Part shown: in pieces, positions 1-13,651 of the stretch | How positions within the stretch are numbered: position 1 is the stretch's first letter | How the letters are laid out: each line of letters opens with the position of its first letter | Virus record (IMG/VR): IMGVR_UViG_2654587685_000021 | Length of the DNA stretch: 13,651 nucleotides | Reading direction: 5' to 3' (one strand) | Origin: a virus | Taxonomy: Duplodnaviria > Heunggongvirae > Uroviricota > Caudoviricetes | The notes under the pieces: model-generated | Told to the model about the DNA's origin: nothing | Database searches by the model: none | The model's input: the letters and a program-made list of their open reading frames with translations, nothing else | Translations under genes and position numbers: made by a program

Positions 1-366
1 ATGATTGATGTCTTAGGGCCGGAGAAACGCAGACGGCGTACCACACAGGAAAAGATCGCAATTGTTCAGCAGAGCTTTGAACCGGGGATGACGGTCTCCC
101 TCGTTGCCCGGCAACATGGTGTAGCAGCCAGCCAGTTATTTCTCTGGCGTAAGCAATACCAGGAAGGAAGTCTTACTGCTGTCGCCGCCGGAGAACAGGT
201 TGTTCCTGCCTCTGAACTTGCTGCCGCCATGAAGCAGATTAAAGAACTCCAGCGCCTGCTCGGCAAGAAAACGATGGAAAATGAACTCCTCAAAGAAGCC
301 GTTGAATATGGACGGGCAAAAAAGTGGATAGCGCACGCGCCCTTATTGCCCGGGGATGGGGAGTAA
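1..366 (+). CDS. insC: IS2 transposase OrfA (InsC), helix-turn-helix DNA-binding part
   Basis: 121-aa ORF ([40 protein letters not shown]...) recognised as IS2 InsC; ATG at 1. Confidence 0.85.
318..324 (+). promoter_or_regulatory. Programmed -1 ribosomal frameshift site A AAA AAG of IS2 (insC to insD)
   Basis: The heptamer AAAAAAG occupies 318-324 with AAA and AAG in the insC zero frame (..R A K K W..). The insD frame is exactly -1. This is the standard IS3-family arrangement. Confidence 0.7.
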
Positions 367-1229
367 GCTTAGTCAGCCGTTGTCTCCGGGTGTCGCGTGC
401 GCAGTTGCACGTCATTCTCAGACGAACCGATGACTGGATGGATGGCCGCCGCAGTCGTCACACTGATGATACGGATGTGCTTCTCCGTATACACCATGTT
501 ATCGGAGAGCTGCCCACGTATGGTTATCGTCGGGTATGGGCGCTGCTTCGCAGACAGGCAGAACTTGATGGTATGCCTGCGATCAATGCCAAACGTGTTT
601 ACCGGATCATGCGCCAGAATGCGCTGTTGCTTGAGCGAAAACCTGCTGTACCGCCATCGAAACGGGCACATACAGGCAGAGTGGCCGTGAAAGAAAGCAA
701 TCAGCGATGGTGCTCTGACGGGTTCGAGTTCTGCTGTGATAACGGAGAGAGACTGCGTGTCACGTTCGCGCTGGACTGCTGTGATCGTGAGGCACTGCAC
801 TGGGCGGTCACTACCGGCGGCTTCAACAGTGAAACAGTACAGGACGTCATGCTGGGAGCGGTGGAACGCCGCTTCGGCAACGATCTTCCGTCGTCTCCAG
901 TGGAGTGGCTGACGGATAATGGTTCATGCTACCGGGCTAATGAAACACGCCAGTTCGCCCGGATGTTGGGACTTGAACCGAAGAACACGGCGGTGCGGAG
1001 TCCGGAGAGTAACGGAATAGCAGAGAGCTTCGTGAAAACGATAAAGCGTGACTACATCAGTATCATGCCCAAACCAGACGGGTTAACGGCAGCAAAGAAC
1101 CTTGCAGAGGCGTTCGAGCATTATAACGAATGGCATCCGCATAGTGCGCTGGGTTATCGCTCGCCACGGGAATATCTGCGGCAGCAGGCTTGTAATGGGT
1201 TAAGTGATAACAGATGTCTGGAAATATAG
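324..1229 (+). CDS. insD: IS2 transposase OrfB (InsD), DDE catalytic domain; normally made as an InsCD fusion by -1 frameshifting
   Basis: 301-aa ORF in the -1 frame relative to insC, overlapping its 3' end; recognised as IS2 InsD. The listed start at 324 is a GTG; the functional product is expected to be the fusion. Confidence 0.85.
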
Positions 1230-1240
1230 GGGCAAATCCA

Positions 1241-1614
1241 AAGACCATCGGGGTAAAACGGTTTATGACGTGGCATCAGGGGACTCGTTATTTATTTCTG
1301 AACTCGGTCCATTACCGGAAAATGTTACCTGGTTGTCGCCGTATGGAGAGTATCAGAAGTGGAACGGCACATCCTGGGTGAAAGATGCAGAAGCAGAAAA
1401 ACTGTTTCGGATAAGGGAGGCGGAAGAAACAAAAAACAGCCTGATGCAGGTAGCCAGCGAGCATATTGCGCCACTTCAGGATGCCGTAGATTTGGATATT
1501 GCAACGGAGGAAGAGGCATCGTTACTGGCTGCATGGAAGACATACCGGGTATTGTTGAATCGTGTTAATACAGCGGTAGCAGCGGATGTTGAGTGGCCAG
1601 TCGCCCCACAATAA
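1241..1614 (+). pseudogene. Tail fibre assembly protein (Tfa / P2 gpG-like), 3' fragment; the 5' part is displaced by the IS2 insertion
   Basis: The translation after the IS2 end (..[64 protein letters not shown]...[13 protein letters not shown]...) matches the C-terminal two thirds of E. coli prophage Tfa proteins as I recall them. The listed ORF start at 1204 is inside IS2 and is an artefact. Confidence 0.75.
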
Positions 1615-1620
1615 AGAGAA

Positions 1621-1650
1621 AAAGCCATCGATTGAAATATAGATGGCTTT
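1621..1650. terminator. Stem-loop between the convergent tfa and acetyltransferase genes, possible bidirectional terminator
   Basis: AAAGCCATC (1621-1629) pairs with GATGGCTTT (1642-1650), a perfect 9-bp stem around a 12-nt loop with flanking A/T runs. It lies between the tfa stop (1612-1614) and the acetyltransferase stop (1658-1660). Confidence 0.4.
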
Positions 1651-1657
1651 ATGTACT

Positions 1658-2215
1658 CTATTTATACAATACAACACCGCTCTTTTTAGTTATATATGTG
1701 CAGTTCGATGGTATATCTTTATTTATAAAAGACATTGCACCTATTTTTACATTATCCCCAATTTTACGTGATAATCCAATGATGCAACAATTAGCTCCGA
1801 TATCAACGTTACTACCAATTTTTACTCTTGAACCAGGCATGTCACCATCTATCTGTCCAATGGTAGTATTCTGTCGTAACACCAGATTTTCACCAGCATC
1901 AACAGCAAAATGAACAACAATTCCAGCATGATGGGGAATTGTTAACCCTTTTCCAATATTTGCGCCCAATCCAATTTCACAACCAAATTTGTTAATTATT
2001 TTACTGTTTAACTTTTTGGCTGCTTTCTTATGTAATTTATTACCATTAATATACATTTCGTTAGCCAACCGCCACCAGAAAAGGAAATTCCGGTTACGCT
2101 GTTTTTTCTCTCTTAAAAGCCTCCAGATATCCATACGTTTCCGCCGAATTACTTCATATTTCCAGAAGTTTTTTAAATTAGTAGAGTCCCCAAATAAAAC
2201 AAAGTGAATTGCCAT
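1658..2215 (-). CDS. Hexapeptide-repeat acyltransferase, CysE/WcaB-like (serine or polysaccharide O-acetyltransferase family); AT-rich cargo gene
   Basis: The translation has the ...WWRLANEMYINGNKLHKKAAKKL... helix followed by a hexapeptide-repeat core (GCEIGLGANIGKGLTIPHHAGIVVHFAVDAGENLVLRQNTTIGQ...VKIGSNVDIGANCCIIG) like CysE and WcaB. The start is uncertain: ATG at 2215 or GTG at 2263 (the ORF-track start), neither with a good Shine-Dalgarno. The region is visibly AT-rich compared with the flanking tail genes. Confidence 0.65.
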   Translation of the reverse strand: MAIHFVLFGDSTNLKNFWKYEVIRRKRMDIWRLLREKKQRNRNFLFWWRLANEMYINGNKLHKKAAKKLNSKIINKFGCEIGLGANIGKGLTIPHHAGIVVHFAVDAGENLVLRQNTTIGQIDGDMPGSRVKIGSNVDIGANCCIIGLSRKIGDNVKIGAMSFINKDIPSNCTYITKKSGVVLYK

Positions 2216-2386
2216 TAAGTAAGACAGCACGATAATCTCCTTAATTATTATTTCAGACCACACATATTATAAGGTTAAGAGATTATAAAATCCTGTTGTT
2301 TGTTATTCAAAAACAATTTTCTGAGAAGGACATACAACAGCAAGTCGCCAGTCACCTTCATCAGGAAATTGGCGACATACGTTAAA

Positions 2387-2881
2387 TCAGAGCAGCCCCT
2401 TAACTGAGCTGGTCGCGCTATTAAGGGATGATGTCACCTTATCTTTGAAGCCGGACAACATATCGCTGAACGATGAGGATTGCAGGCGCTCCCGCAAATC
2501 CTCATCACAGCGTTCAAGAGTCAGTGAAAATTCTATCTTTTTCGCCTTACCGTAGCGATCAAACTCGGAGCGGGTCGTATTCGTTTCGGTCAGGACATAC
2601 ATGCCGTAAATCTGCCCGACGCCATCAATCAGAGGCCAGGGCCGTCCTGTATACGCCTGCGTGGTCAGCAGAGACAGCGACACTTCGCCACCTGTAATTT
2701 CAGGATAAAGCACACCAGAAAGAACGATGCGATCATCACCTGCACCGATATACTGCCAGCTTGCTGAACGGTTAACGCGTTCATTTTTCACATGCCGCCA
2801 GCTTTTGTTTTGCTGTAACTGCTGATGCGGCAGCGTGCGCAGCTCAAAAACAAACATGCCATAGATCATCATCATGGCCAT
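2387..2881 (-). CDS. U: Phage tail protein gpU (P2 U-like)
   Basis: 164-aa ORF directly after the tape-measure gene, in the position and size expected for gpU. The start probably lies among the MAMMM methionines: GAGGAG sits about 8 nt before the third Met at 2875. Confidence 0.75.
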   Translation of the reverse strand: MAMMMIYGMFVFELRTLPHQQLQQNKSWRHVKNERVNRSASWQYIGAGDDRIVLSGVLYPEITGGEVSLSLLTTQAYTGRPWPLIDGVGQIYGMYVLTETNTTRSEFDRYGKAKKIEFSLTLERCDEDLRERLQSSSFSDMLSGFKDKVTSSLNSATSSVKGLL

Positions 2882-2887
2882 GACTCC

Positions 2888-5704
2888 TCAATCTTTATCG
2901 TAAAAACTGCCACGCCCGGCACGGGCGCGCCGTTCCATTTCTGCCCTGACCATTTCACCGACCAGTTTCGCCAGTTCGCGGGGATTCTGCGTAACAACGT
3001 TATGCAGATGAACATGAATTTCACCGCCAAATCTGGAGACAGCAGGCTCCCGATTACGGGAAGCTGCAGGAACTGATGCCACTGGCGATCGTATGGCCTC
3101 CGCCACCGGGCGGGAGCTGGCCGCAACAACAGGGACCAGCGCCGGAGGCAGCGGAGCCGGGACTACGGGTGTGATATTAATTGCGGGGGCAGGCTTACTG
3201 ACCTGCGCAATCTTCCGCTCCTGCCACTCCCCACGAACAGCAAGTGCGCGGGGCAGGTTCTTAAAGACAATATCGCCAGGGCCAATGCGTTTTTTCGTCT
3301 CATCAACCAGCTTACCTGTGTTATCAGCAATTTTGCTGAGTCTGCGTAGCGTCCCGGTATTGCTGTCTGTGAGCGGTTTGTTGTCTTTGGGTTTATCACC
3401 TCCGGTGCCATTGCCATTTTCCACAGGCTTCGGCGGATTGATTTTCGCCAGGTCCCCCTGAAGTAAGGCAACCTTATCCTGAAGAATGGCCGCACGCTGT
3501 GCGTCTTCGATTTTCTTGCGCGCCCTTTCCGCTTCATCCGGAAGGACGCCAAGTTTTTCAAGTATCCACGCCAGCGTATCCAGTAGCATTTTTGCAGGTG
3601 TCAGAACAAGTTGTAACGCACCGCCAAGAACGTTACCGAATATCTCGCCAGCACTGGTACATTTATCCAGCGTTTCCTTGCTGGACTCCATCGGTGACAG
3701 CAGCGATTTAAACCAGTTAAACACCTGGCTGATCCCGCTTCCGATTGCGTCAAAAACAGGGCCAAACCGTTCAAAGGTTTCACGCAACGGGTTCAGCCTT
3801 TCCATAATCCCGCTGAACACCCCGGCAAAAAATGCCCTGATGGGATCCCAGTATTTCCAGATAAGGACGGCAGCTCCGGCAAGCGCAGCCACGATAAGAC
3901 CAACCGGACTGAACAGCGCCCCGATAGCGCCTCCCAGTAAAGAAACGGAACCCGTCACCATTCCCCATAGTGCTGGCAGGACCCTGACAGCATTCATTGA
4001 TCCGGTCAGGAGAGAAAAACCAAGACGCAGTTTTGCCAGCGGACCAGCAAGCACACCAATAGCCAGCGACAACGAGCCAACCGTTGCAGTCATTGCCAGC
4101 AACGCACCGCCTGCTATCAGTAGCTGGCGCGTCAGTGCCGGATGGGCCTGCGCCAGCGCCGTCACCCTTGATACCACCCGCGTGAGCCACTGCGTGACAG
4201 AACGCAGCGGACCGTCAATCAGATCTGCAATGCGGATGCGCAACCCTTCCCATGCACTGCCGAGTGATTTCAGATCGCCGTCAAGGTTGTTGGCCATAAC
4301 CTTTGCTGTGCGTTCAGCCTCACCGCGCGCGCCTTCAAGTTCTTTTCTCAGTTTGGGTAAGGAACCGTCACCCACTGCATCAACGAGCGCCATAAACGAT
4401 GTGAAAGCCTCTTCTCCGGCAATGTCCTTAAAGAACGATACCCGGTCAACTTCCCCGTATTTGCGGGTGGCTTTATAAAGGTCGGCCAGCACATCCTCCA
4501 TCGGGCGCATTTTACCCCCGGCATCCGAGACGGACACGCCCAGCTCTTTCAGAGCTTCTGCCGCCGCCTTTGGCGGTGATGCCAGACGAGCCAGGCTGGC
4601 ACGCATTGCCGTCCCGGCATCACTCCCTCTGATGCCCATATTCGCCAGCACACCAGCCATCGCTGCGGCCTGCTCCAGCGATATTCCCAGCTTACCCGCC
4701 ACCGGACCTGCATATTTCATGGTTTCGCCCAGTGCGCGAAGGTCAGTGTTGGTACGGGTAAACGCTGCGGTGAGTGTGTCACCGACCCGGTCCATCTGGT
4801 CAGCAGAAAGGCCGAACTGCGTCAGGATATTTGAGCCAATATCTGCCGTCTCGCCGAGATCCATACCGCCAGCCGTTGCCATGCTCAGCACTCCGGGAAG
4901 CGCAGCCTGAATGGCCTGCGGTGTGAAGCCTGCCATTGCAAGAAATGCCTGCCCACTGGCGGCATCGCCTGCGGTGAACTGCGTTTCAGAGCCAAGTTTT
5001 AACGCCTGCTCACGCAGCGCCTTAAACTGCGGGCTGTTCTGGTCGATTCGCGTCAGCGCCTGAACGCGGGACATCTCTTTGCCGAACCCGATCGCGGGCT
5101 GCAAAAAACGCCCGGCAGCATAGCCGCCCGCCGCTGCCGCACCAATTGCCAGCGCACCACCTGTTTTCAGTTTTCCCGCGGTTTCCTGCGCGCGCGAATA
5201 CCACTCACGCGCCCGCGTTACACGCGCAAGCGCCTGCCGTTCGCGTTCAAGCTGGTTGTTGTACTGTTCGGTGCGTCTGATGGCCTGCTGGATGGTGTTA
5301 TCGCTGCCTGTCAGGGAAATGCCGTGGCGTTTCAGCTCTCCGCCAAGCTCCCGCATTTTCTGAATTTCCCGTGTGCGCGATTCATTCAGGCGTTCAAGCC
5401 GGGTGCTTAACTGCTGCATCAGCTTTTGTTGTTTTTCGCTGAGCACTGTACCCGTGCGTTGTAACTGATTAAGGGCGTTAAGCTGGCGTCGTGCTTTCAC
5501 GATACCCGCATCCGCTTTACTGACAGCGTCGCGGGCGCGCTCAAATGAACGAGCCTGACGCTCGAGATTTTTAATCGCCCCCTGCGTTCGCTGGATGGAG
5601 TCACCAAACTGCCCCATCAGGCGGCGGGCGTTTTCGGCAGGCCGGGTCAGCCTGTCAACGGCGCTGAAAGCGACCCGGATATCAAGAGTCTTCATTGTCT
5701 GCAT
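2888..5704 (-). CDS. T: Phage tail tape measure protein gpT (P2 T-like)
   Basis: Very long ORF with a coiled-coil, Arg/Gln/Glu-rich N-terminal part, Gly/Ala-rich hydrophobic central segments and a Pro-rich C-terminus, sitting between E/E' and U. The ORF is open to 5731, but a start at MQTMKTLDIRVAF (5704 or 5695) fits the E' stop at 5682 better; the exact start is uncertain. Confidence 0.85.
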   Translation of the reverse strand: MQTMKTLDIRVAFSAVDRLTRPAENARRLMGQFGDSIQRTQGAIKNLERQARSFERARDAVSKADAGIVKARRQLNALNQLQRTGTVLSEKQQKLMQQLSTRLERLNESRTREIQKMRELGGELKRHGISLTGSDNTIQQAIRRTEQYNNQLERERQALARVTRAREWYSRAQETAGKLKTGGALAIGAAAAGGYAAGRFLQPAIGFGKEMSRVQALTRIDQNSPQFKALREQALKLGSETQFTAGDAASGQAFLAMAGFTPQAIQAALPGVLSMATAGGMDLGETADIGSNILTQFGLSADQMDRVGDTLTAAFTRTNTDLRALGETMKYAGPVAGKLGISLEQAAAMAGVLANMGIRGSDAGTAMRASLARLASPPKAAAEALKELGVSVSDAGGKMRPMEDVLADLYKATRKYGEVDRVSFFKDIAGEEAFTSFMALVDAVGDGSLPKLRKELEGARGEAERTAKVMANNLDGDLKSLGSAWEGLRIRIADLIDGPLRSVTQWLTRVVSRVTALAQAHPALTRQLLIAGGALLAMTATVGSLSLAIGVLAGPLAKLRLGFSLLTGSMNAVRVLPALWGMVTGSVSLLGGAIGALFSPVGLIVAALAGAAVLIWKYWDPIRAFFAGVFSGIMERLNPLRETFERFGPVFDAIGSGISQVFNWFKSLLSPMESSKETLDKCTSAGEIFGNVLGGALQLVLTPAKMLLDTLAWILEKLGVLPDEAERARKKIEDAQRAAILQDKVALLQGDLAKINPPKPVENGNGTGGDKPKDNKPLTDSNTGTLRRLSKIADNTGKLVDETKKRIGPGDIVFKNLPRALAVRGEWQERKIAQVSKPAPAINITPVVPAPLPPALVPVVAASSRPVAEAIRSPVASVPAASRNREPAVSRFGGEIHVHLHNVVTQNPRELAKLVGEMVRAEMERRARAGRGSFYDKD

Positions 5705-5900
5705 TCCCGCTGCGAAGTGCCGCCCGCTCACGCCAGCTAACCACTTCGCCGGGCGTCATCATGAAGATTTCGGCGGGCGACCAGTTAAAAATAACGGCAA
5801 TATCTGCCACAAAGTCTTCTATGTGCTCAAAGCACACAACCGTGATCAGGCTTCCGTCGCCTGTTCGTTCTTCCCGCCAGAGTCCGCACCGCTCAAAAAA
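5682..5900 (-). CDS. E': E' extension of the tail chaperone, made only as the gpE+E' fusion by -1 frameshifting
   Basis: The E' frame is -1 relative to E. It is closed upstream by TGA at 5933-5931 and open from the slip site to the stop at 5682-5684. It overlaps the 3' end of E, as in P2 E/E'. Confidence 0.7.
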   Translation of the reverse strand, partial: FFERCGLWREERTGDGSLITVVCFEHIEDFVADIAVIFNWSPAEIFMMTPGEVVSWRERAALRSGNADNEDS

Positions 5901-6211
5901 TTTACGGCAACCACACATAACTGAATAAAGTCACGGGATGCCATTTTTTTGATCGTCACTTCATCCAGTCGCGGTGATGTCACGCGTGACAGCAGCGTAA
6001 ACATGGATTCCGCTTTCAGATTCAGCACATCAGACAGCGACAAATCTCGCAGAGATCCAGCCTGCTCAATAGCCCCGGTGATCTCCACATACGTGATTTT
6101 TTCGCCGCCTCGCTCAATTGGTTGGGTAAGTTTTACACCACGCTCACTGGTTTCTTTCACAGTGTCAGCAACTACCGTGTTTTCGGTATCGATGTTTTTC
6201 GTCTCTTTCAT
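5846..6211 (-). CDS. E: Phage tail assembly chaperone gpE (P2 E-like)
   Basis: 121-aa acidic protein between the tube and tape-measure genes. AAGGAG lies 7 nt before the ATG at 6211. It contains the frameshift site near its 3' end. Confidence 0.8.
   Translation of the reverse strand: MKETKNIDTENTVVADTVKETSERGVKLTQPIERGGEKITYVEITGAIEQAGSLRDLSLSDVLNLKAESMFTLLSRVTSPRLDEVTIKKMASRDFIQLCVVAVNFLSGADSGGKNEQATEA
5894..5900 (-). promoter_or_regulatory. Programmed -1 frameshift slippery heptamer T TTT TTG (E to E+E')
   Basis: The minus strand reads AAT TTT TTG AGC in the E frame (..V N F L S..). The heptamer TTTTTTG is the slip sequence I recall for the P2 E/E' frameshift, and the -1 frame continues into the 5682..5918 ORF. 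Confidence 0.75.
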
Positions 6212-6265
6212 CAGGAAACTCCTTTCAGTCAGAGGCGACGCACTGCGCCGCCTGCATATTACTTA

Positions 6266-6778
6266 TCAGCCAAGCCCGAGCGCGGAACGGATGCGATCGG
6301 GCACAATGTCCTTGCCGTCCTTCCGGTAAATGAAGTTCAGCAGGTCAATCTCCCACAACGGGCGATCGTTAACACTCAGCTTGTAGTAGGTGTTTTTAAT
6401 GGCGTAAGTGTGTGATGTGGCTTCGCCCTGTTTGGCTTCCCCCATATCAATTTCCGTCACACGTCCGCGCATTTCGACTTCATACAGGTCGCTTTCTGCA
6501 TCGGTGTAATATTCACCCGCAAAACGCAGCAGCGTGCCGTCAATCGTGCCGCCATACTTAAGGAACAGCTCACGAACTGCGCCCCCCATGACAAAGCTCG
6601 CATCAAGCGCGGAGTCGTCCAGACCGAGATCAATACTTACCGCACCCATCATGCCACCACCCCGGTAGCTGTCGGTTTTGCGCGTCAGCTTAGGCAGAGT
6701 GACGGACGTCACCTTACCCACTTCGTTTTCACCATCCACAAACAGCGTAAAAAAGCGAAGATGTTTTGGTACAGCCAT
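6266..6778 (-). CDS. FII: Phage major tail tube protein (P2 FII-like)
   Basis: 170-aa ORF immediately after the sheath gene; its ATG overlaps the sheath stop (TGATG on the minus strand). Size and position match gpFII. Confidence 0.85.
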   Translation of the reverse strand: MAVPKHLRFFTLFVDGENEVGKVTSVTLPKLTRKTDSYRGGGMMGAVSIDLGLDDSALDASFVMGGAVRELFLKYGGTIDGTLLRFAGEYYTDAESDLYEVEMRGRVTEIDMGEAKQGEATSHTYAIKNTYYKLSVNDRPLWEIDLLNFIYRKDGKDIVPDRIRSALGLG

Positions 6779-7962
6779 CAGGCACCTCCCAGCACCGCAA
6801 ATGCGGGTTCAAAGTATTCATCAGTAAACGTCTGGTAAAGCTCCATGTCTTCCAGTGGCGGAACGGGCGTATATTTGTAGCGAATACGCACACGCCCCTG
6901 ACGTAAATCCGTGGTGCTGTTATCCACCACGTCATACCAGCACTCCGCGCCAATCAGTTTCCCGGCAGTAACCAGCGAATCCAGTTTTGCCCTGATGGCA
7001 CTGATAACATCCTTCACGTTCGCAGGCGTCAGTGGACTGTCGATGGTTTCAAACTGCGCTTCCGCAATTGAATCAGCCAGCACCTGTGCGGTTCGGGTAT
7101 ACACCTCAAAGATGTAGGCGTTCGTTTCCGGTGTGCGGTTGCCCCAGAAGCGGAACCCGTTGCGACGAATAATGGTCGTGATTTCTTTGTTGTTGAGGCT
7201 GTTGGCATCACTGTCTTCGGCCTGCAACGACCAGAAAACATGCCTGGACATCCCCAGCACATTTTTAACAGGAACGTTGGACAGCGATTTGTGCCAGCCC
7301 TGCTCATGGTCAATGTACGCACGAAGGCCGCACGCATAGGCAGGCGCGGGGAACGTTTCGTTTTTGCCACTTTTCGGGTTGTAGGCGATGAAGTCCGGCC
7401 ATAAGAGCATCACCTCACGTTCGTTGAATTTCTGGCGGTAGGTAATTGCCTCAGCCATCGTGTTACAGTCATGACATGAGGCATACACAAACGCGCGCAG
7501 TTTACCCGCAATCACGCACAGGGATTTTGTCACCGCCTCCGTGTCCAGCTCCGGCGCGGCCAGAATACGCGGACGGTATCCGATGCTTTCATCCTGCTCT
7601 GCAACAAGCAGCGCATACATCCCCGTATAGCTGCCGTCAGATTCAGAACCACCGATAACCAGTTGATCCTGCGTCTTACCGCCTTCTTCTTTGTGTTCAG
7701 CCACGCGAACGACGATCACTTTTGTGCTCACCTGGTCTGCAATAGCCTTAAGCGCACGATAAAGCGTCCCCGTAGTCCCGCATTTTCCCAGCACGTCATT
7801 GACGCGGGTCAGCAGTGTGGGCTTGTTCAGCGGGAACAGCTCCGCGTCCGCATCATCCGCCGTTGCCACGATACCGATAACACTGGAATCAACATCATTA
7901 ATCGCTGTTACCAGGTCGGTACTTTCCGTAACACGGGCACCATGAAAACGAGTTTCACTCAT
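6778..7962 (-). CDS. FI: Phage contractile tail sheath protein (P2 FI-like)
   Basis: 394-aa ORF with motifs I recall from P2 gpFI (..DADAE.FPLNKP.., LRAF.Y, WPDF, QGWHK.LSNV, RR.GFRFWGNRT, YTRTAQV, Y.YTPVPPLE). Confidence 0.9.
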   Translation of the reverse strand: MSETRFHGARVTESTDLVTAINDVDSSVIGIVATADDADAELFPLNKPTLLTRVNDVLGKCGTTGTLYRALKAIADQVSTKVIVVRVAEHKEEGGKTQDQLVIGGSESDGSYTGMYALLVAEQDESIGYRPRILAAPELDTEAVTKSLCVIAGKLRAFVYASCHDCNTMAEAITYRQKFNEREVMLLWPDFIAYNPKSGKNETFPAPAYACGLRAYIDHEQGWHKSLSNVPVKNVLGMSRHVFWSLQAEDSDANSLNNKEITTIIRRNGFRFWGNRTPETNAYIFEVYTRTAQVLADSIAEAQFETIDSPLTPANVKDVISAIRAKLDSLVTAGKLIGAECWYDVVDNSTTDLRQGRVRIRYKYTPVPPLEDMELYQTFTDEYFEPAFAVLGGA

Positions 7963-8119
7963 AGCTTCAGCCCCTTGTATCCGTTAAATGATTCGGCAAC
8001 AATCATCACCCACCACGCGCGTAATCTCACCCCTGCGCCGTTCTCCCGCCACGGCGACAACAAAAAGCAGTAACCCCCTATGCACGCACATGCGACCATG
8101 CCGCACAGGGAGGGAACAG

Positions 8120-9220
8120 ATGACCGATACCACCATGCAATTGCTCAGTCAGAGCACAGACCCCGTGAAAATGCCGGATTTTGATATTCTCGCGGAGGGG
8201 GAAACACTGTCCGGCGTGGCAGAGCGCCTGATGAGCCTGTCACTGACCGACAACCGGGGATTTGAAGCGGACCTGCTCACCATCACGCTGGATGATGCGG
8301 ATGGTCAGTTGCAGCTACCGCCACGGGGCGCGCGCCTGACGGTTCTCATTGGCTGGAAAGGAGAACCGCTGACAGAAAAAGGCACTTACATTGTTGATGA
8401 AATCGCTCACGAAGGACCGCCGGACAGGCTGACTGTTTCAGCCAGAAGCGCAGATTTTCGGGATGAATTTAACGTTAAACGTGAGGTGTCCTGGCATGAT
8501 GTGACCGTTGAGCGCGTGGTATCCGCCATCGCTCATCGGTACGGTCTGAAACCACAAATCAGCGAAATGCTGATGGATATTGAAATCGACCACGCCGACC
8601 AGACCGAAGAAAGCGACATGTCCTTCCTTACGCGCATGGCGGAAATGCTGGGCGCAATCACTACGGTAAAAAGCAGTAATCTGTTATTCATCATGCCAGG
8701 CGGTGGCGTGAACGCACAGGGCCAGCCGTTGCCATCGTTCGCCATCACGCGCAGCAGTGGCGATCGCCATCAGTTCCGCATTGCTGACCGCGAAGCGTAT
8801 ACGGGGGTACGTGCTTACTGGCTTGATCTTAATTACGGGAAAAAGAAAAAAGTCAGCGTGAAACGCCGCAAACCGAAAAAGGAGAAAAGCAGCAGCCGTG
8901 AAGGTGACTATATGGAAGGTGCGGAAGGCAACGTGTTTGTGTTACGCAAGACTTATCAGAACGAGCAGGCAGCAAGACGTGCAGCGGCGGCAAAGTGGCA
9001 GCAGCTACAACGCGGAGCCGCATCATTCTCCATCACGCTGGCGCGTGGACGCGCAGAACTCTATCCCGAAATGCATGGCACGGTGACAGGCTTCAAAAGT
9101 GACATCGATAATCAGGACTGGATTATTGCAAAAGCCGAGCACACCATTGATAACAGCGGCTTTACCACACAGCTTGAGCTTGAAGCAAAAATCCCGGAAT
9201 GGATAGCAGAAACAGAATGA
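8120..9220 (+). CDS. D: Phage tail protein D (P2 gpD / late control gene D family)
   Basis: The translation from MTDTTMQLL... has the gpD-type blocks (LTITLDDADGQLQLPPRGARLTVLIGWKG, SARSADFR, SFLTRMAE, a KKKKVSVKRRKPKKEK basic stretch, FSITLARGRAELYPE, SGFTTQLELE). GGGAGGG lies 6 nt before the ATG at 8120. The ORF-track start at 7988 is an upstream extension with no support. Confidence 0.85.
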   Translation: MTDTTMQLLSQSTDPVKMPDFDILAEGETLSGVAERLMSLSLTDNRGFEADLLTITLDDADGQLQLPPRGARLTVLIGWKGEPLTEKGTYIVDEIAHEGPPDRLTVSARSADFRDEFNVKREVSWHDVTVERVVSAIAHRYGLKPQISEMLMDIEIDHADQTEESDMSFLTRMAEMLGAITTVKSSNLLFIMPGGGVNAQGQPLPSFAITRSSGDRHQFRIADREAYTGVRAYWLDLNYGKKKKVSVKRRKPKKEKSSSREGDYMEGAEGNVFVLRKTYQNEQAARRAAAAKWQQLQRGAASFSITLARGRAELYPEMHGTVTGFKSDIDNQDWIIAKAEHTIDNSGFTTQLELEAKIPEWIAETE

Positions 9221-9619
9221 GCAAATTAGATGTATTGACTCAAACCAGAACTGACACACTCACAGCACAGTGCCAGACCCAATCTGGCAGCCCGCTTTGT
9301 GCCTAGAGCAGGTGTTGCTTATGTAACAGTTAATCCACGGATAGTGGTCATGAATGCTGGTTGAAGTTGTATTGCCATGAGTGGTCAATTAGGGACTCAC
9401 TTATTATCGCGTGCTCACCATTGATGGGTAAGATCATGCATTTCGGCTACTGTACTTCGCGAATCCTCCGCACACAGGCAACACCTGATTTAAGAACAGA
9501 GGGAGATGATGACGCAAGGAAGATTTATTATCGTGCATGTGGCAGATGATCTTTTAGCTGCCGGAGTGATAAATTACACCTATTTTCGATAAGTGTTTTT
9601 GTTATAGAACATTAATTTC

Positions 9620-10759
9620 GTGGGAAACAATAAAGTGAAATTAGGAAGAAATGATAAGTGCTGGTGTAATTCAGGACTTAAGTATAAAAAGTGCCATCTT
9701 GGTCGAGATCGTGAAACTCCGGTATCCAAAGCCGAGGCACTGAAATTTTCAAAGTCTCTCTCGCAGAGAAAGGCATGTTATGCGCCAGCATCCATGCACG
9801 AAGATTGTGATAAACGCATCGTTCAGGCGCATACGATATCTAAGAGCAGTAGCCTTAAGGCGATCGCCGACTCCAGCAATCACGTCATGGGGGTGATAAT
9901 GAACTTAGCAAGCCTGATGAGAAACAACGGAAAATGGCTTCCCGAGAAGATCGGTATCAATCAGGCATCCACTTTTACAGGATTTTGTGCAGTTCATGAC
10001 AGAATCTTATTTTCATGCCTAGAGAACGAAAAATTTACAGGCACGGACGAGCAGTGCTTTGCCTTAATGTTTCGTTCATTGTCTAAAGAAATTTATGCCA
10101 AAGAAGGGGGAGTGCTATCTTCTGATTTTGCTAAAAATGCCGATAAAGGAAAGCTACAAGTTGAACAGTATTATATTCAGAAATTAATCGACCAGCACCA
10201 AAGTGGCTTAAATGCAGCAATAATTGAATTAAATAATCTTAAAACTAGCCTCGACCGCATCCTACTTAGCAGGCAATTTTCAGAAATTGAAAGTGTTATC
10301 TTCACTTTTGCAGAGCCTTTACCAATTGTAGTTTCGTCAATTCTTTCACCGGAGAGGGATTTCGATGGGACCAAAATTCAGGATTTGAGCGATCTTACAG
10401 TGTCGGCGGAACAAGTATGTTTCAATGCTTTTTCCTGCGGAGGTAAGGGATATGTTGTGTTCAGTTGGCTGAGAACTTCAACAATTATCAGACGTTTTAT
10501 ACGGACACTAATTAAGATCCCAGCTAACAGGATGTTCAATACCCTTCTGTATTTTTTCTTCACAAAGGCCGAAAATACATATTCATCCCCTGAGTGGTGG
10601 GACAGGCTCAGTGATAAACAGCGAGAGAATATCGGCAACATGATTATGTCAGGGGTTGAATTTTTTGGCATACCTACATCACAGGTTGATCATTCCGTTG
10701 ATTATAACGCCGCTGCACTTGAAGAGATAACATGCAGCAACAACGAAATTTGCAGCTGA
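9620..10759 (+). CDS. Hypothetical 379-aa protein with an N-terminal SEC-C-type zinc-binding motif; AT-rich cargo gene between D and ogr (candidate anti-phage or accessory function)
   Basis: Residues 14-26, CWCNSGLKYKKCH, fit the SecA C-terminal SEC-C consensus (CxCxSGxKYKxC[H/C]). The rest has no domain I can name. The start is GTG at 9620; the frame opens at 9608 after TAG, and the first in-frame ATG would delete the motif. No clear Shine-Dalgarno. AT-rich relative to the tail genes. Confidence 0.7.
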   Translation: MGNNKVKLGRNDKCWCNSGLKYKKCHLGRDRETPVSKAEALKFSKSLSQRKACYAPASMHEDCDKRIVQAHTISKSSSLKAIADSSNHVMGVIMNLASLMRNNGKWLPEKIGINQASTFTGFCAVHDRILFSCLENEKFTGTDEQCFALMFRSLSKEIYAKEGGVLSSDFAKNADKGKLQVEQYYIQKLIDQHQSGLNAAIIELNNLKTSLDRILLSRQFSEIESVIFTFAEPLPIVVSSILSPERDFDGTKIQDLSDLTVSAEQVCFNAFSCGGKGYVVFSWLRTSTIIRRFIRTLIKIPANRMFNTLLYFFFTKAENTYSSPEWWDRLSDKQRENIGNMIMSGVEFFGIPTSQVDHSVDYNAAALEEITCSNNEICS

Positions 10760-11048
10760 ATGTTTACATGCTGTTAGAAAAAGCGGGCTGAACAATCATT
10801 TCGGGATTGTAACAGATAAGATGGCACTGCCCGCTTGCTTCCCGATATGCACCTCAGCCAATAAACTTATGTAAGCAACCGATTTCCATTTATGCGGAGG
10901 TTATCAAAGTTGTTGGAGTTGCGAACTTCCGCTCTTCGCACAAAGCGTACCGCTAGGTTTGATTGTATTCTGGCTGCGCAAACTGTCAGTTGGAGTCTGA
11001 GCTATTACAACTTAGAATAGCGGCAGCACCACGTTAAGGGAGGTCGCT

Positions 11049-11309
11049 ATGTTCCGTTGTCCGCTTTGTGGCGCATCTGCCCGAATCCGCACCAGTCGTC
11101 CGGAAAACGATTCAAACACTGTGCGGCAAAAGTATTACCAGTGTAACAACCTGGAATGCGGCGTATGCTTCTCAACACTGGAAGCTTTCCATAAATTCAC
11201 ATCAAAACACGCCTCCGGCGTTCACTCTTCGGAAGGTATCCCGTGGCATGAGCTGCCAGCTTCACACAGGGGAAACAATCAGATGAGTTTGCCTTTACCT
11301 CAGAATTAA
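11049..11309 (+). CDS. ogr: Ogr/Delta-family zinc-finger late transcription activator
   Basis: MFRCPLCGASARIRTSR....YYQCNNLECGVCF has the CxxC-(22)-CxxxxC arrangement and the N-terminal consensus I recall for P2 Ogr (MFHCPLC..A.ARTSR...YHQCQN..C). AGGGAGG lies 5 nt before the ATG. It sits at the prophage end as in P2. Confidence 0.85.
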   Translation: MFRCPLCGASARIRTSRPENDSNTVRQKYYQCNNLECGVCFSTLEAFHKFTSKHASGVHSSEGIPWHELPASHRGNNQMSLPLPQN

Positions 11310-11499
11310 CAGGCAGAATTGCCGGAGTAACAAAAAAACGATAGATTACCCGCGGGTGCCTTTCGGCTGATGGTCGGAGGAATACCCGAAGGCCGGATGT
11401 GGAAAGGCCCCGGAAAACATTTCTGTTTAACCGAGGCCCTAACATATCTACCTTAAGCAAGTGATAGGTTAGCGCCTCTCCAACAAAGGAGCAAGCGCT

Positions 11500-11640
11500 A
11501 TGTCGCAAAAATCGCTTACAGCCATCACGTTCTGCGTGACGGTAATCCTCATCATCTGGATGCTACACGGTTCGCTGTGTGAAATACGGATGAGCTTCTG
11601 GGGAGCGGAGTTTGCGGCGTTCTTACAGTGTAAGCAGTAA
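11500..11640 (+). CDS. Hok/Gef-family type I toxin (46 aa), absent from the ORF track
   Basis: ATG 11500 to TAA 11638-11640 encodes MSQKSLTAITFCVTVILIIWMLHGSLCEIRMSFWGAEFAAFLQCKQ: one N-terminal transmembrane helix followed by the Hok-family SLCE(I/L) motif and AAF(L/M). AAAGGA lies upstream; an in-frame TAG at 11470-11472 closes the frame. Confidence 0.7.
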   Translation: MSQKSLTAITFCVTVILIIWMLHGSLCEIRMSFWGAEFAAFLQCKQ

Positions 11641-11728
11641 GGAAACCGCGACGGGGGAGCAATCCCCCGTCAATCGGTTGCTAAGGTTGGCTGAAGTGGC
11701 ACCCTATCTCACAGACATGAACAACAAA

Positions 11729-11760
11729 CCCGCAGCGTAAGAACTGCGGGTTTTCTTTTT
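11729..11760 (+). terminator. Rho-independent terminator downstream of the hok-like gene
   Basis: CCCGCAG (11729-11735), an 8-nt loop, CTGCGGG (11744-11750), then TTTTCTTTTT. It is preceded by a second GC hairpin, GACGGGGGA-GCAA-TCCCCCGTC, which could be the 3' fold-back element of a hok-type mRNA. Confidence 0.6.
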
Positions 11761-11828
11761 GGAACAATCACTAGCTAGTGTACCGTTAACGGCACATAAT
11801 GCTCGCACAACAAACCTGTTAAAAGAGA

Positions 11829-12110
11829 TTACTCAGCATTCTCCTGCTTCCATTGCCGGATCATTTCATCGGTAACATCACCCTCATAACATACCACGTC
11901 ATACCCTCCATTACGGCTATATGCACTGCGTCCACCACATCTACTACCATTCCTTGCATGATTATAAGGACACGCACAATTGCCTGGATAAGATTCAATG
12001 GATTCTTTAATTATTTCTTTTTTGATCTGAGCATCAGACTTTCCTGTTGCTGCATATCCACTAAAAGATACTAAACAAAGGCAGATTGCCATTAATAAAC
12101 CACATCGCAT
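11829..12110 (-). CDS. Small secreted Cys-rich hypothetical protein (about 93 aa with signal peptide)
   Basis: The ORF is open to 12224, but the signal-peptide-like start MRCGLLMAICLCLVSFSGYAA|TGK begins at the ATG at 12110. The mature part has 6 Cys (..YPGNCACPYNHARNGSRCGGRSAY..VVCYEGD..). AT-rich. No family assignment from memory. Confidence 0.5.
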   Translation of the reverse strand: MRCGLLMAICLCLVSFSGYAATGKSDAQIKKEIIKESIESYPGNCACPYNHARNGSRCGGRSAYSRNGGYDVVCYEGDVTDEMIRQWKQENAE

Positions 12111-12412
12111 ACCGATACACTCTATTACTAACCAATCATAGCCCACATCATAAAATCGAGATGAGGAGTACAATACCTTTAACAAGAAGGTGTCATAACG
12201 ATAATATGTCGTGCAATTCATCAAAAAAAAGATCTATATCAAAGAGATAGAACTCTTATCAGCGCTTCAGACATCGGCATTCGAGGCAGCAGAAAAACAG
12301 TAAATCTGACGAATTTGCCTTTTCCCAAGATGTTGTCAGATTAAAAAGATAGATTAGCGCAGGTACCTGTTGGTGGATTGCAGGAGGAAAAATGAAGTCG
12401 AGTGAAAAAATC

Positions 12413-12474
12413 CCAGAAAAATTTTTGTTTAACAGAGGTCCTGGTTCACTATGCGAAATACGGAGGAGCTGCAG
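12413..12474 (+). pseudogene. hok-locus remnant: degenerate second copy with an internal deletion of about 127 bp
   Basis: 12413-12442 matches 11410-11440 (about 26 of 30) and 12443-12474 matches 11568-11600 inside hok (about 26 of 32), with the intervening hok start and transmembrane coding part missing. A 34-aa ORF at 12392-12496 with an AGGAGG upstream retains the GSLCEIR motif but has no transmembrane helix. Confidence 0.5.
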
Positions 12475-12580
12475 AAGAATTCTGCTTCATCCTTAGAGTT
12501 TAAACAGCACGTGCACTACCATTGTTTCTGCATATCGCCACACCATCGCCACTCTACCGCCATTGCACAAAATACAAATA

Positions 12581-12607
12581 CGAAAAAACCACCCGAAGGT
12601 GGTTTCA
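12581..12607 (-). terminator. Rho-independent terminator of the glyW-cysT-leuZ tRNA operon
   Basis: The minus strand reads AAACCACC-TTCG-GGTGGTTT followed by a T run, about 40 nt downstream of the leuZ 3' end. Confidence 0.7.
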
Positions 12608-12648
12608 CGACACTGCTTATTGCTTTGATTTTATTCTTATCTTTCCCA

Positions 12649-12735
12649 TGGTACCCGGAGCGGGACTTGAACCCGCACAGCGCGAACGCCGAGGGATTTT
12701 AAATCCCTTGTGTCTACCGATTCCACCATCCGGGC
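12649..12735 (-). tRNA. leuZ: tRNA-Leu (anticodon UAA)
   Basis: The reverse complement reads GCCCGGATGGTGGAATCGGTAGACACAAGGGATTTAAAATCCCTCGGCGTTCGCGCTGTGCGGGTTCAAGTCCCGCTCCGGGTACCA: 87 nt, long variable arm, encoded CCA end. Confidence 0.9.
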
Positions 12736-12747
12736 TCGGGAAGAAAG

Positions 12748-12821
12748 TGGAGGCGCGTTCCGGAGTCGAACCGGACTAGACGGATTTGCAATCCGCTACA
12801 TAACCGCTTTGTTAACGCGCC
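12748..12821 (-). tRNA. cysT: tRNA-Cys (anticodon GCA)
   Basis: The reverse complement reads GGCGCGTTAACAAAGCGGTTATGTAGCGGATTGCAAATCCGTCTAGTCCGGTTCGACTCCGGAACGCGCCTCCA: 74 nt, anticodon loop UUGCAAA. Confidence 0.9.
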
Positions 12822-12875
12822 AAATCCTTCAGGCCTTTCAGCCAGACATCCGCTTGAGGCCGATGTCTTTTAAAC

Positions 12876-12951
<76 letters not shown>

Positions 12952-13024
12952 ATTCATCAAGCAATCAGTTAATCACTTGATTTTATTATCGTCTGGCAAT
13001 CAGTGCCGCCGTTCGATGCGTTGC

Positions 13025-13052
13025 ATTCTACTTACCTGGCGCGATGAGTCAA
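13025..13052 (-). promoter_or_regulatory. Probable sigma70 promoter of the glyW-cysT-leuZ operon
   Basis: The minus strand has TTGACT (13052-13047), a 16-nt spacer and TAGAAT (13030-13025), followed by a GC-rich discriminator and preceded by an A/T-rich UP-like tract. It lies about 65 nt upstream of the glyW 5' end. Confidence 0.5.
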
Positions 13053-13102
13053 CGATATTTTTCACCACTTTTGATCGTTTGCTGAAAATTGCGCCGAAAC
13101 GA

Positions 13103-13651
13103 TCACTGATCAAGCAAATCTGCACGCGCAGCGCTCAAATATTGCAACATTGACCACAGAGTCAGTACCGCAGCCACAAAGAAAAGTGCAATACCGGCGT
13201 ACTCAACCCAAATGTTCGGACGCCACAGCAGCCATGCCAACGCCACCATCTGGGCAGTGGTTTTCACTTTCCCAATCCAGGAGACGGCCACGCTACTGCG
13301 TTTACCCAACTCCGCCATCCATTCGCGTAGCGCAGAAATAATAATTTCACGGGCGATCATCGTTGCCGCCGGTAATGTCACCCACCAGCTGTGATAATGC
13401 TCGGTTACCAGCACCATGGCGATAGCCACGAGAACTTTATCTGCCACAGGGTCAAGGAAAGCACCAAACCGGGTACTCTGGTTCCAGCGGCGTGCCAGAA
13501 AACCATCGAACCAGTCAGTCACCGCCGCGACGCAGAAAATGAGCGCGGCGGCAAACGGCGACCAGGTGACAGGCAGATAAAAGACCAATACAAAGAATGG
13601 GATAAGGATGACACGGAACAGTGTAAGCAACGTAGGGATATTAAATTGCAT
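13103..13651 (-). CDS. pgsA: CDP-diacylglycerol--glycerol-3-phosphate 3-phosphatidyltransferase (phosphatidylglycerophosphate synthase)
   Basis: 182-aa integral membrane protein with the CDP-alcohol phosphatidyltransferase motif (DWFDGFLAR...[10 protein letters not shown]), recognised as E. coli PgsA. The ATG is at the last three bases of the window. It lies upstream of the glyW-cysT-leuZ cluster, as in E. coli. Confidence 0.9.

Follow-up and report, generated by a model that had tools for sequence, protein, structure and literature searches.

Sf6 Oac, D3 Oac and the GtrC/OafA-type AT3 proteins are integral-membrane prophage enzymes that O-acetylate the LPS O-antigen and block re-adsorption. 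In T5, the llp gene adjoins the gene for pb5, and lambdoid cor is similar; the lipoproteins they encode bind the protein receptor FhuA and block it. P2 carries Z/fun, a superinfection-exclusion gene that blocks T5, in the slot between the tail-fibre assembly gene G and the FI block, where it is transcribed against the late genes. To our knowledge, the known seroconverting acetyltransferases are either membrane AT3 proteins, which modify O-antigen, or NeuO, which modifies capsule. NeuO, from prophage CUS-3 of E. coli K1, is a polysialic-acid O-acetyltransferase, and acetylation of the capsule raises survival against K1 phage (PMC3046976, PMC13001214).

The gene described here lies in a P2-like E. 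coli prophage at leuZ/pgsA, within a 13,651-nucleotide stretch of DNA (the window). It encodes a predicted acetyltransferase for which NeuO is the best functional precedent: both appear to be soluble, left-handed beta-helix O-acetyltransferases of the acetyl-CoA type carried as prophage cargo, and the surface glycan modified by NeuO is itself a phage receptor. However, NeuO has a long, funnel-shaped beta-helix without a helical N-domain of the serine acetyltransferase type, and it was not among the best 60 of the 71 PDB sequences matched by the profile of the window protein's family (E ≤ 1e-5). NeuO is also phase-variable through 5' heptanucleotide repeats (poly-psi) that the window gene does not have; a scan of positions 1500-2500 for NeuO-like phase variation found no tandem repeats. 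The substrate of NeuO is known, whereas we infer that of the window enzyme. The Sf6 and D3 Oac-type enzymes are likewise prophage cargo with the same proposed logic of LPS O-acetylation, but the window enzyme is predicted to be a soluble beta-helix acting at the cytoplasmic face, probably on the core. As with llp and cor, a receptor-masking function would be kept beside the cognate receptor-binding gene, although those genes do not encode glycan-modifying enzymes. P2 Z/fun resembles the window gene in position and has no sequence relationship to it, and P2 is absent from the 13 phage records matched by the acetyltransferase in tblastn at 1e-10.

The acetyltransferase gene and its setting

The features of the locus are collected in Table 1. 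The gene is 573 nt long, as in the RefSeq annotation, and its homologues start at the position corresponding to GTG 2230; the Shine-Dalgarno sequence was read directly from the DNA. The longest open reading frame over the gene runs from 1658 to 2263 on the minus strand (201 aa). Because the start is the GTG at 2230, the interval singled out in the first-pass annotation, 1615-2386, comprises the gene and both of its intergenic flanks.

Table 1. Positions of features at the acetyltransferase locus (window coordinates)
Feature	Position	Strand	Details
IS2, partial at window edge	1-1240	+	InsC/InsD ORFs 1-366 and 324-1229; inserted into tfa
tfa/gpG 3' remnant (tail-fibre assembly chaperone)	1241-1614	+	first 205 nt gone
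Hairpin between convergent tfa and acetyltransferase	1621-1650		9-bp stem
Acetyltransferase, 190 aa	1658-2230	-	GTG start; predicted N-terminal helical domain of ~85 aa, then left-handed beta-helix
Shine-Dalgarno AAGGAG	2237-2242	-	6 nt 5' of GTG
Putative sigma-70-like promoter, TTGAAT-17 nt-TATAAT	2282-2310	-	10/12 matches; ~50 nt 5' of start codon
Predicted hairpin just 3' of gpU stop codon	2344-2376	-	dG -25.4 kcal/mol for 96-nt segment, z -3.63
gpU tail gene	2387-2881	-	last gene of inverted FI-FII-E-T-U block; upstream neighbour of acetyltransferase

The low GC content described in the first-pass annotation was borne out. GC is 0.33-0.36 over 1650-2400 versus 0.51-0.60 in the flanks, and the coding sequence itself has a GC of 0.346 and a GC3 of 0.30, compared with 0.505 and 0.57 for gpU and 0.573 and 0.58 for gpT. 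These values support the view that the gene is compositionally foreign and horizontally acquired. It is present in 530 of 5426 complete E. coli genomes (about 1 in 10) and is enriched in the STEC lineages O157 (including O157:H7), O111 and O104 (the O104:H4 outbreak lineage). Across 34 alleles, dN/dS was 0.04-0.26 in 29 of the 30 scorable comparisons, showing that the gene is under purifying selection, and a decaying passenger gene was rejected on these low values. The gene is intact in the window although tfa is disrupted by IS2, and it is also intact in another prophage broken by IS30. Accessory distribution, foreign composition and purifying selection together support its designation as prophage cargo (a "moron") and not a tail component, as had been claimed on first reading. 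The product is no truncated fragment; its 190 residues are intact and include the conserved catalytic His and acidic residue.

The tfa remnant is 99.85% identical to positions 13627-14000 of the E2865 prophage (L001), which fall inside that prophage's annotated tfa (13422-14000), and homology to this intact prophage starts at window position 1241. A full-length tfa homologue matches Pfam Caudo_TAP at 1e-39. IS2 was recognised from the translations of its ORFs and from the IS2 annotation beneath the matches to the junction sequence. None of the 5426 complete E. coli genomes searched contains the exact IS2-tfa junction, and IS2 is therefore a strain-specific insertion into tfa. The first-pass annotation had seen in the nearby IS2 a sign of an insertion hot spot; the element is indeed there, but a strain-specific junction is uninformative on that point, and the hot-spot status of the region rests on other evidence. 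The assignment of gpU and of the inverted tail block, whose U end lies beside the acetyltransferase as first described, comes from the same annotated prophage (99.85% identical). Where relatives keep the canonical order of P2 genes (L156-159 and L170), the acetyltransferase is found exactly between tfa (G) and FI in the opposite orientation, whereas inversion of the FI-U block in the window prophage brings gpU to the flank of the slot. This gene order supports the earlier placement of the acetyltransferase in a cargo slot equivalent to that of Z/fun, a match that is exact in the canonical-order relatives (L156-159).

The hairpin said to separate the gene from the convergent tfa was recovered with folding energies of -14.3 (plus strand) and -16.6 kcal/mol (minus strand) and z-scores of -4.05 and -3.88, and none of 200 shuffles folded equally well. 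By energy prediction it looks like a bidirectional terminator. The 43-nt spacer that contains it is identical in P2-like, P1-like and other phage backbones, and the gap 3' of the acetyltransferase measures 43 nt in nearly all close homologues. On the 5' side, the putative promoter is a consensus match only, one of five sigma-70-like sites found in the region where 3.2 would be expected. A homologue with 70% identity (L154) has this motif equally far upstream, and in P1-like copies the motif reads TTGACA-18-TAAAAT. The hairpin beyond the gpU stop codon has no strong U-tract and may end the tail operon, thereby setting the acetyltransferase apart. All of these promoter and terminator assignments come from consensus matching or energy prediction, and the late tail operon may read through into the acetyltransferase. 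Some CP-933T proteins are reported in an O157 proteome supplement, and the acetyltransferase was not among the entries found there.

Protein family and active site

The first-pass annotation described a left-handed beta-helix acetyltransferase related to serine and polysaccharide acetyltransferases, and comparisons with Hexapep, NCBIfam, PDB and Foldseek agree with one another on this point. The match to Pfam Hexapep (PF00132) falls just below the 27-bit cutoff (E = 3.8e-5, 23.6 bits), and most homologues carry a precomputed PF00132 match. In the NCBIfam profile search that had been proposed for choosing a subfamily, the best scores went to EpsC (75 bits), CysE (61) and WcaB (54), followed by NeuD (30), LacA (28) and Mac (21), while no Vat/xenobiotic acetyltransferase family matched the window protein. 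The EpsC-type family NF041874 is the top-scoring curated family, yet its 75.2 bits amount to half of the cutoff of 150; cutoffs were also missed for CysE (61.5 bits vs 210.65 for TIGR01172, 36.7 vs 397 for NF008349) and for WcaB (53.3 bits vs 194.65 for TIGR04016, 54.2 vs 196 for NF007564). Judged by these profiles, the protein is in the CysE/EpsC/WcaB branch, and not with NeuD, below every curated cutoff and in a family separate from the WcaB and EpsC families (53-75 bits against cutoffs of 150-196). A LacA/Mac or Vat/xenobiotic identity was rejected, as the corresponding scores were weak or absent. WcaB (colanic acid) and the EpsC-type proteins are, like the window protein, small hexapeptide enzymes resembling serine acetyltransferases, similar in length and with sugar acceptors, and together with CysE they are the best-scoring curated families; unlike them, the window gene lies in a prophage, outside any wca or eps operon. 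A full-length match to PHROG 2154, an entry of unknown function, had an E-value of 1.7e-87 (292.7 bits) and covers residues 24-201, numbered on the 201-aa reading frame, against profile positions 3-181 of 185.

Serine acetyltransferases in the PDB were matched at E = 1e-12 with the single sequence and at 3.8e-25 with the family profile, which also matched hexapeptide enzymes in the PDB. An AlphaFold model built on an alignment of 102 sequences reached a pLDDT of 96.7 and superseded a run with 32 sequences, in which the beta-helix had a pLDDT of 55-73 and Foldseek scores were weak. The best 50 Foldseek matches of the 102-sequence model were all serine acetyltransferases, with a TM-score of about 0.7 and a probability of 1.00. 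In this model, short beta-strands recur every ~12-13 residues from residue 110. The beta-helix is predicted to begin near residue 90, and alignments to the solved enzymes start no earlier than residue ~110-140 of the latter. CysE enzymes (TIGR01172; PDB 1T3D, 6WYE and others) are the closest solved structures, and in them, as in the model, the beta-helix follows a helical N-domain.

The catalytic residues also align with those of CysE. H100, conserved in at least 90% of 102 homologues, corresponds to CysE H158, and the Glu of C-E-I (family motif C-[DE]-I) corresponds to CysE D143. The serine-binding residues of E. coli CysE, D157, R192 and H193, have no such counterparts: in the alignment to Y. 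pestis CysE a Pro stands at the D157 position and a gap at that of H193. Family members carry any of P/L/F/H/G/V/A/S in the D157 column, and conservation is likewise lacking in the R192-H193 columns, where the profile consensus reads 'ekkikiGd' opposite 'gdrHPKIGD'. The protein ends in ...SGVVLYK, without the CysK-binding tail ending in Ile, and it differs from CysE further in its shorter N-domain and in its location on a mobile element with no cys context. Because the CysE serine-binding residues are missing and the cutoffs are missed, the databases have probably misnamed it as a "serine acetyltransferase". The protein is better described as a soluble, probably trimeric, acetyl-CoA-dependent O-acetyltransferase, in which the serine pocket has probably been lost from a serine acetyltransferase architecture.

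Published accounts mention the gene in passing. RefSeq and GenBank name it "serine O-acetyltransferase", the authors of the JL22 genome call it "sacF" and leave it unexplained (PMC9603915), and the phiNP paper says no more than that it is a "fitness" gene. A literature search, including searches by WP accession and Z-number, found no functional study of any member of the family.

An exchangeable cassette of fibre tip, chaperone and acetyltransferase

What the earlier reading had missed is the place of the gene in a larger mobile unit. A block of 1,800 bp is shared at 94.2% identity between the P2-like prophage (L001, 12809-14608) and the P1-like phage JL22, and it covers the ~204 codons at the 3' end of the fibre gene, tfa, and the acetyltransferase up to its start codon. 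With a third phage type, 1,902 bp are held in common at 88%, and here the block takes in the promoter region. On the left, these exchange blocks share an edge where the fibre tip starts. Even homologues with as little as 35-45% identity adjoin tfa or tail-fibre genes, and the arrangement recurs in six or more phage backbones, including P2-like phages of both gene orders, the P1 C-segment, a Salmonella Mu-like prophage, Proteus and Xenorhabdus myoviruses, Citrobacter phiNP and Hafnia yong2. The fibre C-termini found in these contexts are homologous (47-98% identity). These data show that the acetyltransferase gene is a physical part of an exchangeable fibre-tip and chaperone cassette that moves between unrelated phages, which to our reading is new here.

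Identities of the acetyltransferase and Tfa co-vary (Mantel r = 0.81, p = 1e-4). Alleles of tfa at 90% identity or above occur in 589 records and the acetyltransferase in 575, while ~3,560 records have a tfa at 80-90% nucleotide identity and no acetyltransferase. In one lineage (L166-171) the gene is co-directional with fibre and tfa. Many homologues have no fibre nearby; they are orphan chromosomal genes, have integrase neighbours or are carried on an EAF-like plasmid. A scan of genome contigs returned mostly distant, generic hexapeptide enzymes, with L015-L028 as the only usable loci. Because the tail-fibre region is a general cargo hot spot, adjacency and co-divergence could reflect a shared recombination history and not a shared function.

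A possible role in lysogenic conversion and its alternatives

Relatives of the acetyltransferase also occur among genes for LPS synthesis. In Leminorella, a homologue with 48% identity is part of the operon waaG-like-rfaP-waaB-waaI-rfaY-waaZ-[X], convergent with rfaL (in short waaY-waaZ-X-waaL, where X is the homologue), and all of its neighbours score above NCBIfam equivalog cutoffs. A waaZ homologue lies immediately upstream of the copy in Halomonas, and a Pseudomonas copy sits among WaaP-family kinase, GT2 and UDP-sugar genes. The acetyltransferase is paired with a GT25 gene in a Xenorhabdus prophage and with an HtrL/YibB-family gene in two viral contigs, and a Rosenbergiella copy adjoins an AT3+SGNH acyltransferase. 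Such LPS-locus examples number only a handful; the genomic associations of the family are with LPS and tail-fibre genes and never with cys genes.

The fibres of P1, P2 and Mu bind the LPS core. We propose that the acetyltransferase is a lysogenic-conversion O-acetyltransferase acting on an envelope glycan, probably an LPS core sugar recognised by the linked fibre; the substrate is read from gene neighbourhood, and we assign the proposal a probability of roughly one half. O-acetylation of a surface polysaccharide, for lysogenic conversion or receptor masking, had already been suggested on first reading and is supported as the probable function; the small-molecule substrate offered beside it found no support. 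Transcription from the gene's own putative promoter, against the late tail-fibre genes and with hairpins on both sides, would make expression in the lysogen possible. The enzyme would work on an envelope glycan still under assembly on the cytoplasmic side of the inner membrane, acetylating one of its hydroxyls; the likeliest acceptor is a sugar of the LPS core oligosaccharide. The gene is passed on and swapped in a single block with the receptor-binding fibre end and the chaperone, and for that reason acetylation is proposed to alter the receptor of the linked fibre type. Lysogens would as a result be shielded from any other phage with this fibre cassette, heteroimmune P1-, P2- and Mu-like phages among them, and fewer progeny would be wasted on debris and sibling cells. 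The analysis shows the fold, the catalytic residues, the missing serine-binding residues, the foreign composition, purifying selection, the cassette and the genomic associations; that the lysogen expresses the gene, what its product acetylates and that phages are excluded is what we infer.

A stronger and more tentative form of this proposal makes the enzyme the third part of a mobile host-range cassette, in which it would O-acetylate the very LPS-core epitope bound by the fibre tip and so render the lysogen of whichever phage acquires the cassette (P1-, P2-, Mu-like or other) invisible to all other phages, and possibly tailocins, equipped with it. Such an arrangement would resemble a toxin-immunity pair applied to adsorption. 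Carrier strains differ in O-antigen (O157, O111, O104), and because these antigens are unrelated an O-unit target is unlikely; the difference argues against an O-unit and is no proof of a core target. We know of no O-acetyl group reported on the R3 core of O157, and the de-O-acylation that is standard in structural work would strip O-acetyl from the LPS core. If the core is acetylated, this would be a new kind of lysogenic conversion and a hidden layer of LPS variation, with unnoticed core O-acetylation in O157:H7, O111 and O104:H4. Prediction of host range for phage therapy would be affected, as a fibre cassette would bring resistance to itself. In any event, about one in ten complete E. coli genomes carry a gene labelled as a cysteine-biosynthesis enzyme, and the label is almost certainly wrong.

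The same class of enzyme could instead serve the bacterial host, with O-antigen, colanic acid, ECA or capsule acetylated for serum or immune evasion or for gut fitness and not for phage exclusion, and adjacency to the fibre would then be a mere effect of the cargo hot spot. We consider this possible but rather doubtful. The enrichment of the gene in STEC O157, O111 and O104 would fit, as would the several homologues away from fibres, the documented hot-spot nature of the slot, and the distant relative WcaB, which by its NCBIfam name acetylates colanic acid; acetylation by NeuO also alters neutrophil and serum killing (PMC13001214). However, a mere hot-spot effect accords poorly with an adjacency to tfa or fibre genes that holds to 35-45% identity in at least six phage backbones, with exchange blocks that begin together at the fibre tip and with the co-divergence of enzyme and Tfa, and the unrelated O-antigens of the carriers make a specific O-unit acceptor unlikely. 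An intracellular function against phages or competitors, by acetylation of a small molecule (an antibiotic or signalling nucleotide) or a protein, appears improbable. The gene is single-gene cargo with its own promoter-like site, and Z/fun, in the same slot of P2, blocks T5. Hot spots of P2-like phages are reservoirs of defence systems, although that study (Rousset 2022) concerns the other P2 hot spot and not the acetyltransferase slot (PMC9122126). In PADLOC-DB v2 no defence family matched the acetyltransferase at E ≤ 1, and the protein has no similarity to Vat/xenobiotic acetyltransferases and no conserved partner gene. Its nearest non-phage relatives lie in LPS or polysaccharide loci, and enzymes of the CysE/WcaB hexapeptide branch are known for acetylating hydroxyls on sugars or on small polar acceptors.

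That the enzyme is after all a genuine serine O-acetyltransferase, an auxiliary metabolic gene raising the supply of O-acetylserine and cysteine, is very unlikely: the database name, the closest solved structures and the retained catalytic His and acidic residue would all suit it, but the CysE scores lie far under their cutoffs, the positions of D157, R192 and H193 are Pro, variable or absent, the N-terminal domain has ~85 aa versus ~140, the C-terminus (...VLYK) is not a CysK-binding tail ending in Ile, and gene associations are with LPS and fibres, never cys. We regard as equally far-fetched an enzyme directed at the phage itself, with the tail fibre or its chaperone as acetylation target, or required in some other way for the fibre to mature. 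Such a function would account for the tight linkage, with the gene strictly adjoining tfa or fibre genes in many phages and, in lineage L166-171, even reading in their direction. Against it, gene and fibre operon usually converge on a terminator-like hairpin, the composition of the gene is foreign, and most phages with homologous fibres and chaperones do without it (the ~3,560 records noted above). Moreover, the acetyltransferase has stayed intact in the window where tfa is destroyed, and its relatives extend to chromosomal LPS-core operons.

Gene boundaries and enzyme class

The first-pass annotation had described an AT-rich hexapeptide acetyltransferase next to tfa (the tail-fibre assembly gene) and the tail block, and this description was essentially right. 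The GC content of the gene is 0.346 and its GC3 0.30, compared to 0.505 and 0.57 for gpU and 0.573 and 0.58 for gpT, and its composition is clearly foreign. The true start is the GTG codon within the longest open reading frame, because AAGGAG lies 6 nt upstream, homologues start at the same residue and the RefSeq product is 190 aa. The hairpins and the sigma-70-like site (Table), at the level of consensus only, suggest an independent transcription unit; a homologue with 70% identity has the same sigma-70-like motif, equally far from the gene.

Coordinates of features in the window and in comparison loci (L-numbers)
Feature	Location	Strand	Remark
IS2	1-1240
Rfam IS009 (RF02111) match	1379-1577	+	full length, 192 bits; wholly within tfa coding remnant
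Hairpin	1621-1650	both	between acetyltransferase and convergent tfa; 9-bp stem, z about -4
Acetyltransferase, longest ORF	1658-2263	-
Acetyltransferase, from GTG	1658-2230	-	190 aa
Sigma-70-like site	2310-2282		TTGAAT-17-TATAAT, 10/12 consensus match
Second hairpin	after gpU stop codon		folding prediction
FI-FII-E-T-U block	2387-7962	-
D	7988-9220	+
YecA-family gene	9620-10759	+	379 aa, GC 0.41; between gpD and ogr
Prophage end with ogr and Hok/Gef toxin gene	11049-11309; about 11500-11640; 12649-12951	+; +; -
DUF6645 gene, E2865 prophage	L001 5943-7820		625 aa
Macro-domain gene, O157:H7 493/89	L002 12509-13411		300 aa, Pfam Macro E 8e-19
P0039, EPEC EAF-like plasmids	L008-L010 5001-5594		50%-identical homologue
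waaZ and homologue, Leminorella grimontii	L016 5132-6519
waaZ and homologue, Halomonas sp.	L024 5013-6396
Methyltransferase, E. coli TF5 lambdoid prophage	L176 4435-5103		class I, SAM-dependent
Homologue and AT3 protein, Rosenbergiella	L190 3977-6540		divergent

The subfamily had been left to a profile search, in which curated EpsC (75 bits), CysE (61) and WcaB (54) profiles came out on top and NeuD (30), LacA (28) and Mac (21) lower, with no match to Vat; every score was far under the cutoff of its own family. In PHROGs the protein belongs to family 2154 (E 1.7e-87), listed as function unknown. The AlphaFold model, from a 102-sequence alignment (pLDDT 96.7), begins with five helices and continues as a beta-helix, its best 50 Foldseek matches were all serine acetyltransferases (TM about 0.7), and the family profile matched serine acetyltransferase structures at 3.8e-25. 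The catalytic histidine (H100, CysE H158) is kept in at least 90% of homologues, and the acidic partner (D/E, CysE D143) is conserved. The residues with which CysE holds serine are not retained, with Pro or varying residues in place of D157 and no conservation of the R192-H193 motif; the N-domain is short compared to that of CysE, and the CysK-binding tail is absent. These data argue strongly for an O-acetyltransferase dependent on acetyl-CoA, predicted to be active, and not for a serine acetyltransferase despite the database name. The gene is widely annotated, misleadingly, and uncharacterised.

The homologue P0039 comes from plasmids or plasmid-like contigs that also contain PsiA, EspF, IS66 elements and IpaB/EvcA fragments; a gene cluster resembling that of a type IV pilus (prepilin peptidase A24, SLT) lies close by. 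In the catalytic-His column P0039 has Arg (PRHSG vs PHHSG), and it may be inactive or may use the neighbouring His instead.

Linkage to the tail-fibre tip and tfa

The main new observation is a cassette of tail-fibre tip, tfa and acetyltransferase gene. The P2-like E2865 prophage and the P1-like phage JL22 have one 1,800-bp block in common (94.2% identity), which takes in roughly the last 204 codons of the fibre gene, tfa, a 43-nt spacer and the acetyltransferase gene up to its start codon. In a third type of phage the shared block is 1,902 bp long (88%); it has an identical left boundary and reaches into the promoter region. This shared block structure places the acetyltransferase inside the P1-like invertible C-segment, between two alternative fibre cassettes.

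In the loci examined the gene is a neighbour of tfa or of a tail-fibre gene, and this extends to homologues with as little as 35-65% identity. Homologues lie beside tfa or fibre genes in a Salmonella Mu-like prophage, in Proteus and Xenorhabdus myoviruses, and in Citrobacter phiNP and Hafnia yong2; in one lineage (L166-171) the gene is co-directional with both. In canonical-order P2-like phages (L156-159, L170) it sits exactly between G, the P2 tfa, and FI, which is the Z/fun slot, and the earlier interpretation as non-tail cargo in such a slot was essentially borne out. The fibres in these settings have homologous C-termini (47-98% identity over 220 aa), and the identity of the acetyltransferase tracks that of Tfa across 14 lineages (Mantel r 0.81, p 1e-4). 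Alleles of tfa at least 90% identical to that of the window occur in 589 records and the acetyltransferase in 575; tfa at 80-90% identity occurs without it in about 3,560. Exceptions to the linkage are copies by integrases, at prophage ends, on the EAF-like plasmid and as chromosomal orphans. The linkage could be historical and not functional, since the region around the tail-fibre genes is a hot spot for cargo in general.

In the TF5 prophage, a methyltransferase occupies the acetyltransferase's convergent place after tfa (tfa 88.8% identical in DNA), and this slot may generally be home to small modifying enzymes. Many O157-type cassettes (L002, L111-L114, L122, L126, L130-L135, L151 and L153) carry a genuine Macro-domain gene, which lies between tail fibre gene H and tfa. 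The Macro domain is an ADP-ribose binding or O-acetyl-ADP-ribose deacetylase fold.

Relatives beside LPS genes and the proposed target

Non-phage relatives, which the first-pass annotation had not covered, point to LPS. A 48%-identical homologue in Leminorella grimontii follows rfaP-waaB-waaI-rfaY-waaZ and faces rfaL, with neighbours above NCBIfam equivalog cutoffs, and in Halomonas a waaZ homologue is directly upstream. A waaZ (Kdo III transferase) homologue directly upstream is conserved between these two distant genera, a hint that the Kdo region of the inner core, or its surroundings, may be where the enzyme acts. A Pseudomonas copy lies amid a WaaP-family kinase, GT2 and UDP-sugar enzymes. 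In Rosenbergiella the homologue is beside a 645-aa Acyl_transf_3 (AT3) and SGNH protein, an OafA-like glycan O-acetyltransferase, so that two unlike acetyltransferase types are neighbours. A Xenorhabdus phage copy is paired with a GT25 glycosyltransferase beside the fibre gene, and two viral contigs pair a homologue with an HtrL/YibB-family gene.

The LPS core is the binding target of P1, P2 and Mu-type fibres. It is assembled on the cytoplasmic side of the inner membrane, where it would be within reach of a soluble enzyme that uses acetyl-CoA. Core O-acetylation would then mask the receptor to which the linked type of fibre binds. We propose this because of the LPS-linked relatives, the core-binding fibres, the cytoplasmic assembly of the core and the O-antigens of carrier strains, which are of unrelated types and argue against an O-unit target. 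Support for the small-molecule acceptor that the first-pass annotation had allowed was not found. We put an envelope glycan as target at a probability of roughly 0.65; the LPS core specifically falls somewhat short of even odds, and receptor masking tied to the cassette is more tentative still. These estimates are rough and not independent of one another. The enzyme fits a kind already represented by prophage-borne surface-glycan O-acetyltransferases, such as the beta-helix NeuO of prophage CUS-3, the precedent for this proposal, whose acetylation of the capsule raises survival against K1 phage (PMC3046976; PMC13001214). Its architecture and likely target set the enzyme apart from both NeuO and the AT3 seroconversion enzymes, as does its place in an exchangeable fibre-tip module.

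Prophage setting, distribution and other cargo

The window covers the right arm of a P2-like prophage that is inserted next to pgsA and the genes for tRNA-Leu(taa), tRNA-Cys and tRNA-Gly; these tRNA genes, upstream of pgsA and abutting the prophage end, are likely the integration site. Window 1241-13651 is 99.85% identical to the annotated E. coli E2865 prophage, with the order V-W-J-I-H(fibre)-tfa, the opposite-facing acetyltransferase, U-T-E-FII-FI on the minus strand, D, the YecA-like gene, ogr and hok. Compared with the canonical P2 order, the FI-FII-E-T-U block is inverted, and D lies on the other strand. Through the IS2 insertion tfa has lost its first 205 nt, and the exact junction was absent from every complete E. 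coli genome searched (5426), so the insertion is strain-specific and is not evidence of the insertion hot spot it had been taken to mark. What is listed as the IS009 "RNA family" may be nothing more than a conserved part of the tfa coding region.

Acetyltransferase DNA was found in 530 of the 5426 genomes, O157:H7, O111 and O104:H4 among them. It occupies 534 places in chromosomes and 66 in plasmids of about 90-100 kb; the plasmid records examined were P1-like phage-plasmids. For 34 distinct alleles, comparison with that of E2865 gave dN/dS values of 0.04-0.26 in 29 of the 30 cases that could be scored; the remaining one, a near-identical allele, had 0.79. The gene is intact in prophages damaged elsewhere, by IS2 in the window and by IS30 in gpD.

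The YecA-family protein has a SEC-C-like Cys motif at its N-terminus and only weak PADLOC matches (E1-E2/E2 models, residues 4-28); its position looks like a second cargo slot. The DUF6645 gene, which in E2865 is flanked by the lysis genes and the tail gene that follows them and is missing in the O157 version, looks like it occupies a further variable slot for cargo in prophages of this lineage.

Follow-up and report, generated by a model that had tools for sequence, protein, structure and literature searches.

Frameshifting in the genes for tail assembly chaperones is among the most conserved recoding events in tailed phages, and the E/E' frameshift of the P2-like phages has been known since 2002. 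The conservation of a tail-gene frameshift in dsDNA phages was reportedly set out by Xu, Hendrix and Duda in 2004. In P2, the cassette lies between the tube and tape measure genes of the FETUD tail operon, and its published products are an E of 91 aa and an E+E' of 142 aa (PMC3091744, citing Christie et al. 2002). Downstream structures are absent in the E+E' gene of P2 and likewise in Burkholderia P2-like phages (PMC3091744). Two other relatives are functional temperate phages: P88 is inducible and lytic (PMC5285337), and Citrobacter phage PhiSM (Xuanwuvirus) forms plaques and lysogenises K-12 (PMC6456863).

The corresponding products of phage lambda, gpG and gpGT, are made in a ratio of ~30:1; this ratio matters, tail assembly requires both products, neither is found in the virion, and both have been assigned chaperone roles (PMC5009743). 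In layout, the P2-type cassette resembles that of lambda, with a shared N-terminus, a rare -1 slip near the end of the upstream ORF, and major tail and tape measure genes as flanks. Lambda differs in having a G GGA AAG heptamer and a non-contractile tail, although this heptamer recurs in the Mannheimia P2-like phage of our comparison set. Lambda was absent from the matches of the database searches made here, and the likeness is one of organisation, not of aligned sequence.

Here, we describe the E/E' locus of a stretch of DNA of 13,651 nucleotides, IMG/VR virus record IMGVR_UViG_2654587685_000021 (hereafter ‘the window’). Judged from its sequence, the segment is very probably the tail assembly chaperone recoding site of a P88-like (Xuanwuvirus, Peduoviridae) Escherichia coli prophage, at which translating ribosomes would slip. 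A P2-type E/E' frameshift is an already known, textbook feature and is ordinary in this setting, and the locus carries little weight for biology at large. What is new is so in detail only, namely an overlapping second heptamer with its comparative pattern and a systematic mis-annotation of E'; the practical points are this mis-annotation and the series of motifs in two registers that the relatives provide.

Gene order, reading frames and slip site

The features of the locus are listed in Table 1. E and E' are overlapping ORFs between the tube (FII) and tape measure (T) genes, all on the minus strand, which is the placement of the P2 cassette. The ATG of E at 6211 is preceded by a strong Shine-Dalgarno sequence (AAGGAG), and its stop codon is TGA 5848..5846. 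At the other end of the cassette, the ATG of T at 5695 lies inside the end of E', giving an overlap of 14 nt.

Table 1. Coordinates of the E/E' cassette and the surrounding tail genes in the window.
Feature	Coordinates	Strand	Basis and details
Tail sheath gene FI	6778..7962	minus	PF04984, PF22671, PF17482; first gene of the FI-FII-E-T-U block
Tail tube gene FII	6266..6778	minus	PF04985, E = 7.5e-47; directly upstream of E
Gene E, short tail assembly chaperone	6211..5846	minus	ORF and translation, standard translation; 121 aa
Second canonical heptamer, A AAT TTT	5903..5897	minus	In-phase scan; P-site Asn AAU, A-site Phe UUU
Slippery heptamer T TTT TTG, P2-type	5900..5894	minus	E zero frame; P-site Phe UUU, A-site Leu UUG
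E' extension	5894..5682	minus	70 codons in the -1 frame after the slip, ending at TGA 5684..5682
Tape measure gene T	2888..5695	minus	935 aa; PF10145, E = 3.6e-58
Tail gene U	2387..2881	minus	PF06995, E = 5.5e-39; last gene of the FI-FII-E-T-U block

By scripted recomputation, the sole TTTTTTG of E is at base 312 of the ORF (0-based 311; 311 mod 3 = 2). The first T of this heptamer is the third base of the codon AAT, and the zero frame of E reads AAT TTT TTG, the X XXY YYZ arrangement. A first-pass annotation of the window, made from the sequence alone, had placed the stop of E at 5846, the slip at 5900-5894 and the end of E' at 5682; all of these coordinates are correct on recomputation. The same annotation had asked for the phase of TTTTTTG in the zero frame of E to be computed anew, and this is confirmed as T TTT TTG. 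It had also allowed that the E' frame might be interrupted, and that frame is instead open from the slip through all 70 codons to its TGA. The conceptual E+E' fusion, obtained by script with the frames recomputed, is 176 aa long; P2 run through the same script yielded a 91-aa E and a 142-aa E+E', matching the published sizes.

As in P2, the motif is T TTT TTG in the same phase on homologous Phe-Leu codons, with E' in the -1 frame overlapping the start of T. The products are longer than those of P2 (121 vs 91 aa for E, 176 vs 142 aa for E+E'), with 10 extra residues after the slip, and the FI-U block is inverted relative to gene D in this lineage, in contrast to P2. Frames, homology to P2 gpE+E' and full-length tail genes agree in identifying an intact P2-type E/E' frameshift cassette, as had been proposed at first pass.

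An in-phase heptamer on its own is little evidence. TTTTTTG is found 10 times in the window vs 4.7 expected, and the window's genes (3,616 codons) contain 13 in-phase X XXY YYZ heptamers vs ~14 expected; a further in-phase TTTTTTG is located within T at 5108. What is above chance is the combination of a position near the 3' end of E (the slip site is 15-16 codons ahead of the E stop), a long -1 extension that carries PF06528, and a conserved homologous codon. Because the heptamer is not in excess of chance, the evidence rests on configuration, homology and conservation.

The same configuration occurs at two sites of the window only, E/E' (an extension of 70-71 codons) and insC of the insertion sequence IS2 (301 codons). 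The latter is the -1 frameshift site of IS2 orfA/orfB, with the heptamer A AAA AAG at 318..324 in phase 2 of insC, which is alike in configuration and differs in function, as it serves a transposase fusion. In E. coli, the A AAA AAG heptamer of IS2 is one of the class that shifts most efficiently (PMC4066793).

Homology of the two frames and conservation among relatives

Profile searches assign both frames to known families. E matches phrog_103 (‘tail protein’) with E = 3e-35, and the whole Pfam profile PF10109 (Phage_TAC_7) aligns to E residues 26-106 with 17.2 bits, under the cut-off of 25; the end of this match, residue 106, is the slip codon. The E' part contains Pfam PF06528 (Phage_P2_GpE) at fusion residues 135-170, with 45.3 bits against a cut-off of 23. 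Fusion residues 103-174 match phrog_1756, which places the onset of -1-frame similarity at the slip codon and not at GTG 5837, the start codon used in current annotations of E'. In a BLASTP comparison, the E+E' fusion is collinear with P2 gpE+E' across the slip site (31% identity, E = 9e-26), with VNFL of the fusion opposite VGFL of P2 at the junction. NCBIfam contains no model matching E or the fusion, and a search for solved structures related by sequence found none.

For a wider comparison, the E regions of 15 further annotated Peduoviridae from at least 12 genera and of P88 were fetched, and 17 sequences were aligned. An in-phase X XXY YYZ heptamer is present near the end of E in all 17 annotated Peduoviridae, the first base of the aligned motif is at codon position 3 of the E frame in every case (17/17), and the -1 frame is open in all of them (17/17) from just ahead of the motif as far as the start of T, or almost as far. 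The motif is T TTT TTG at the homologous codon in P2, Wphi, 186, SEN5, KSP20, RSA1, Milagro and others, and the frameshift is explicitly annotated in the records of Wphi, 186 and Milagro. Every sequence in the protein alignment has Phe at the slip codon, and the base before this codon is T in 17/17 though the encoded residue differs (N, G, P, D, T or S). Over the stretch that is open in both frames, amino-acid identity between pairs averages 0.60 for the -1 frame vs 0.40 for the zero frame, and the -1 frame includes a conserved block, LW.EER.GDG. In many of the 17, the heptamer closely follows a -1-frame stop. This stop is situated 0-12 nt upstream of the heptamer in P2, 186, SEN5 and KSP20; in these four phages, therefore, E' cannot start on its own.

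Motif and register vary among relatives (T6G, T6A/C/T, AAATTTT, CCCTTTC/T and, in the Mannheimia phage, GGGAAAG). A canonical in-phase heptamer lies within the overlap in 77 of the 80 closest IMG/VR viral contigs. TTTTTTG alone is the most common state (26 contigs), followed by CCCTTTC alone (15), AAATTTT alone (12), AAATTTT together with TTTTTTG, which is the type of the window (11), CCCTTTT together with TTTTTTG (8), TTTTTTA (4) and TTTTTTC (1). The remaining three contigs have no heptamer; they contain extra indels or differences in T-run length and are probably sequence-quality problems, not counter-examples.

Two overlapping heptamers

The window reads GTA AAT TTT TTG at the slip site, and two canonical heptamers one codon apart, A AAT TTT and T TTT TTG, form the decamer A_AAT_TTT_TTG (5903..5894). 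The upstream member was overlooked at first pass. P88, which shares the gene order of the window and is 97% identical to it in nucleotide sequence over the tail block, has the identical decamer. P2, unlike the window, cannot have an upstream heptamer, as it reads C GGT TTT instead of A AAT TTT. The difference is in the opposite direction in PhiSM and in a large class of E. coli prophages, which have AAATTTTATG and the upstream heptamer only. This allele, in which A AAT TTT is the sole heptamer, was found in PhiSM and in 3/3 sampled E. coli prophages, drawn from the class at 80-90% identity (548 records). In both the AAATTTTATG and the CCCTTTCTTG sub-lineages, T TTT TTG has been lost and a canonical X XXT TTY is kept one codon upstream, and 27/80 of the viral-contig relatives have only a heptamer in the upstream register, the P2 heptamer being absent.

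Both heptamers have been assayed in E. coli reporters. UUUUUUG yielded 0.118% frameshifting with no stimulator, 0.247% with the IS911 stimulators and 0.765% with the IS3 pseudoknot, and the corresponding values for AAAUUUU were 0.070%, 0.355% and 11.4% (PMC4066793). Without a stimulator, both are close to the reporter background of 0.055%; with one, A_AAU_UUU exceeds U_UUU_UUG ~15-fold (11.4% vs 0.77%), and the rule derived there is that an A-site UUY shifts better than UUG (PMC4066793).

Given the 27 relatives with the upstream register only and the A-site UUY rule, either heptamer, or both, may serve as the slip site in the window. We suggest tentatively, and with somewhat less than even confidence, that the working site may be the upstream A AAT TTT rather than the textbook P2 heptamer, or that the decamer may offer two consecutive chances to slip. 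If this is true, the invariant of the cassette would be the Phe codon, in either the A site or the P site, with the slip register drifting by one codon in evolution. The relatives constitute a natural series (T6G only, both heptamers, upstream heptamer only) in which the contribution of each heptamer could be followed in a setting that has no RNA stimulator.

Sequence context of the slip site

Like P2, the locus is without a downstream RNA structure. The 101 nt from the slip site fold with z = -1.69, no better than shuffled sequences, and single-sequence folding places no hairpin 5-9 nt past the site; the nearest clean hairpin, 5839..5818, is ~55 nt off and too far away. RNAalifold on 12 diverse relatives returned 0 conserved pairs, and Rfam at its gathering threshold matched nothing at the slip site. 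A search of the 10-14 nt before the site found no Shine-Dalgarno-like stimulator in the window and nothing conserved across the alignment. With both heptamers near background when unaided, a useful level of E+E' may need context features beyond those found.

State of the prophage

The window corresponds to base 92 onward of draft contig JHRA01000021.1 (GCA_001265255.1). IS elements are the usual break points in short-read assemblies, and this contig begins at IS2 base 1, so the left edge of the window is an assembly break at a repeat and not the end of a remnant. The right end of IS2 (1240) abuts approximately codon 68 of the tail-fibre assembly gene (tfa), of which a residual ORF (1204..1614) keeps the whole Caudo_TAP domain. 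This insertion is the only visible lesion. The IS2/tfa junction was found in 0/5,426 complete E. coli genomes, nor was it found in contigs sampled at one genome per species. A simple insertion of IS2 into a complete prophage would place ...GTTGAAGAC beside the left end of IS2.

To the right of IS2, the window (1241..13651, 12.4 kb) is 99.9% identical to E. coli SCU-105, from which it differs by 10 SNPs and 0 indels; the prophage part (~11.4 kb) accounts for three of the SNPs and the chromosomal flank (~1 kb) for the other seven. The SCU-105 prophage is complete, with genes for scaffold, capsid, terminase, head completion, holin, endolysin, Rz/Rz1, baseplate (V-W-J-I), fibre and tfa. In the window, each of the nine phage genes has its full length. 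A check of the tail genes for premature stops had been recommended in the first-pass annotation; all of them, T included, are full length, with lengths equal to those in P88 and SCU-105. Genes U-T-E'-E-FII-FI lie on one strand and D on the other, in the same order as in P88 and SCU-105. At the place of the acetyltransferase-like gene of this prophage, P88 has a DNA invertase together with alternative fibre genes; it is also without the SEC-C/YecA gene that is present here between D and ogr. A scan for the P2 late-promoter dyad TGT-N12-ACA returned matches at chance level only and none in the FI/D intergenic region.

These results bear on the description of the prophage as degraded and rearranged, which had been proposed at first pass and which we do not retain. 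The window contains no truncation (IS2 in tfa apart), frameshift, deletion or raised divergence of the kind that marks a degraded prophage: its phage genes are full length, the prophage part has 3 SNPs and 0 indels relative to SCU-105, and a single IS2 lesion is present. The gene order that had been read as rearrangement is native both to the inducible phage P88 and to the SCU-105 prophage. Of the further proposal that the tail block has been under selection or was acquired recently, the second half is favoured by near-identity to the prophages of many strains; conservation of the slip site says nothing on selection in this host. The picture is consistent with recent acquisition of a prophage that is essentially intact apart from one IS2 hit. 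For the tailocin-like remnant also suggested at first pass, nothing positive was found, and the full set of head, lysis, baseplate and fibre genes in SCU-105 argues against a tailocin lineage.

Proposed mechanism and alternatives

We infer that the ribosomes translating E would part at the decamer. The majority would start at ATG 6211, terminate at 5848..5846 and release the 121-aa chaperone. A small fraction would move back by one base on A_AAT_TTT_TTG, while tRNA-Asn and tRNA-Phe occupy AAU UUU or, after one further codon, while tRNA-Phe and tRNA-Leu occupy UUU UUG. These ribosomes would continue in the -1 frame to TGA 5684..5682, producing a 176-aa E+E' of ~19.5 kDa. The products of the two slip positions would differ at one junction residue, Phe or Leu (...NFFER and ...QLCVVAVNFLER, respectively). 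Slipping would proceed without an RNA-structure stimulator, as reported for P2. If the roles follow those of lambda gpG/gpGT and P2 gpE/gpE+E', the N-terminal part common to both products would coat the tape measure protein T and the E' part would recruit the tube protein, and tail assembly would be expected to need a fixed low ratio of long to short product. As in lambda, both products would then be needed for the tail and absent from the virion.

Two alternatives would explain the overlapping frames without ribosomal slippage. It is highly unlikely that E' is a separate small protein, either of 51 aa from GTG 5837 or of 78 aa from ATG 5918. The 51-aa form is the one currently annotated, with a stand-alone CDS at 5682..5837 called by PGAP in SCU-105 (‘GpE family phage tail protein’, 51 aa) and an equivalent E' CDS in all of the E. 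coli genomes that were listed or sampled, and ATG 5918 is indeed present in the -1 frame in the ORF list; however, neither start is preceded by a Shine-Dalgarno sequence, and neither is conserved outside the close lineage, ATG 5918 being replaced by GTG in PhiSM-type alleles and by CTG in Kp4847-1. The -1-frame homology, moreover, extends upstream of GTG 5837 to the slip site (phrog_1756 and the LW.EER.GDG block), the -1 frame of P2, 186, SEN5 and KSP20 opens only 0-12 nt before the heptamer, and a fusion product is described in the records of Wphi, 186 and Milagro and, for P2, in PMC3091744. Also highly unlikely, and to our minds the least probable of the alternatives, is transcriptional slippage, in which RNA polymerase would add an extra U on the T6 run. 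A T6 run is short for efficient polymerase slippage, and the cassette is kept in relatives that have only T4 (AAATTTTATG) or T3 (CCCTTTCTTG) and yet retain an in-phase canonical ribosomal heptamer; the polymerase would be indifferent to the phase of the motif, yet this phase is kept in every relative. In favour of polymerase slippage, the site is homopolymeric, its run length differs in close viral contigs (T6 in L050, T7 in L033, T8 in L051) and is thus unstable at least in sequencing or replication, and genes avoid U7 and A7 runs, for which slippage is a possible reason (PMC4066793).

A third alternative accepts the recoding site and denies its use: the cassette would be a dead relic in a decaying prophage or a tailocin-like remnant, intact for want of time and unexpressed or unused. 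We regard this as unlikely, though less so than the preceding two. IS2 interrupts tfa, so this copy may not make infectious particles, and the absence of the IS2/tfa junction from the 5,426 complete genomes can be read in the same direction; but a single IS insertion is a recent event and not decay, and nine full-length phage genes, 3 SNPs and 0 indels over ~11.4 kb relative to a complete prophage, and a gene order native to P88 all speak against a relic. A tailocin, for its part, needs the head genes to be absent, whereas the contig of the window ends in IS2 and the SCU-105 counterpart has them. Ribosomal frameshifting at a tail assembly chaperone cassette of an essentially intact prophage is the reading that we prefer.

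Prevalence and annotation

The E/E' locus is present in 1,374 of the 5,426 complete E. coli genomes (approximately a quarter), with 682 records at >=99% identity. The frameshift is unannotated in the GenBank/RefSeq records of P88, PhiSM and related prophages, and E' is entered as a free-standing 51-aa ‘GpE family’ gene in every sampled RefSeq/GenBank record of the lineage. With the locus this frequent and E' annotated in this manner, the 176-aa product is systematically missing from protein databases.

Annotation and targeting of E'

The 176-aa product of frameshifting from E into E' (E+E') is annotated in no sampled record of the P88-like lineage. Instead, E' is called as a stand-alone coding sequence of 51 aa beginning at an internal GTG, both by RefSeq/PGAP and in the majority of GenBank entries for phages of the lineage; the same coding sequence is annotated in P88 itself and in the related sequences L001 and L019–L022. 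A search for Rfam families at the frameshift site found none.

Among the relatives compared, three closely related IMG/VR viral contigs (L050, L033, and L051) differ from each other solely in the length of the T run at the slip site (at about position 943), the runs being cccT6gac, cccT7gac, and cccT8gac. The T7 run joins E and E' in a single continuous frame, so that no frameshift would be necessary. This variation may represent either homopolymer sequencing error or genuine instability in the length of the run.

The E' extension also contains a perfect match (5728..5759, minus strand) to a 32-nt spacer from the type I-E CRISPR array of Escherichia coli GmM066 (NZ_CM183652.1). The protospacer is preceded in the window by ATG, which is a permissive type I-E PAM. 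Thus, the most conserved part of E' is the target of a natural type I-E spacer.

Features of the window discussed in this section
Feature	Coordinates	Strand	Remarks
IS2	1..1240		interrupts the tail-fibre assembly gene (tfa) near codon 68
insC	1..366	+	upstream ORF of the IS2 frameshift pair
IS2 A AAA AAG motif	318..324	+	phase 2 of insC
insD	324..1229	+	entered by -1 extension from insC
Residual tfa ORF	1204..1614	+	GTG start within IS2 right end
Rfam IS009 match	1379..1577	+	192 bits (gathering score 117); inside tfa
Acetyltransferase-like gene	1658..2263	-	hexapeptide-repeat; RefSeq: serine O-acetyltransferase; between tfa and U
Free-standing E' CDS as annotated	5682..5837	-	51 aa; 'GpE family phage tail protein'
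Hairpin aggcggcgcagtgcgtcgcct	6225..6245	-	GC-rich, imperfect, without T tail; FII-E intergenic region
SEC-C protein gene	9620..10759	+	379 aa; N-terminal SEC-C motif; RefSeq: YecA family; between D and ogr
hok	11500..11640		

Other elements in and around the tail genes

In phage 186, a partial terminator (tI) is annotated at the position equivalent to that of the FII-E hairpin. A partial terminator-like element in this gap would reduce expression of E, T (tape measure), and U relative to that of the sheath and tube genes.

The Caudo_TAP domain is still complete in the ORF that remains of the IS2-interrupted tfa (E = 4.6e-40), so that this copy could still yield a truncated Tfa. The IS2/tfa junction was found in none of 5,426 complete E. 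coli genomes.

The A AAA AAG motif of IS2 is a second programmed -1 frameshift site in the window. From this motif, 13 codons remain to the insC stop and the -1 extension into insD spans 301 codons; the 409-aa transposase in the gene call of the source assembly is insC and insD fused.

Putative cargo genes and spread of the prophage

The acetyltransferase-like gene has the appearance of cargo (a moron) and may serve to modify surface polysaccharides. In P88 its place is taken by a DNA invertase together with alternative fibre and tfa genes that form an invertible set. The SEC-C/YecA gene is a second putative cargo gene; it is absent from P88, and the alignment of the window to P88 breaks there. 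Near hok, no hok/sok RNA family reached the Rfam threshold.

Comparison with E. coli SCU-105, which carries a complete near-identical prophage, shows 3 SNPs across the roughly 11.4 kb of prophage in the window (1241..12600) and 7 in the adjoining chromosomal kilobase (12600..13651), where tRNA genes and pgsA lie. The two strains are more alike in the prophage than in the chromosome, which suggests that the prophage has recently spread horizontally.

Follow-up and report, generated by a model that had tools for sequence, protein, structure and literature searches.

Between the tail gene D and the late-gene activator ogr of a P2-like Escherichia coli prophage lies a gene for a 379-amino acid (aa) protein that, by homology, is a new Gram-negative member of a defense family known since 2024, that of the lactococcal protein Rugutis. 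The gene is best read as having an anti-phage role. We think it rather probable that its product is a prophage-borne, Gram-negative form of Rugutis: a stand-alone sensor-effector, Abi-like in behavior, that acts after phage DNA has been injected and is triggered by phage terminase.

The window—by which we mean the whole 13,651-nt stretch of DNA analyzed, IMG/VR record IMGVR_UViG_2654587685_000021—is the right arm of the prophage, and adjoins tRNA-Leu(taa), tRNA-Cys, tRNA-Gly and pgsA (Table 1). E. coli SMN152SH1 carries an intact relative of the prophage with an identical layout. The acetyltransferase-like gene toward the left of the window occupies another slot of the same prophage, and is likely to be surface-modifying.

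Table 1. Features of the 13,651-nt window, from left to right
Feature	Position	Strand	Remarks
IS3-family element, then truncated tail-fiber assembly gene	window left end		
Acetyltransferase-like gene	right of truncated tail-fiber assembly gene	minus	AT-rich
gpU, gpT, gpE, gpFII, gpFI	after acetyltransferase-like gene	minus	
gpD tail gene	8120..9220	+	phrog_52 tail protein, E 1.7e-163; start MTDTTMQ at 8120; left slot border
Imperfect GC-rich hairpin	9288..9324	+	5' cassette edge; left arm of inverted repeat I1
Mobile cassette, ~1.7 kb	9292..10980	+	leader, SEC-C/Rugutis-like gene and 3' flank
Non-coding leader	9292..9619	+	travels with gene; 79% identity across three unrelated contexts
Rugutis-family SEC-C protein gene	9620..10759	+	379 aa; GTG start
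SEC-C zinc-knuckle motif	9647..9700	+	residues 10-27; C14, C16, C25, H26
Most conserved core	9776..10024	+	residues 53-135; invariant C53, C63, A70-H71, G112, F122-C123, H126-D127, F131, E135
ogr-proximal DNA	10981..11048	+	common to all prophages of the lineage whatever their cargo; right slot border
ogr late-gene activator	11049..11309	+	phrog_603; NCBIfam PRK09678, E 1.6e-11; RefSeq name in SMN152SH1
Hok/Gef-type ORF	just 3' of ogr	+	

The slot between D and ogr and its mobile cassette

The initial annotation stated that D directly precedes ogr in P2, and so it does: the two are 81 bp apart, and the gap holds the ogr promoter and no gene. The slot is likewise empty in phage PhiR44_2 and in E. 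coli 504838, where ogr follows D after 42 bp, and of the 1202 E. coli genomes with D and ogr of this type, 720, or ~60% of related prophages, match a query spanning the empty junction without a break. The slot appears to be loaded in roughly 40% of carriers, an upper estimate because the split matches include truncated prophages. The seven loaded slots examined contain, variously, a restriction enzyme with a GmrSD domain; a protein with a PIN domain; a DUF3800 protein with an IS5; the radical-SAM genes HxsDBCA, a set of four; and three unnamed proteins, all different, of 340, 221 and 465 aa. HxsABCD, it should be said, is not established as a defense system. Pairwise BLAST puts the breakpoints at 9211-9311 on the left and 10979-11025 on the right: prophages with other cargo align with the window up to the former, and resume only at the latter. 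The DNA that all of them share next to ogr corresponds by position to the annotated ogr promoter of P2.

The D–ogr interval is a variable cargo slot, then, and the 379-aa gene is foreign, AT-rich cargo within it, as had been supposed from the base composition. The GC content of the gene is 0.41 versus 0.53 for D and 0.54–0.57 for the other tail genes, and it is set apart from its neighbors by 399 bp on the D side, with no conserved open reading frame (ORF), and by 289 bp on the ogr side. The occupied interval, 1.83 kb long, occurs whole, at ≥99.5% identity, in 80 of 5426 complete E. coli genomes; in other genomes the match is limited to the final 40–60 bp upstream of ogr. At the DNA level, it occurs in none of 50,697 INPHARED phage records. 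Prophages that bear the cassette are found in O26, O103, O111 and O157 strains. The main defense hotspots of P2-like phages are gpA–gpQ and Z/fun (PMC9122126, PMC13586616), and in neither of these two papers is the D–ogr slot named as another. With its shifting set of defense-type and unknown genes, it could be searched for more systems at little cost, and the 379-aa gene could serve as a marker for this little-charted slot in a widespread P2-like lineage.

The cassette has relatives elsewhere. At 83% nucleotide identity it aligns with DNA from Pantoea (window 9292-10837), from a Salmonella island (9314-10906) and from an island of E. coli O155 (9571-11009). The proteins encoded there are ~86% identical to ours, the genes ~83% identical in DNA, and the comparison of the three with the window gene (dN/dS 0.13–0.16, dS ~0.5) shows that the gene is under purifying selection.

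The leader and the gene are inherited together in all 80 E. coli genomes, and the conservation of the leader suggests that it, too, is under some constraint, perhaps regulatory, because its identity across contexts exceeds the ~63% expected of neutral sequence at a dS of 0.5. This conservation is lost in relatives below ~80% identity. The leader has no ORF conserved across contexts, no repeat array and no Rfam family, and its RNA structure is not significant (z -1.62; covariation term -0.75). A hidden partner such as ToxIN-like antitoxin RNA repeats, a leader peptide or a riboswitch was considered, and rejected on all of these counts. The hairpin at the 5' edge of the cassette aligns in two relatives with a clean stem followed by a run of T's, and possibly acts as a terminator-like insulator after D. 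A consensus scan of the + strand found no sigma-70 promoter upstream of the ORF, which tells against the defense reading, since the gene might not be expressed in the lysogen. By eye, a weak, extended -10-like element, TGtTATAGA, can be made out at 9600-9608.

Homology to Rugutis and the conserved core

Rugutis is a lactococcal single-gene anti-phage system, the product of which starts with a SEC-C motif and has a fold for which the PDB offers no counterpart (PMC11381338). It is encoded by locus pUCCL633_059 of plasmid pUCCL633A (WP_137016746.1, 359 aa), and was described by Grafakou et al. in 2024 (PMC11381338). When the 379-aa protein was compared with the plasmids of PLSDB by tblastn, five Lactococcus plasmids were matched (E 5e-28 to 5e-27), among them pUCCL633A, from strain UCCL633 (E 5e-27). 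The coding sequence matched there is 359 aa long, and it is the sole SEC-C protein reported for pUCCL633. BLASTP aligns the two proteins over residues 5-347 at 26% identity (E 3e-37), and hhalign, with a 38-sequence profile of the family as query, aligns them over 344 columns (probability 100%, E 4.6e-40). By these alignments, homology over the whole length of the protein is established, and the initial description of the gene as an undescribed system has to be given up: the family has been in the literature since 2024. The gene looked new because, reportedly, neither PADLOC nor DefenseFinder included Rugutis by July 2026 (PMC13335696), and PADLOC-DB v2 yields no match. A search of the literature for an E. 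coli or other proteobacterial Rugutis, or SEC-C defense protein, found none, nor did it find an experiment on any proteobacterial member of the family.

In sequence and in architecture the E. coli protein conforms to the Rugutis family on every count. Its N-terminus, CWCNSGLKYKKCH, is a SEC-C zinc knuckle, as first proposed (Pfam PF02810, E 2e-8), that matches the structures of SecA C-terminal peptides 1ozb and 1sx0, and ~340 residues without a known domain follow. Translation might instead begin at the second GTG, at 9635, which would give the family-typical N-terminus 'MKLGRN'. Searches of Pfam, PADLOC, PHROG and NCBIfam identified no family for the part beyond the SEC-C motif, and neither PDB nor BFVD contains a matching fold, in keeping with the earlier remark that some 350 residues match no catalytic family that could be named. 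PADLOC-DB v2.0.0, recommended earlier as a check, matches no system; its hits are confined to residues 4-50, which align with SEC-C-like stretches at the C-terminal ends of the E2 / E1-E2 and PDC-S12 models. The fold is predicted with confidence and has no significant PDB counterpart. The gene stands alone: its neighbors differ in every context examined, and the leader that accompanies it, as noted, encodes nothing conserved. The suggestion of a stand-alone, single-gene system has thus been borne out.

Searching 5.8 billion proteins brought out a compact family, ~372 aa in length, in the Enterobacterales, Aeromonas, Psychrobacter, Pseudoalteromonas, Halomonas, Pseudomonas and others, labeled 'SEC-C domain' or 'YecA family' and nothing else. 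With a profile as query, 1501 clusters (50% identity, E<=1e-30) were found among 1.84 billion representatives. The company these genes keep is varied. The Salmonella relative lies on a P4-like island beside PARIS (AAA_15/21 and DUF4435); that of Pantoea, in a chromosomal islet; and that of E. coli O155, on an island with RepL and H-NS genes. A relative in Klebsiella aerogenes is at the end of a prophage, and one in Klebsiella variicola is in a probable phage-plasmid. Alphaproteobacterial relatives are found on conjugative plasmids where they adjoin VapBC, and an Enterococcus plasmid relative is near AbiH. On a Klebsiella IncR plasmid, a relative that lacks the SEC-C motif adjoins pifC, a P-loop NTPase gene (probably pifA) and an Abi gene. 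Some relatives, in Aeromonas, stand alone among housekeeping genes with no defense neighbors, and ~20 viral contigs in IMG/VR encode full-length relatives, often at contig ends. On this distribution, the cassette is one that moves among prophages, a P4-like island with PARIS, plasmids and a probable phage-plasmid.

Eleven very divergent members were aligned: the window protein, Rugutis, four gammaproteobacterial proteins, one each from Shinella and Sphingomonas, the Enterococcus plasmid protein, and two relatives without SEC-C. Invariant in all eleven are C53, C63, A70, H71, L79, G112, F122, C123, H126, D127, F131, E135, R152 and D247, and near-invariant are E157, K161, P244, E318, N319 and P324. 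The SEC-C motif is invariant in 38 relatives, and is the sole domain that a Pfam scan of 38 family members reported, but it is missing from these two distant ones. Because those two keep the core, the knuckle is dispensable for the family, whereas the constellation of Cys, His and acidic residues is not. For the same reason, the N-terminal SEC-C may be an accessory module for docking or regulation rather than the effector. SEC-C binds zinc or iron in SecA, YecA and YchJ, where it makes contact with SecB and ribosomes (10.1101/613315); a docking or regulatory role of this kind in the 379-aa protein is a hypothesis.

The AlphaFold2 (AF2) model of the protein (pLDDT 89.9, pTM 0.88) begins with the knuckle, continues with an alpha/beta core (~50-135), a long helical hairpin (143-217) and a beta-sheet region (223-284), and ends with a helical C-terminal part. 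C53, C63, C123 and H126 would bind a structural metal, we infer, and H71, D127, E135, R152, D247 and E318-N319 would make up a putative effector site. The C..C...AH...N...C..HD pattern of the core brings to mind a degenerate HNH, or His-Me finger, nuclease; this candidate was dropped when neither sequence nor fold proved similar to HNH domains.

Probable function, and alternatives

How might such a protein work? Rugutis protects cultures at low multiplicity of infection (MOI), and at high MOI cultures collapse or cease to grow; injection of the phage DNA is not blocked, and protection against unrelated phages amounts to several logs (PMC11381338). The trigger of its toxicity is the large terminase (TerL) of phage c2, and mutations by which the phage escapes fall in the ATPase domain of TerL (Mosterd et al. 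2025; PMC12184496). Cells that express Rugutis suffer more from the toxicity of c2 TerL than others do, although over-expressed escape alleles remain toxic (PMC12184496).

On our reading, a ~1.7-kb cassette with its own leader was acquired into the D–ogr slot of a P2-like prophage resident at tRNA-Leu by pgsA. By analogy with Rugutis, the 379-aa protein would be harmless in the lysogen. When a superinfecting phage made its large terminase, the protein would turn toxic, or would block phage maturation; the infected cell would then yield no progeny, and the infection would be aborted. One protein would thus be both sensor and effector, switched on by a late phage function—probably terminase—and the effector would be a metal-dependent site that the invariant residues form. 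Both the defensive role of the E. coli protein and its triggering by terminase we infer from its relative. The function might have drifted, since the two proteins are only 26% identical, and even for Rugutis itself the trigger model has gaps, because terminase escape alleles stayed toxic when expressed. The prophage's own terminase would need to avoid triggering the protein.

It is unlikely that the gene is instead a prophage addiction or toxin-type module, in which a self-toxic protein stabilizes the cassette or the prophage, or excludes close relatives, and any effect on phages is incidental. Such modules are at hand—a Hok/Gef gene just after ogr in the window itself, and the VapBC pairs that relatives adjoin on alphaproteobacterial plasmids—but the cassette has no antitoxin gene, no conserved small ORF and no repeat array, the RNA structure of its leader is not significant, and Rugutis confers multi-log protection against unrelated phages.

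Distinctly improbable, too, is that the gene acts in counter-defense or in some other form of lysogenic conversion, with a benefit apart from the blocking of other phages. The cargo slots of phages are mixed in purpose (10.1101/2024.10.15.618418); the same prophage has its likely surface-modifying acetyltransferase, and the HxsABCD set shows that occupants of the D–ogr slot need not be established defense genes. Against this, the sole homolog to have been tested is a defense protein, and most of the relatives reside not on phages but on plasmids, islands and chromosomes, beside defense genes.

There is very little chance that the protein is a YecA- or SecA-type chaperone or secretion accessory that helps to export host or phage proteins, with no role in defense. 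The RefSeq name, 'YecA family protein', and the SecB and ribosome contacts made by other SEC-C motifs bring the idea to mind, but the likeness spans ~20 residues only. NCBIfam PRK10396, the YecA model, is matched at just 197-220 of its 221 positions, with 17.9 bits against a cut-off of 149. SEC-C has no other Pfam domain for company in the 38 members and is N-terminal, and two relatives do without it while keeping the conserved core. Membership of the YecA family calls for a UPF0149-type body with SEC-C at its C-terminus, and the protein has neither; on this comparison the RefSeq name comes from the motif alone, and is misleading. Finally, there is practically no chance that P2-like phages conserve the gene as a structural or regulatory component, as its position between a tail gene and a late activator, on the same strand, might suggest. 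It is absent from P2, from PhiR44_2, from no fewer than 720 genomes that have this type of D and ogr and, at the DNA level, from INPHARED, and belongs to no PHROG family; conservation in most relatives was among the grounds that the initial annotation had named for abandoning the idea of a defense gene, and what has been refuted is the core-gene reading, instead.

A terminase-triggered defense protein of the Rugutis family therefore remains our preferred reading. A natural member in E. coli would bring Rugutis, so far studied in Lactococcus only, into the best genetic system available, with K-12 strains, BASEL and T-phage panels, P2/P4 genetics and a compact, 1.7-kb cassette to work with. It would also draw attention to a family that current defense annotation misses, PADLOC-DB v2 having no match for it and RefSeq the wrong label. 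A bolder version of the story is doubtful as a whole: that the Rugutis family represents a new enzyme fold with a Cys/His/Asp/Glu metal effector site, that SEC-C, seated on the ribosome or SecB, samples terminase and that the protein then kills the cell or blocks packaging, and that D–ogr is a defense hotspot that the papers cited here do not name. Were it true, at least 1500 clusters (50% identity) across the Proteobacteria and Firmicutes would share a previously unseen metal-dependent site; a protein positioned by its SEC-C would sample nascent or free phage terminase, and act late in infection; and the unnamed occupants of the D–ogr slot would be further new systems.

Comparison with known systems

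Several known systems resemble the 379-aa protein in one respect or another. Avs proteins and the lactococcal Rhea sense the ATPase of the large terminase, a conserved late phage protein, and the likeness to them holds only if the trigger of Rugutis carries over to E. coli. The 379-aa protein has none of their STAND NTPase, TPR or TnsE-like domains, and is related to them in neither sequence nor fold. The C-terminal metal-binding domain of SecA, and YecA and YchJ, have in common with it the ~20-residue CxC...(C/H)(H/C) knuckle with flanking basic residues. In those proteins the motif is C-terminal, whereas the 379-aa protein, with its motif at the other end, has no SecA ATPase, UPF0149 or YchJ domain, and its other 350 residues are unrelated.

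In genetic setting, the closest parallels are the occupants of the old/tin (gpA–gpQ) and Z/fun slots. These, likewise, are AT-rich, swappable accessory genes in fixed intergenic positions of P2-like phages, and many are single-gene defense systems expressed in the lysogen (Rousset et al. 2022, PMC9122126; PMC13586616). Their sequences are unrelated to that of the 379-aa gene, however, and the slot is a different one, D–ogr being the slot that adjoins attR.

Rugutis itself resembles the 379-aa protein along its whole length. The Abi-like phenotype and the TerL trigger are known for the lactococcal protein only. The two differ in length (359 versus 379 aa) and in setting—a Lactococcus plasmid for the one, a prophage slot in a Gram-negative host for the other—and in detail: Rugutis has Ser in place of T72 of the E. 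coli protein, and is shorter around residues ~90-105. Both give a confident AF2 model that matches no PDB entry. Each is the product of a single gene carried by a mobile element, each begins with SEC-C, and the two align from end to end, with C53, C63, A-H71, F-C123, H126-D127, E135, R152, D247 and E318-N319 of the E. coli protein all retained in Rugutis.

Cargo and leader of the D–ogr slot

The Rugutis-like SEC-C protein gene travels with a non-coding leader that is 79% conserved, above the level predicted from the synonymous sites of the gene itself; no conserved open reading frame, repeat, Rfam match or significant structure was found in this leader. A copy of the gene, 86% identical, is carried by Salmonella Typhimurium within a P4-like island that has an integrase, AlpA and a DUF927 primase, and the same island encodes PARIS (AAA_15/AAA_21 + DUF4435).

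Other E. coli strains, EPEC E2348/69 among them, have one of three mutually different, unnamed proteins in the slot, each of which may represent another accessory or defence gene not yet recognised as such. The P2-like prophage of E. coli A24 houses a complete His-Xaa-Ser radical-SAM cluster there, an unusual load for a phage slot.

Features of the window and of related loci (positions without a locus name are those of the window)
Feature	Position	Strand	Remark
IS3-family element	1 to ~1240		orfA 1-366, orfB 324-1229
Tail-fibre assembly gene	1204-1614		interrupted
Rfam family IS009 match	1379-1577	+	inside tail-fibre assembly gene remnant
Serine-O-acetyltransferase-like gene, hexapeptide-repeat	1658-2263	-	phrog_2154, E 1.7e-87
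FI-FII-E-T-U tail block	2387-7962	-
D and ogr	8120-11309	+
Leader of Rugutis-like gene	9292-9619		~330 bp, non-coding
Hok/Gef-family toxin ORF	11500-11640	+	46 aa, directly 3' of ogr
AT-rich ORF (GC 0.39)	11829-12224	-	phrog_27544 hit over the 81 C-terminal residues, E 1.5e-57
Unnamed slot protein	L010:3323-4345	-	340 aa
Unnamed slot protein	L011:3717-4382	+	221 aa
hxsDBCA	L012:892-4289		D–ogr slot
Unnamed slot protein	L013:2884-4281	-	465 aa
P4-like island with gene copy	L014:5726-15694		Salmonella Typhimurium

A second cargo slot and the genes beyond ogr

The acetyltransferase-like gene, with the tail-fibre assembly gene on one side and gpU on the other, occupies a second cargo slot of the prophage. 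The gene is very AT-rich (GC 0.34), and is intact in the window and frameshifted in L001, the relative of the same layout from E. coli SMN152SH1. Its product resembles EpsC, CysE and WcaB, with scores below the NCBIfam cut-offs, and this is possibly a conversion gene that modifies surface polysaccharide.

Beyond ogr, the Hok/Gef ORF is kept in every relative of the lineage examined. Between it and the tRNA-Leu attachment site lies the AT-rich ORF, whose product looks like a small cysteine-rich exported protein; the counterpart in L001 is annotated as a hypothetical protein of 93 aa.

Prophage integrity and tail-gene orientation

Because the IS3-family element interrupts the tail-fibre assembly gene, the copy of the prophage in the window is probably defective. 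The junction between element and prophage was found in none of 5426 complete E. coli genomes.

The FI-FII-E-T-U block is inverted with respect to D and ogr, such that FI and D start divergently, ~160 bp apart. Intact relatives (L001) and phage PhiR44_2 have the same inverted arrangement. In P2, in contrast, T, U, D and ogr are all co-directional.

What the first reader, a model, noticed from the sequence alone, without database searches (positions are those of the whole stretch)
11310..11760. Unlisted hok-family type I toxin locus immediately downstream of ogr
A 46-codon ORF with a transmembrane helix plus the SLCEIR motif typical of Hok, Gef and PndA, a ribosome-binding site, a 3' GC hairpin and an intrinsic terminator lies in the 190-bp gap after ogr. 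Hok-type loci are normally regulated by a cis-antisense RNA (Sok) and an overlapping mok frame. I could not find a long mok-like overlapping frame, so translation control may differ. A toxin module at the prophage terminus could act in prophage maintenance or abortive infection.
Basis: partly seen in the sequence, partly recalled or inferred. Interest (0 to 1): 0.55.

Follow-up and report, generated by a model that had tools for sequence, protein, structure and literature searches.

The report
Known Hok toxin locus in prophage
The gap after the phage gene ogr holds a real hok/sok-type toxin–antitoxin locus, but public databases already annotate and catalogue it, so the finding is correct and mostly ordinary; the only open point is that this subfamily lacks the usual 'mok' helper reading frame.

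Summary
ORF 11500-11640 (+) encodes a 46-aa peptide that passes Pfam's Hok/Gef threshold (30.1 bits against 22) and keeps every conserved Hok residue.

The surrounding sequence has most of the hok mRNA anatomy:
- a conserved promoter (TTGCCG-17-TAGATT);
- a 5' end at about 11354 (GGGUGCC) complementary to a 3' GGCACCC (tac/fbi);
- a Sok-target hairpin;
- an antisense promoter (TTGCTC-17-TAACCT) with the same -10 hexamer as the one upstream of annotated sokW;
- a 3' protective hairpin and a terminator.

The locus is not new. RefSeq annotates the gene (WP_000078920.1). Similar DNA occurs in about 1,755 of 5,426 complete E. coli genomes and in P88-like phages. A 2025-26 Hok catalogue lists this exact peptide, and it reports that a one-residue variant was toxic.

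None of 33 leader variants has a start codon at the canonical mok position, and all 33 carry an in-frame TAG 28-30 nt upstream of the hok ATG. Upstream ORFs vary from 1 to 79 codons.

I infer that Hok translation is gated directly by an RNA switch plus a Sok-like antisense RNA. This inference is untested.

Interest is low. The mok-less control is a modest open question.

The parts
11319..11347 (+). Predicted hok promoter: -35 TTGCCG (11319-24), 17-nt spacer, -10 TAGATT (11342-47)
   Evidence: Read. ATTGC and TA.A.T are conserved in 8 loci whose sequence further upstream is unrelated. It scores 8 of 12 against consensus, below the 9 of 12 the scan tool requires, so one search did not list it. 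Function is inferred.
11354..11757 (+). Predicted full-length hok mRNA (about 404 nt)
   Evidence: The Rfam sok/hok-leader model aligns from 11354. The -10 hexamer lies 7 nt upstream. The terminator ends the transcript. MFE -175 kcal/mol, z -8.1. The ends were not mapped experimentally.
11354..11368 (+). tac-like 5' element (GGGUGCCUUUCGGCU)
   Evidence: It pairs with 11689-11704 in the MFE fold. This helix is 94.6% paired across 26 sequences, and the changes on the 3' arm mostly keep pairing. Alternatively it pairs with 11399-11411 (tac/ucb), 99.7% paired with one compensatory change.
11397..11456 (+). Non-conserved upstream ORF (ATG 11397, stop TAA 11454-56); an overlapping GTG ORF runs 11399-11464
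   Evidence: The ATG and GTG are invariant, but the ORFs vary from 1 to 79 codons among 33 leader variants. The AUG is paired (unpaired probability 0.001-0.009) and lies in the 3' arm of the tac stem. This is probably not a functional mok.
11402..11411 (+). ucb-like box (GAAAGGCCCC)
   Evidence: It pairs either with tac (open form) or with CCGAGGCC at 11431-38 (closed form).
11406..11438 (+). Sok-target-like hairpin (GGCCCCGG...CCGAGGCC) that includes the relic mok SD, GAGG, at 11433-36
   Evidence: -14.2 kcal/mol. It aligns to the sokT hairpin of the Rfam model. The loop occurs as alternative cassettes among relatives.
11446..11448 (+). ATC near the position where canonical loci have the mok ATG
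   Evidence: The R1-like locus, hokW and hokC have ATG 8 nt after GAGG. In the window the ATC lies 9 nt after GAGG. None of 33 subfamily leaders has ATG, GTG or TTG 3-12 nt after GAGG.
11403..11459 (-). Predicted Sok-like antisense RNA (about 57 nt; 3' end uncertain)
   Evidence: The start is inferred from the promoter and the spacing seen upstream of the annotated sokW RNA. It has a 5' tail and a hairpin followed by GGGGCCUUU, like sokW's GGGGCUUUU. No terminator-like site was found on the minus strand here. No expression data.
11466..11494 (-). Predicted antisense (sok) promoter: -35 TTGCTC (11494-11489), 17 nt, -10 TAACCT (11471-11466)
   Evidence: The sequence upstream of annotated sokW in 933W is TTGCCT-17-TAACCT; the R1-like locus has TTGCGC-17-TATCCT. 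Both hexamers are kept in 33 of 33 leaders.
11470..11472 (+). Invariant TAG in frame with hok; it blocks any N-terminal (mok-type) extension
   Evidence: Present in 33 of 33 leaders. It overlaps the antisense -10 hexamer.
11471..11499 (+). Hairpin that sequesters the hok SD (AGCGCCUCUCC / GGAGCAAGCGCU); its 5' arm is dcb-like
   Evidence: -12.1 kcal/mol. GGAG unpaired probability is 0.002-0.003. 96.2% paired across 26 sequences, with one-sided changes kept as G-U. The 5' arm can instead pair with GAGGC..CUAAC at 11433-43.
11486..11491 (+). hok Shine-Dalgarno sequence AAGGAG
   Evidence: 8 nt before the ATG.
11500..11640 (+). hok CDS, 46 aa
   Evidence: Pfam PF01848, 30.1 bits above the gathering score of 22. 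RefSeq WP_000078920.1. dN/dS 0.06-0.52. The exact peptide is in the Hok catalogue.
11650..11671 (+). 3' GC-rich hairpin; probably the protective 3' end of the processed (active) mRNA
   Evidence: 100% paired, with 4 pairs showing compensatory changes. The role is inferred by analogy with R1 (PMC9841398).
11689..11704 (+). fbi-like 3' element (GGCUGAAGUGGCACCC)
   Evidence: Complementary to the mRNA 5' end. GGCACCC is nearly invariant in 49 distinct mRNAs. Homology with the Stx-phage copy ends just after it.
11726..11763 (+). Intrinsic terminator (stem 11726-11753 plus a T run)
   Evidence: Homology with phage P88 ends at about 11763.

Best explanation
Window 11319-11763 is a hok/sok-type type I toxin-antitoxin locus. 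It belongs to the 46-aa Hok subfamily that the 2025-26 Hok catalogue calls cluster 72. It sits as an accessory gene between ogr and the right end of the phage-P88-homologous part of a P2-like prophage, next to the tRNA Leu/Cys/Gly cluster and pgsA of E. coli.

Shown here:
- The peptide is a Hok/Gef family member under purifying selection.
- The leader is homologous to canonical hok leaders.
- The mRNA 5' end is complementary to a 3' element.
- The hok ribosome-binding site is locked in a conserved hairpin.
- The minus strand has a sokW-like promoter.

Inferred by analogy with R1 hok/sok:
- The full-length mRNA is stable and closed by 5'-3' (tac/fbi) pairing.
- Slow 3' trimming back to the 11650-71 hairpin removes fbi.
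- The 5' end can then pair with GAAAGGCCCC (ucb), and GAGGCCCUAAC can pair with GGUUAGCGCCUC (dcb).
- A short-lived Sok-like antisense RNA (about 11459 to 11403) binds the leader and causes RNase III decay. When Sok is no longer made, Hok is translated, inserts in the inner membrane and depolarises the cell.

Specific to this subfamily, and my own inference (about 50% likely): no functional mok exists. The dcb swap itself frees the hok SD, and Sok binding returns dcb to the SD. Translation would then be gated directly by RNA structure rather than by coupling to an upstream reading frame.

The biological role is not determined. Candidates are prophage retention, exclusion of other phages, and help with lysis.
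For: Identity:
- Pfam HOK_GEF is above threshold.
- All seven residues that the catalogue finds conserved in more than 80% of Hok peptides are present: M1, C12, T14, L26, C27, E28, E37.
- RefSeq and phage records annotate the gene.
- The exact peptide is #1628 in the catalogue. Cluster-72 representatives 72_1621 (V15A) and 72_1589 were tested and are not among the three non-toxic sequences.

Leader homology: RF01794 aligns full-length, E 2.9e-9. Canonical controls are (R1-like locus; hokW).

Structure:
- z = -8.1 and 15-bp 5'-3' pairing.
- The closed structure is 94.5% paired against about 41% in slid controls. It has 16 pairs with changes on both sides; 0 of 500 shuffles reach this.
- The tac/ucb helix is 99.7% paired with one compensatory event.
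- The GAGGC/GCCUC plus CUAAC/GGUUAG helix is kept in at least 25 of 26 sequences, and all ten 5'-arm substitutions give G-U pairs.

Switch energetics: the open form costs +11.7 kcal/mol in the full-length RNA but only +2.8 after 3' truncation. The hok GGAG unpaired probability rises from 0.002-0.003 to 0.05-0.09. A Sok-bound mimic returns it to 0.002.

Antisense promoter: same -10 hexamer and spacer as upstream of annotated sokW, kept in 33 of 33 leaders.

No mok: none of 33 leaders has a start codon at the canonical site, and all 33 have the in-frame TAG. Upstream ORF length runs from 1 to 79 codons, including AUG-UGA in L008 together with a compensatory tac/ucb change.

Selection on hok: dN/dS 0.06-0.52, and 91 of 92 ORFs are intact; I did not inspect the one exception.
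Against: - No expression data of any kind are available here. The Sok-like RNA, its ends and the mRNA processing are all predicted.
- The consensus promoter scan found no promoter on either strand, and found no minus-strand terminator between 11340 and 11460. The Sok-like RNA would end in only three U's.
- The leader scores below Rfam's gathering threshold, and the peptide scores below both NCBIfam Hok cut-offs.
- In R1, translation of mok up to the hok SD is mandatory (PMC9841398), so a mok-less hok has no precedent that I found.
- In the unconstrained fold of the truncated RNA the hok SD stays closed. Even in the forced open state it is only 5-9% unpaired.
- In 12 of 33 leader variants an ORF starting at the conserved ATG or GTG does reach or cross the hok start, so a mok-like frame cannot be excluded for the subfamily as a whole.
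Confidence: 0.75

Rival explanations
1. The conserved AUG 11397 / GUG 11399, preceded by GAAGG, starts a short upstream ORF that replaces mok. Ribosomes translate through the Sok target, terminate at 11454-56 or 11462-64, loosen the base of the SD hairpin and re-initiate at hok. Sok would act by blocking this upstream ORF.
For: The ATG and GTG are invariant in 26 aligned sequences. In 12 of 33 leader variants one of the two frames reaches at least -16 relative to the hok ATG. In 9 more it stops at the TAG at the base of the SD hairpin. In R1 only the act of translating mok matters, not its product.
Against: - ORF length and frame are not conserved: 1-79 codons, with 1-2-nt indels inside the ORF.
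- L008 has AUG immediately followed by UGA, and the change that creates this stop is compensated in the tac/ucb helix. This points to RNA pairing as the selected feature.
- The AUG is paired in both modelled states (0.001 and 0.009 unpaired).
- The equivalent segment of canonical leaders reads GAUAGAGAAAAGCCCC with no AUG.
- In the window the stops lie 36-46 nt upstream of the hok ATG.
- The predicted Sok-like RNA ends at about 11403 and would not cover the AUG.
Confidence: 0.2
2. This allele is a translationally silent, decaying hok locus. With its mok-equivalent frame interrupted by TAA at 11454-56, Hok cannot be made from the native transcript, as with premature mok stops in R1.
For: In R1, stop codons in mok upstream of hok abolish Hok translation. 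In the window the -1 frame would be open from 11370 to 83 nt into hok but for the single TAA. Some relatives have that frame intact, for example L005 with 61 codons.
Against: - The interrupted leader types are the commonest among the 92 loci sampled, and they carry intact 46-aa hok ORFs.
- hok is under purifying selection between lineages with and without the long frame; window against L005 gives dN/dS 0.06.
- The promoter, tac/fbi, SD hairpin and antisense promoter are all conserved. This is not expected of a dead locus.
- The sample is biased towards close relatives.
Confidence: 0.1
3. The ORF is a chance open frame in an ogr 3' untranslated region or attachment-site region, and the resemblance to Hok is superficial.
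For: The ORF is short. It falls below the NCBIfam cut-offs, and Rfam finds nothing at gathering threshold.
Against: Pfam is above threshold. The ORF is conserved at 46 aa in five unrelated genomic contexts. dN/dS is below 1. The leader shows homology to hok leaders. Near-identical peptides are toxic.
Confidence: 0.01

Closest known systems
hok/mok/sok of plasmid R1 (parB); an R1-like copy was read here as L004
   Same: - A small single-helix toxin with the C-x-T and L-C-E motifs.
- An mRNA of about 400 nt whose 5' end pairs with a 3' element (R1: GGCGCUU/AAGCGCC; here: GGGUGCC/GGCACCC).
- A Sok-target hairpin flanked by GCCCCG...CGAGGC.
- An antisense promoter of the TTGC..-17-TA.CCT type placed over the dcb box.
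- A GC hairpin after the stop codon.
   Different: - Hok is only 33% identical and 6 residues shorter.
- The leader scores 46.7 bits against 87 bits on the Rfam model.
- R1 has a 70-codon mok starting 8 nt after GAGG, whose translation is required. Here that start codon is absent and an invariant TAG closes the hok frame.
- The antisense -35 lies 8 nt closer to the hok ATG.
hokW-mokW-sokW of Stx2 phages 933W and Sp5 (Takada et al. 2021, PMC8621323)
   Same: It is a prophage-borne hok/sok locus. The -10 hexamer upstream of the annotated antisense RNA is identical (TAACCT), with a 17-nt spacer. The antisense RNA ends in GGGGC(C)UUU. [quoted passage not shown]
   Different: It is a separate locus and subfamily. 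HokW is 51 aa and 33% identical, with an annotated in-frame 70-aa mokW. 933W carries both hokW and an unannotated copy of the window's subfamily after lom. The name 'MokW-like' given to the P88 gene is therefore misleading.
Hok 'cluster 72' in Escalera-Maurer et al., bioRxiv 10.1101/2025.08.07.668861
   Same: The window's peptide is listed exactly, as unique sequence 1628. Cluster representatives 72_1621 (one substitution, V15A) and 72_1589 (the Stx-phage type) were cloned, and they are not among the three non-toxic constructs. That study also reports that hok is enriched in prophages.
   Different: That study deliberately left mok, Sok and the mRNA elements unanalysed. The anatomy and the absence of mok described here are not in it.
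HokA of E. coli K-12 (NCBIfam NF007290)
   Same: It is the best-scoring named Hok model, E 6e-9.
   Different: It scores 35.8 bits against a cut-off of 89, so the window's peptide is not a HokA orthologue.

Membership tests
Hok/Gef protein family (Pfam PF01848) | The sequence matches the family profile above the curated threshold | tested here: met
   30.1 bits against a gathering score of 22, E 3.7e-7; residues 7-44 align to profile positions 5-42 of 42.
Hok/Gef protein family (Pfam PF01848) | A peptide of about 50 aa with one N-terminal hydrophobic helix and the conserved residues M1, C16, T18, L30, C31, E32, E41 (catalogue logo numbering) | tested here: met
   46 aa. M1, C12, T14, L26, C27, E28 and E37 are at matching spacing. 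C44 corresponds to logo position 48, which is C or Y.
Hok/Gef protein family (Pfam PF01848) | Toxic to E. coli on induction | not testable with these tools
   From the literature only: the V15A variant 72_1621 and 72_1589 were tested, and the paper names three other sequences as the only non-toxic ones. The exact window peptide was not among the tested constructs listed.
NCBIfam HokA equivalog / Hok family toxin subfamily | Score above the curated cut-off | tested here: not met
   HokA 35.8 bits against 89. Hok family 23.6 bits against 73. The peptide is therefore not filed as HokA or as that subfamily.
hok/mok/sok type I toxin-antitoxin locus (R1 paradigm) | The hok mRNA leader is homologous to known hok leaders (Rfam RF01794, which models the sense-strand leader) | tested here: inconclusive
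   A full-length alignment (model positions 1-157) at 46.7 bits, E 2.9e-9, but below the gathering score of 59. Relatives score 42-51 bits; canonical loci score 87 and 113 bits.
hok/mok/sok type I toxin-antitoxin locus (R1 paradigm) | Long-range pairing of the mRNA 5' end (tac) with a 3' element (fbi) | tested here: met
   A 15-bp helix, 11354-68 with 11689-11704, appears in the MFE fold. It is 94.6% paired across 26 sequences. This is computational only.
hok/mok/sok type I toxin-antitoxin locus (R1 paradigm) | Alternative tac/ucb and SD-region/dcb helices (the open form) | tested here: met
   RNAalifold predicts both helices. The tac/ucb helix is 99.7% paired with one compensatory change. The cost of the open form falls from 11.7 to 2.8 kcal/mol on 3' truncation. 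This is computational only.
hok/mok/sok type I toxin-antitoxin locus (R1 paradigm) | A cis-encoded antisense Sok RNA with its own promoter, opposite the leader | tested here: inconclusive
   The promoter TTGCTC-17-TAACCT matches the sequence upstream of annotated sokW and is invariant in 33 of 33 leaders. It falls below the consensus-scan threshold, no terminator was found, and transcription cannot be tested here.
hok/mok/sok type I toxin-antitoxin locus (R1 paradigm) | A mok reading frame that starts inside the Sok target, a few nt after GAGG, and runs at least to the hok SD | tested here: not met
   None of 33 leaders has ATG, GTG or TTG 3-12 nt after GAGG, and all 33 have an in-frame TAG at -30 to -28. 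In the window the other upstream ORFs stop at 11454-56 and 11462-64. The locus is therefore described as hok/sok-type, not as a full three-gene hok/mok/sok member.

The most novel reading that the evidence does not exclude
The whole 46-aa Hok subfamily ('cluster 72'), which occurs in about a third of complete E. coli genomes in P2-like and lambdoid prophages and in an island, may have dispensed with mok. Hok synthesis would be gated directly by an RNA switch: the dcb box alternates between clamping the hok ribosome-binding site and pairing with the relic mok SD region. The Sok-like RNA would work by pushing dcb back onto the ribosome-binding site, in addition to triggering decay. This would be a mok-independent version of the textbook hok/sok circuit.
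Probability: 0.35. Interest if true: 0.4.

Novelty: already known. Interest (0 to 1): 0.2.

Why it matters
As a gene call this finding adds nothing new. The toxin is annotated in RefSeq, is widespread in E. coli, and appears in a recent Hok catalogue whose authors found a near-identical peptide toxic.

It is a clean example of a type I toxin carried as cargo at the very end of P2-like phage genomes. This fits the reported enrichment of hok in prophages.

The one point with research value is regulatory. In R1 hok/sok, translation of hok depends on translation of mok. This abundant subfamily has lost the mok start codon while keeping every RNA element. If it is active, it shows that the RNA switch and the antisense RNA can be sufficient on their own. 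That can be tested directly with a few reporter fusions.

Tried and rejected
- Rfam at gathering thresholds found no hok/sok family in the window. Only the permissive search showed the sub-threshold leader match.
- The consensus promoter scan found nothing on either strand in 11200-11900. The promoters are therefore argued from conservation and from comparison with R1 and sokW.
- An in-frame mok (as in mokW and mokC) is rejected because of the invariant TAG at 11470-72.
- A canonical-position mok is rejected because no start codon follows GAGG in any of 33 leaders.
- AUG 11397 as a mok start was considered and judged unlikely, because its frame and length are not conserved and it is buried in the tac stem.
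- Plain MFE and ensemble folding of a 3'-truncated mRNA did not open the hok SD. The same test on an R1-like locus also failed to reproduce the experimentally known opening of the mok SD. The test is therefore uninformative, and I used constrained folds instead. A first constrained fold was one base out of register and is discarded (this also affects helix 5).
- The scan of species-representative genomes gave only 6 loci. Three are from unlikely hosts (a Planococcaceae MAG, Vagococcus, Xanthomonas pisi) and are probably contamination. Diversity was taken from E. coli genomes and IMG/VR instead.
- Literature searches for hok in P2-like phages found nothing specific.
- 'MokW-like' as a name for this gene is rejected. 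The true hokW/mokW/sokW is a different locus in 933W.
Full report
**What is there**

The window is an E. coli chromosomal segment that is 100% identical to several RefSeq genomes. RefSeq annotates the following across it:
- P2-type tail genes, gpD (8120-9220) and a YecA-family gene (9620-10759);
- ogr (11049-11309);
- a 'Hok/Gef family protein' at 11500-11640 (WP_000078920.1);
- a small hypothetical gene at 11829-12110 (-);
- tRNA-Leu, tRNA-Cys and tRNA-Gly, then pgsA.

**Identity of the peptide**

The 46-aa product passes Pfam HOK_GEF at 30.1 bits against a gathering score of 22. It carries all seven residues that a recent survey found conserved in more than 80% of Hok peptides. It falls below the NCBIfam cut-offs for HokA and for the Hok family toxin subfamily. 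This explains the generic RefSeq name.

Relatives keep a 46-aa frame (47 aa in one E. albertii copy). I saw them in five unrelated settings:
- after ogr in P2-like prophages at two different integration sites;
- after lom in Stx phages;
- between gpJ and a tail-fibre gene in a lambdoid prophage;
- beside an L31-type gene in an island.

dN/dS is 0.06-0.52, so the peptide is under purifying selection.

**How well known it is**

DNA similar to 11310-11780 occurs in 1,755 of 5,426 complete E. coli genomes, nearly always annotated as Hok/Gef. It also occurs in P88-like Peduoviridae phages, where it is misnamed 'MokW-like host killing'.

The bioRxiv survey 10.1101/2025.08.07.668861 lists this exact peptide as unique sequence 1628. 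The authors cloned two members of its cluster 72, one of which differs by V15A. They state that only three other constructs, out of 45, were non-toxic. They also report that hok is enriched in prophages.

**Anatomy of the RNA locus**

I aligned the window with divergent relatives. Conservation starts abruptly at ATTGCCG and ends just after GGCACCC.

- **Promoter and 5' end.** TTGCCG (11319-24), a 17-nt spacer and TAGATT (11342-47) place the 5' end at about 11354 (GGGUGCC). The Rfam model RF01794 begins its alignment at the same base.
- **What the Rfam 'sok' model represents.** It matches the hok-sense strand from the mRNA 5' end to the hok AUG. It scores 87 bits on an R1-like locus and 113 bits on hokW, both on the hok strand. 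The window scores 46.7 bits and its relatives 42-51 bits, all under the gathering score of 59. That is why a standard Rfam run reports nothing.
- **Fold of the predicted transcript.** The 406-nt RNA folds at -175 kcal/mol (z = -8.1). Its first 15 nt pair with 11689-11704, which is the tac/fbi arrangement of R1.
- **Support across 26 distinct sequences.** This closed structure is 94.5% paired against about 41% when partners are slid. It has 16 pairs with changes on both sides, which 0 of 500 shuffles reach. The structure was derived from the window sequence, which inflates the paired fraction.
- **Alternative helices.** RNAalifold also recovers a tac/ucb helix (5' GCCUUUC.GC with GU.GAAAGGC) and a GAGGC..CUAAC / GGUUAG..GCCUC helix. 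These correspond to the open form of R1 as described in PMC9841398.

**Antisense RNA**

The minus strand reads TTGCTC (11494-89), 17 nt, TAACCT (11471-66). In phage 933W the sequence upstream of the annotated sokW RNA is TTGCCT-17-TAACCT, with the RNA starting 7 nt later. The R1-like locus has TTGCGC-17-TATCCT at the equivalent place. Both hexamers are kept in all 33 leader variants.

By analogy, a Sok-like RNA would start at 11459/58. It would have a free 5' tail and the hairpin GGCCUCGG...CCGGGGCC, and would end near 11403 in GGGGCCUUU; sokW ends in GGGGCUUUU. Its 3' end is uncertain. Only three U's follow the hairpin, and the terminator scan found nothing there. No expression evidence is available.

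**The mok question**

In the R1-like locus, hokW and hokC, mok starts at an ATG 8 nt after GAGG. In R1, translation up to the hok SD is mandatory.

I extracted 92 loci of this subfamily, giving 33 distinct leaders.
- None has ATG, GTG or TTG 3-12 nt after GAGG; the window has ATC at 11446-48.
- All have TAG in the hok frame at -30 to -28, so an in-frame mok of the mokW type is impossible.
- An invariant ATG/GTG pair (11397 and 11399) after GAAGG opens ORFs of 1 to 79 codons.
- One of those ORFs crosses the hok start in 12 leaders. It stops at the TAG in 9 leaders. It stops further upstream in the remaining 12, including the window, which belongs to the commonest leader types sampled.
- That ATG lies in the 3' arm of the tac stem, where canonical leaders read GAUAGAGAAAAGCCCC. 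It is predicted to be paired.
- In L008 it is followed directly by UGA, through a change that is compensated in the tac/ucb helix.

I conclude that the ATG is conserved for RNA pairing rather than for initiation, and that the subfamily lacks a functional mok. This remains an inference.

**Likely mechanism**

The hok SD is held in the hairpin AGCGCCUCUCC/GGAGCAAGCGCU (11471-99, -12.1 kcal/mol). It is 96% paired across relatives, with an unpaired probability of 0.002. The 5' arm of this hairpin is the dcb-like box, which can instead pair with GAGGCCCUAAC.

Constrained folding gives the following:
- The open form (tac/ucb plus GAGGC/dcb) costs 11.7 kcal/mol in the full-length RNA but only 2.8 kcal/mol once the 3' end is trimmed to the 11650-71 hairpin.
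- It raises SD accessibility about 30-fold.
- Holding the Sok target single-stranded, as if it were bound, closes the SD again.

I therefore propose the R1 pathway with mok removed:
1. A stable, closed full-length mRNA is made.
2. Slow 3' trimming removes fbi.
3. The RNA switches to the open form, which exposes the hok SD directly.
4. Sok binding reverses the switch and triggers RNase III decay.
5. Hok is made when Sok transcription stops.

The steps after the sequence-level facts are inferred. Unconstrained folding does not show the switch, but it also fails on the R1-like control.

**Rivals**

- The short upstream ORF could couple to hok by termination and re-initiation.
- This allele could be silent. 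Conservation of every element, and purifying selection on hok in lineages with interrupted frames, argue against that.
- A chance ORF is excluded.

**Function**

This is not determined. The locus ends at the boundary of homology with phage P88 (about 11763), so it is the last cargo gene before the phage attachment region. Published roles of hok/sok loci are plasmid maintenance and phage exclusion, and, for hokW-sokW, help with lysis and phage release after mitomycin C (PMC8621323). None of these was tested for this subfamily.

**Verdict**

The finding is real and correctly interpreted, but already known as a gene. The absence of mok across the subfamily is the only part I could not find described. 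It deserves modest interest.

Noticed in passing
L010 1512-1801 (NC_000924 about 45511-45800): Phage 933W carries a second hok locus of the window's 46-aa subfamily, between lom and ST933Wp67. Its peptide is MSQKSLITVTICMTVIFTIWMLHGSLCEFRLNLWGAEFAAFLQCKQ. The reference record does not annotate it; only hokW/mokW/sokW at 58460-58734 are annotated. Many Stx2a phage records likewise show no feature under the match.
   Followed up: partly
window 11765-12580: The roughly 815 bp between the end of P88 homology and the conserved chromosome occur in full in only 587 of 5,426 genomes. Core sequence resumes at about 12580, roughly 70 nt from tRNA-Leu. The segment holds a 93-aa Cys-rich hypothetical ORF (11829-12110, minus strand) with no Pfam or NCBIfam match. 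It may be a remnant of another integrated element.
   Followed up: partly
window 9620-10759: A 379-aa 'YecA family' protein with an N-terminal SEC-C motif (Pfam, 34.4 bits) lies between gpD and ogr. The related P2-like prophages L005 and L009 lack it; there ogr follows the gpD-family gene within about 40 nt. Its function is unknown.
   Followed up: partly
window 1379-1577: Rfam family IS009 (annotated as a gene/sRNA) matches at 192 bits, but the match lies wholly inside the annotated tail fibre assembly CDS (1036-1614). The 'RNA family' may simply be a conserved prophage coding sequence.
   Followed up: no
window 1658-2230 (-): A serine O-acetyltransferase-like gene (hexapeptide repeat) sits on the opposite strand between the tail fibre assembly gene and the tail genes. 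It is probably another cargo gene of the prophage, possibly involved in O-antigen or receptor modification.
   Followed up: no
alignment A4 columns 59-82 (window 11411-11432): The loop of the Sok-target hairpin occurs in at least two unrelated cassettes (GGAAAACAUUUCUGUUUAACC and GAGUCAACUUUAACGUUAACCC). These are combined with identical or nearly identical hok coding sequences, and the same cassette appears with divergent hok genes (L007). This suggests recombination or diversification of antisense specificity.
   Followed up: no
L011, L012, L015: Contigs labelled as a Planococcaceae MAG, Vagococcus sp. and Xanthomonas pisi carry this E. coli-type hok at 100%, 100% and 74% peptide identity. 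These assemblies are probably contaminated with enterobacterial or phage DNA.
   Followed up: no
L003 1367-1375: In the Stx-phage copy the start codon of the next gene (133 aa) overlaps the fbi box (AUGGCACCC), and no terminator hairpin follows. The 3' end of that hok mRNA must therefore form differently from the one in the window.
   Followed up: no

Follow-up and report, generated by a model that had tools for sequence, protein, structure and literature searches.

A predicted periplasmic mini-protein from a large, unnamed diderm family is carried as single-gene cargo at the end of a P2-like prophage in leuZ

Phage accessory functions are often encoded by single genes in variable slots, as seen with old, tin and Z/fun of P2, Spackle of T4 and the Cor/Llp lipoproteins. 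T4 Spackle is a protein of about 100 amino acids with a signal peptide. The gene considered here is likewise a single accessory phage gene in a variable slot; however, its product, WP_001303543.1, has no sequence or fold similarity to P2 accessory and exclusion proteins, Spackle or Cor/Llp, and has no lipobox. The accessible portion of a preprint on P2 defence hotspots names GpA-GpO, int-att, int-primase and the tail region (10.64898/2026.02.27.708500), and the slot between ogr/hok and attR is not among the hotspots named there.

Closer relatives are found in protein family collections. WP_001303543.1 is itself a member of phrog_27544, with the same cysteine spacing and invariant residues and no difference from it. 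The phage mini-proteins phrog_14503 and phrog_3117 share a signal peptide and the core of the domain (reciprocal profile matches, E = 6e-07 / 1e-07) and are likewise located in temperate-phage accessory regions, but they are 52-53 amino acids long, carry two cysteines rather than four and lack both flanking helices. Looser analogies are offered by bacterial SH3b, PG_binding_1 and LysM-type domains, which are small periplasmic or secreted modules that combine promiscuously, being found singly, as tandem copies or attached to enzymes; SH3_3 and PG_binding_1 co-occur with the present domain in the same proteins. Excalibur (PF05901), a small cysteine-containing extracytoplasmic module found alone or on secreted SNase-type nucleases, provides a positional analogy. 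However, WP_001303543.1 lacks the DxDxDGxxCE motif, and neither it nor any of 70 family members matches the Excalibur profile.

The window analysed is a 13,651-nucleotide stretch of Caudoviricetes DNA (IMG/VR record IMGVR_UViG_2654587685_000021), and the gene has the following parts:

11829..12110, minus strand: precursor coding sequence, 93 amino acids, from the ORF list and its translation (stop codon 11829-11831)
12111..12313, minus strand: 5' region that travels with the gene, with a putative non-consensus promoter; conserved as a block in strain 58-3
12051..12110, minus strand: predicted Sec (signal peptidase I) signal peptide, amino acids 1-20 (MRCGLLMAICLCLVSFSGYA, followed by A), from sequence rules and family N-termini
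11832..12050, minus strand: mature domain, 73 amino acids, ~8.1 kDa, pI ~5.8; modelled by AlphaFold2 as helix, Cys-rich loop, helix
11886..11990, minus strand: invariant core Y41-Y75, YPGNCxCPYN...NGSxCGxRSAYSRxGG...CY, from alignments of 25, 70 and 103 sequences

The ORF runs from an ATG start to a TAA stop over 93 codons (translation MRCGLLMAICLCLVSFSGYAATGKSDAQIKKEIIKESIESYPGNCACPYNHARNGSRCGGRSAYSRNGGYDVVCYEGDVTDEMIRQWKQENAE), and RefSeq places a coding sequence at identical coordinates, the 'hypothetical protein' WP_001303543.1, in E. coli O26:H11 11368 and also in O157:H7. It is a real, conserved gene, far beyond a chance ORF, because its homologues are numerous, alignment columns are invariant, cysteine spacing is rigid and dN/dS is low. 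A word-indexed search returned 235 homologues with E down to 1e-57, and when 1.84 billion representatives were searched exhaustively with a profile, 2,314 clusters (at 50% identity) passed E <= 1e-3, of which 1,474 also passed E <= 1e-10. Purifying selection is indicated by a dN/dS of ~0.2 among E. coli alleles. The gene was found in 598 of 5,426 complete E. coli genomes, 570 of the 598 having the same leuZ configuration, and the EHEC O157 and O26 lineages carry identical or nearly identical copies (99.9%). Homologue alignments begin at Met1 of the 93-residue form. A longer reading of 131 residues from TTG 12224, corresponding to 130-residue forms from metagenome gene callers, was rejected on this ground, and the most divergent E. 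coli allele, that of strain 58-3, carries an indel of 1 bp within the supposed extension. The original prediction, made from sequence, of a gene for a small secreted protein stands, since the ORF is conserved and a signal peptide is predicted for its product.

The surroundings of the gene were resolved as follows:

11049-11309: ogr, left of the ORF
11277..11760, plus strand: intact hok/sok locus preceded by the ogr 3' end, forming the left cassette boundary (Rfam and coding sequence)
11354-11510: sok (Rfam match)
11500-11640: hok coding sequence (ORF list and RefSeq)
11726..11753, unstranded: bidirectional GC-rich hairpin from a terminator scan, common to the convergent hok and ORF
12303..12470, plus strand: collinear ogr-3'/hok remnant, forming the right cassette boundary (direct repeats D1-D3)
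12583..12700, unstranded: attR, a 118-bp repeat of the leuZ 3' half, 3'ETS-leuZ and terminator, identical to attL
12649-12951, minus strand: leuZ-cysT-glyW (tRNA-Leu, tRNA-Cys, tRNA-Gly), right of the ORF, with pgsA

The ORF is inside a P2-like (P88/P2-like) prophage integrated in leuZ, of which it is the last gene, 470 bp from attR, because identical 118-bp attL and attR repeats bracket the region. Positions 12583-12700 of the window are 100% identical over 118 bp to a stretch of an O26 genome (L015 6183-6300), the attL copy sits between yecA and the integrase at the other prophage end, and the pair flanks the whole run from integrase to ogr-hok-ORF. Homology to K-12 begins at window position 12580. 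The gene had been placed at a prophage terminus, on the opposite strand between the hok terminator and the tRNA cluster and in AT-rich DNA, and each element of that placement is borne out: the ORF is on the minus strand between the hairpin at 11726-11753 and leuZ-cysT-glyW at 12649-12951, it is the last gene before attR within the attL/attR bracket, and GC content is 36-41% around it, as against about 50% in the flanks. The gene and hok are convergent, and it has the same direction as the glyW-cysT-leuZ operon. The hairpin is a good hok terminator and is T-poor on the minus strand.

Besides the leuZ 3' half, the att repeat holds all of 3'ETS-leuZ, which the K-12 annotation lists as a small regulatory RNA, and its terminator, so that every lysogen has a second, promoter-distal copy of this sequence beside yecA and the integrase.

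On the right, the gene is bounded by a second, deleted ogr-3'/hok locus at 12303-12470, and the region is therefore read as a cargo cassette between two hok repeats. A 128-bp internal deletion in this remnant took the hok start codon and N-terminal half, and the spacing of direct repeats D1-D3 changes from 1026/1002 to 874 across it. Comparison with other phages reveals that the slot is variable. P88-like phages (Peduoviridae) have ogr and hok in common up to ~11760 and unrelated genes beyond, with a phrog_12383 gene in P88 and zinc-ribbon and TagO-like genes in phage 500465-2. Strain 58-3 carries a copy of block 11821-12313 (the ORF plus 200 bp of upstream sequence) that is 85% identical. This copy sits elsewhere in the chromosome, where it terminates another prophage next to copA and once more follows hok. 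The same slot in Salmonella holds a homologue of 59% identity, in the order leuZ, ORF, hok copies, ogr, gpD, and this homologue is also found with another prophage body. The gene is thus swappable cargo (a moron) in a variable slot between hok/sok and attP, since the block recurs elsewhere and related phages hold unrelated genes at this point. As expected of a prophage moron, it lies between attL and attR and in a slot that holds unrelated genes in collinear phages. It is also kept in the heavily decayed prophage remnants of O157:H7 and strain NDM5.

Several of these loci have features of their own. The Salmonella prophage end (L012 6340-7505) contains two intact hok genes and a truncated third. 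In strain 58-3 (L004 5299-5871) a gene annotated serine acetyltransferase is directly between hok and the ORF homologue. In NDM5 (L003 1-5500) IS elements, a group II intron and a TIR-domain gene stand in place of the prophage body, and the ogr-hok-ORF end beside leuZ is intact.

Other genes of the window were noted alongside this one. A 379-residue gene of ~40% GC between gpD and ogr (9620-10759, plus strand), annotated 'YecA family protein', is probably another cargo gene; its N-terminus alone (~residues 4-50) gives weak PADLOC matches to E1-E2, E2 and PDC-S12, and the gene is also present in the O157:H7 remnant. A serine O-acetyltransferase gene (~1658-2263, minus strand), with the tail-fibre assembly gene on one side and the tail genes on the other, is at the position that corresponds to Z/fun in P2.

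With regard to expression, a strong sigma-70 promoter was sought on the minus strand and none was found at 9/12 or 8/12 matches. The best -10-like candidate is TATTAT at 12201-12206, behind a T8 tract, and the upstream block probably carries a non-consensus promoter of the gene's own. The Shine-Dalgarno sequence is weak. No Ogr-type TGT-N12-ACA box is present upstream of the ORF. The idea of an Ogr-activated late gene was rejected, the sole nearby TGT-N12-ACA site (11779-11796) being downstream of the ORF; such sites are as numerous in the window as expected by chance. Given the orientation of the gene and the autonomy of the cassette, with its own 200-bp upstream region, expression would probably be from the lysogen and not with the late genes. 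The site at 11779-11796, between the hok terminator and the ORF stop, is also a perfect 18-bp palindrome, TGTACCGTTAACGGCACA, that fits TGT-N12-ACA.

A hitch-hiking or decaying ORF without function in E. coli might be expected to look like this in some respects, with AT-rich DNA, a weak Shine-Dalgarno sequence, no consensus promoter and a location between hok repeats, where recombination debris gathers. However, the ORF is intact in 579 of the 598 carrier genomes, its dN/dS is ~0.2 and every invariant residue of the family is kept, which makes this explanation exceedingly improbable.

The N-terminus of the precursor has R2 followed by a 14-residue hydrophobic core, C3-F16, with a best 12-residue Kyte-Doolittle mean of 2.89, and the predicted cleavage site, G18-Y19-A20 before A21, satisfies the -3/-1 rule. 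By these rules the three marks of a Sec/signal peptidase I substrate are all present, namely a positive n-region, an h-region of 10-15 residues and small residues at -3 and -1. The same pattern is found across the family, where 89% of members of <=125 residues have a hydrophobic N-terminal segment, variable in sequence and mostly ending in Ala. The signal-peptide-like N-terminus of the original prediction is thereby upheld, as far as rules and family-wide pattern can carry it. Export via Sec is well supported as a prediction because the N-terminus fits the rules and all identified fusion partners of the domain are extracytoplasmic. The lipobox [LVI][ASTVI][GAS]C is absent, the contexts MAIC10 and ICLC12 having I or L at -1, and a lipoprotein (signal peptidase II) reading was ruled out accordingly.

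Six cysteines had been counted, a number that needs correction. The precursor has seven: the signal peptide accounts for C3, C10 and C12, which are not conserved, and the mature domain for C45, C47, C58 and C74, the only four that are invariant in the family. Their spacing, C-x-C-x10-C-x15-C, is the same in 278 of 281 sequences. Between 13 and 18 columns are invariant across the alignments of 25, 70 and 103 sequences (13-14 in those of 70 and 103), all four mature cysteines included. WP_001303543.1 has every invariant family residue, with the motifs YPG, CP(Y/F)N, NGS and CGxRSA(Y/W)S(R/K)xGG. Disulfides probably pair C45 with C58 and C47 with C74, since the phage mini-proteins retain the equivalents of C45 and C58 alone, and two such bonds would pin the loop.

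The same four invariant cysteines, with their fixed spacing and CxCP motif, could instead form a Cys4 site for Zn, Cu or Fe, and a few members give weak, sub-threshold Pfam matches to zinc-finger and BFD-like models. However, those matches are all far under the cut-offs, the predicted destination is the oxidising periplasm and the mini-variants keep two of the four cysteines, so a metal-binding protein without disulfides is considered very improbable.

AlphaFold2 modelled the full-length protein as a helix at 26-40, a structured but non-regular Cys-rich stretch at 41-80 and a second helix at 81-91. Confidence was moderate (pLDDT 78-82; full-length mean 82, core ~90), and the loop dropped to ~61-63 in a model of the mature part alone. 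A Foldseek search of the model against BFVD gave no significant match, and a PDB sequence search with the protein returned nothing; nor did any solved structure prove similar in fold. No Pfam or NCBIfam model covers the query, and no Pfam model was found for any of 70 family members tested. The match to Pfam 'Sclerostin' (E = 0.0024, 18 bits against a cut-off of 27) and sub-threshold matches to RIM2a_ZnF, Ragweed_pollen and others were dismissed as Cys-composition noise. In PADLOC-DB, 0 families matched at E <= 1. The PHROGs v4 match is to phrog_27544 ('unknown function'), at E = 7.2e-58, with residues 13-93 aligned to profile positions 1-81 of 81. A literature search on the accession, the leuZ/P2-like prophage, CP-933T and the mini-protein annotation found nothing relevant to WP_001303543.1. 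The view that the protein has no nameable homology was thus correct: Pfam, NCBIfam and PADLOC give no match, and phrog_27544 carries no described function.

The family to which WP_001303543.1 belongs (phrog_27544) is nevertheless very large, unnamed and diderm-bacterial. Homologues are present in at least 369 species-representative genomes. The hosts are almost all diderm, including Enterobacterales, Acinetobacter, Pseudomonas, Xanthomonas, Sphingomonas, Caulobacter, Oxalobacteraceae, cyanobacteria and Omnitrophota, with one exception among the 80 loci listed, a record labelled Vagococcus. Members from cyanobacteria and from gamma-, beta- and alpha-proteobacteria are 45-60% identical, without indels in the cysteine spacing. 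With a pI of 5.8, the E. coli protein is mildly acidic compared with a family median of 8.8. Whether homologues are always prophage-associated had been raised as a check, and they are not: most are on chromosomes of environmental or plant-associated diderms and on plasmids. In all, 116 plasmids carry a homologue (Xanthomonas, Pantoea, Rhizobium and others), small ColE1-like ones included. On the 4.7-kb Cobetia plasmid NZ_CP059844.1 (L007 2414-2692), the homologue is the sole non-backbone gene, the others being replication and mobilisation functions and one hypothetical protein. Clustering of 79 loci revealed no conserved neighbour or operon partner, the recurrent features being lineage-specific synteny (for example, beside cysDN in Acinetobacter) and an antisense-ORF artefact. 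The protein would therefore work alone, there being no conserved neighbour and the gene being the near-sole cargo of the Cobetia plasmid. Taken together, these features make a Sec-exported, disulfide-stabilised, single-domain periplasmic protein, encoded by an autonomous prophage cargo gene, a well-supported prediction from sequence.

Two further observations concern individual loci. Another very small mobilisable plasmid with a homologue is E. coli pRHB15-C23_5 (5.6 kb; L006 719-1021). In four phylogenetically distant hosts, Geomesophilobacter, Novosphingobium, Xanthomonas and Sphingomonas, the homologue adjoins a second small secreted protein with the motif DN(W/Y)STxGNVNPYTG (L030 3684-3965, L058 3748-3999, L081 4261-4578, L087 3630-3923).

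In phages, a tblastn search of 50,697 phage records gave no full-length homologue. The related mini-proteins of 52-53 residues (phrog_14503/phrog_3117, annotated '(trans)membrane anchored protein') occur in TL-2011b-like and Uetakevirus temperate phages. They keep just G-N-C...DGSRCGGRSAxSRPGG, amounting to ~30 residues after signal-peptide removal. In PHROGs, phrog_14503 is filed in the 'moron' category, and its genes are in accessory regions of temperate podophages, beside ant/arc.

These data bear on the role originally suggested, that of a superinfection-exclusion or lysogenic-conversion factor. Such a factor might act on incoming phages, by blocking their DNA injection, tail lysozyme or receptor, or might defend the cell from colicins or T6SS effectors. 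The gene sits in the final cargo slot, a variable one, of a temperate phage, persists in the decayed remnants of O157:H7 and NDM5 and is in effect the sole cargo of a tiny plasmid, and the phrog_14503 'moron' mini-proteins occupy comparable accessory regions by ant/arc. Against this, there is no PADLOC match, no similarity to known exclusion proteins and no full-length homologue among the 50,697 phage genomes. Furthermore, most members are chromosomal in diverse diderms with lineage-specific synteny, such as cysDN in Acinetobacter, and such strong cross-phylum conservation is a poor fit for an arms-race interface with fast-evolving phage or toxin targets. An exclusion or conversion role is therefore regarded as unlikely.

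The mini-proteins also suggest that the loop itself is the functional epitope, because they keep the loop and one cysteine pair alone. From this it can be argued that the protein is an inhibitor or peptide ligand, presenting C-G-G-R-S-A-x-S-R-x-G-G for docking into some conserved enzyme of the periplasm or the host, perhaps in the manner of a canonical protease-inhibitor loop with Arg at P1. The residues of the loop do not vary. However, the argument is one of motif-level reasoning alone, no inhibitor family is similar in sequence or fold, and the fusion partners described below do not point to inhibition, so this role appears quite improbable.

The contexts in which the domain is fused to others were surveyed in 50 longer family members, taken from the best 150 of the 2,314 matches, with the following partners:

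SH3_3: 12 of the 50 long members
SH3_4: 7 of the 50 long members
PG_binding_1: 3 of the 50 long members
SNase: 3 of the 50 long members
PG_binding_2: 1 of the 50 long members
TonB_C: 1 of the 50 long members
GmrSD_C: 1 of the 50 long members
Adhesin_E: 1 of the 50 long members

All identified partners are envelope or secreted domains. The usual order is signal peptide or membrane anchor, partner and then the family domain, which sometimes comes first. Several long members have two tandem copies of the family domain, and one (P0202) carries an Excalibur-like motif. The SH3b and PG-binding fusions reveal cellular compartment and not activity, and in them the family domain might just as well be the effector. 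The fusions to nucleases suggest another ligand, DNA or Ca2+ for instance.

A nuclease-accessory, Excalibur-like module that binds Ca2+ or nucleic acid (or, when alone, periplasmic or extracellular DNA or metal) would account for these last fusions. The domain is found on either side of SNase, in the position usually taken by Excalibur, and is also fused to the GmrSD_C His-Me nuclease; P0202 has its Excalibur-like motif; a Pseudomonas homologue is two genes from an SNase+Excalibur gene; and the conserved Arg, Ser, Asn and Tyr and the basic family median pI are compatible with such ligands. However, nuclease fusions number 4 of 50 versus ~16 of 50 with SH3b or PG-binding domains, DxDxDGxxCE and any Pfam Excalibur match are absent, and the E. 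coli protein is acidic. This reading is considered distinctly unlikely.

The reading that is tentatively preferred, at somewhat less than even confidence, is that the domain binds a highly conserved ligand in the envelope, for which peptidoglycan is the leading candidate. It is suggested by the cell-wall-targeting fusion partners, the tandem members, the rigid invariant loop and the cross-phylum conservation. The basic family median pI also speaks for a binding module, whereas the acidity of the E. coli protein, the nuclease fusions and the limited bearing of SH3b and PG-binding partners on activity count against this reading. Tandem two-copy members support binding to a polymer because tandem copies are typical of such modules, and cross-phylum conservation with indel-free spacing favours a universal ligand over a fast-evolving protein target. 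Under this model, the ~8-kDa periplasmic mini-protein would be one copy of the domain, in which a rigid C-x-C-x10-C-x15-C loop is held between two helices. The conserved Gly/Arg/Ser/Tyr-rich loop would bind the ligand, which may be peptidoglycan or another polymeric or anionic envelope component, and the bound protein would modify or shield the envelope of the lysogen.

A bolder extension of the envelope-binding model, to which a low probability is given, would make WP_001303543.1 the founding stand-alone case of a new extracytoplasmic fold. This would be a two-disulfide helix-loop-helix of ~70 residues that binds a universal envelope ligand (peptidoglycan glycan or peptide) and is spread by phages and small plasmids as protective one-gene cargo, with the 30-residue mini-peptides as the minimal active loop. 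For example, the sacculus might be shielded from tail lysozymes, T6SS amidases or host lysozyme.

Within this window alone, the gene is an ordinary prophage moron. The wider interest is in the family, which comprises at least 2,300 clusters at 50% identity of a highly conserved, predicted periplasmic protein with no Pfam or NCBIfam model or solved structure, and which temperate phages and small plasmids repeatedly acquire as single-gene cargo. Once defined, its ligand would annotate thousands of 'hypothetical proteins' and account for a domain that accompanies secreted nucleases and SH3b proteins as an accessory. It might further expose a new route by which mobile elements alter the host envelope, including that of EHEC O157 and O26.

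Follow-up and report, generated by a model that had tools for sequence, protein, structure and literature searches.

A dead relic of a second hok/sok unit probably lies beside the attachment site of a P2-like prophage at leuZ

The window analyzed here, the whole stretch of 13,651 nucleotides of viral DNA in IMG/VR record IMGVR_UViG_2654587685_000021, contains an intact hok/sok locus and, further downstream towards the tRNA gene leuZ, a second and shorter hok-like sequence. What is this second copy? It could be DNA that still serves a function, an older chromosomal locus beside which a prophage inserted, or a remnant in decay. Our analysis favors the last of these: with a probability of about 0.85, positions 12308-12503 are the dead relic of a second unit, made of the end of ogr and a hok/sok locus, carried by a P2-like prophage at leuZ, with a small cargo ORF on one side of it and the phage arm of attR on the other.

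The right end of the window is chromosomal, with pgsA (13103-13651, minus strand) and the glyW-cysT-leuZ tRNA cluster (12649-12951, minus strand), in which tRNA prediction places the tRNA-Leu gene leuZ at 12649-12735 on the same strand. To the left of this cluster lies the right end of a P2-like prophage. The genome of E. coli SCU-105 is 100% identical to the window over the query, and its RefSeq annotation gives, in order, baseplate and tail genes, the tape measure, the tail tube and sheath, gpD, a 379-aa SEC-C-motif protein, ogr, Hok/Gef, a small hypothetical protein and leuZ. The remaining ~37 kb of the SCU-105 prophage comprise the capsid, terminase and replication genes, the repressor region and the integrase, and the integrase end adjoins yecA. 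The prophage is P2-like (Peduoviridae, Xuanwuvirus-like) and is integrated at leuZ. Its Ogr/Delta zinc-finger late activator gene, ogr, occupies 11049-11309 on the plus strand (Pfam Ogr_Delta, E=5e-14; so annotated by RefSeq in SCU-105), and the last ~10 codons of this gene form the start of the repeated unit, at 11282 in the intact copy. Integration is marked by an att block of 124 bp (12580-12703) that covers the leuZ terminator (12585-12606), the 3'ETS-leuZ trailer and the 3' 55 nt of leuZ. The block is repeated at attL next to int and yecA; comparison of the empty site of strain 536 with both SCU-105 junctions gives 123/124 identical positions for the repeat copy, at 20979-21102 of the SCU-105 locus L004.

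Between the two hok copies lies a small Cys-rich ORF of 93 aa on the minus strand (11829-12110), whose N-terminus (MRCGLLMAICLCLVSFSGYAATG...) resembles a signal peptide or that of a lipoprotein; the annotation lists its product as hypothetical protein WP_001303543.1. A Pfam search gave no credible family, and 50,697 phage records contain no homologue. The nucleotide diversity of the ORF is low (π=0.025, with no indels; 0.037 in its upstream region), and even strain EDL933, which has lost the intact hok, keeps it. It counts as a prophage cargo gene yet to be characterised. We had considered that the ORF might be shared with phage P88, so that ogr, hok and ORF would move as one block, and rejected this as the two show no similarity.

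The layout of hok/sok of plasmid R1, with its parts, the ends of Sok and the Sok promoter, served as template for the intact copy, and a general description of these systems is available in a survey of Hok proteins (bioRxiv 10.1101/2025.08.07.668861). This reference locus spans 11319-11753 on the plus strand and is identified by Pfam HOK_GEF (E=3.7e-7), Rfam sok (RF01794) and a terminator. It has a putative promoter (TTGCCG-17-TAGATT, 11319-11347), a leader from ~11354, an AAGGAG-AUG translation start (11487-11502), the Hok coding sequence (11500-11640) and a 3'UTR ending in a terminator found by a terminator scan (11726-11753), all on the plus strand. On the minus strand, a Sok-type antisense RNA with a 5' single-stranded tail, a 10-bp GC-rich hairpin and a U-tail would occupy ~11403-11462 and be driven by a promoter at ~11463-11497; both the ends of the RNA and the promoter are placed by analogy with R1 Sok. 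The Rfam sok match, at 11354-11510, starts where the leader does, lies on the plus (mRNA) strand and reaches 46.7 bits, below the gathering score of 59. The Sok hairpin folds at -26.2 kcal/mol (z=-4.6), and none of 200 shuffled sequences was as stable. The Hok protein (WP_000078920.1) is identical in six genomes, and π over its coding sequence is 0.007. The Peduoviridae Xuanwuvirus P88, Chuche, 500465-2 and P884B11 carry ogr and an intact hok locus that are 94-97.5% identical to those of the window up to ~11760, after which the sequences diverge. As an observation in passing, the intact locus lacks a canonical mok frame overlapping hok: its sole upstream ORF (11370-11456) ends 44 nt before the hok AUG, and the position that we take to be equivalent to the mok AUG of R1 reads AUA.

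The initial annotation held that two segments of this locus recur side by side further downstream, and computed alignments bear this out. The first segment, 11410-11440, matches 12413-12442 at 25 of 31 positions with one 1-nt indel; the second, 11569-11600, matches 12443-12474 at 26 of 32 positions, with a core of 24/28 (11569-11596 against 12443-12470). The segments are indeed contiguous in the second copy, with two small corrections: the second starts at 11569 rather than 11568, and the missing stretch (11441-11568) measures 128 nt instead of about 127. The claim had been staked on whether the similarity exceeds chance, and it does, in the leader as well as in the coding region. In shuffles that preserved mononucleotide content only, the second block has a local score of 36 against 16.5±2.3 (maximum 30; none of 1000 shuffles reached 36), and the part upstream of it has a score of 66.5 against 21.0±2.7 (maximum 30; 200 shuffles). 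We relied on local alignments, since a global MAFFT alignment of the two loci misplaced the 128-bp deletion.

The homology is longer than had been described: it pairs 12308-12503 with 11282-11640 and takes in the last codons of ogr, the hok promoter, the leader and the C-terminal codons of hok. Over 12308-12442, from the end of ogr through the -10 box and the leader, 105 of 131 aligned columns are identical (~80%). The first part of the relic (12308-12344, plus strand) descends from the 3' end of a second ogr gene: it ends in NLTNLPFPKMLSD and a stop, where the intact ogr ends in NQMSLPLPQN and a stop, and 15 of 18 positions are identical between 11282-11299 and 12308-12325, inside the significant local alignment. 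Upstream of 12308, a tblastn search with Ogr gave nothing convincing. There follow, at 12345-12442 (plus strand, aligned to 11334-11440), the relics of the hok -10 box (TAGATT, 12350-12355) and of the 5' leader with its tac/mok region. As read from the sequence, an 18-nt gap shifts the -35 box compared with the intact copy and leaves the -10 box without a -35 at a workable spacing. Local alignments place the junction of the 128-bp deletion at 12442/12443, and its spacing is the same across copies. Beyond it, 12443-12503 (plus strand) are the remains of the C-terminal codons of Hok, starting with GSLCEIR; tblastn matches Hok residues 24-32 here at eight of nine positions. Past the second block, visual inspection extends the homology over a -4/+1 indel pair as far as the hok-homologous stop at 12501-12503 (EEFCFILRV and a stop, against AEFAAFLQCKQ and a stop in the intact copy). 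The repeated unit is therefore the 3' end of ogr plus the hok locus, and its second copy is 12308-12503.

What remains of hok/sok in this copy cannot work as a toxin-antitoxin system. The 128-bp deletion takes out the putative Sok promoter and the 5' tail of Sok, the ribosome-binding site and AUG of hok, and Hok codons 1-23, which encode the membrane helix. No Hok/Gef ORF of ~50 aa with an N-terminal transmembrane helix is left, and a 34-aa ORF that spans the junction has no Pfam match at E<=0.01, HOK_GEF included. On the antisense side there is no Sok gene with its own promoter, 5' recognition tail and terminator hairpin, the corresponding region of the intact copy (11441-11497) being deleted. 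The homologue of the Sok terminator folds at only -8.9 kcal/mol (z=+0.6), no better than shuffled sequence, and the plus strand of the relic gives no structural signal either (z=-0.6). Neither strand matches Rfam sok or any other Rfam family at E<=10. Promoter-like and terminator-like sites were also absent from both strands, in a scan that is insensitive and missed the probable promoter of the intact hok as well. Finally, the relic has no hok 3'UTR with a fold-back (fbi) element and an intrinsic terminator: its end shows no homology to 11641-11760, no terminator precedes that of leuZ, and ~30 nt separate the hok-like stop (12503) from the first repeat of the attP arm (12534). Homologous to hok loci but without any of the features that make one work, the relic is an unannotated hok/sok pseudogene, and it most likely does nothing today.

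The ORF across the junction (12392-12496, plus strand) had been put forward as a fusion of a new N-terminus to GSLCEIR behind a strong AGGAGG. The open frame, the AGGAGG and the in-frame GSLCEIR are all there; however, the AGGAGG is the homologue of a CGGAGG in the intact leader, and the fusion is peculiar to the allele of the window. Seven aligned alleles from complete genomes include five in which the ORF is disrupted. The changes include a start codon turned from ATG to ATA in EDL933, a -1 frameshift in WP7-S18-ESBL-09, a +1 frameshift leading to a stop after 13 codons in three alleles of ~86% identity, and a 7-nt deletion in FDAARGOS_1288. The frame is accidental and not conserved, and the RefSeq genomes listed have no annotation over the relic or this ORF. 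Lost starts, frameshifts of ±1, the 7-nt deletion and a high π leave no trace of purifying selection on a coding frame.

The diversity of the whole relic points the same way. Among 22 unique sequences spanning ogr to leuZ, which represent a few clades only, π in the relic is 0.081-0.102, with indels, similar to the hok 3'UTR (0.104) and the spacer (0.131), against 0.066 in the attP arm, 0.006 in the att block and only 0.007 in the intact hok coding sequence. The remains of the Hok codons (12443-12503) have a π of 0.102 and indels in 7 of 61 columns. When the window is compared with TW10828, the relic is the most diverged stretch, and two complete genomes, UTAK-4 and EC13, have IS3 and IS1 insertions inside it. 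These patterns fit neutral drift of a sequence that would be under no selection. The initial view, namely a decaying copy that has no membrane helix and is improbable as a working toxin, is thus supported by the deletion of Hok codons 1-23, the lack of a HOK_GEF match and the spacer-like diversity. This end of the prophage is in general a hotspot of IS elements: an IS30 replaces ogr and hok in EDL933, and an IS3 truncates the small ORF in O145 RM8988-C1.

A sequence that encodes nothing may still be kept as DNA. The relic directly abuts the phage-side arm of attP/attR (12504-12579), which sets its outer limit, and its length stays nearly constant (~290 bp) even among alleles with 14% divergence, a possible hint of a constraint on spacing. 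Moreover, the leuZ terminator and the small ORF flank it, on the strand that is transcribed in the tRNA operon. It might therefore be retained for recombination or regulation, as an outer attP arm with sites for Int, IHF and Cox, or as a spacer or 5'UTR of the small minus-strand ORF. We consider this improbable. The arm holds an array of ATCGCCAC, ATCGCCAC and ACCGCCA, at 12534, 12545 and 12556 with a spacing of 11 bp, and the arm-type motif is confined to 12534-12562, outside the relic; it is absent from 12308-12503. Judging from sequence, the array represents candidate arm-type binding sites of Int that would define an attP of ~270 bp. A single ATCGCCAC occurs on the int-side arm (at about position 20883 of L004), and the 8-mer is found nowhere else on this strand of the window. 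The arm at 12504-12579 is near-invariant across alleles, and the same array stands beside a terminator and, by eye, an apparent tRNA 3' end in another locus (L054), and in non-coding-looking sequence in two others (L055 and L060). With the arm-type repeats outside it, the relic was rejected as a part of attP. As for a spacer or 5'UTR, its π of 0.08-0.10 is at the level of spacers and above that of the arm (0.066) and of the region upstream of the small ORF (0.037), and the IS3 and IS1 insertions in it persist in complete genomes.

It is a little less probable still that the relic works through an RNA or a peptide, be it a Sok-like antisense RNA, a decoy for the Sok of the neighboring locus, or the 34-aa peptide translated from the AGGAGG-ATG. 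The window allele does have a good Shine-Dalgarno sequence and ATG, the -10-like TAGATT is conserved in both copies, and the class of alleles at least 99% identical is common (358 genomes). However, the start is lost in EDL933, the frame is broken in other alleles and IS insertions are tolerated. The plus strand lacks a structural signal, as mentioned above, and the suggestion of the initial annotation that the copy could encode an antisense regulator fares poorly, given that the putative Sok promoter and 5' tail are deleted, that the residual hairpin no longer folds stably, and that neither strand has a promoter-like or terminator-like site or an Rfam match. A decoy would retain, of the target of the neighbor's Sok, only the part of the terminator hairpin, at ~80% identity, and would lack the segment recognized by the tail. 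Activity in a looser sense is very unlikely: a short transcript of the leader, or antisense read-through from the strongly expressed glyW-cysT-leuZ operon, would have to modulate the intact hok/sok or the small ORF, or the 34-aa peptide of the common allele class (at least 99% identical) would have to be made. Were the relic not inert in this way, it would be a domesticated fragment of a type I toxin-antitoxin locus.

The genomic distribution of the relic bears on whether it belongs to the phage or to the chromosome. It lies ~77 bp from the att block on the phage side, between attL and attR, which makes it prophage DNA, in the cargo region that follows gpD and ogr and is enclosed by the att direct repeats. 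It was found in 643 of 5,426 complete E. coli genomes, the others matching the query only from ~12575-12583 onward, and it was seen only together with this end of the prophage. Genomes with other elements at leuZ, such as a siphovirus-like prophage or IS-rich islands, do not have it. The deletion spacing (71-73 nt) is shared by all 31 IMG/VR contigs that have the relic leader, and wherever such a contig extends far enough, the leuZ context is the same too; the junction spacing also agrees between both allele classes of the relic, and no copy looked at in detail departs from this deletion. That the relic is an older chromosomal hok locus beside which the prophage inserted, as had been envisaged, is scarcely credible: it is the element closest to leuZ and E. 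coli chromosomes carry several hok loci (according to the introduction of bioRxiv 10.1101/2025.08.07.668861), but it sits on the phage side of the 124-bp att block, ~4,780 of the 5,426 genomes have leuZ without it, in the unoccupied site of strain 536 the yecA promoter region is followed directly by the leuZ terminator, and the first part of the relic is an ogr 3' end, a piece of a phage gene, which excludes a chromosomal origin on internal evidence too. This corrects the idea of a resident chromosomal hok locus at leuZ.

How could a phage come to hold the relic of a second ogr-hok unit? We propose that its lineage once had two ogr-hok ends in tandem, which could have arisen in two ways. A deletion or illegitimate join between two related P2-like genomes, for example in a tandem double lysogen at leuZ or through a swap of the int/att module, may have placed them side by side; the joint on the right would then lie within the 3' end of the second ogr. 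The other route would be a tandem duplication of old date whose distal part was later lost. The proposal of a decaying duplicate is thus upheld as to the decay, while duplication is only one of two possible origins for copies that are ~72-80% identical. Neither an undeleted relative nor a donor Ogr turned up in the collections to favor one route over the other. In phages, blastn gave no undeleted relative at E<=1e-5 and only neighbor-type (Xuanwuvirus) hok loci at E<=10; in plasmids, it returned only two very large replicons, both with the same relic; and in E. coli genomes, two partial matches (H94 and H95) are copies of the relic interrupted by IS elements. Pattern scans for an undeleted relative found none in genomes nor, with a gap of ~179 nt, in viral contigs and metagenome contigs, the one match in a metagenome being an unrelated coding region. 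A tblastn search with the ogr-like C-terminal peptide of the relic found no donor Ogr.

Whatever the route, a single 128-bp deletion would then have cost Sok its promoter and 5' recognition tail and, at one stroke, hok its translation start and membrane helix. For a redundant type I locus to disappear without harm, the toxin has to be inactivated before the antitoxin or at the same time, and a deletion across the Sok promoter and the hok start has just this effect; no other kind of single event would disarm both parts and spare the host. The event must be old, as the copies are ~72-80% identical and alleles of the relic differ by up to 14% and yet share the deletion. Later losses, such as the spacing of the promoter -35, small indels and the 3'UTR, would have occurred under no selection, and the relic would persist because it is wedged between two selected elements, namely the promoter and upstream region of the small ORF and the attP arm. 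If so, the relic is a tidy example of the safe death of a type I toxin-antitoxin system, by one deletion that spans the antitoxin promoter and the toxin start. Missing from annotations so far, it also records an earlier recombination or duplication at the ogr-att end of P2-like phages. It also calls for caution in annotation, as an ORF containing SLCEIR at this place should not be called a Hok/Gef gene. We found no description of the relic in the literature. Hok is enriched in prophages, and a few percent of the phages that carry it encode two copies; the survey reporting this was based on peptides and would have missed the relic (bioRxiv 10.1101/2025.08.07.668861).

Comparison with known systems places the relic among decayed members of a familiar family. 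It is homologous by descent, in its leader and in the C-terminal GSLCEIR, to hok/sok (parB) of plasmid R1 (PF01848 HOK_GEF; RF01794), but lacks the toxin start, the membrane helix, the Sok promoter and 5' tail, a stable Sok hairpin, the 3'UTR and the terminator. Its closest relatives in the phage collection are the intact hok loci of Xuanwuvirus P88, Chuche, 500465-2 and P884B11, annotated as MokW-like host killing, with ~72% identity over 100 nt followed by 89% over 28 nt. They occupy the same position relative to ogr and att, whereas these phages have one intact hok and no relic, diverge completely from the window past the hok terminator and use a different att. In E. coli K-12, Pedersen and Gerdes reportedly described in 1999 that hokA, hokC, hokD and hokE are disrupted by IS elements or rearrangements. 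These are likewise decayed and non-killing genomic fossils. However, most of the K-12 loci still have the Hok ORF and owe their silence to a nearby IS, whereas the relic is prophage-borne and lost the toxin start and the antitoxin gene in one deletion. A further parallel is the P2-like remnant at leuZ in E. coli O157:H7, known as CP-933T in EDL933 and Sp13 in Sakai. The EDL933 remnant has the same small ORF, relic and attR at 99.3% identity; it has an IS30 in place of the intact hok, whereas the window has the full ogr-hok unit and SCU-105 a complete prophage.

Some further features of this prophage deserve mention. The att block extends past the tRNA to include the whole 3' trailer and terminator of leuZ, that is, the 3'ETS-leuZ RNA, which sponges RyhB and RybB (Lalaouna 2015, as cited in PMC13501541). 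Since the block spans the trailer and terminator, the phage carries its own copy of the sponge in attP. Integration regenerates an intact leuZ with its 3'ETS and leaves an orphan trailer with a half-tRNA beside yecA. The 379-aa protein with an N-terminal SEC-C motif (9620-10759, plus strand), annotated as belonging to the YecA family, is a moron between gpD and ogr that is missing from the TW10828 version of the prophage; that a prophage adjoining chromosomal yecA carries a YecA-family moron may be a coincidence of naming. At the other end of the window, a full-length match to Rfam IS009 (1379-1577, plus strand; 192 bits, E=6e-47) falls within the 3' portion of the gene for tail-fibre assembly. 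Just past that gene, on the opposite strand, annotation with coordinates mapped from locus L001 places a serine O-acetyltransferase gene (1658-2230, minus strand), which is probably another lysogenic-conversion moron.

Follow-up and report, generated by a model that had tools for sequence, protein, structure and literature searches.

Among the classical examples of phages that use tRNA genes as attachment sites are P4, at leuX, and P22, at thrW, and such sites were reportedly classed by Williams in 2002 according to their sublocation, anticodon loop or T loop. The core recognised by a tyrosine recombinase usually consists of two inverted half-sites around a 7-bp spacer. In the case of the integrases targeting tRNA genes, crossovers take place in the anticodon or T loops, with the identity extending 3' from there, and the phages classically restore the target gene by means of an attP copy of its 3' half. 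Phage P2 presents an ogr - attP - int layout and a 27-bp core, and its attB, locI, is not a tRNA gene. A P2-like prophage remnant located at leuZ, Sp13, is presumably the same element as CP-933T of strain EDL933. The leuZ gene has been described as the site of Sp13 in O157 Sakai (PMC8190617) and as a prophage or island site in O121:H19 (PMC8767318) and O145:H28 (PMC7067040).

The DNA analysed here (hereafter the window) is a stretch of 13,651 nucleotides from the IMG/VR virus record IMGVR_UViG_2654587685_000021, which covers the end of a P2-like prophage that holds the tail and late genes and continues into host DNA, pgsA being situated beyond leuZ, cysT and glyW. We conclude that its 12225-12648 interval very probably represents the right-hand attachment junction (attR) of a P2-like (Xuanwuvirus-type) prophage of approximately 37.3 kb, inserted through tyrosine-integrase site-specific recombination into the leuZ tRNA-Leu(UAA) gene itself. 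The prophage is located between yecA and the glyW-cysT-leuZ operon. Its other end was read from near-identical genomes and not from the window's own; that of E. coli SCU-105 shares 99.9% identity with the window across 12.4 kb, and among the best-ranked matches listed none covers window positions 1-1240. These positions, which belong to the tail-fibre region, fall outside the main alignment of the best-matching genomes, which align from 1241, and represent a variable or mosaic segment.

According to the RefSeq annotation of SCU-105, which includes gene D as well as sheath, tube, tape measure, capsid, portal and terminase genes, the prophage genes running toward leuZ are those for sheath, tube, tape measure, D, a 379-aa SEC-C 'YecA family' protein, ogr, Hok/Gef and a 93-aa hypothetical protein. 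The presence of an Ogr/Delta activator and of P2-type tail and late genes beside the attachment site identifies the element as P2-like (Peduoviridae), and its nearest phage records belong to Xuanwuvirus. A first-pass annotation, made from the sequence alone, had taken ogr as the mark of the att-proximal end of the prophage, and ogr, as identified by Pfam (Table 1), is indeed followed by no other conserved P2-type gene up to the attachment region. The 379-aa cargo gene (window 9620-10759, plus strand) lies between gene D and ogr, encodes an N-terminal SEC-C motif and is annotated as 'YecA family protein'; no PHROG family was found for it. The prophage carrying this 'YecA family' gene sits beside the host yecA, and in the related prophage of DETEC-S565 (L086) another gene is found at its position.

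Window segment 11300-13100 was compared by megablast with 5426 complete E. coli genomes, all of which gave matches. Most of them, K-12 included, aligned only from query positions 1279-1284 rightwards, equivalent to window positions 12578-12583. At least 80% of the query was present in 324 genomes, and the O157:H7 genomes aligned from window position 11778. Since island-free genomes match only from approximately 12580, the 11310-12582 stretch is accessory DNA and not backbone, and its 12225-12582 portion is phage DNA. The match between the window and K-12 was exact from 12583 up to the end of the compared segment (window 12749), leuZ and its terminator being base-for-base identical. The first-pass annotation had proposed precisely this alignment, conceding that the boundary would have to be sought elsewhere if 11760-12648 turned out to be conserved backbone. 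That is not the case: the breakpoint lies at approximately 12578-12583 and only 12583-12648 is shared. Its claim that the element ends near the leuZ terminator was borne out, as the element-specific DNA stops at 12582, directly against the terminator T-tract. Moreover, the K-12 yecA-leuZ interval corresponds exactly to the left flank of attL, one copy of a 121-bp block (L002 4004-4124) and the right flank of attR, as befits the empty state of a tRNA-gene attachment site.

This 121-bp block is present as a perfect direct repeat bounding the prophage. In the near-identical lysogens, a second copy is placed beside the integrase gene, on the yecA side, at a repeat-to-repeat distance of 37,310 bp. 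The attR copy is composed of 66 bp (12583-12648) that span the 3' trailer and the terminator, hairpin and T-tract included, plus leuZ nucleotides 33-87 (55 nt, 12649-12703). It begins with the initial base of the leuZ anticodon loop (12703), precisely where this 7-nt loop meets the 5' anticodon stem. The sequence repeated at both ends is identical to the 3' part of the tRNA gene, the identity starts in the anticodon loop and the gene is regenerated intact. At the attL of SCU-105, the int-proximal arm gives way, in the direction of yecA, to the 3' part of leuZ from the anticodon loop onwards, after which come the leuZ terminator and then the usual upstream region of yecA. An identical perfect repeat bounds the prophage of DETEC-S565, which has diverged by approximately 5% over window 11300-13100, and the displaced leuZ 3' fragment with its terminator is fused to the integrase-proximal arm in SCU-105, DETEC-S565 and O157 ATCC 43889. 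Every lysogen holds two att copies, both at the ends, and the possibility of an internal att belonging to a tandem or remnant element was rejected: apart from chance 11-12-mers, the lysogens yielded no further copy or fragment of the core. The first-pass annotation had rightly warned that the junction could not be determined from one end, for it was placed to the base only via the other prophage end in lysogens, and the search for a direct repeat at that end, which it had recommended, yielded the perfect 121-bp repeat of SCU-105 and DETEC-S565. In the phage collection, no record of the window's phage with an att region was found from which attP could be read in a free phage. The sole record with this integrase, 'phage 520873', was rejected as an attP source, being a prophage cut-out that includes yecA, and the vB_EcoM-...R records were rejected as free-phage attP for the same reason.

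Table 1. Features of the window in the region of the prophage right end (positions refer to the window).
Feature	Position	Strand	Evidence or remarks
ogr, late-gene activator, Ogr/Delta zinc finger	11049-11309	+	Pfam PF04606 Ogr_Delta, E = 5.1e-14; ogr/Delta-like in SCU-105
Intact hok/sok-type toxin-antitoxin locus	11354-11753	+	sok-like RNA 11354-11510, hok CDS 11500-11640, terminator 11726-11753
ORF93, 93-aa cargo, Cys-rich, hydrophobic N-terminus	11829-12110	-	phrog_27544, E = 7e-58; hypothetical WP_001303543.1 in lysogens
Decayed, non-coding second copy (ogr 3' end, hok/sok leader, piece of hok CDS)	12303-12470	+	Similarity to 11277-11640
Candidate integrase arm-type sites (P arm) ATCGCCACA, ATCGCCACT, ACCGCCATT	12534-12564	+	9-mers with starts spaced by 11 bp; distance to the core, 18 bp
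attR, 121-bp perfect direct repeat bounding the prophage	12583-12703		Longest exact match between both SCU-105 prophage ends; equals SCU-105 (L001) 39479-39599
Operon terminator (glyW-cysT-leuZ), Rho-independent, within the repeat	12585-12606	-	Terminator scan: 9-bp stem, 4-nt loop, T-run
leuZ, tRNA-Leu(UAA), intact	12649-12735	-	ARAGORN; Rfam tRNA 57.7 bits; identical to K-12
leuZ anticodon loop, proposed crossover (overlap) region	12697-12703	-	TTTAAAA in tRNA sense; 5-bp anticodon stem arms 12692-12696 and 12704-12708
cysT	12748-12821	-	ARAGORN
glyW	12876-12951	-	ARAGORN

The attachment site has an integrase gene adjacent to it: the last gene before yecA in SCU-105 encodes a 333-aa tyrosine integrase (phrog_1 integrase, E = 2e-76; read in a near-identical genome, outside the window) and ends 106 bp from the attL leuZ fragment. 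The junction between the integrase arm and the leuZ fragment is present in 525 of the 5426 complete E. coli genomes, and among STEC a complete right end of the window's type is frequently found in O26, O103 and O111. Integrases 68-81% identical were found in Enterobacter, Kosakonia, Buttiauxella, Serratia, Edwardsiella, Hafnia and Symbiopectobacterium, in every case with either an intact leuZ or a 3' fragment of tRNA-Leu(UAA) at a distance of approximately 115-160 bp. When L007, L014 and L071 were compared to L006, L008, L010, L011, L013, L074, L076 and E. coli L001, two layouts became apparent. In one of them, that of the window's prophage, the P' arm and then the displaced leuZ fragment come after int; in the other, int borders on the P arm, beyond which lies the terminator of an intact leuZ-cysT-glyW. 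This indicates that the attP cassette is inverted relative to the phage backbone and that prophages sit in either orientation at leuZ. At the Kosakonia oryziphila locus (L074 3788-4372, minus strand), the core copy is also faced by a second, truncated integrase, suggestive of another element that is either decayed or in tandem. A 73%-identical integrase occurs in Serratia microhaemolytica (L009 3673-5005) at a junction with host DNA next to degS/degQ whose only leuZ-like sequence is GAGGGATTTTAAA, corresponding to the 3' anticodon stem and loop; this junction may be a secondary or retargeted site.

The window's prophage and P2 agree in their gene order (D - ogr - att - int) and in the transcription of int toward att, and a heterobivalent tyrosine integrase with arm sites is expected. 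The two differ in their target, a 121-bp block in a tRNA gene versus a short core in a non-tRNA site, and in the cargo that the window's prophage carries between D and att (SEC-C protein, hok/sok and ORF93). As in the sites of the P4/P22 type, the block runs from a tRNA loop through the 3' end, the gene is regenerated and a 3' fragment is left at the far end. Unlike in those sites, it is the displaced fragment, and not the regenerated gene, that lies beside int, and beyond the gene the block takes in another 66 bp, with the entire terminator. The Sp13-type prophage of O157 ATCC 43889 has the same site, integrase arm and attL leuZ fragment, and from 11778 onwards it shares ORF93, the decayed copy, the P arm and attR with 99.2% identity. 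In contrast to the window element, which shows the full tail, D, ogr and hok end, it is defective: IS30 replaces the region from mid-gene D through ogr and hok, and head genes are missing. The lambdoid mEp390 (NC_019721) is a free phage harbouring the 121-bp block, from anticodon loop to terminator, beside its integrase; the block is annotated as attP, 'putative prophage insertion site', and the terminator-side arm likewise has repeated TTCGCCAT motifs. However, its Int is only 21% identical, its block is 88.5% identical and Enterobacter-like, and int is on the terminator side of the block, so that the restored tRNA adjoins int.

The accessory DNA between ogr and attR contains an intact hok/sok-type locus, ORF93, a decayed second copy of ogr and hok/sok sequences, and candidate arm-type sites (Table 1). 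The hok coding sequence matched Pfam HOK_GEF with an E value of 3.7e-7, which passes the cutoff, while the match of the sok-like RNA to Rfam RF01794 (46.7 bits, E = 1e-8) is below the gathering score of 59. Loci approximately 84% identical to this hok/sok are found in many Stx2a-converting phages. The Escherichia phage P88 (Xuanwuvirus) matches the window at 98% identity across the 3' end of ogr and hok/sok (11300-11760), but past the hok terminator it has another integrase and attachment region, without the leuZ block. The ogr-hok module is all that P88 and its relatives have in common with this region. ORF93, for which no Pfam family above cutoff was found, is located between the hok terminator and the decayed copy and is kept even in the degraded O157 prophage. 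For ORF131 (11829-12224), a Sclerostin identity was dismissed, as the Pfam match was sub-threshold.

The decayed copy is made up of a part of ogr (12303-12330 versus 11277-11304, 79%), the hok/sok leader (12343-12442 versus 11335-11440, 77%; local score of 58, compared to 18.7 ± 2.2 with a maximum of 30 for shuffled sequences) and a part of the hok coding sequence (12443-12470 versus 11569-11596, 86%), with about 130 nt missing between the leader and the mid-CDS fragment. It gave no Rfam or Pfam match over 12303-12470 and does not constitute an intact hok/sok locus. This relic, kept in the diverged DETEC-S565 prophage and in O157, is probably a scar left when an old exchange brought a P88-like ogr-hok module together with an att-int module specific for leuZ.

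Judging from their arrangement, the three phased 9-mers next to the core probably bind the arm-binding domain of the integrase. The same motif, also phased, is found at a matching distance from the leuZ terminator in the Enterobacter, Kosakonia (GCTGCCAY), Hafnia, Symbiopectobacterium and Serratia loci with related integrases, and related motifs are present in the int-proximal arm. Across genera, 9-mers (ATCGCCAY or GCTGCCAY) phased at 11 bp are found, two or three at a time, 16-27 bp from the leuZ terminator (at ~3530-3570 in L007, L009, L014 and L071, and at ~3740-3790 in L074), and the variation of the motif appears to follow the integrase lineage. The ANCGCCAYT motif was not significantly enriched in the window (3 found versus 1.2 expected), so the candidacy of the 9-mers as arm sites comes only from their cross-genus conservation and 11-bp phasing.

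Regarding the mechanism, attP would hold a 121-bp copy of host DNA, from the first base of the anticodon loop through the leuZ 3' end to the end of the operon terminator, and strand exchange would most likely occur in the 7-nt anticodon loop, between the inverted 5-bp stem arms. As a result, the native 5' 32 nt of leuZ would become joined to the phage-borne 3' half and terminator (window 12583-12703), with phage DNA leftwards, and the native 3' half and terminator would be moved 37 kb away, beside yecA and the integrase gene, to form attL. The phage 3' half and terminator would thereby restore leuZ, keeping the tRNA operon functional. With the crossover in the anticodon loop, a placement that we infer by analogy with other tRNA-targeting integrases, the window most likely contains the phage's copy of the leuZ 3' half and terminator, the native one being that beside yecA. 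The first-pass annotation had regarded leuZ and its terminator as native and complete: they are certainly intact and identical to those of K-12, but the 3' half and the terminator most likely came with the phage.

The attL and attR cores are identical in SCU-105 and DETEC-S565, and being identical, the repeat copies do not allow the strand exchange or the phage-derived copy to be placed by sequence alone within the 121 bp. Mapping of the crossover by attL/attR differences was abandoned, given the identical cores, a single O157 SNP and a nearly invariant E. coli attB. This SNP, a T-to-G change at the equivalent of window position 12640, 9 nt downstream of leuZ, was observed in O157:H7 ATCC 43889 (L003 ~20863) in attR only, attL keeping the T; it could be a later mutation and is uninformative for the crossover. 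In the literature, we found site-level mentions only, and neither a mapped crossover for this integrase nor a mapped P2-like attP at leuZ.

Given the identical copies, either end of the block is formally possible as the place of exchange. A crossover at the terminator-proximal end, at approximately 12583-12600, would mean that the leuZ 3' half and terminator of the window are native and that the copy on the integrase/yecA side belongs to the phage. The terminator is itself an inverted repeat, and the phased 9-mers are only 18 bp from that end. Nevertheless, we consider a crossover there unlikely, as the opposite end of the block falls exactly at the stem/loop boundary, where canonical inverted 5-bp arms flank a 7-bp spacer. 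A second E. coli element (L091) ends at most one base past this same boundary, the Serratia L009 junction keeps of leuZ only the anticodon stem-loop segment mentioned above, and tyrosine integrases that target tRNA genes cross over in the anticodon or T loop, as noted at the outset. The homology of the mEp390 attP to the block also reaches within one base of the anticodon-loop boundary. The first-pass annotation, in turn, had favoured an intergenic insertion past the leuZ terminator, with leuZ never forming part of the recombination site. The intact, K-12-like state of leuZ and its terminator agrees with that view, which is contradicted by a repeat that starts at the anticodon loop, reaching 55 nt into leuZ, and by the leuZ 3' fragment duplicated at the far end, in attL, against the integrase arm, since an intergenic event is not expected to duplicate half a tRNA gene. 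Unless the window's own genome differs from all 525 junction carriers, intergenic integration is refuted, and we regard it as extremely improbable.

It could also be argued that an earlier, independent element at leuZ left behind the segment from approximately 11762 to 12582, with ORF93, the P arm and the ogr'/hok' relic, and that the present prophage abuts this segment instead of containing it. Such an origin would fit the duplication of ogr and hok sequences, the divergence of P88 after sharing 11300-11760 at 98%, and the fact that 11778-12582 occurs in no free phage of the collection. Yet no att copy or leuZ fragment exists between the two modules, and the arrangement is kept both in the ~5% diverged L086, with different cargo genes, and in O157. 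Moreover, the segment carries the P arm motifs which adjoin the core in all related systems, and must therefore travel with attP, and the relic is better explained as a scar within one phage genome. All this makes a leftover of an older element improbable, and we favour a single prophage that contains the segment.

The leuZ attachment site is an ordinary and already known one, a standard tRNA-gene site of a known prophage family; integration into tRNA genes with regeneration of the gene is textbook knowledge and leuZ is a published site, so no new biology is involved. The annotation is corrected in that the prophage boundary is the 121-bp attR within leuZ and not an intergenic point, which is of use for delimiting a common STEC-associated prophage and for typing leuZ-site occupancy. 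Tentatively, and with more doubt than confidence, the leuZ-specific int/attP unit can be viewed as a cassette exchangeable among P2-like backbones, with the ogr'/hok' relic as the scar of a swap, P-core-P' in either orientation, and possible tandem or retargeted insertions such as those of L074 and L009. Were this so, approximately 10% of the sequenced E. coli would express a leuZ with a viral 3' half and terminator.
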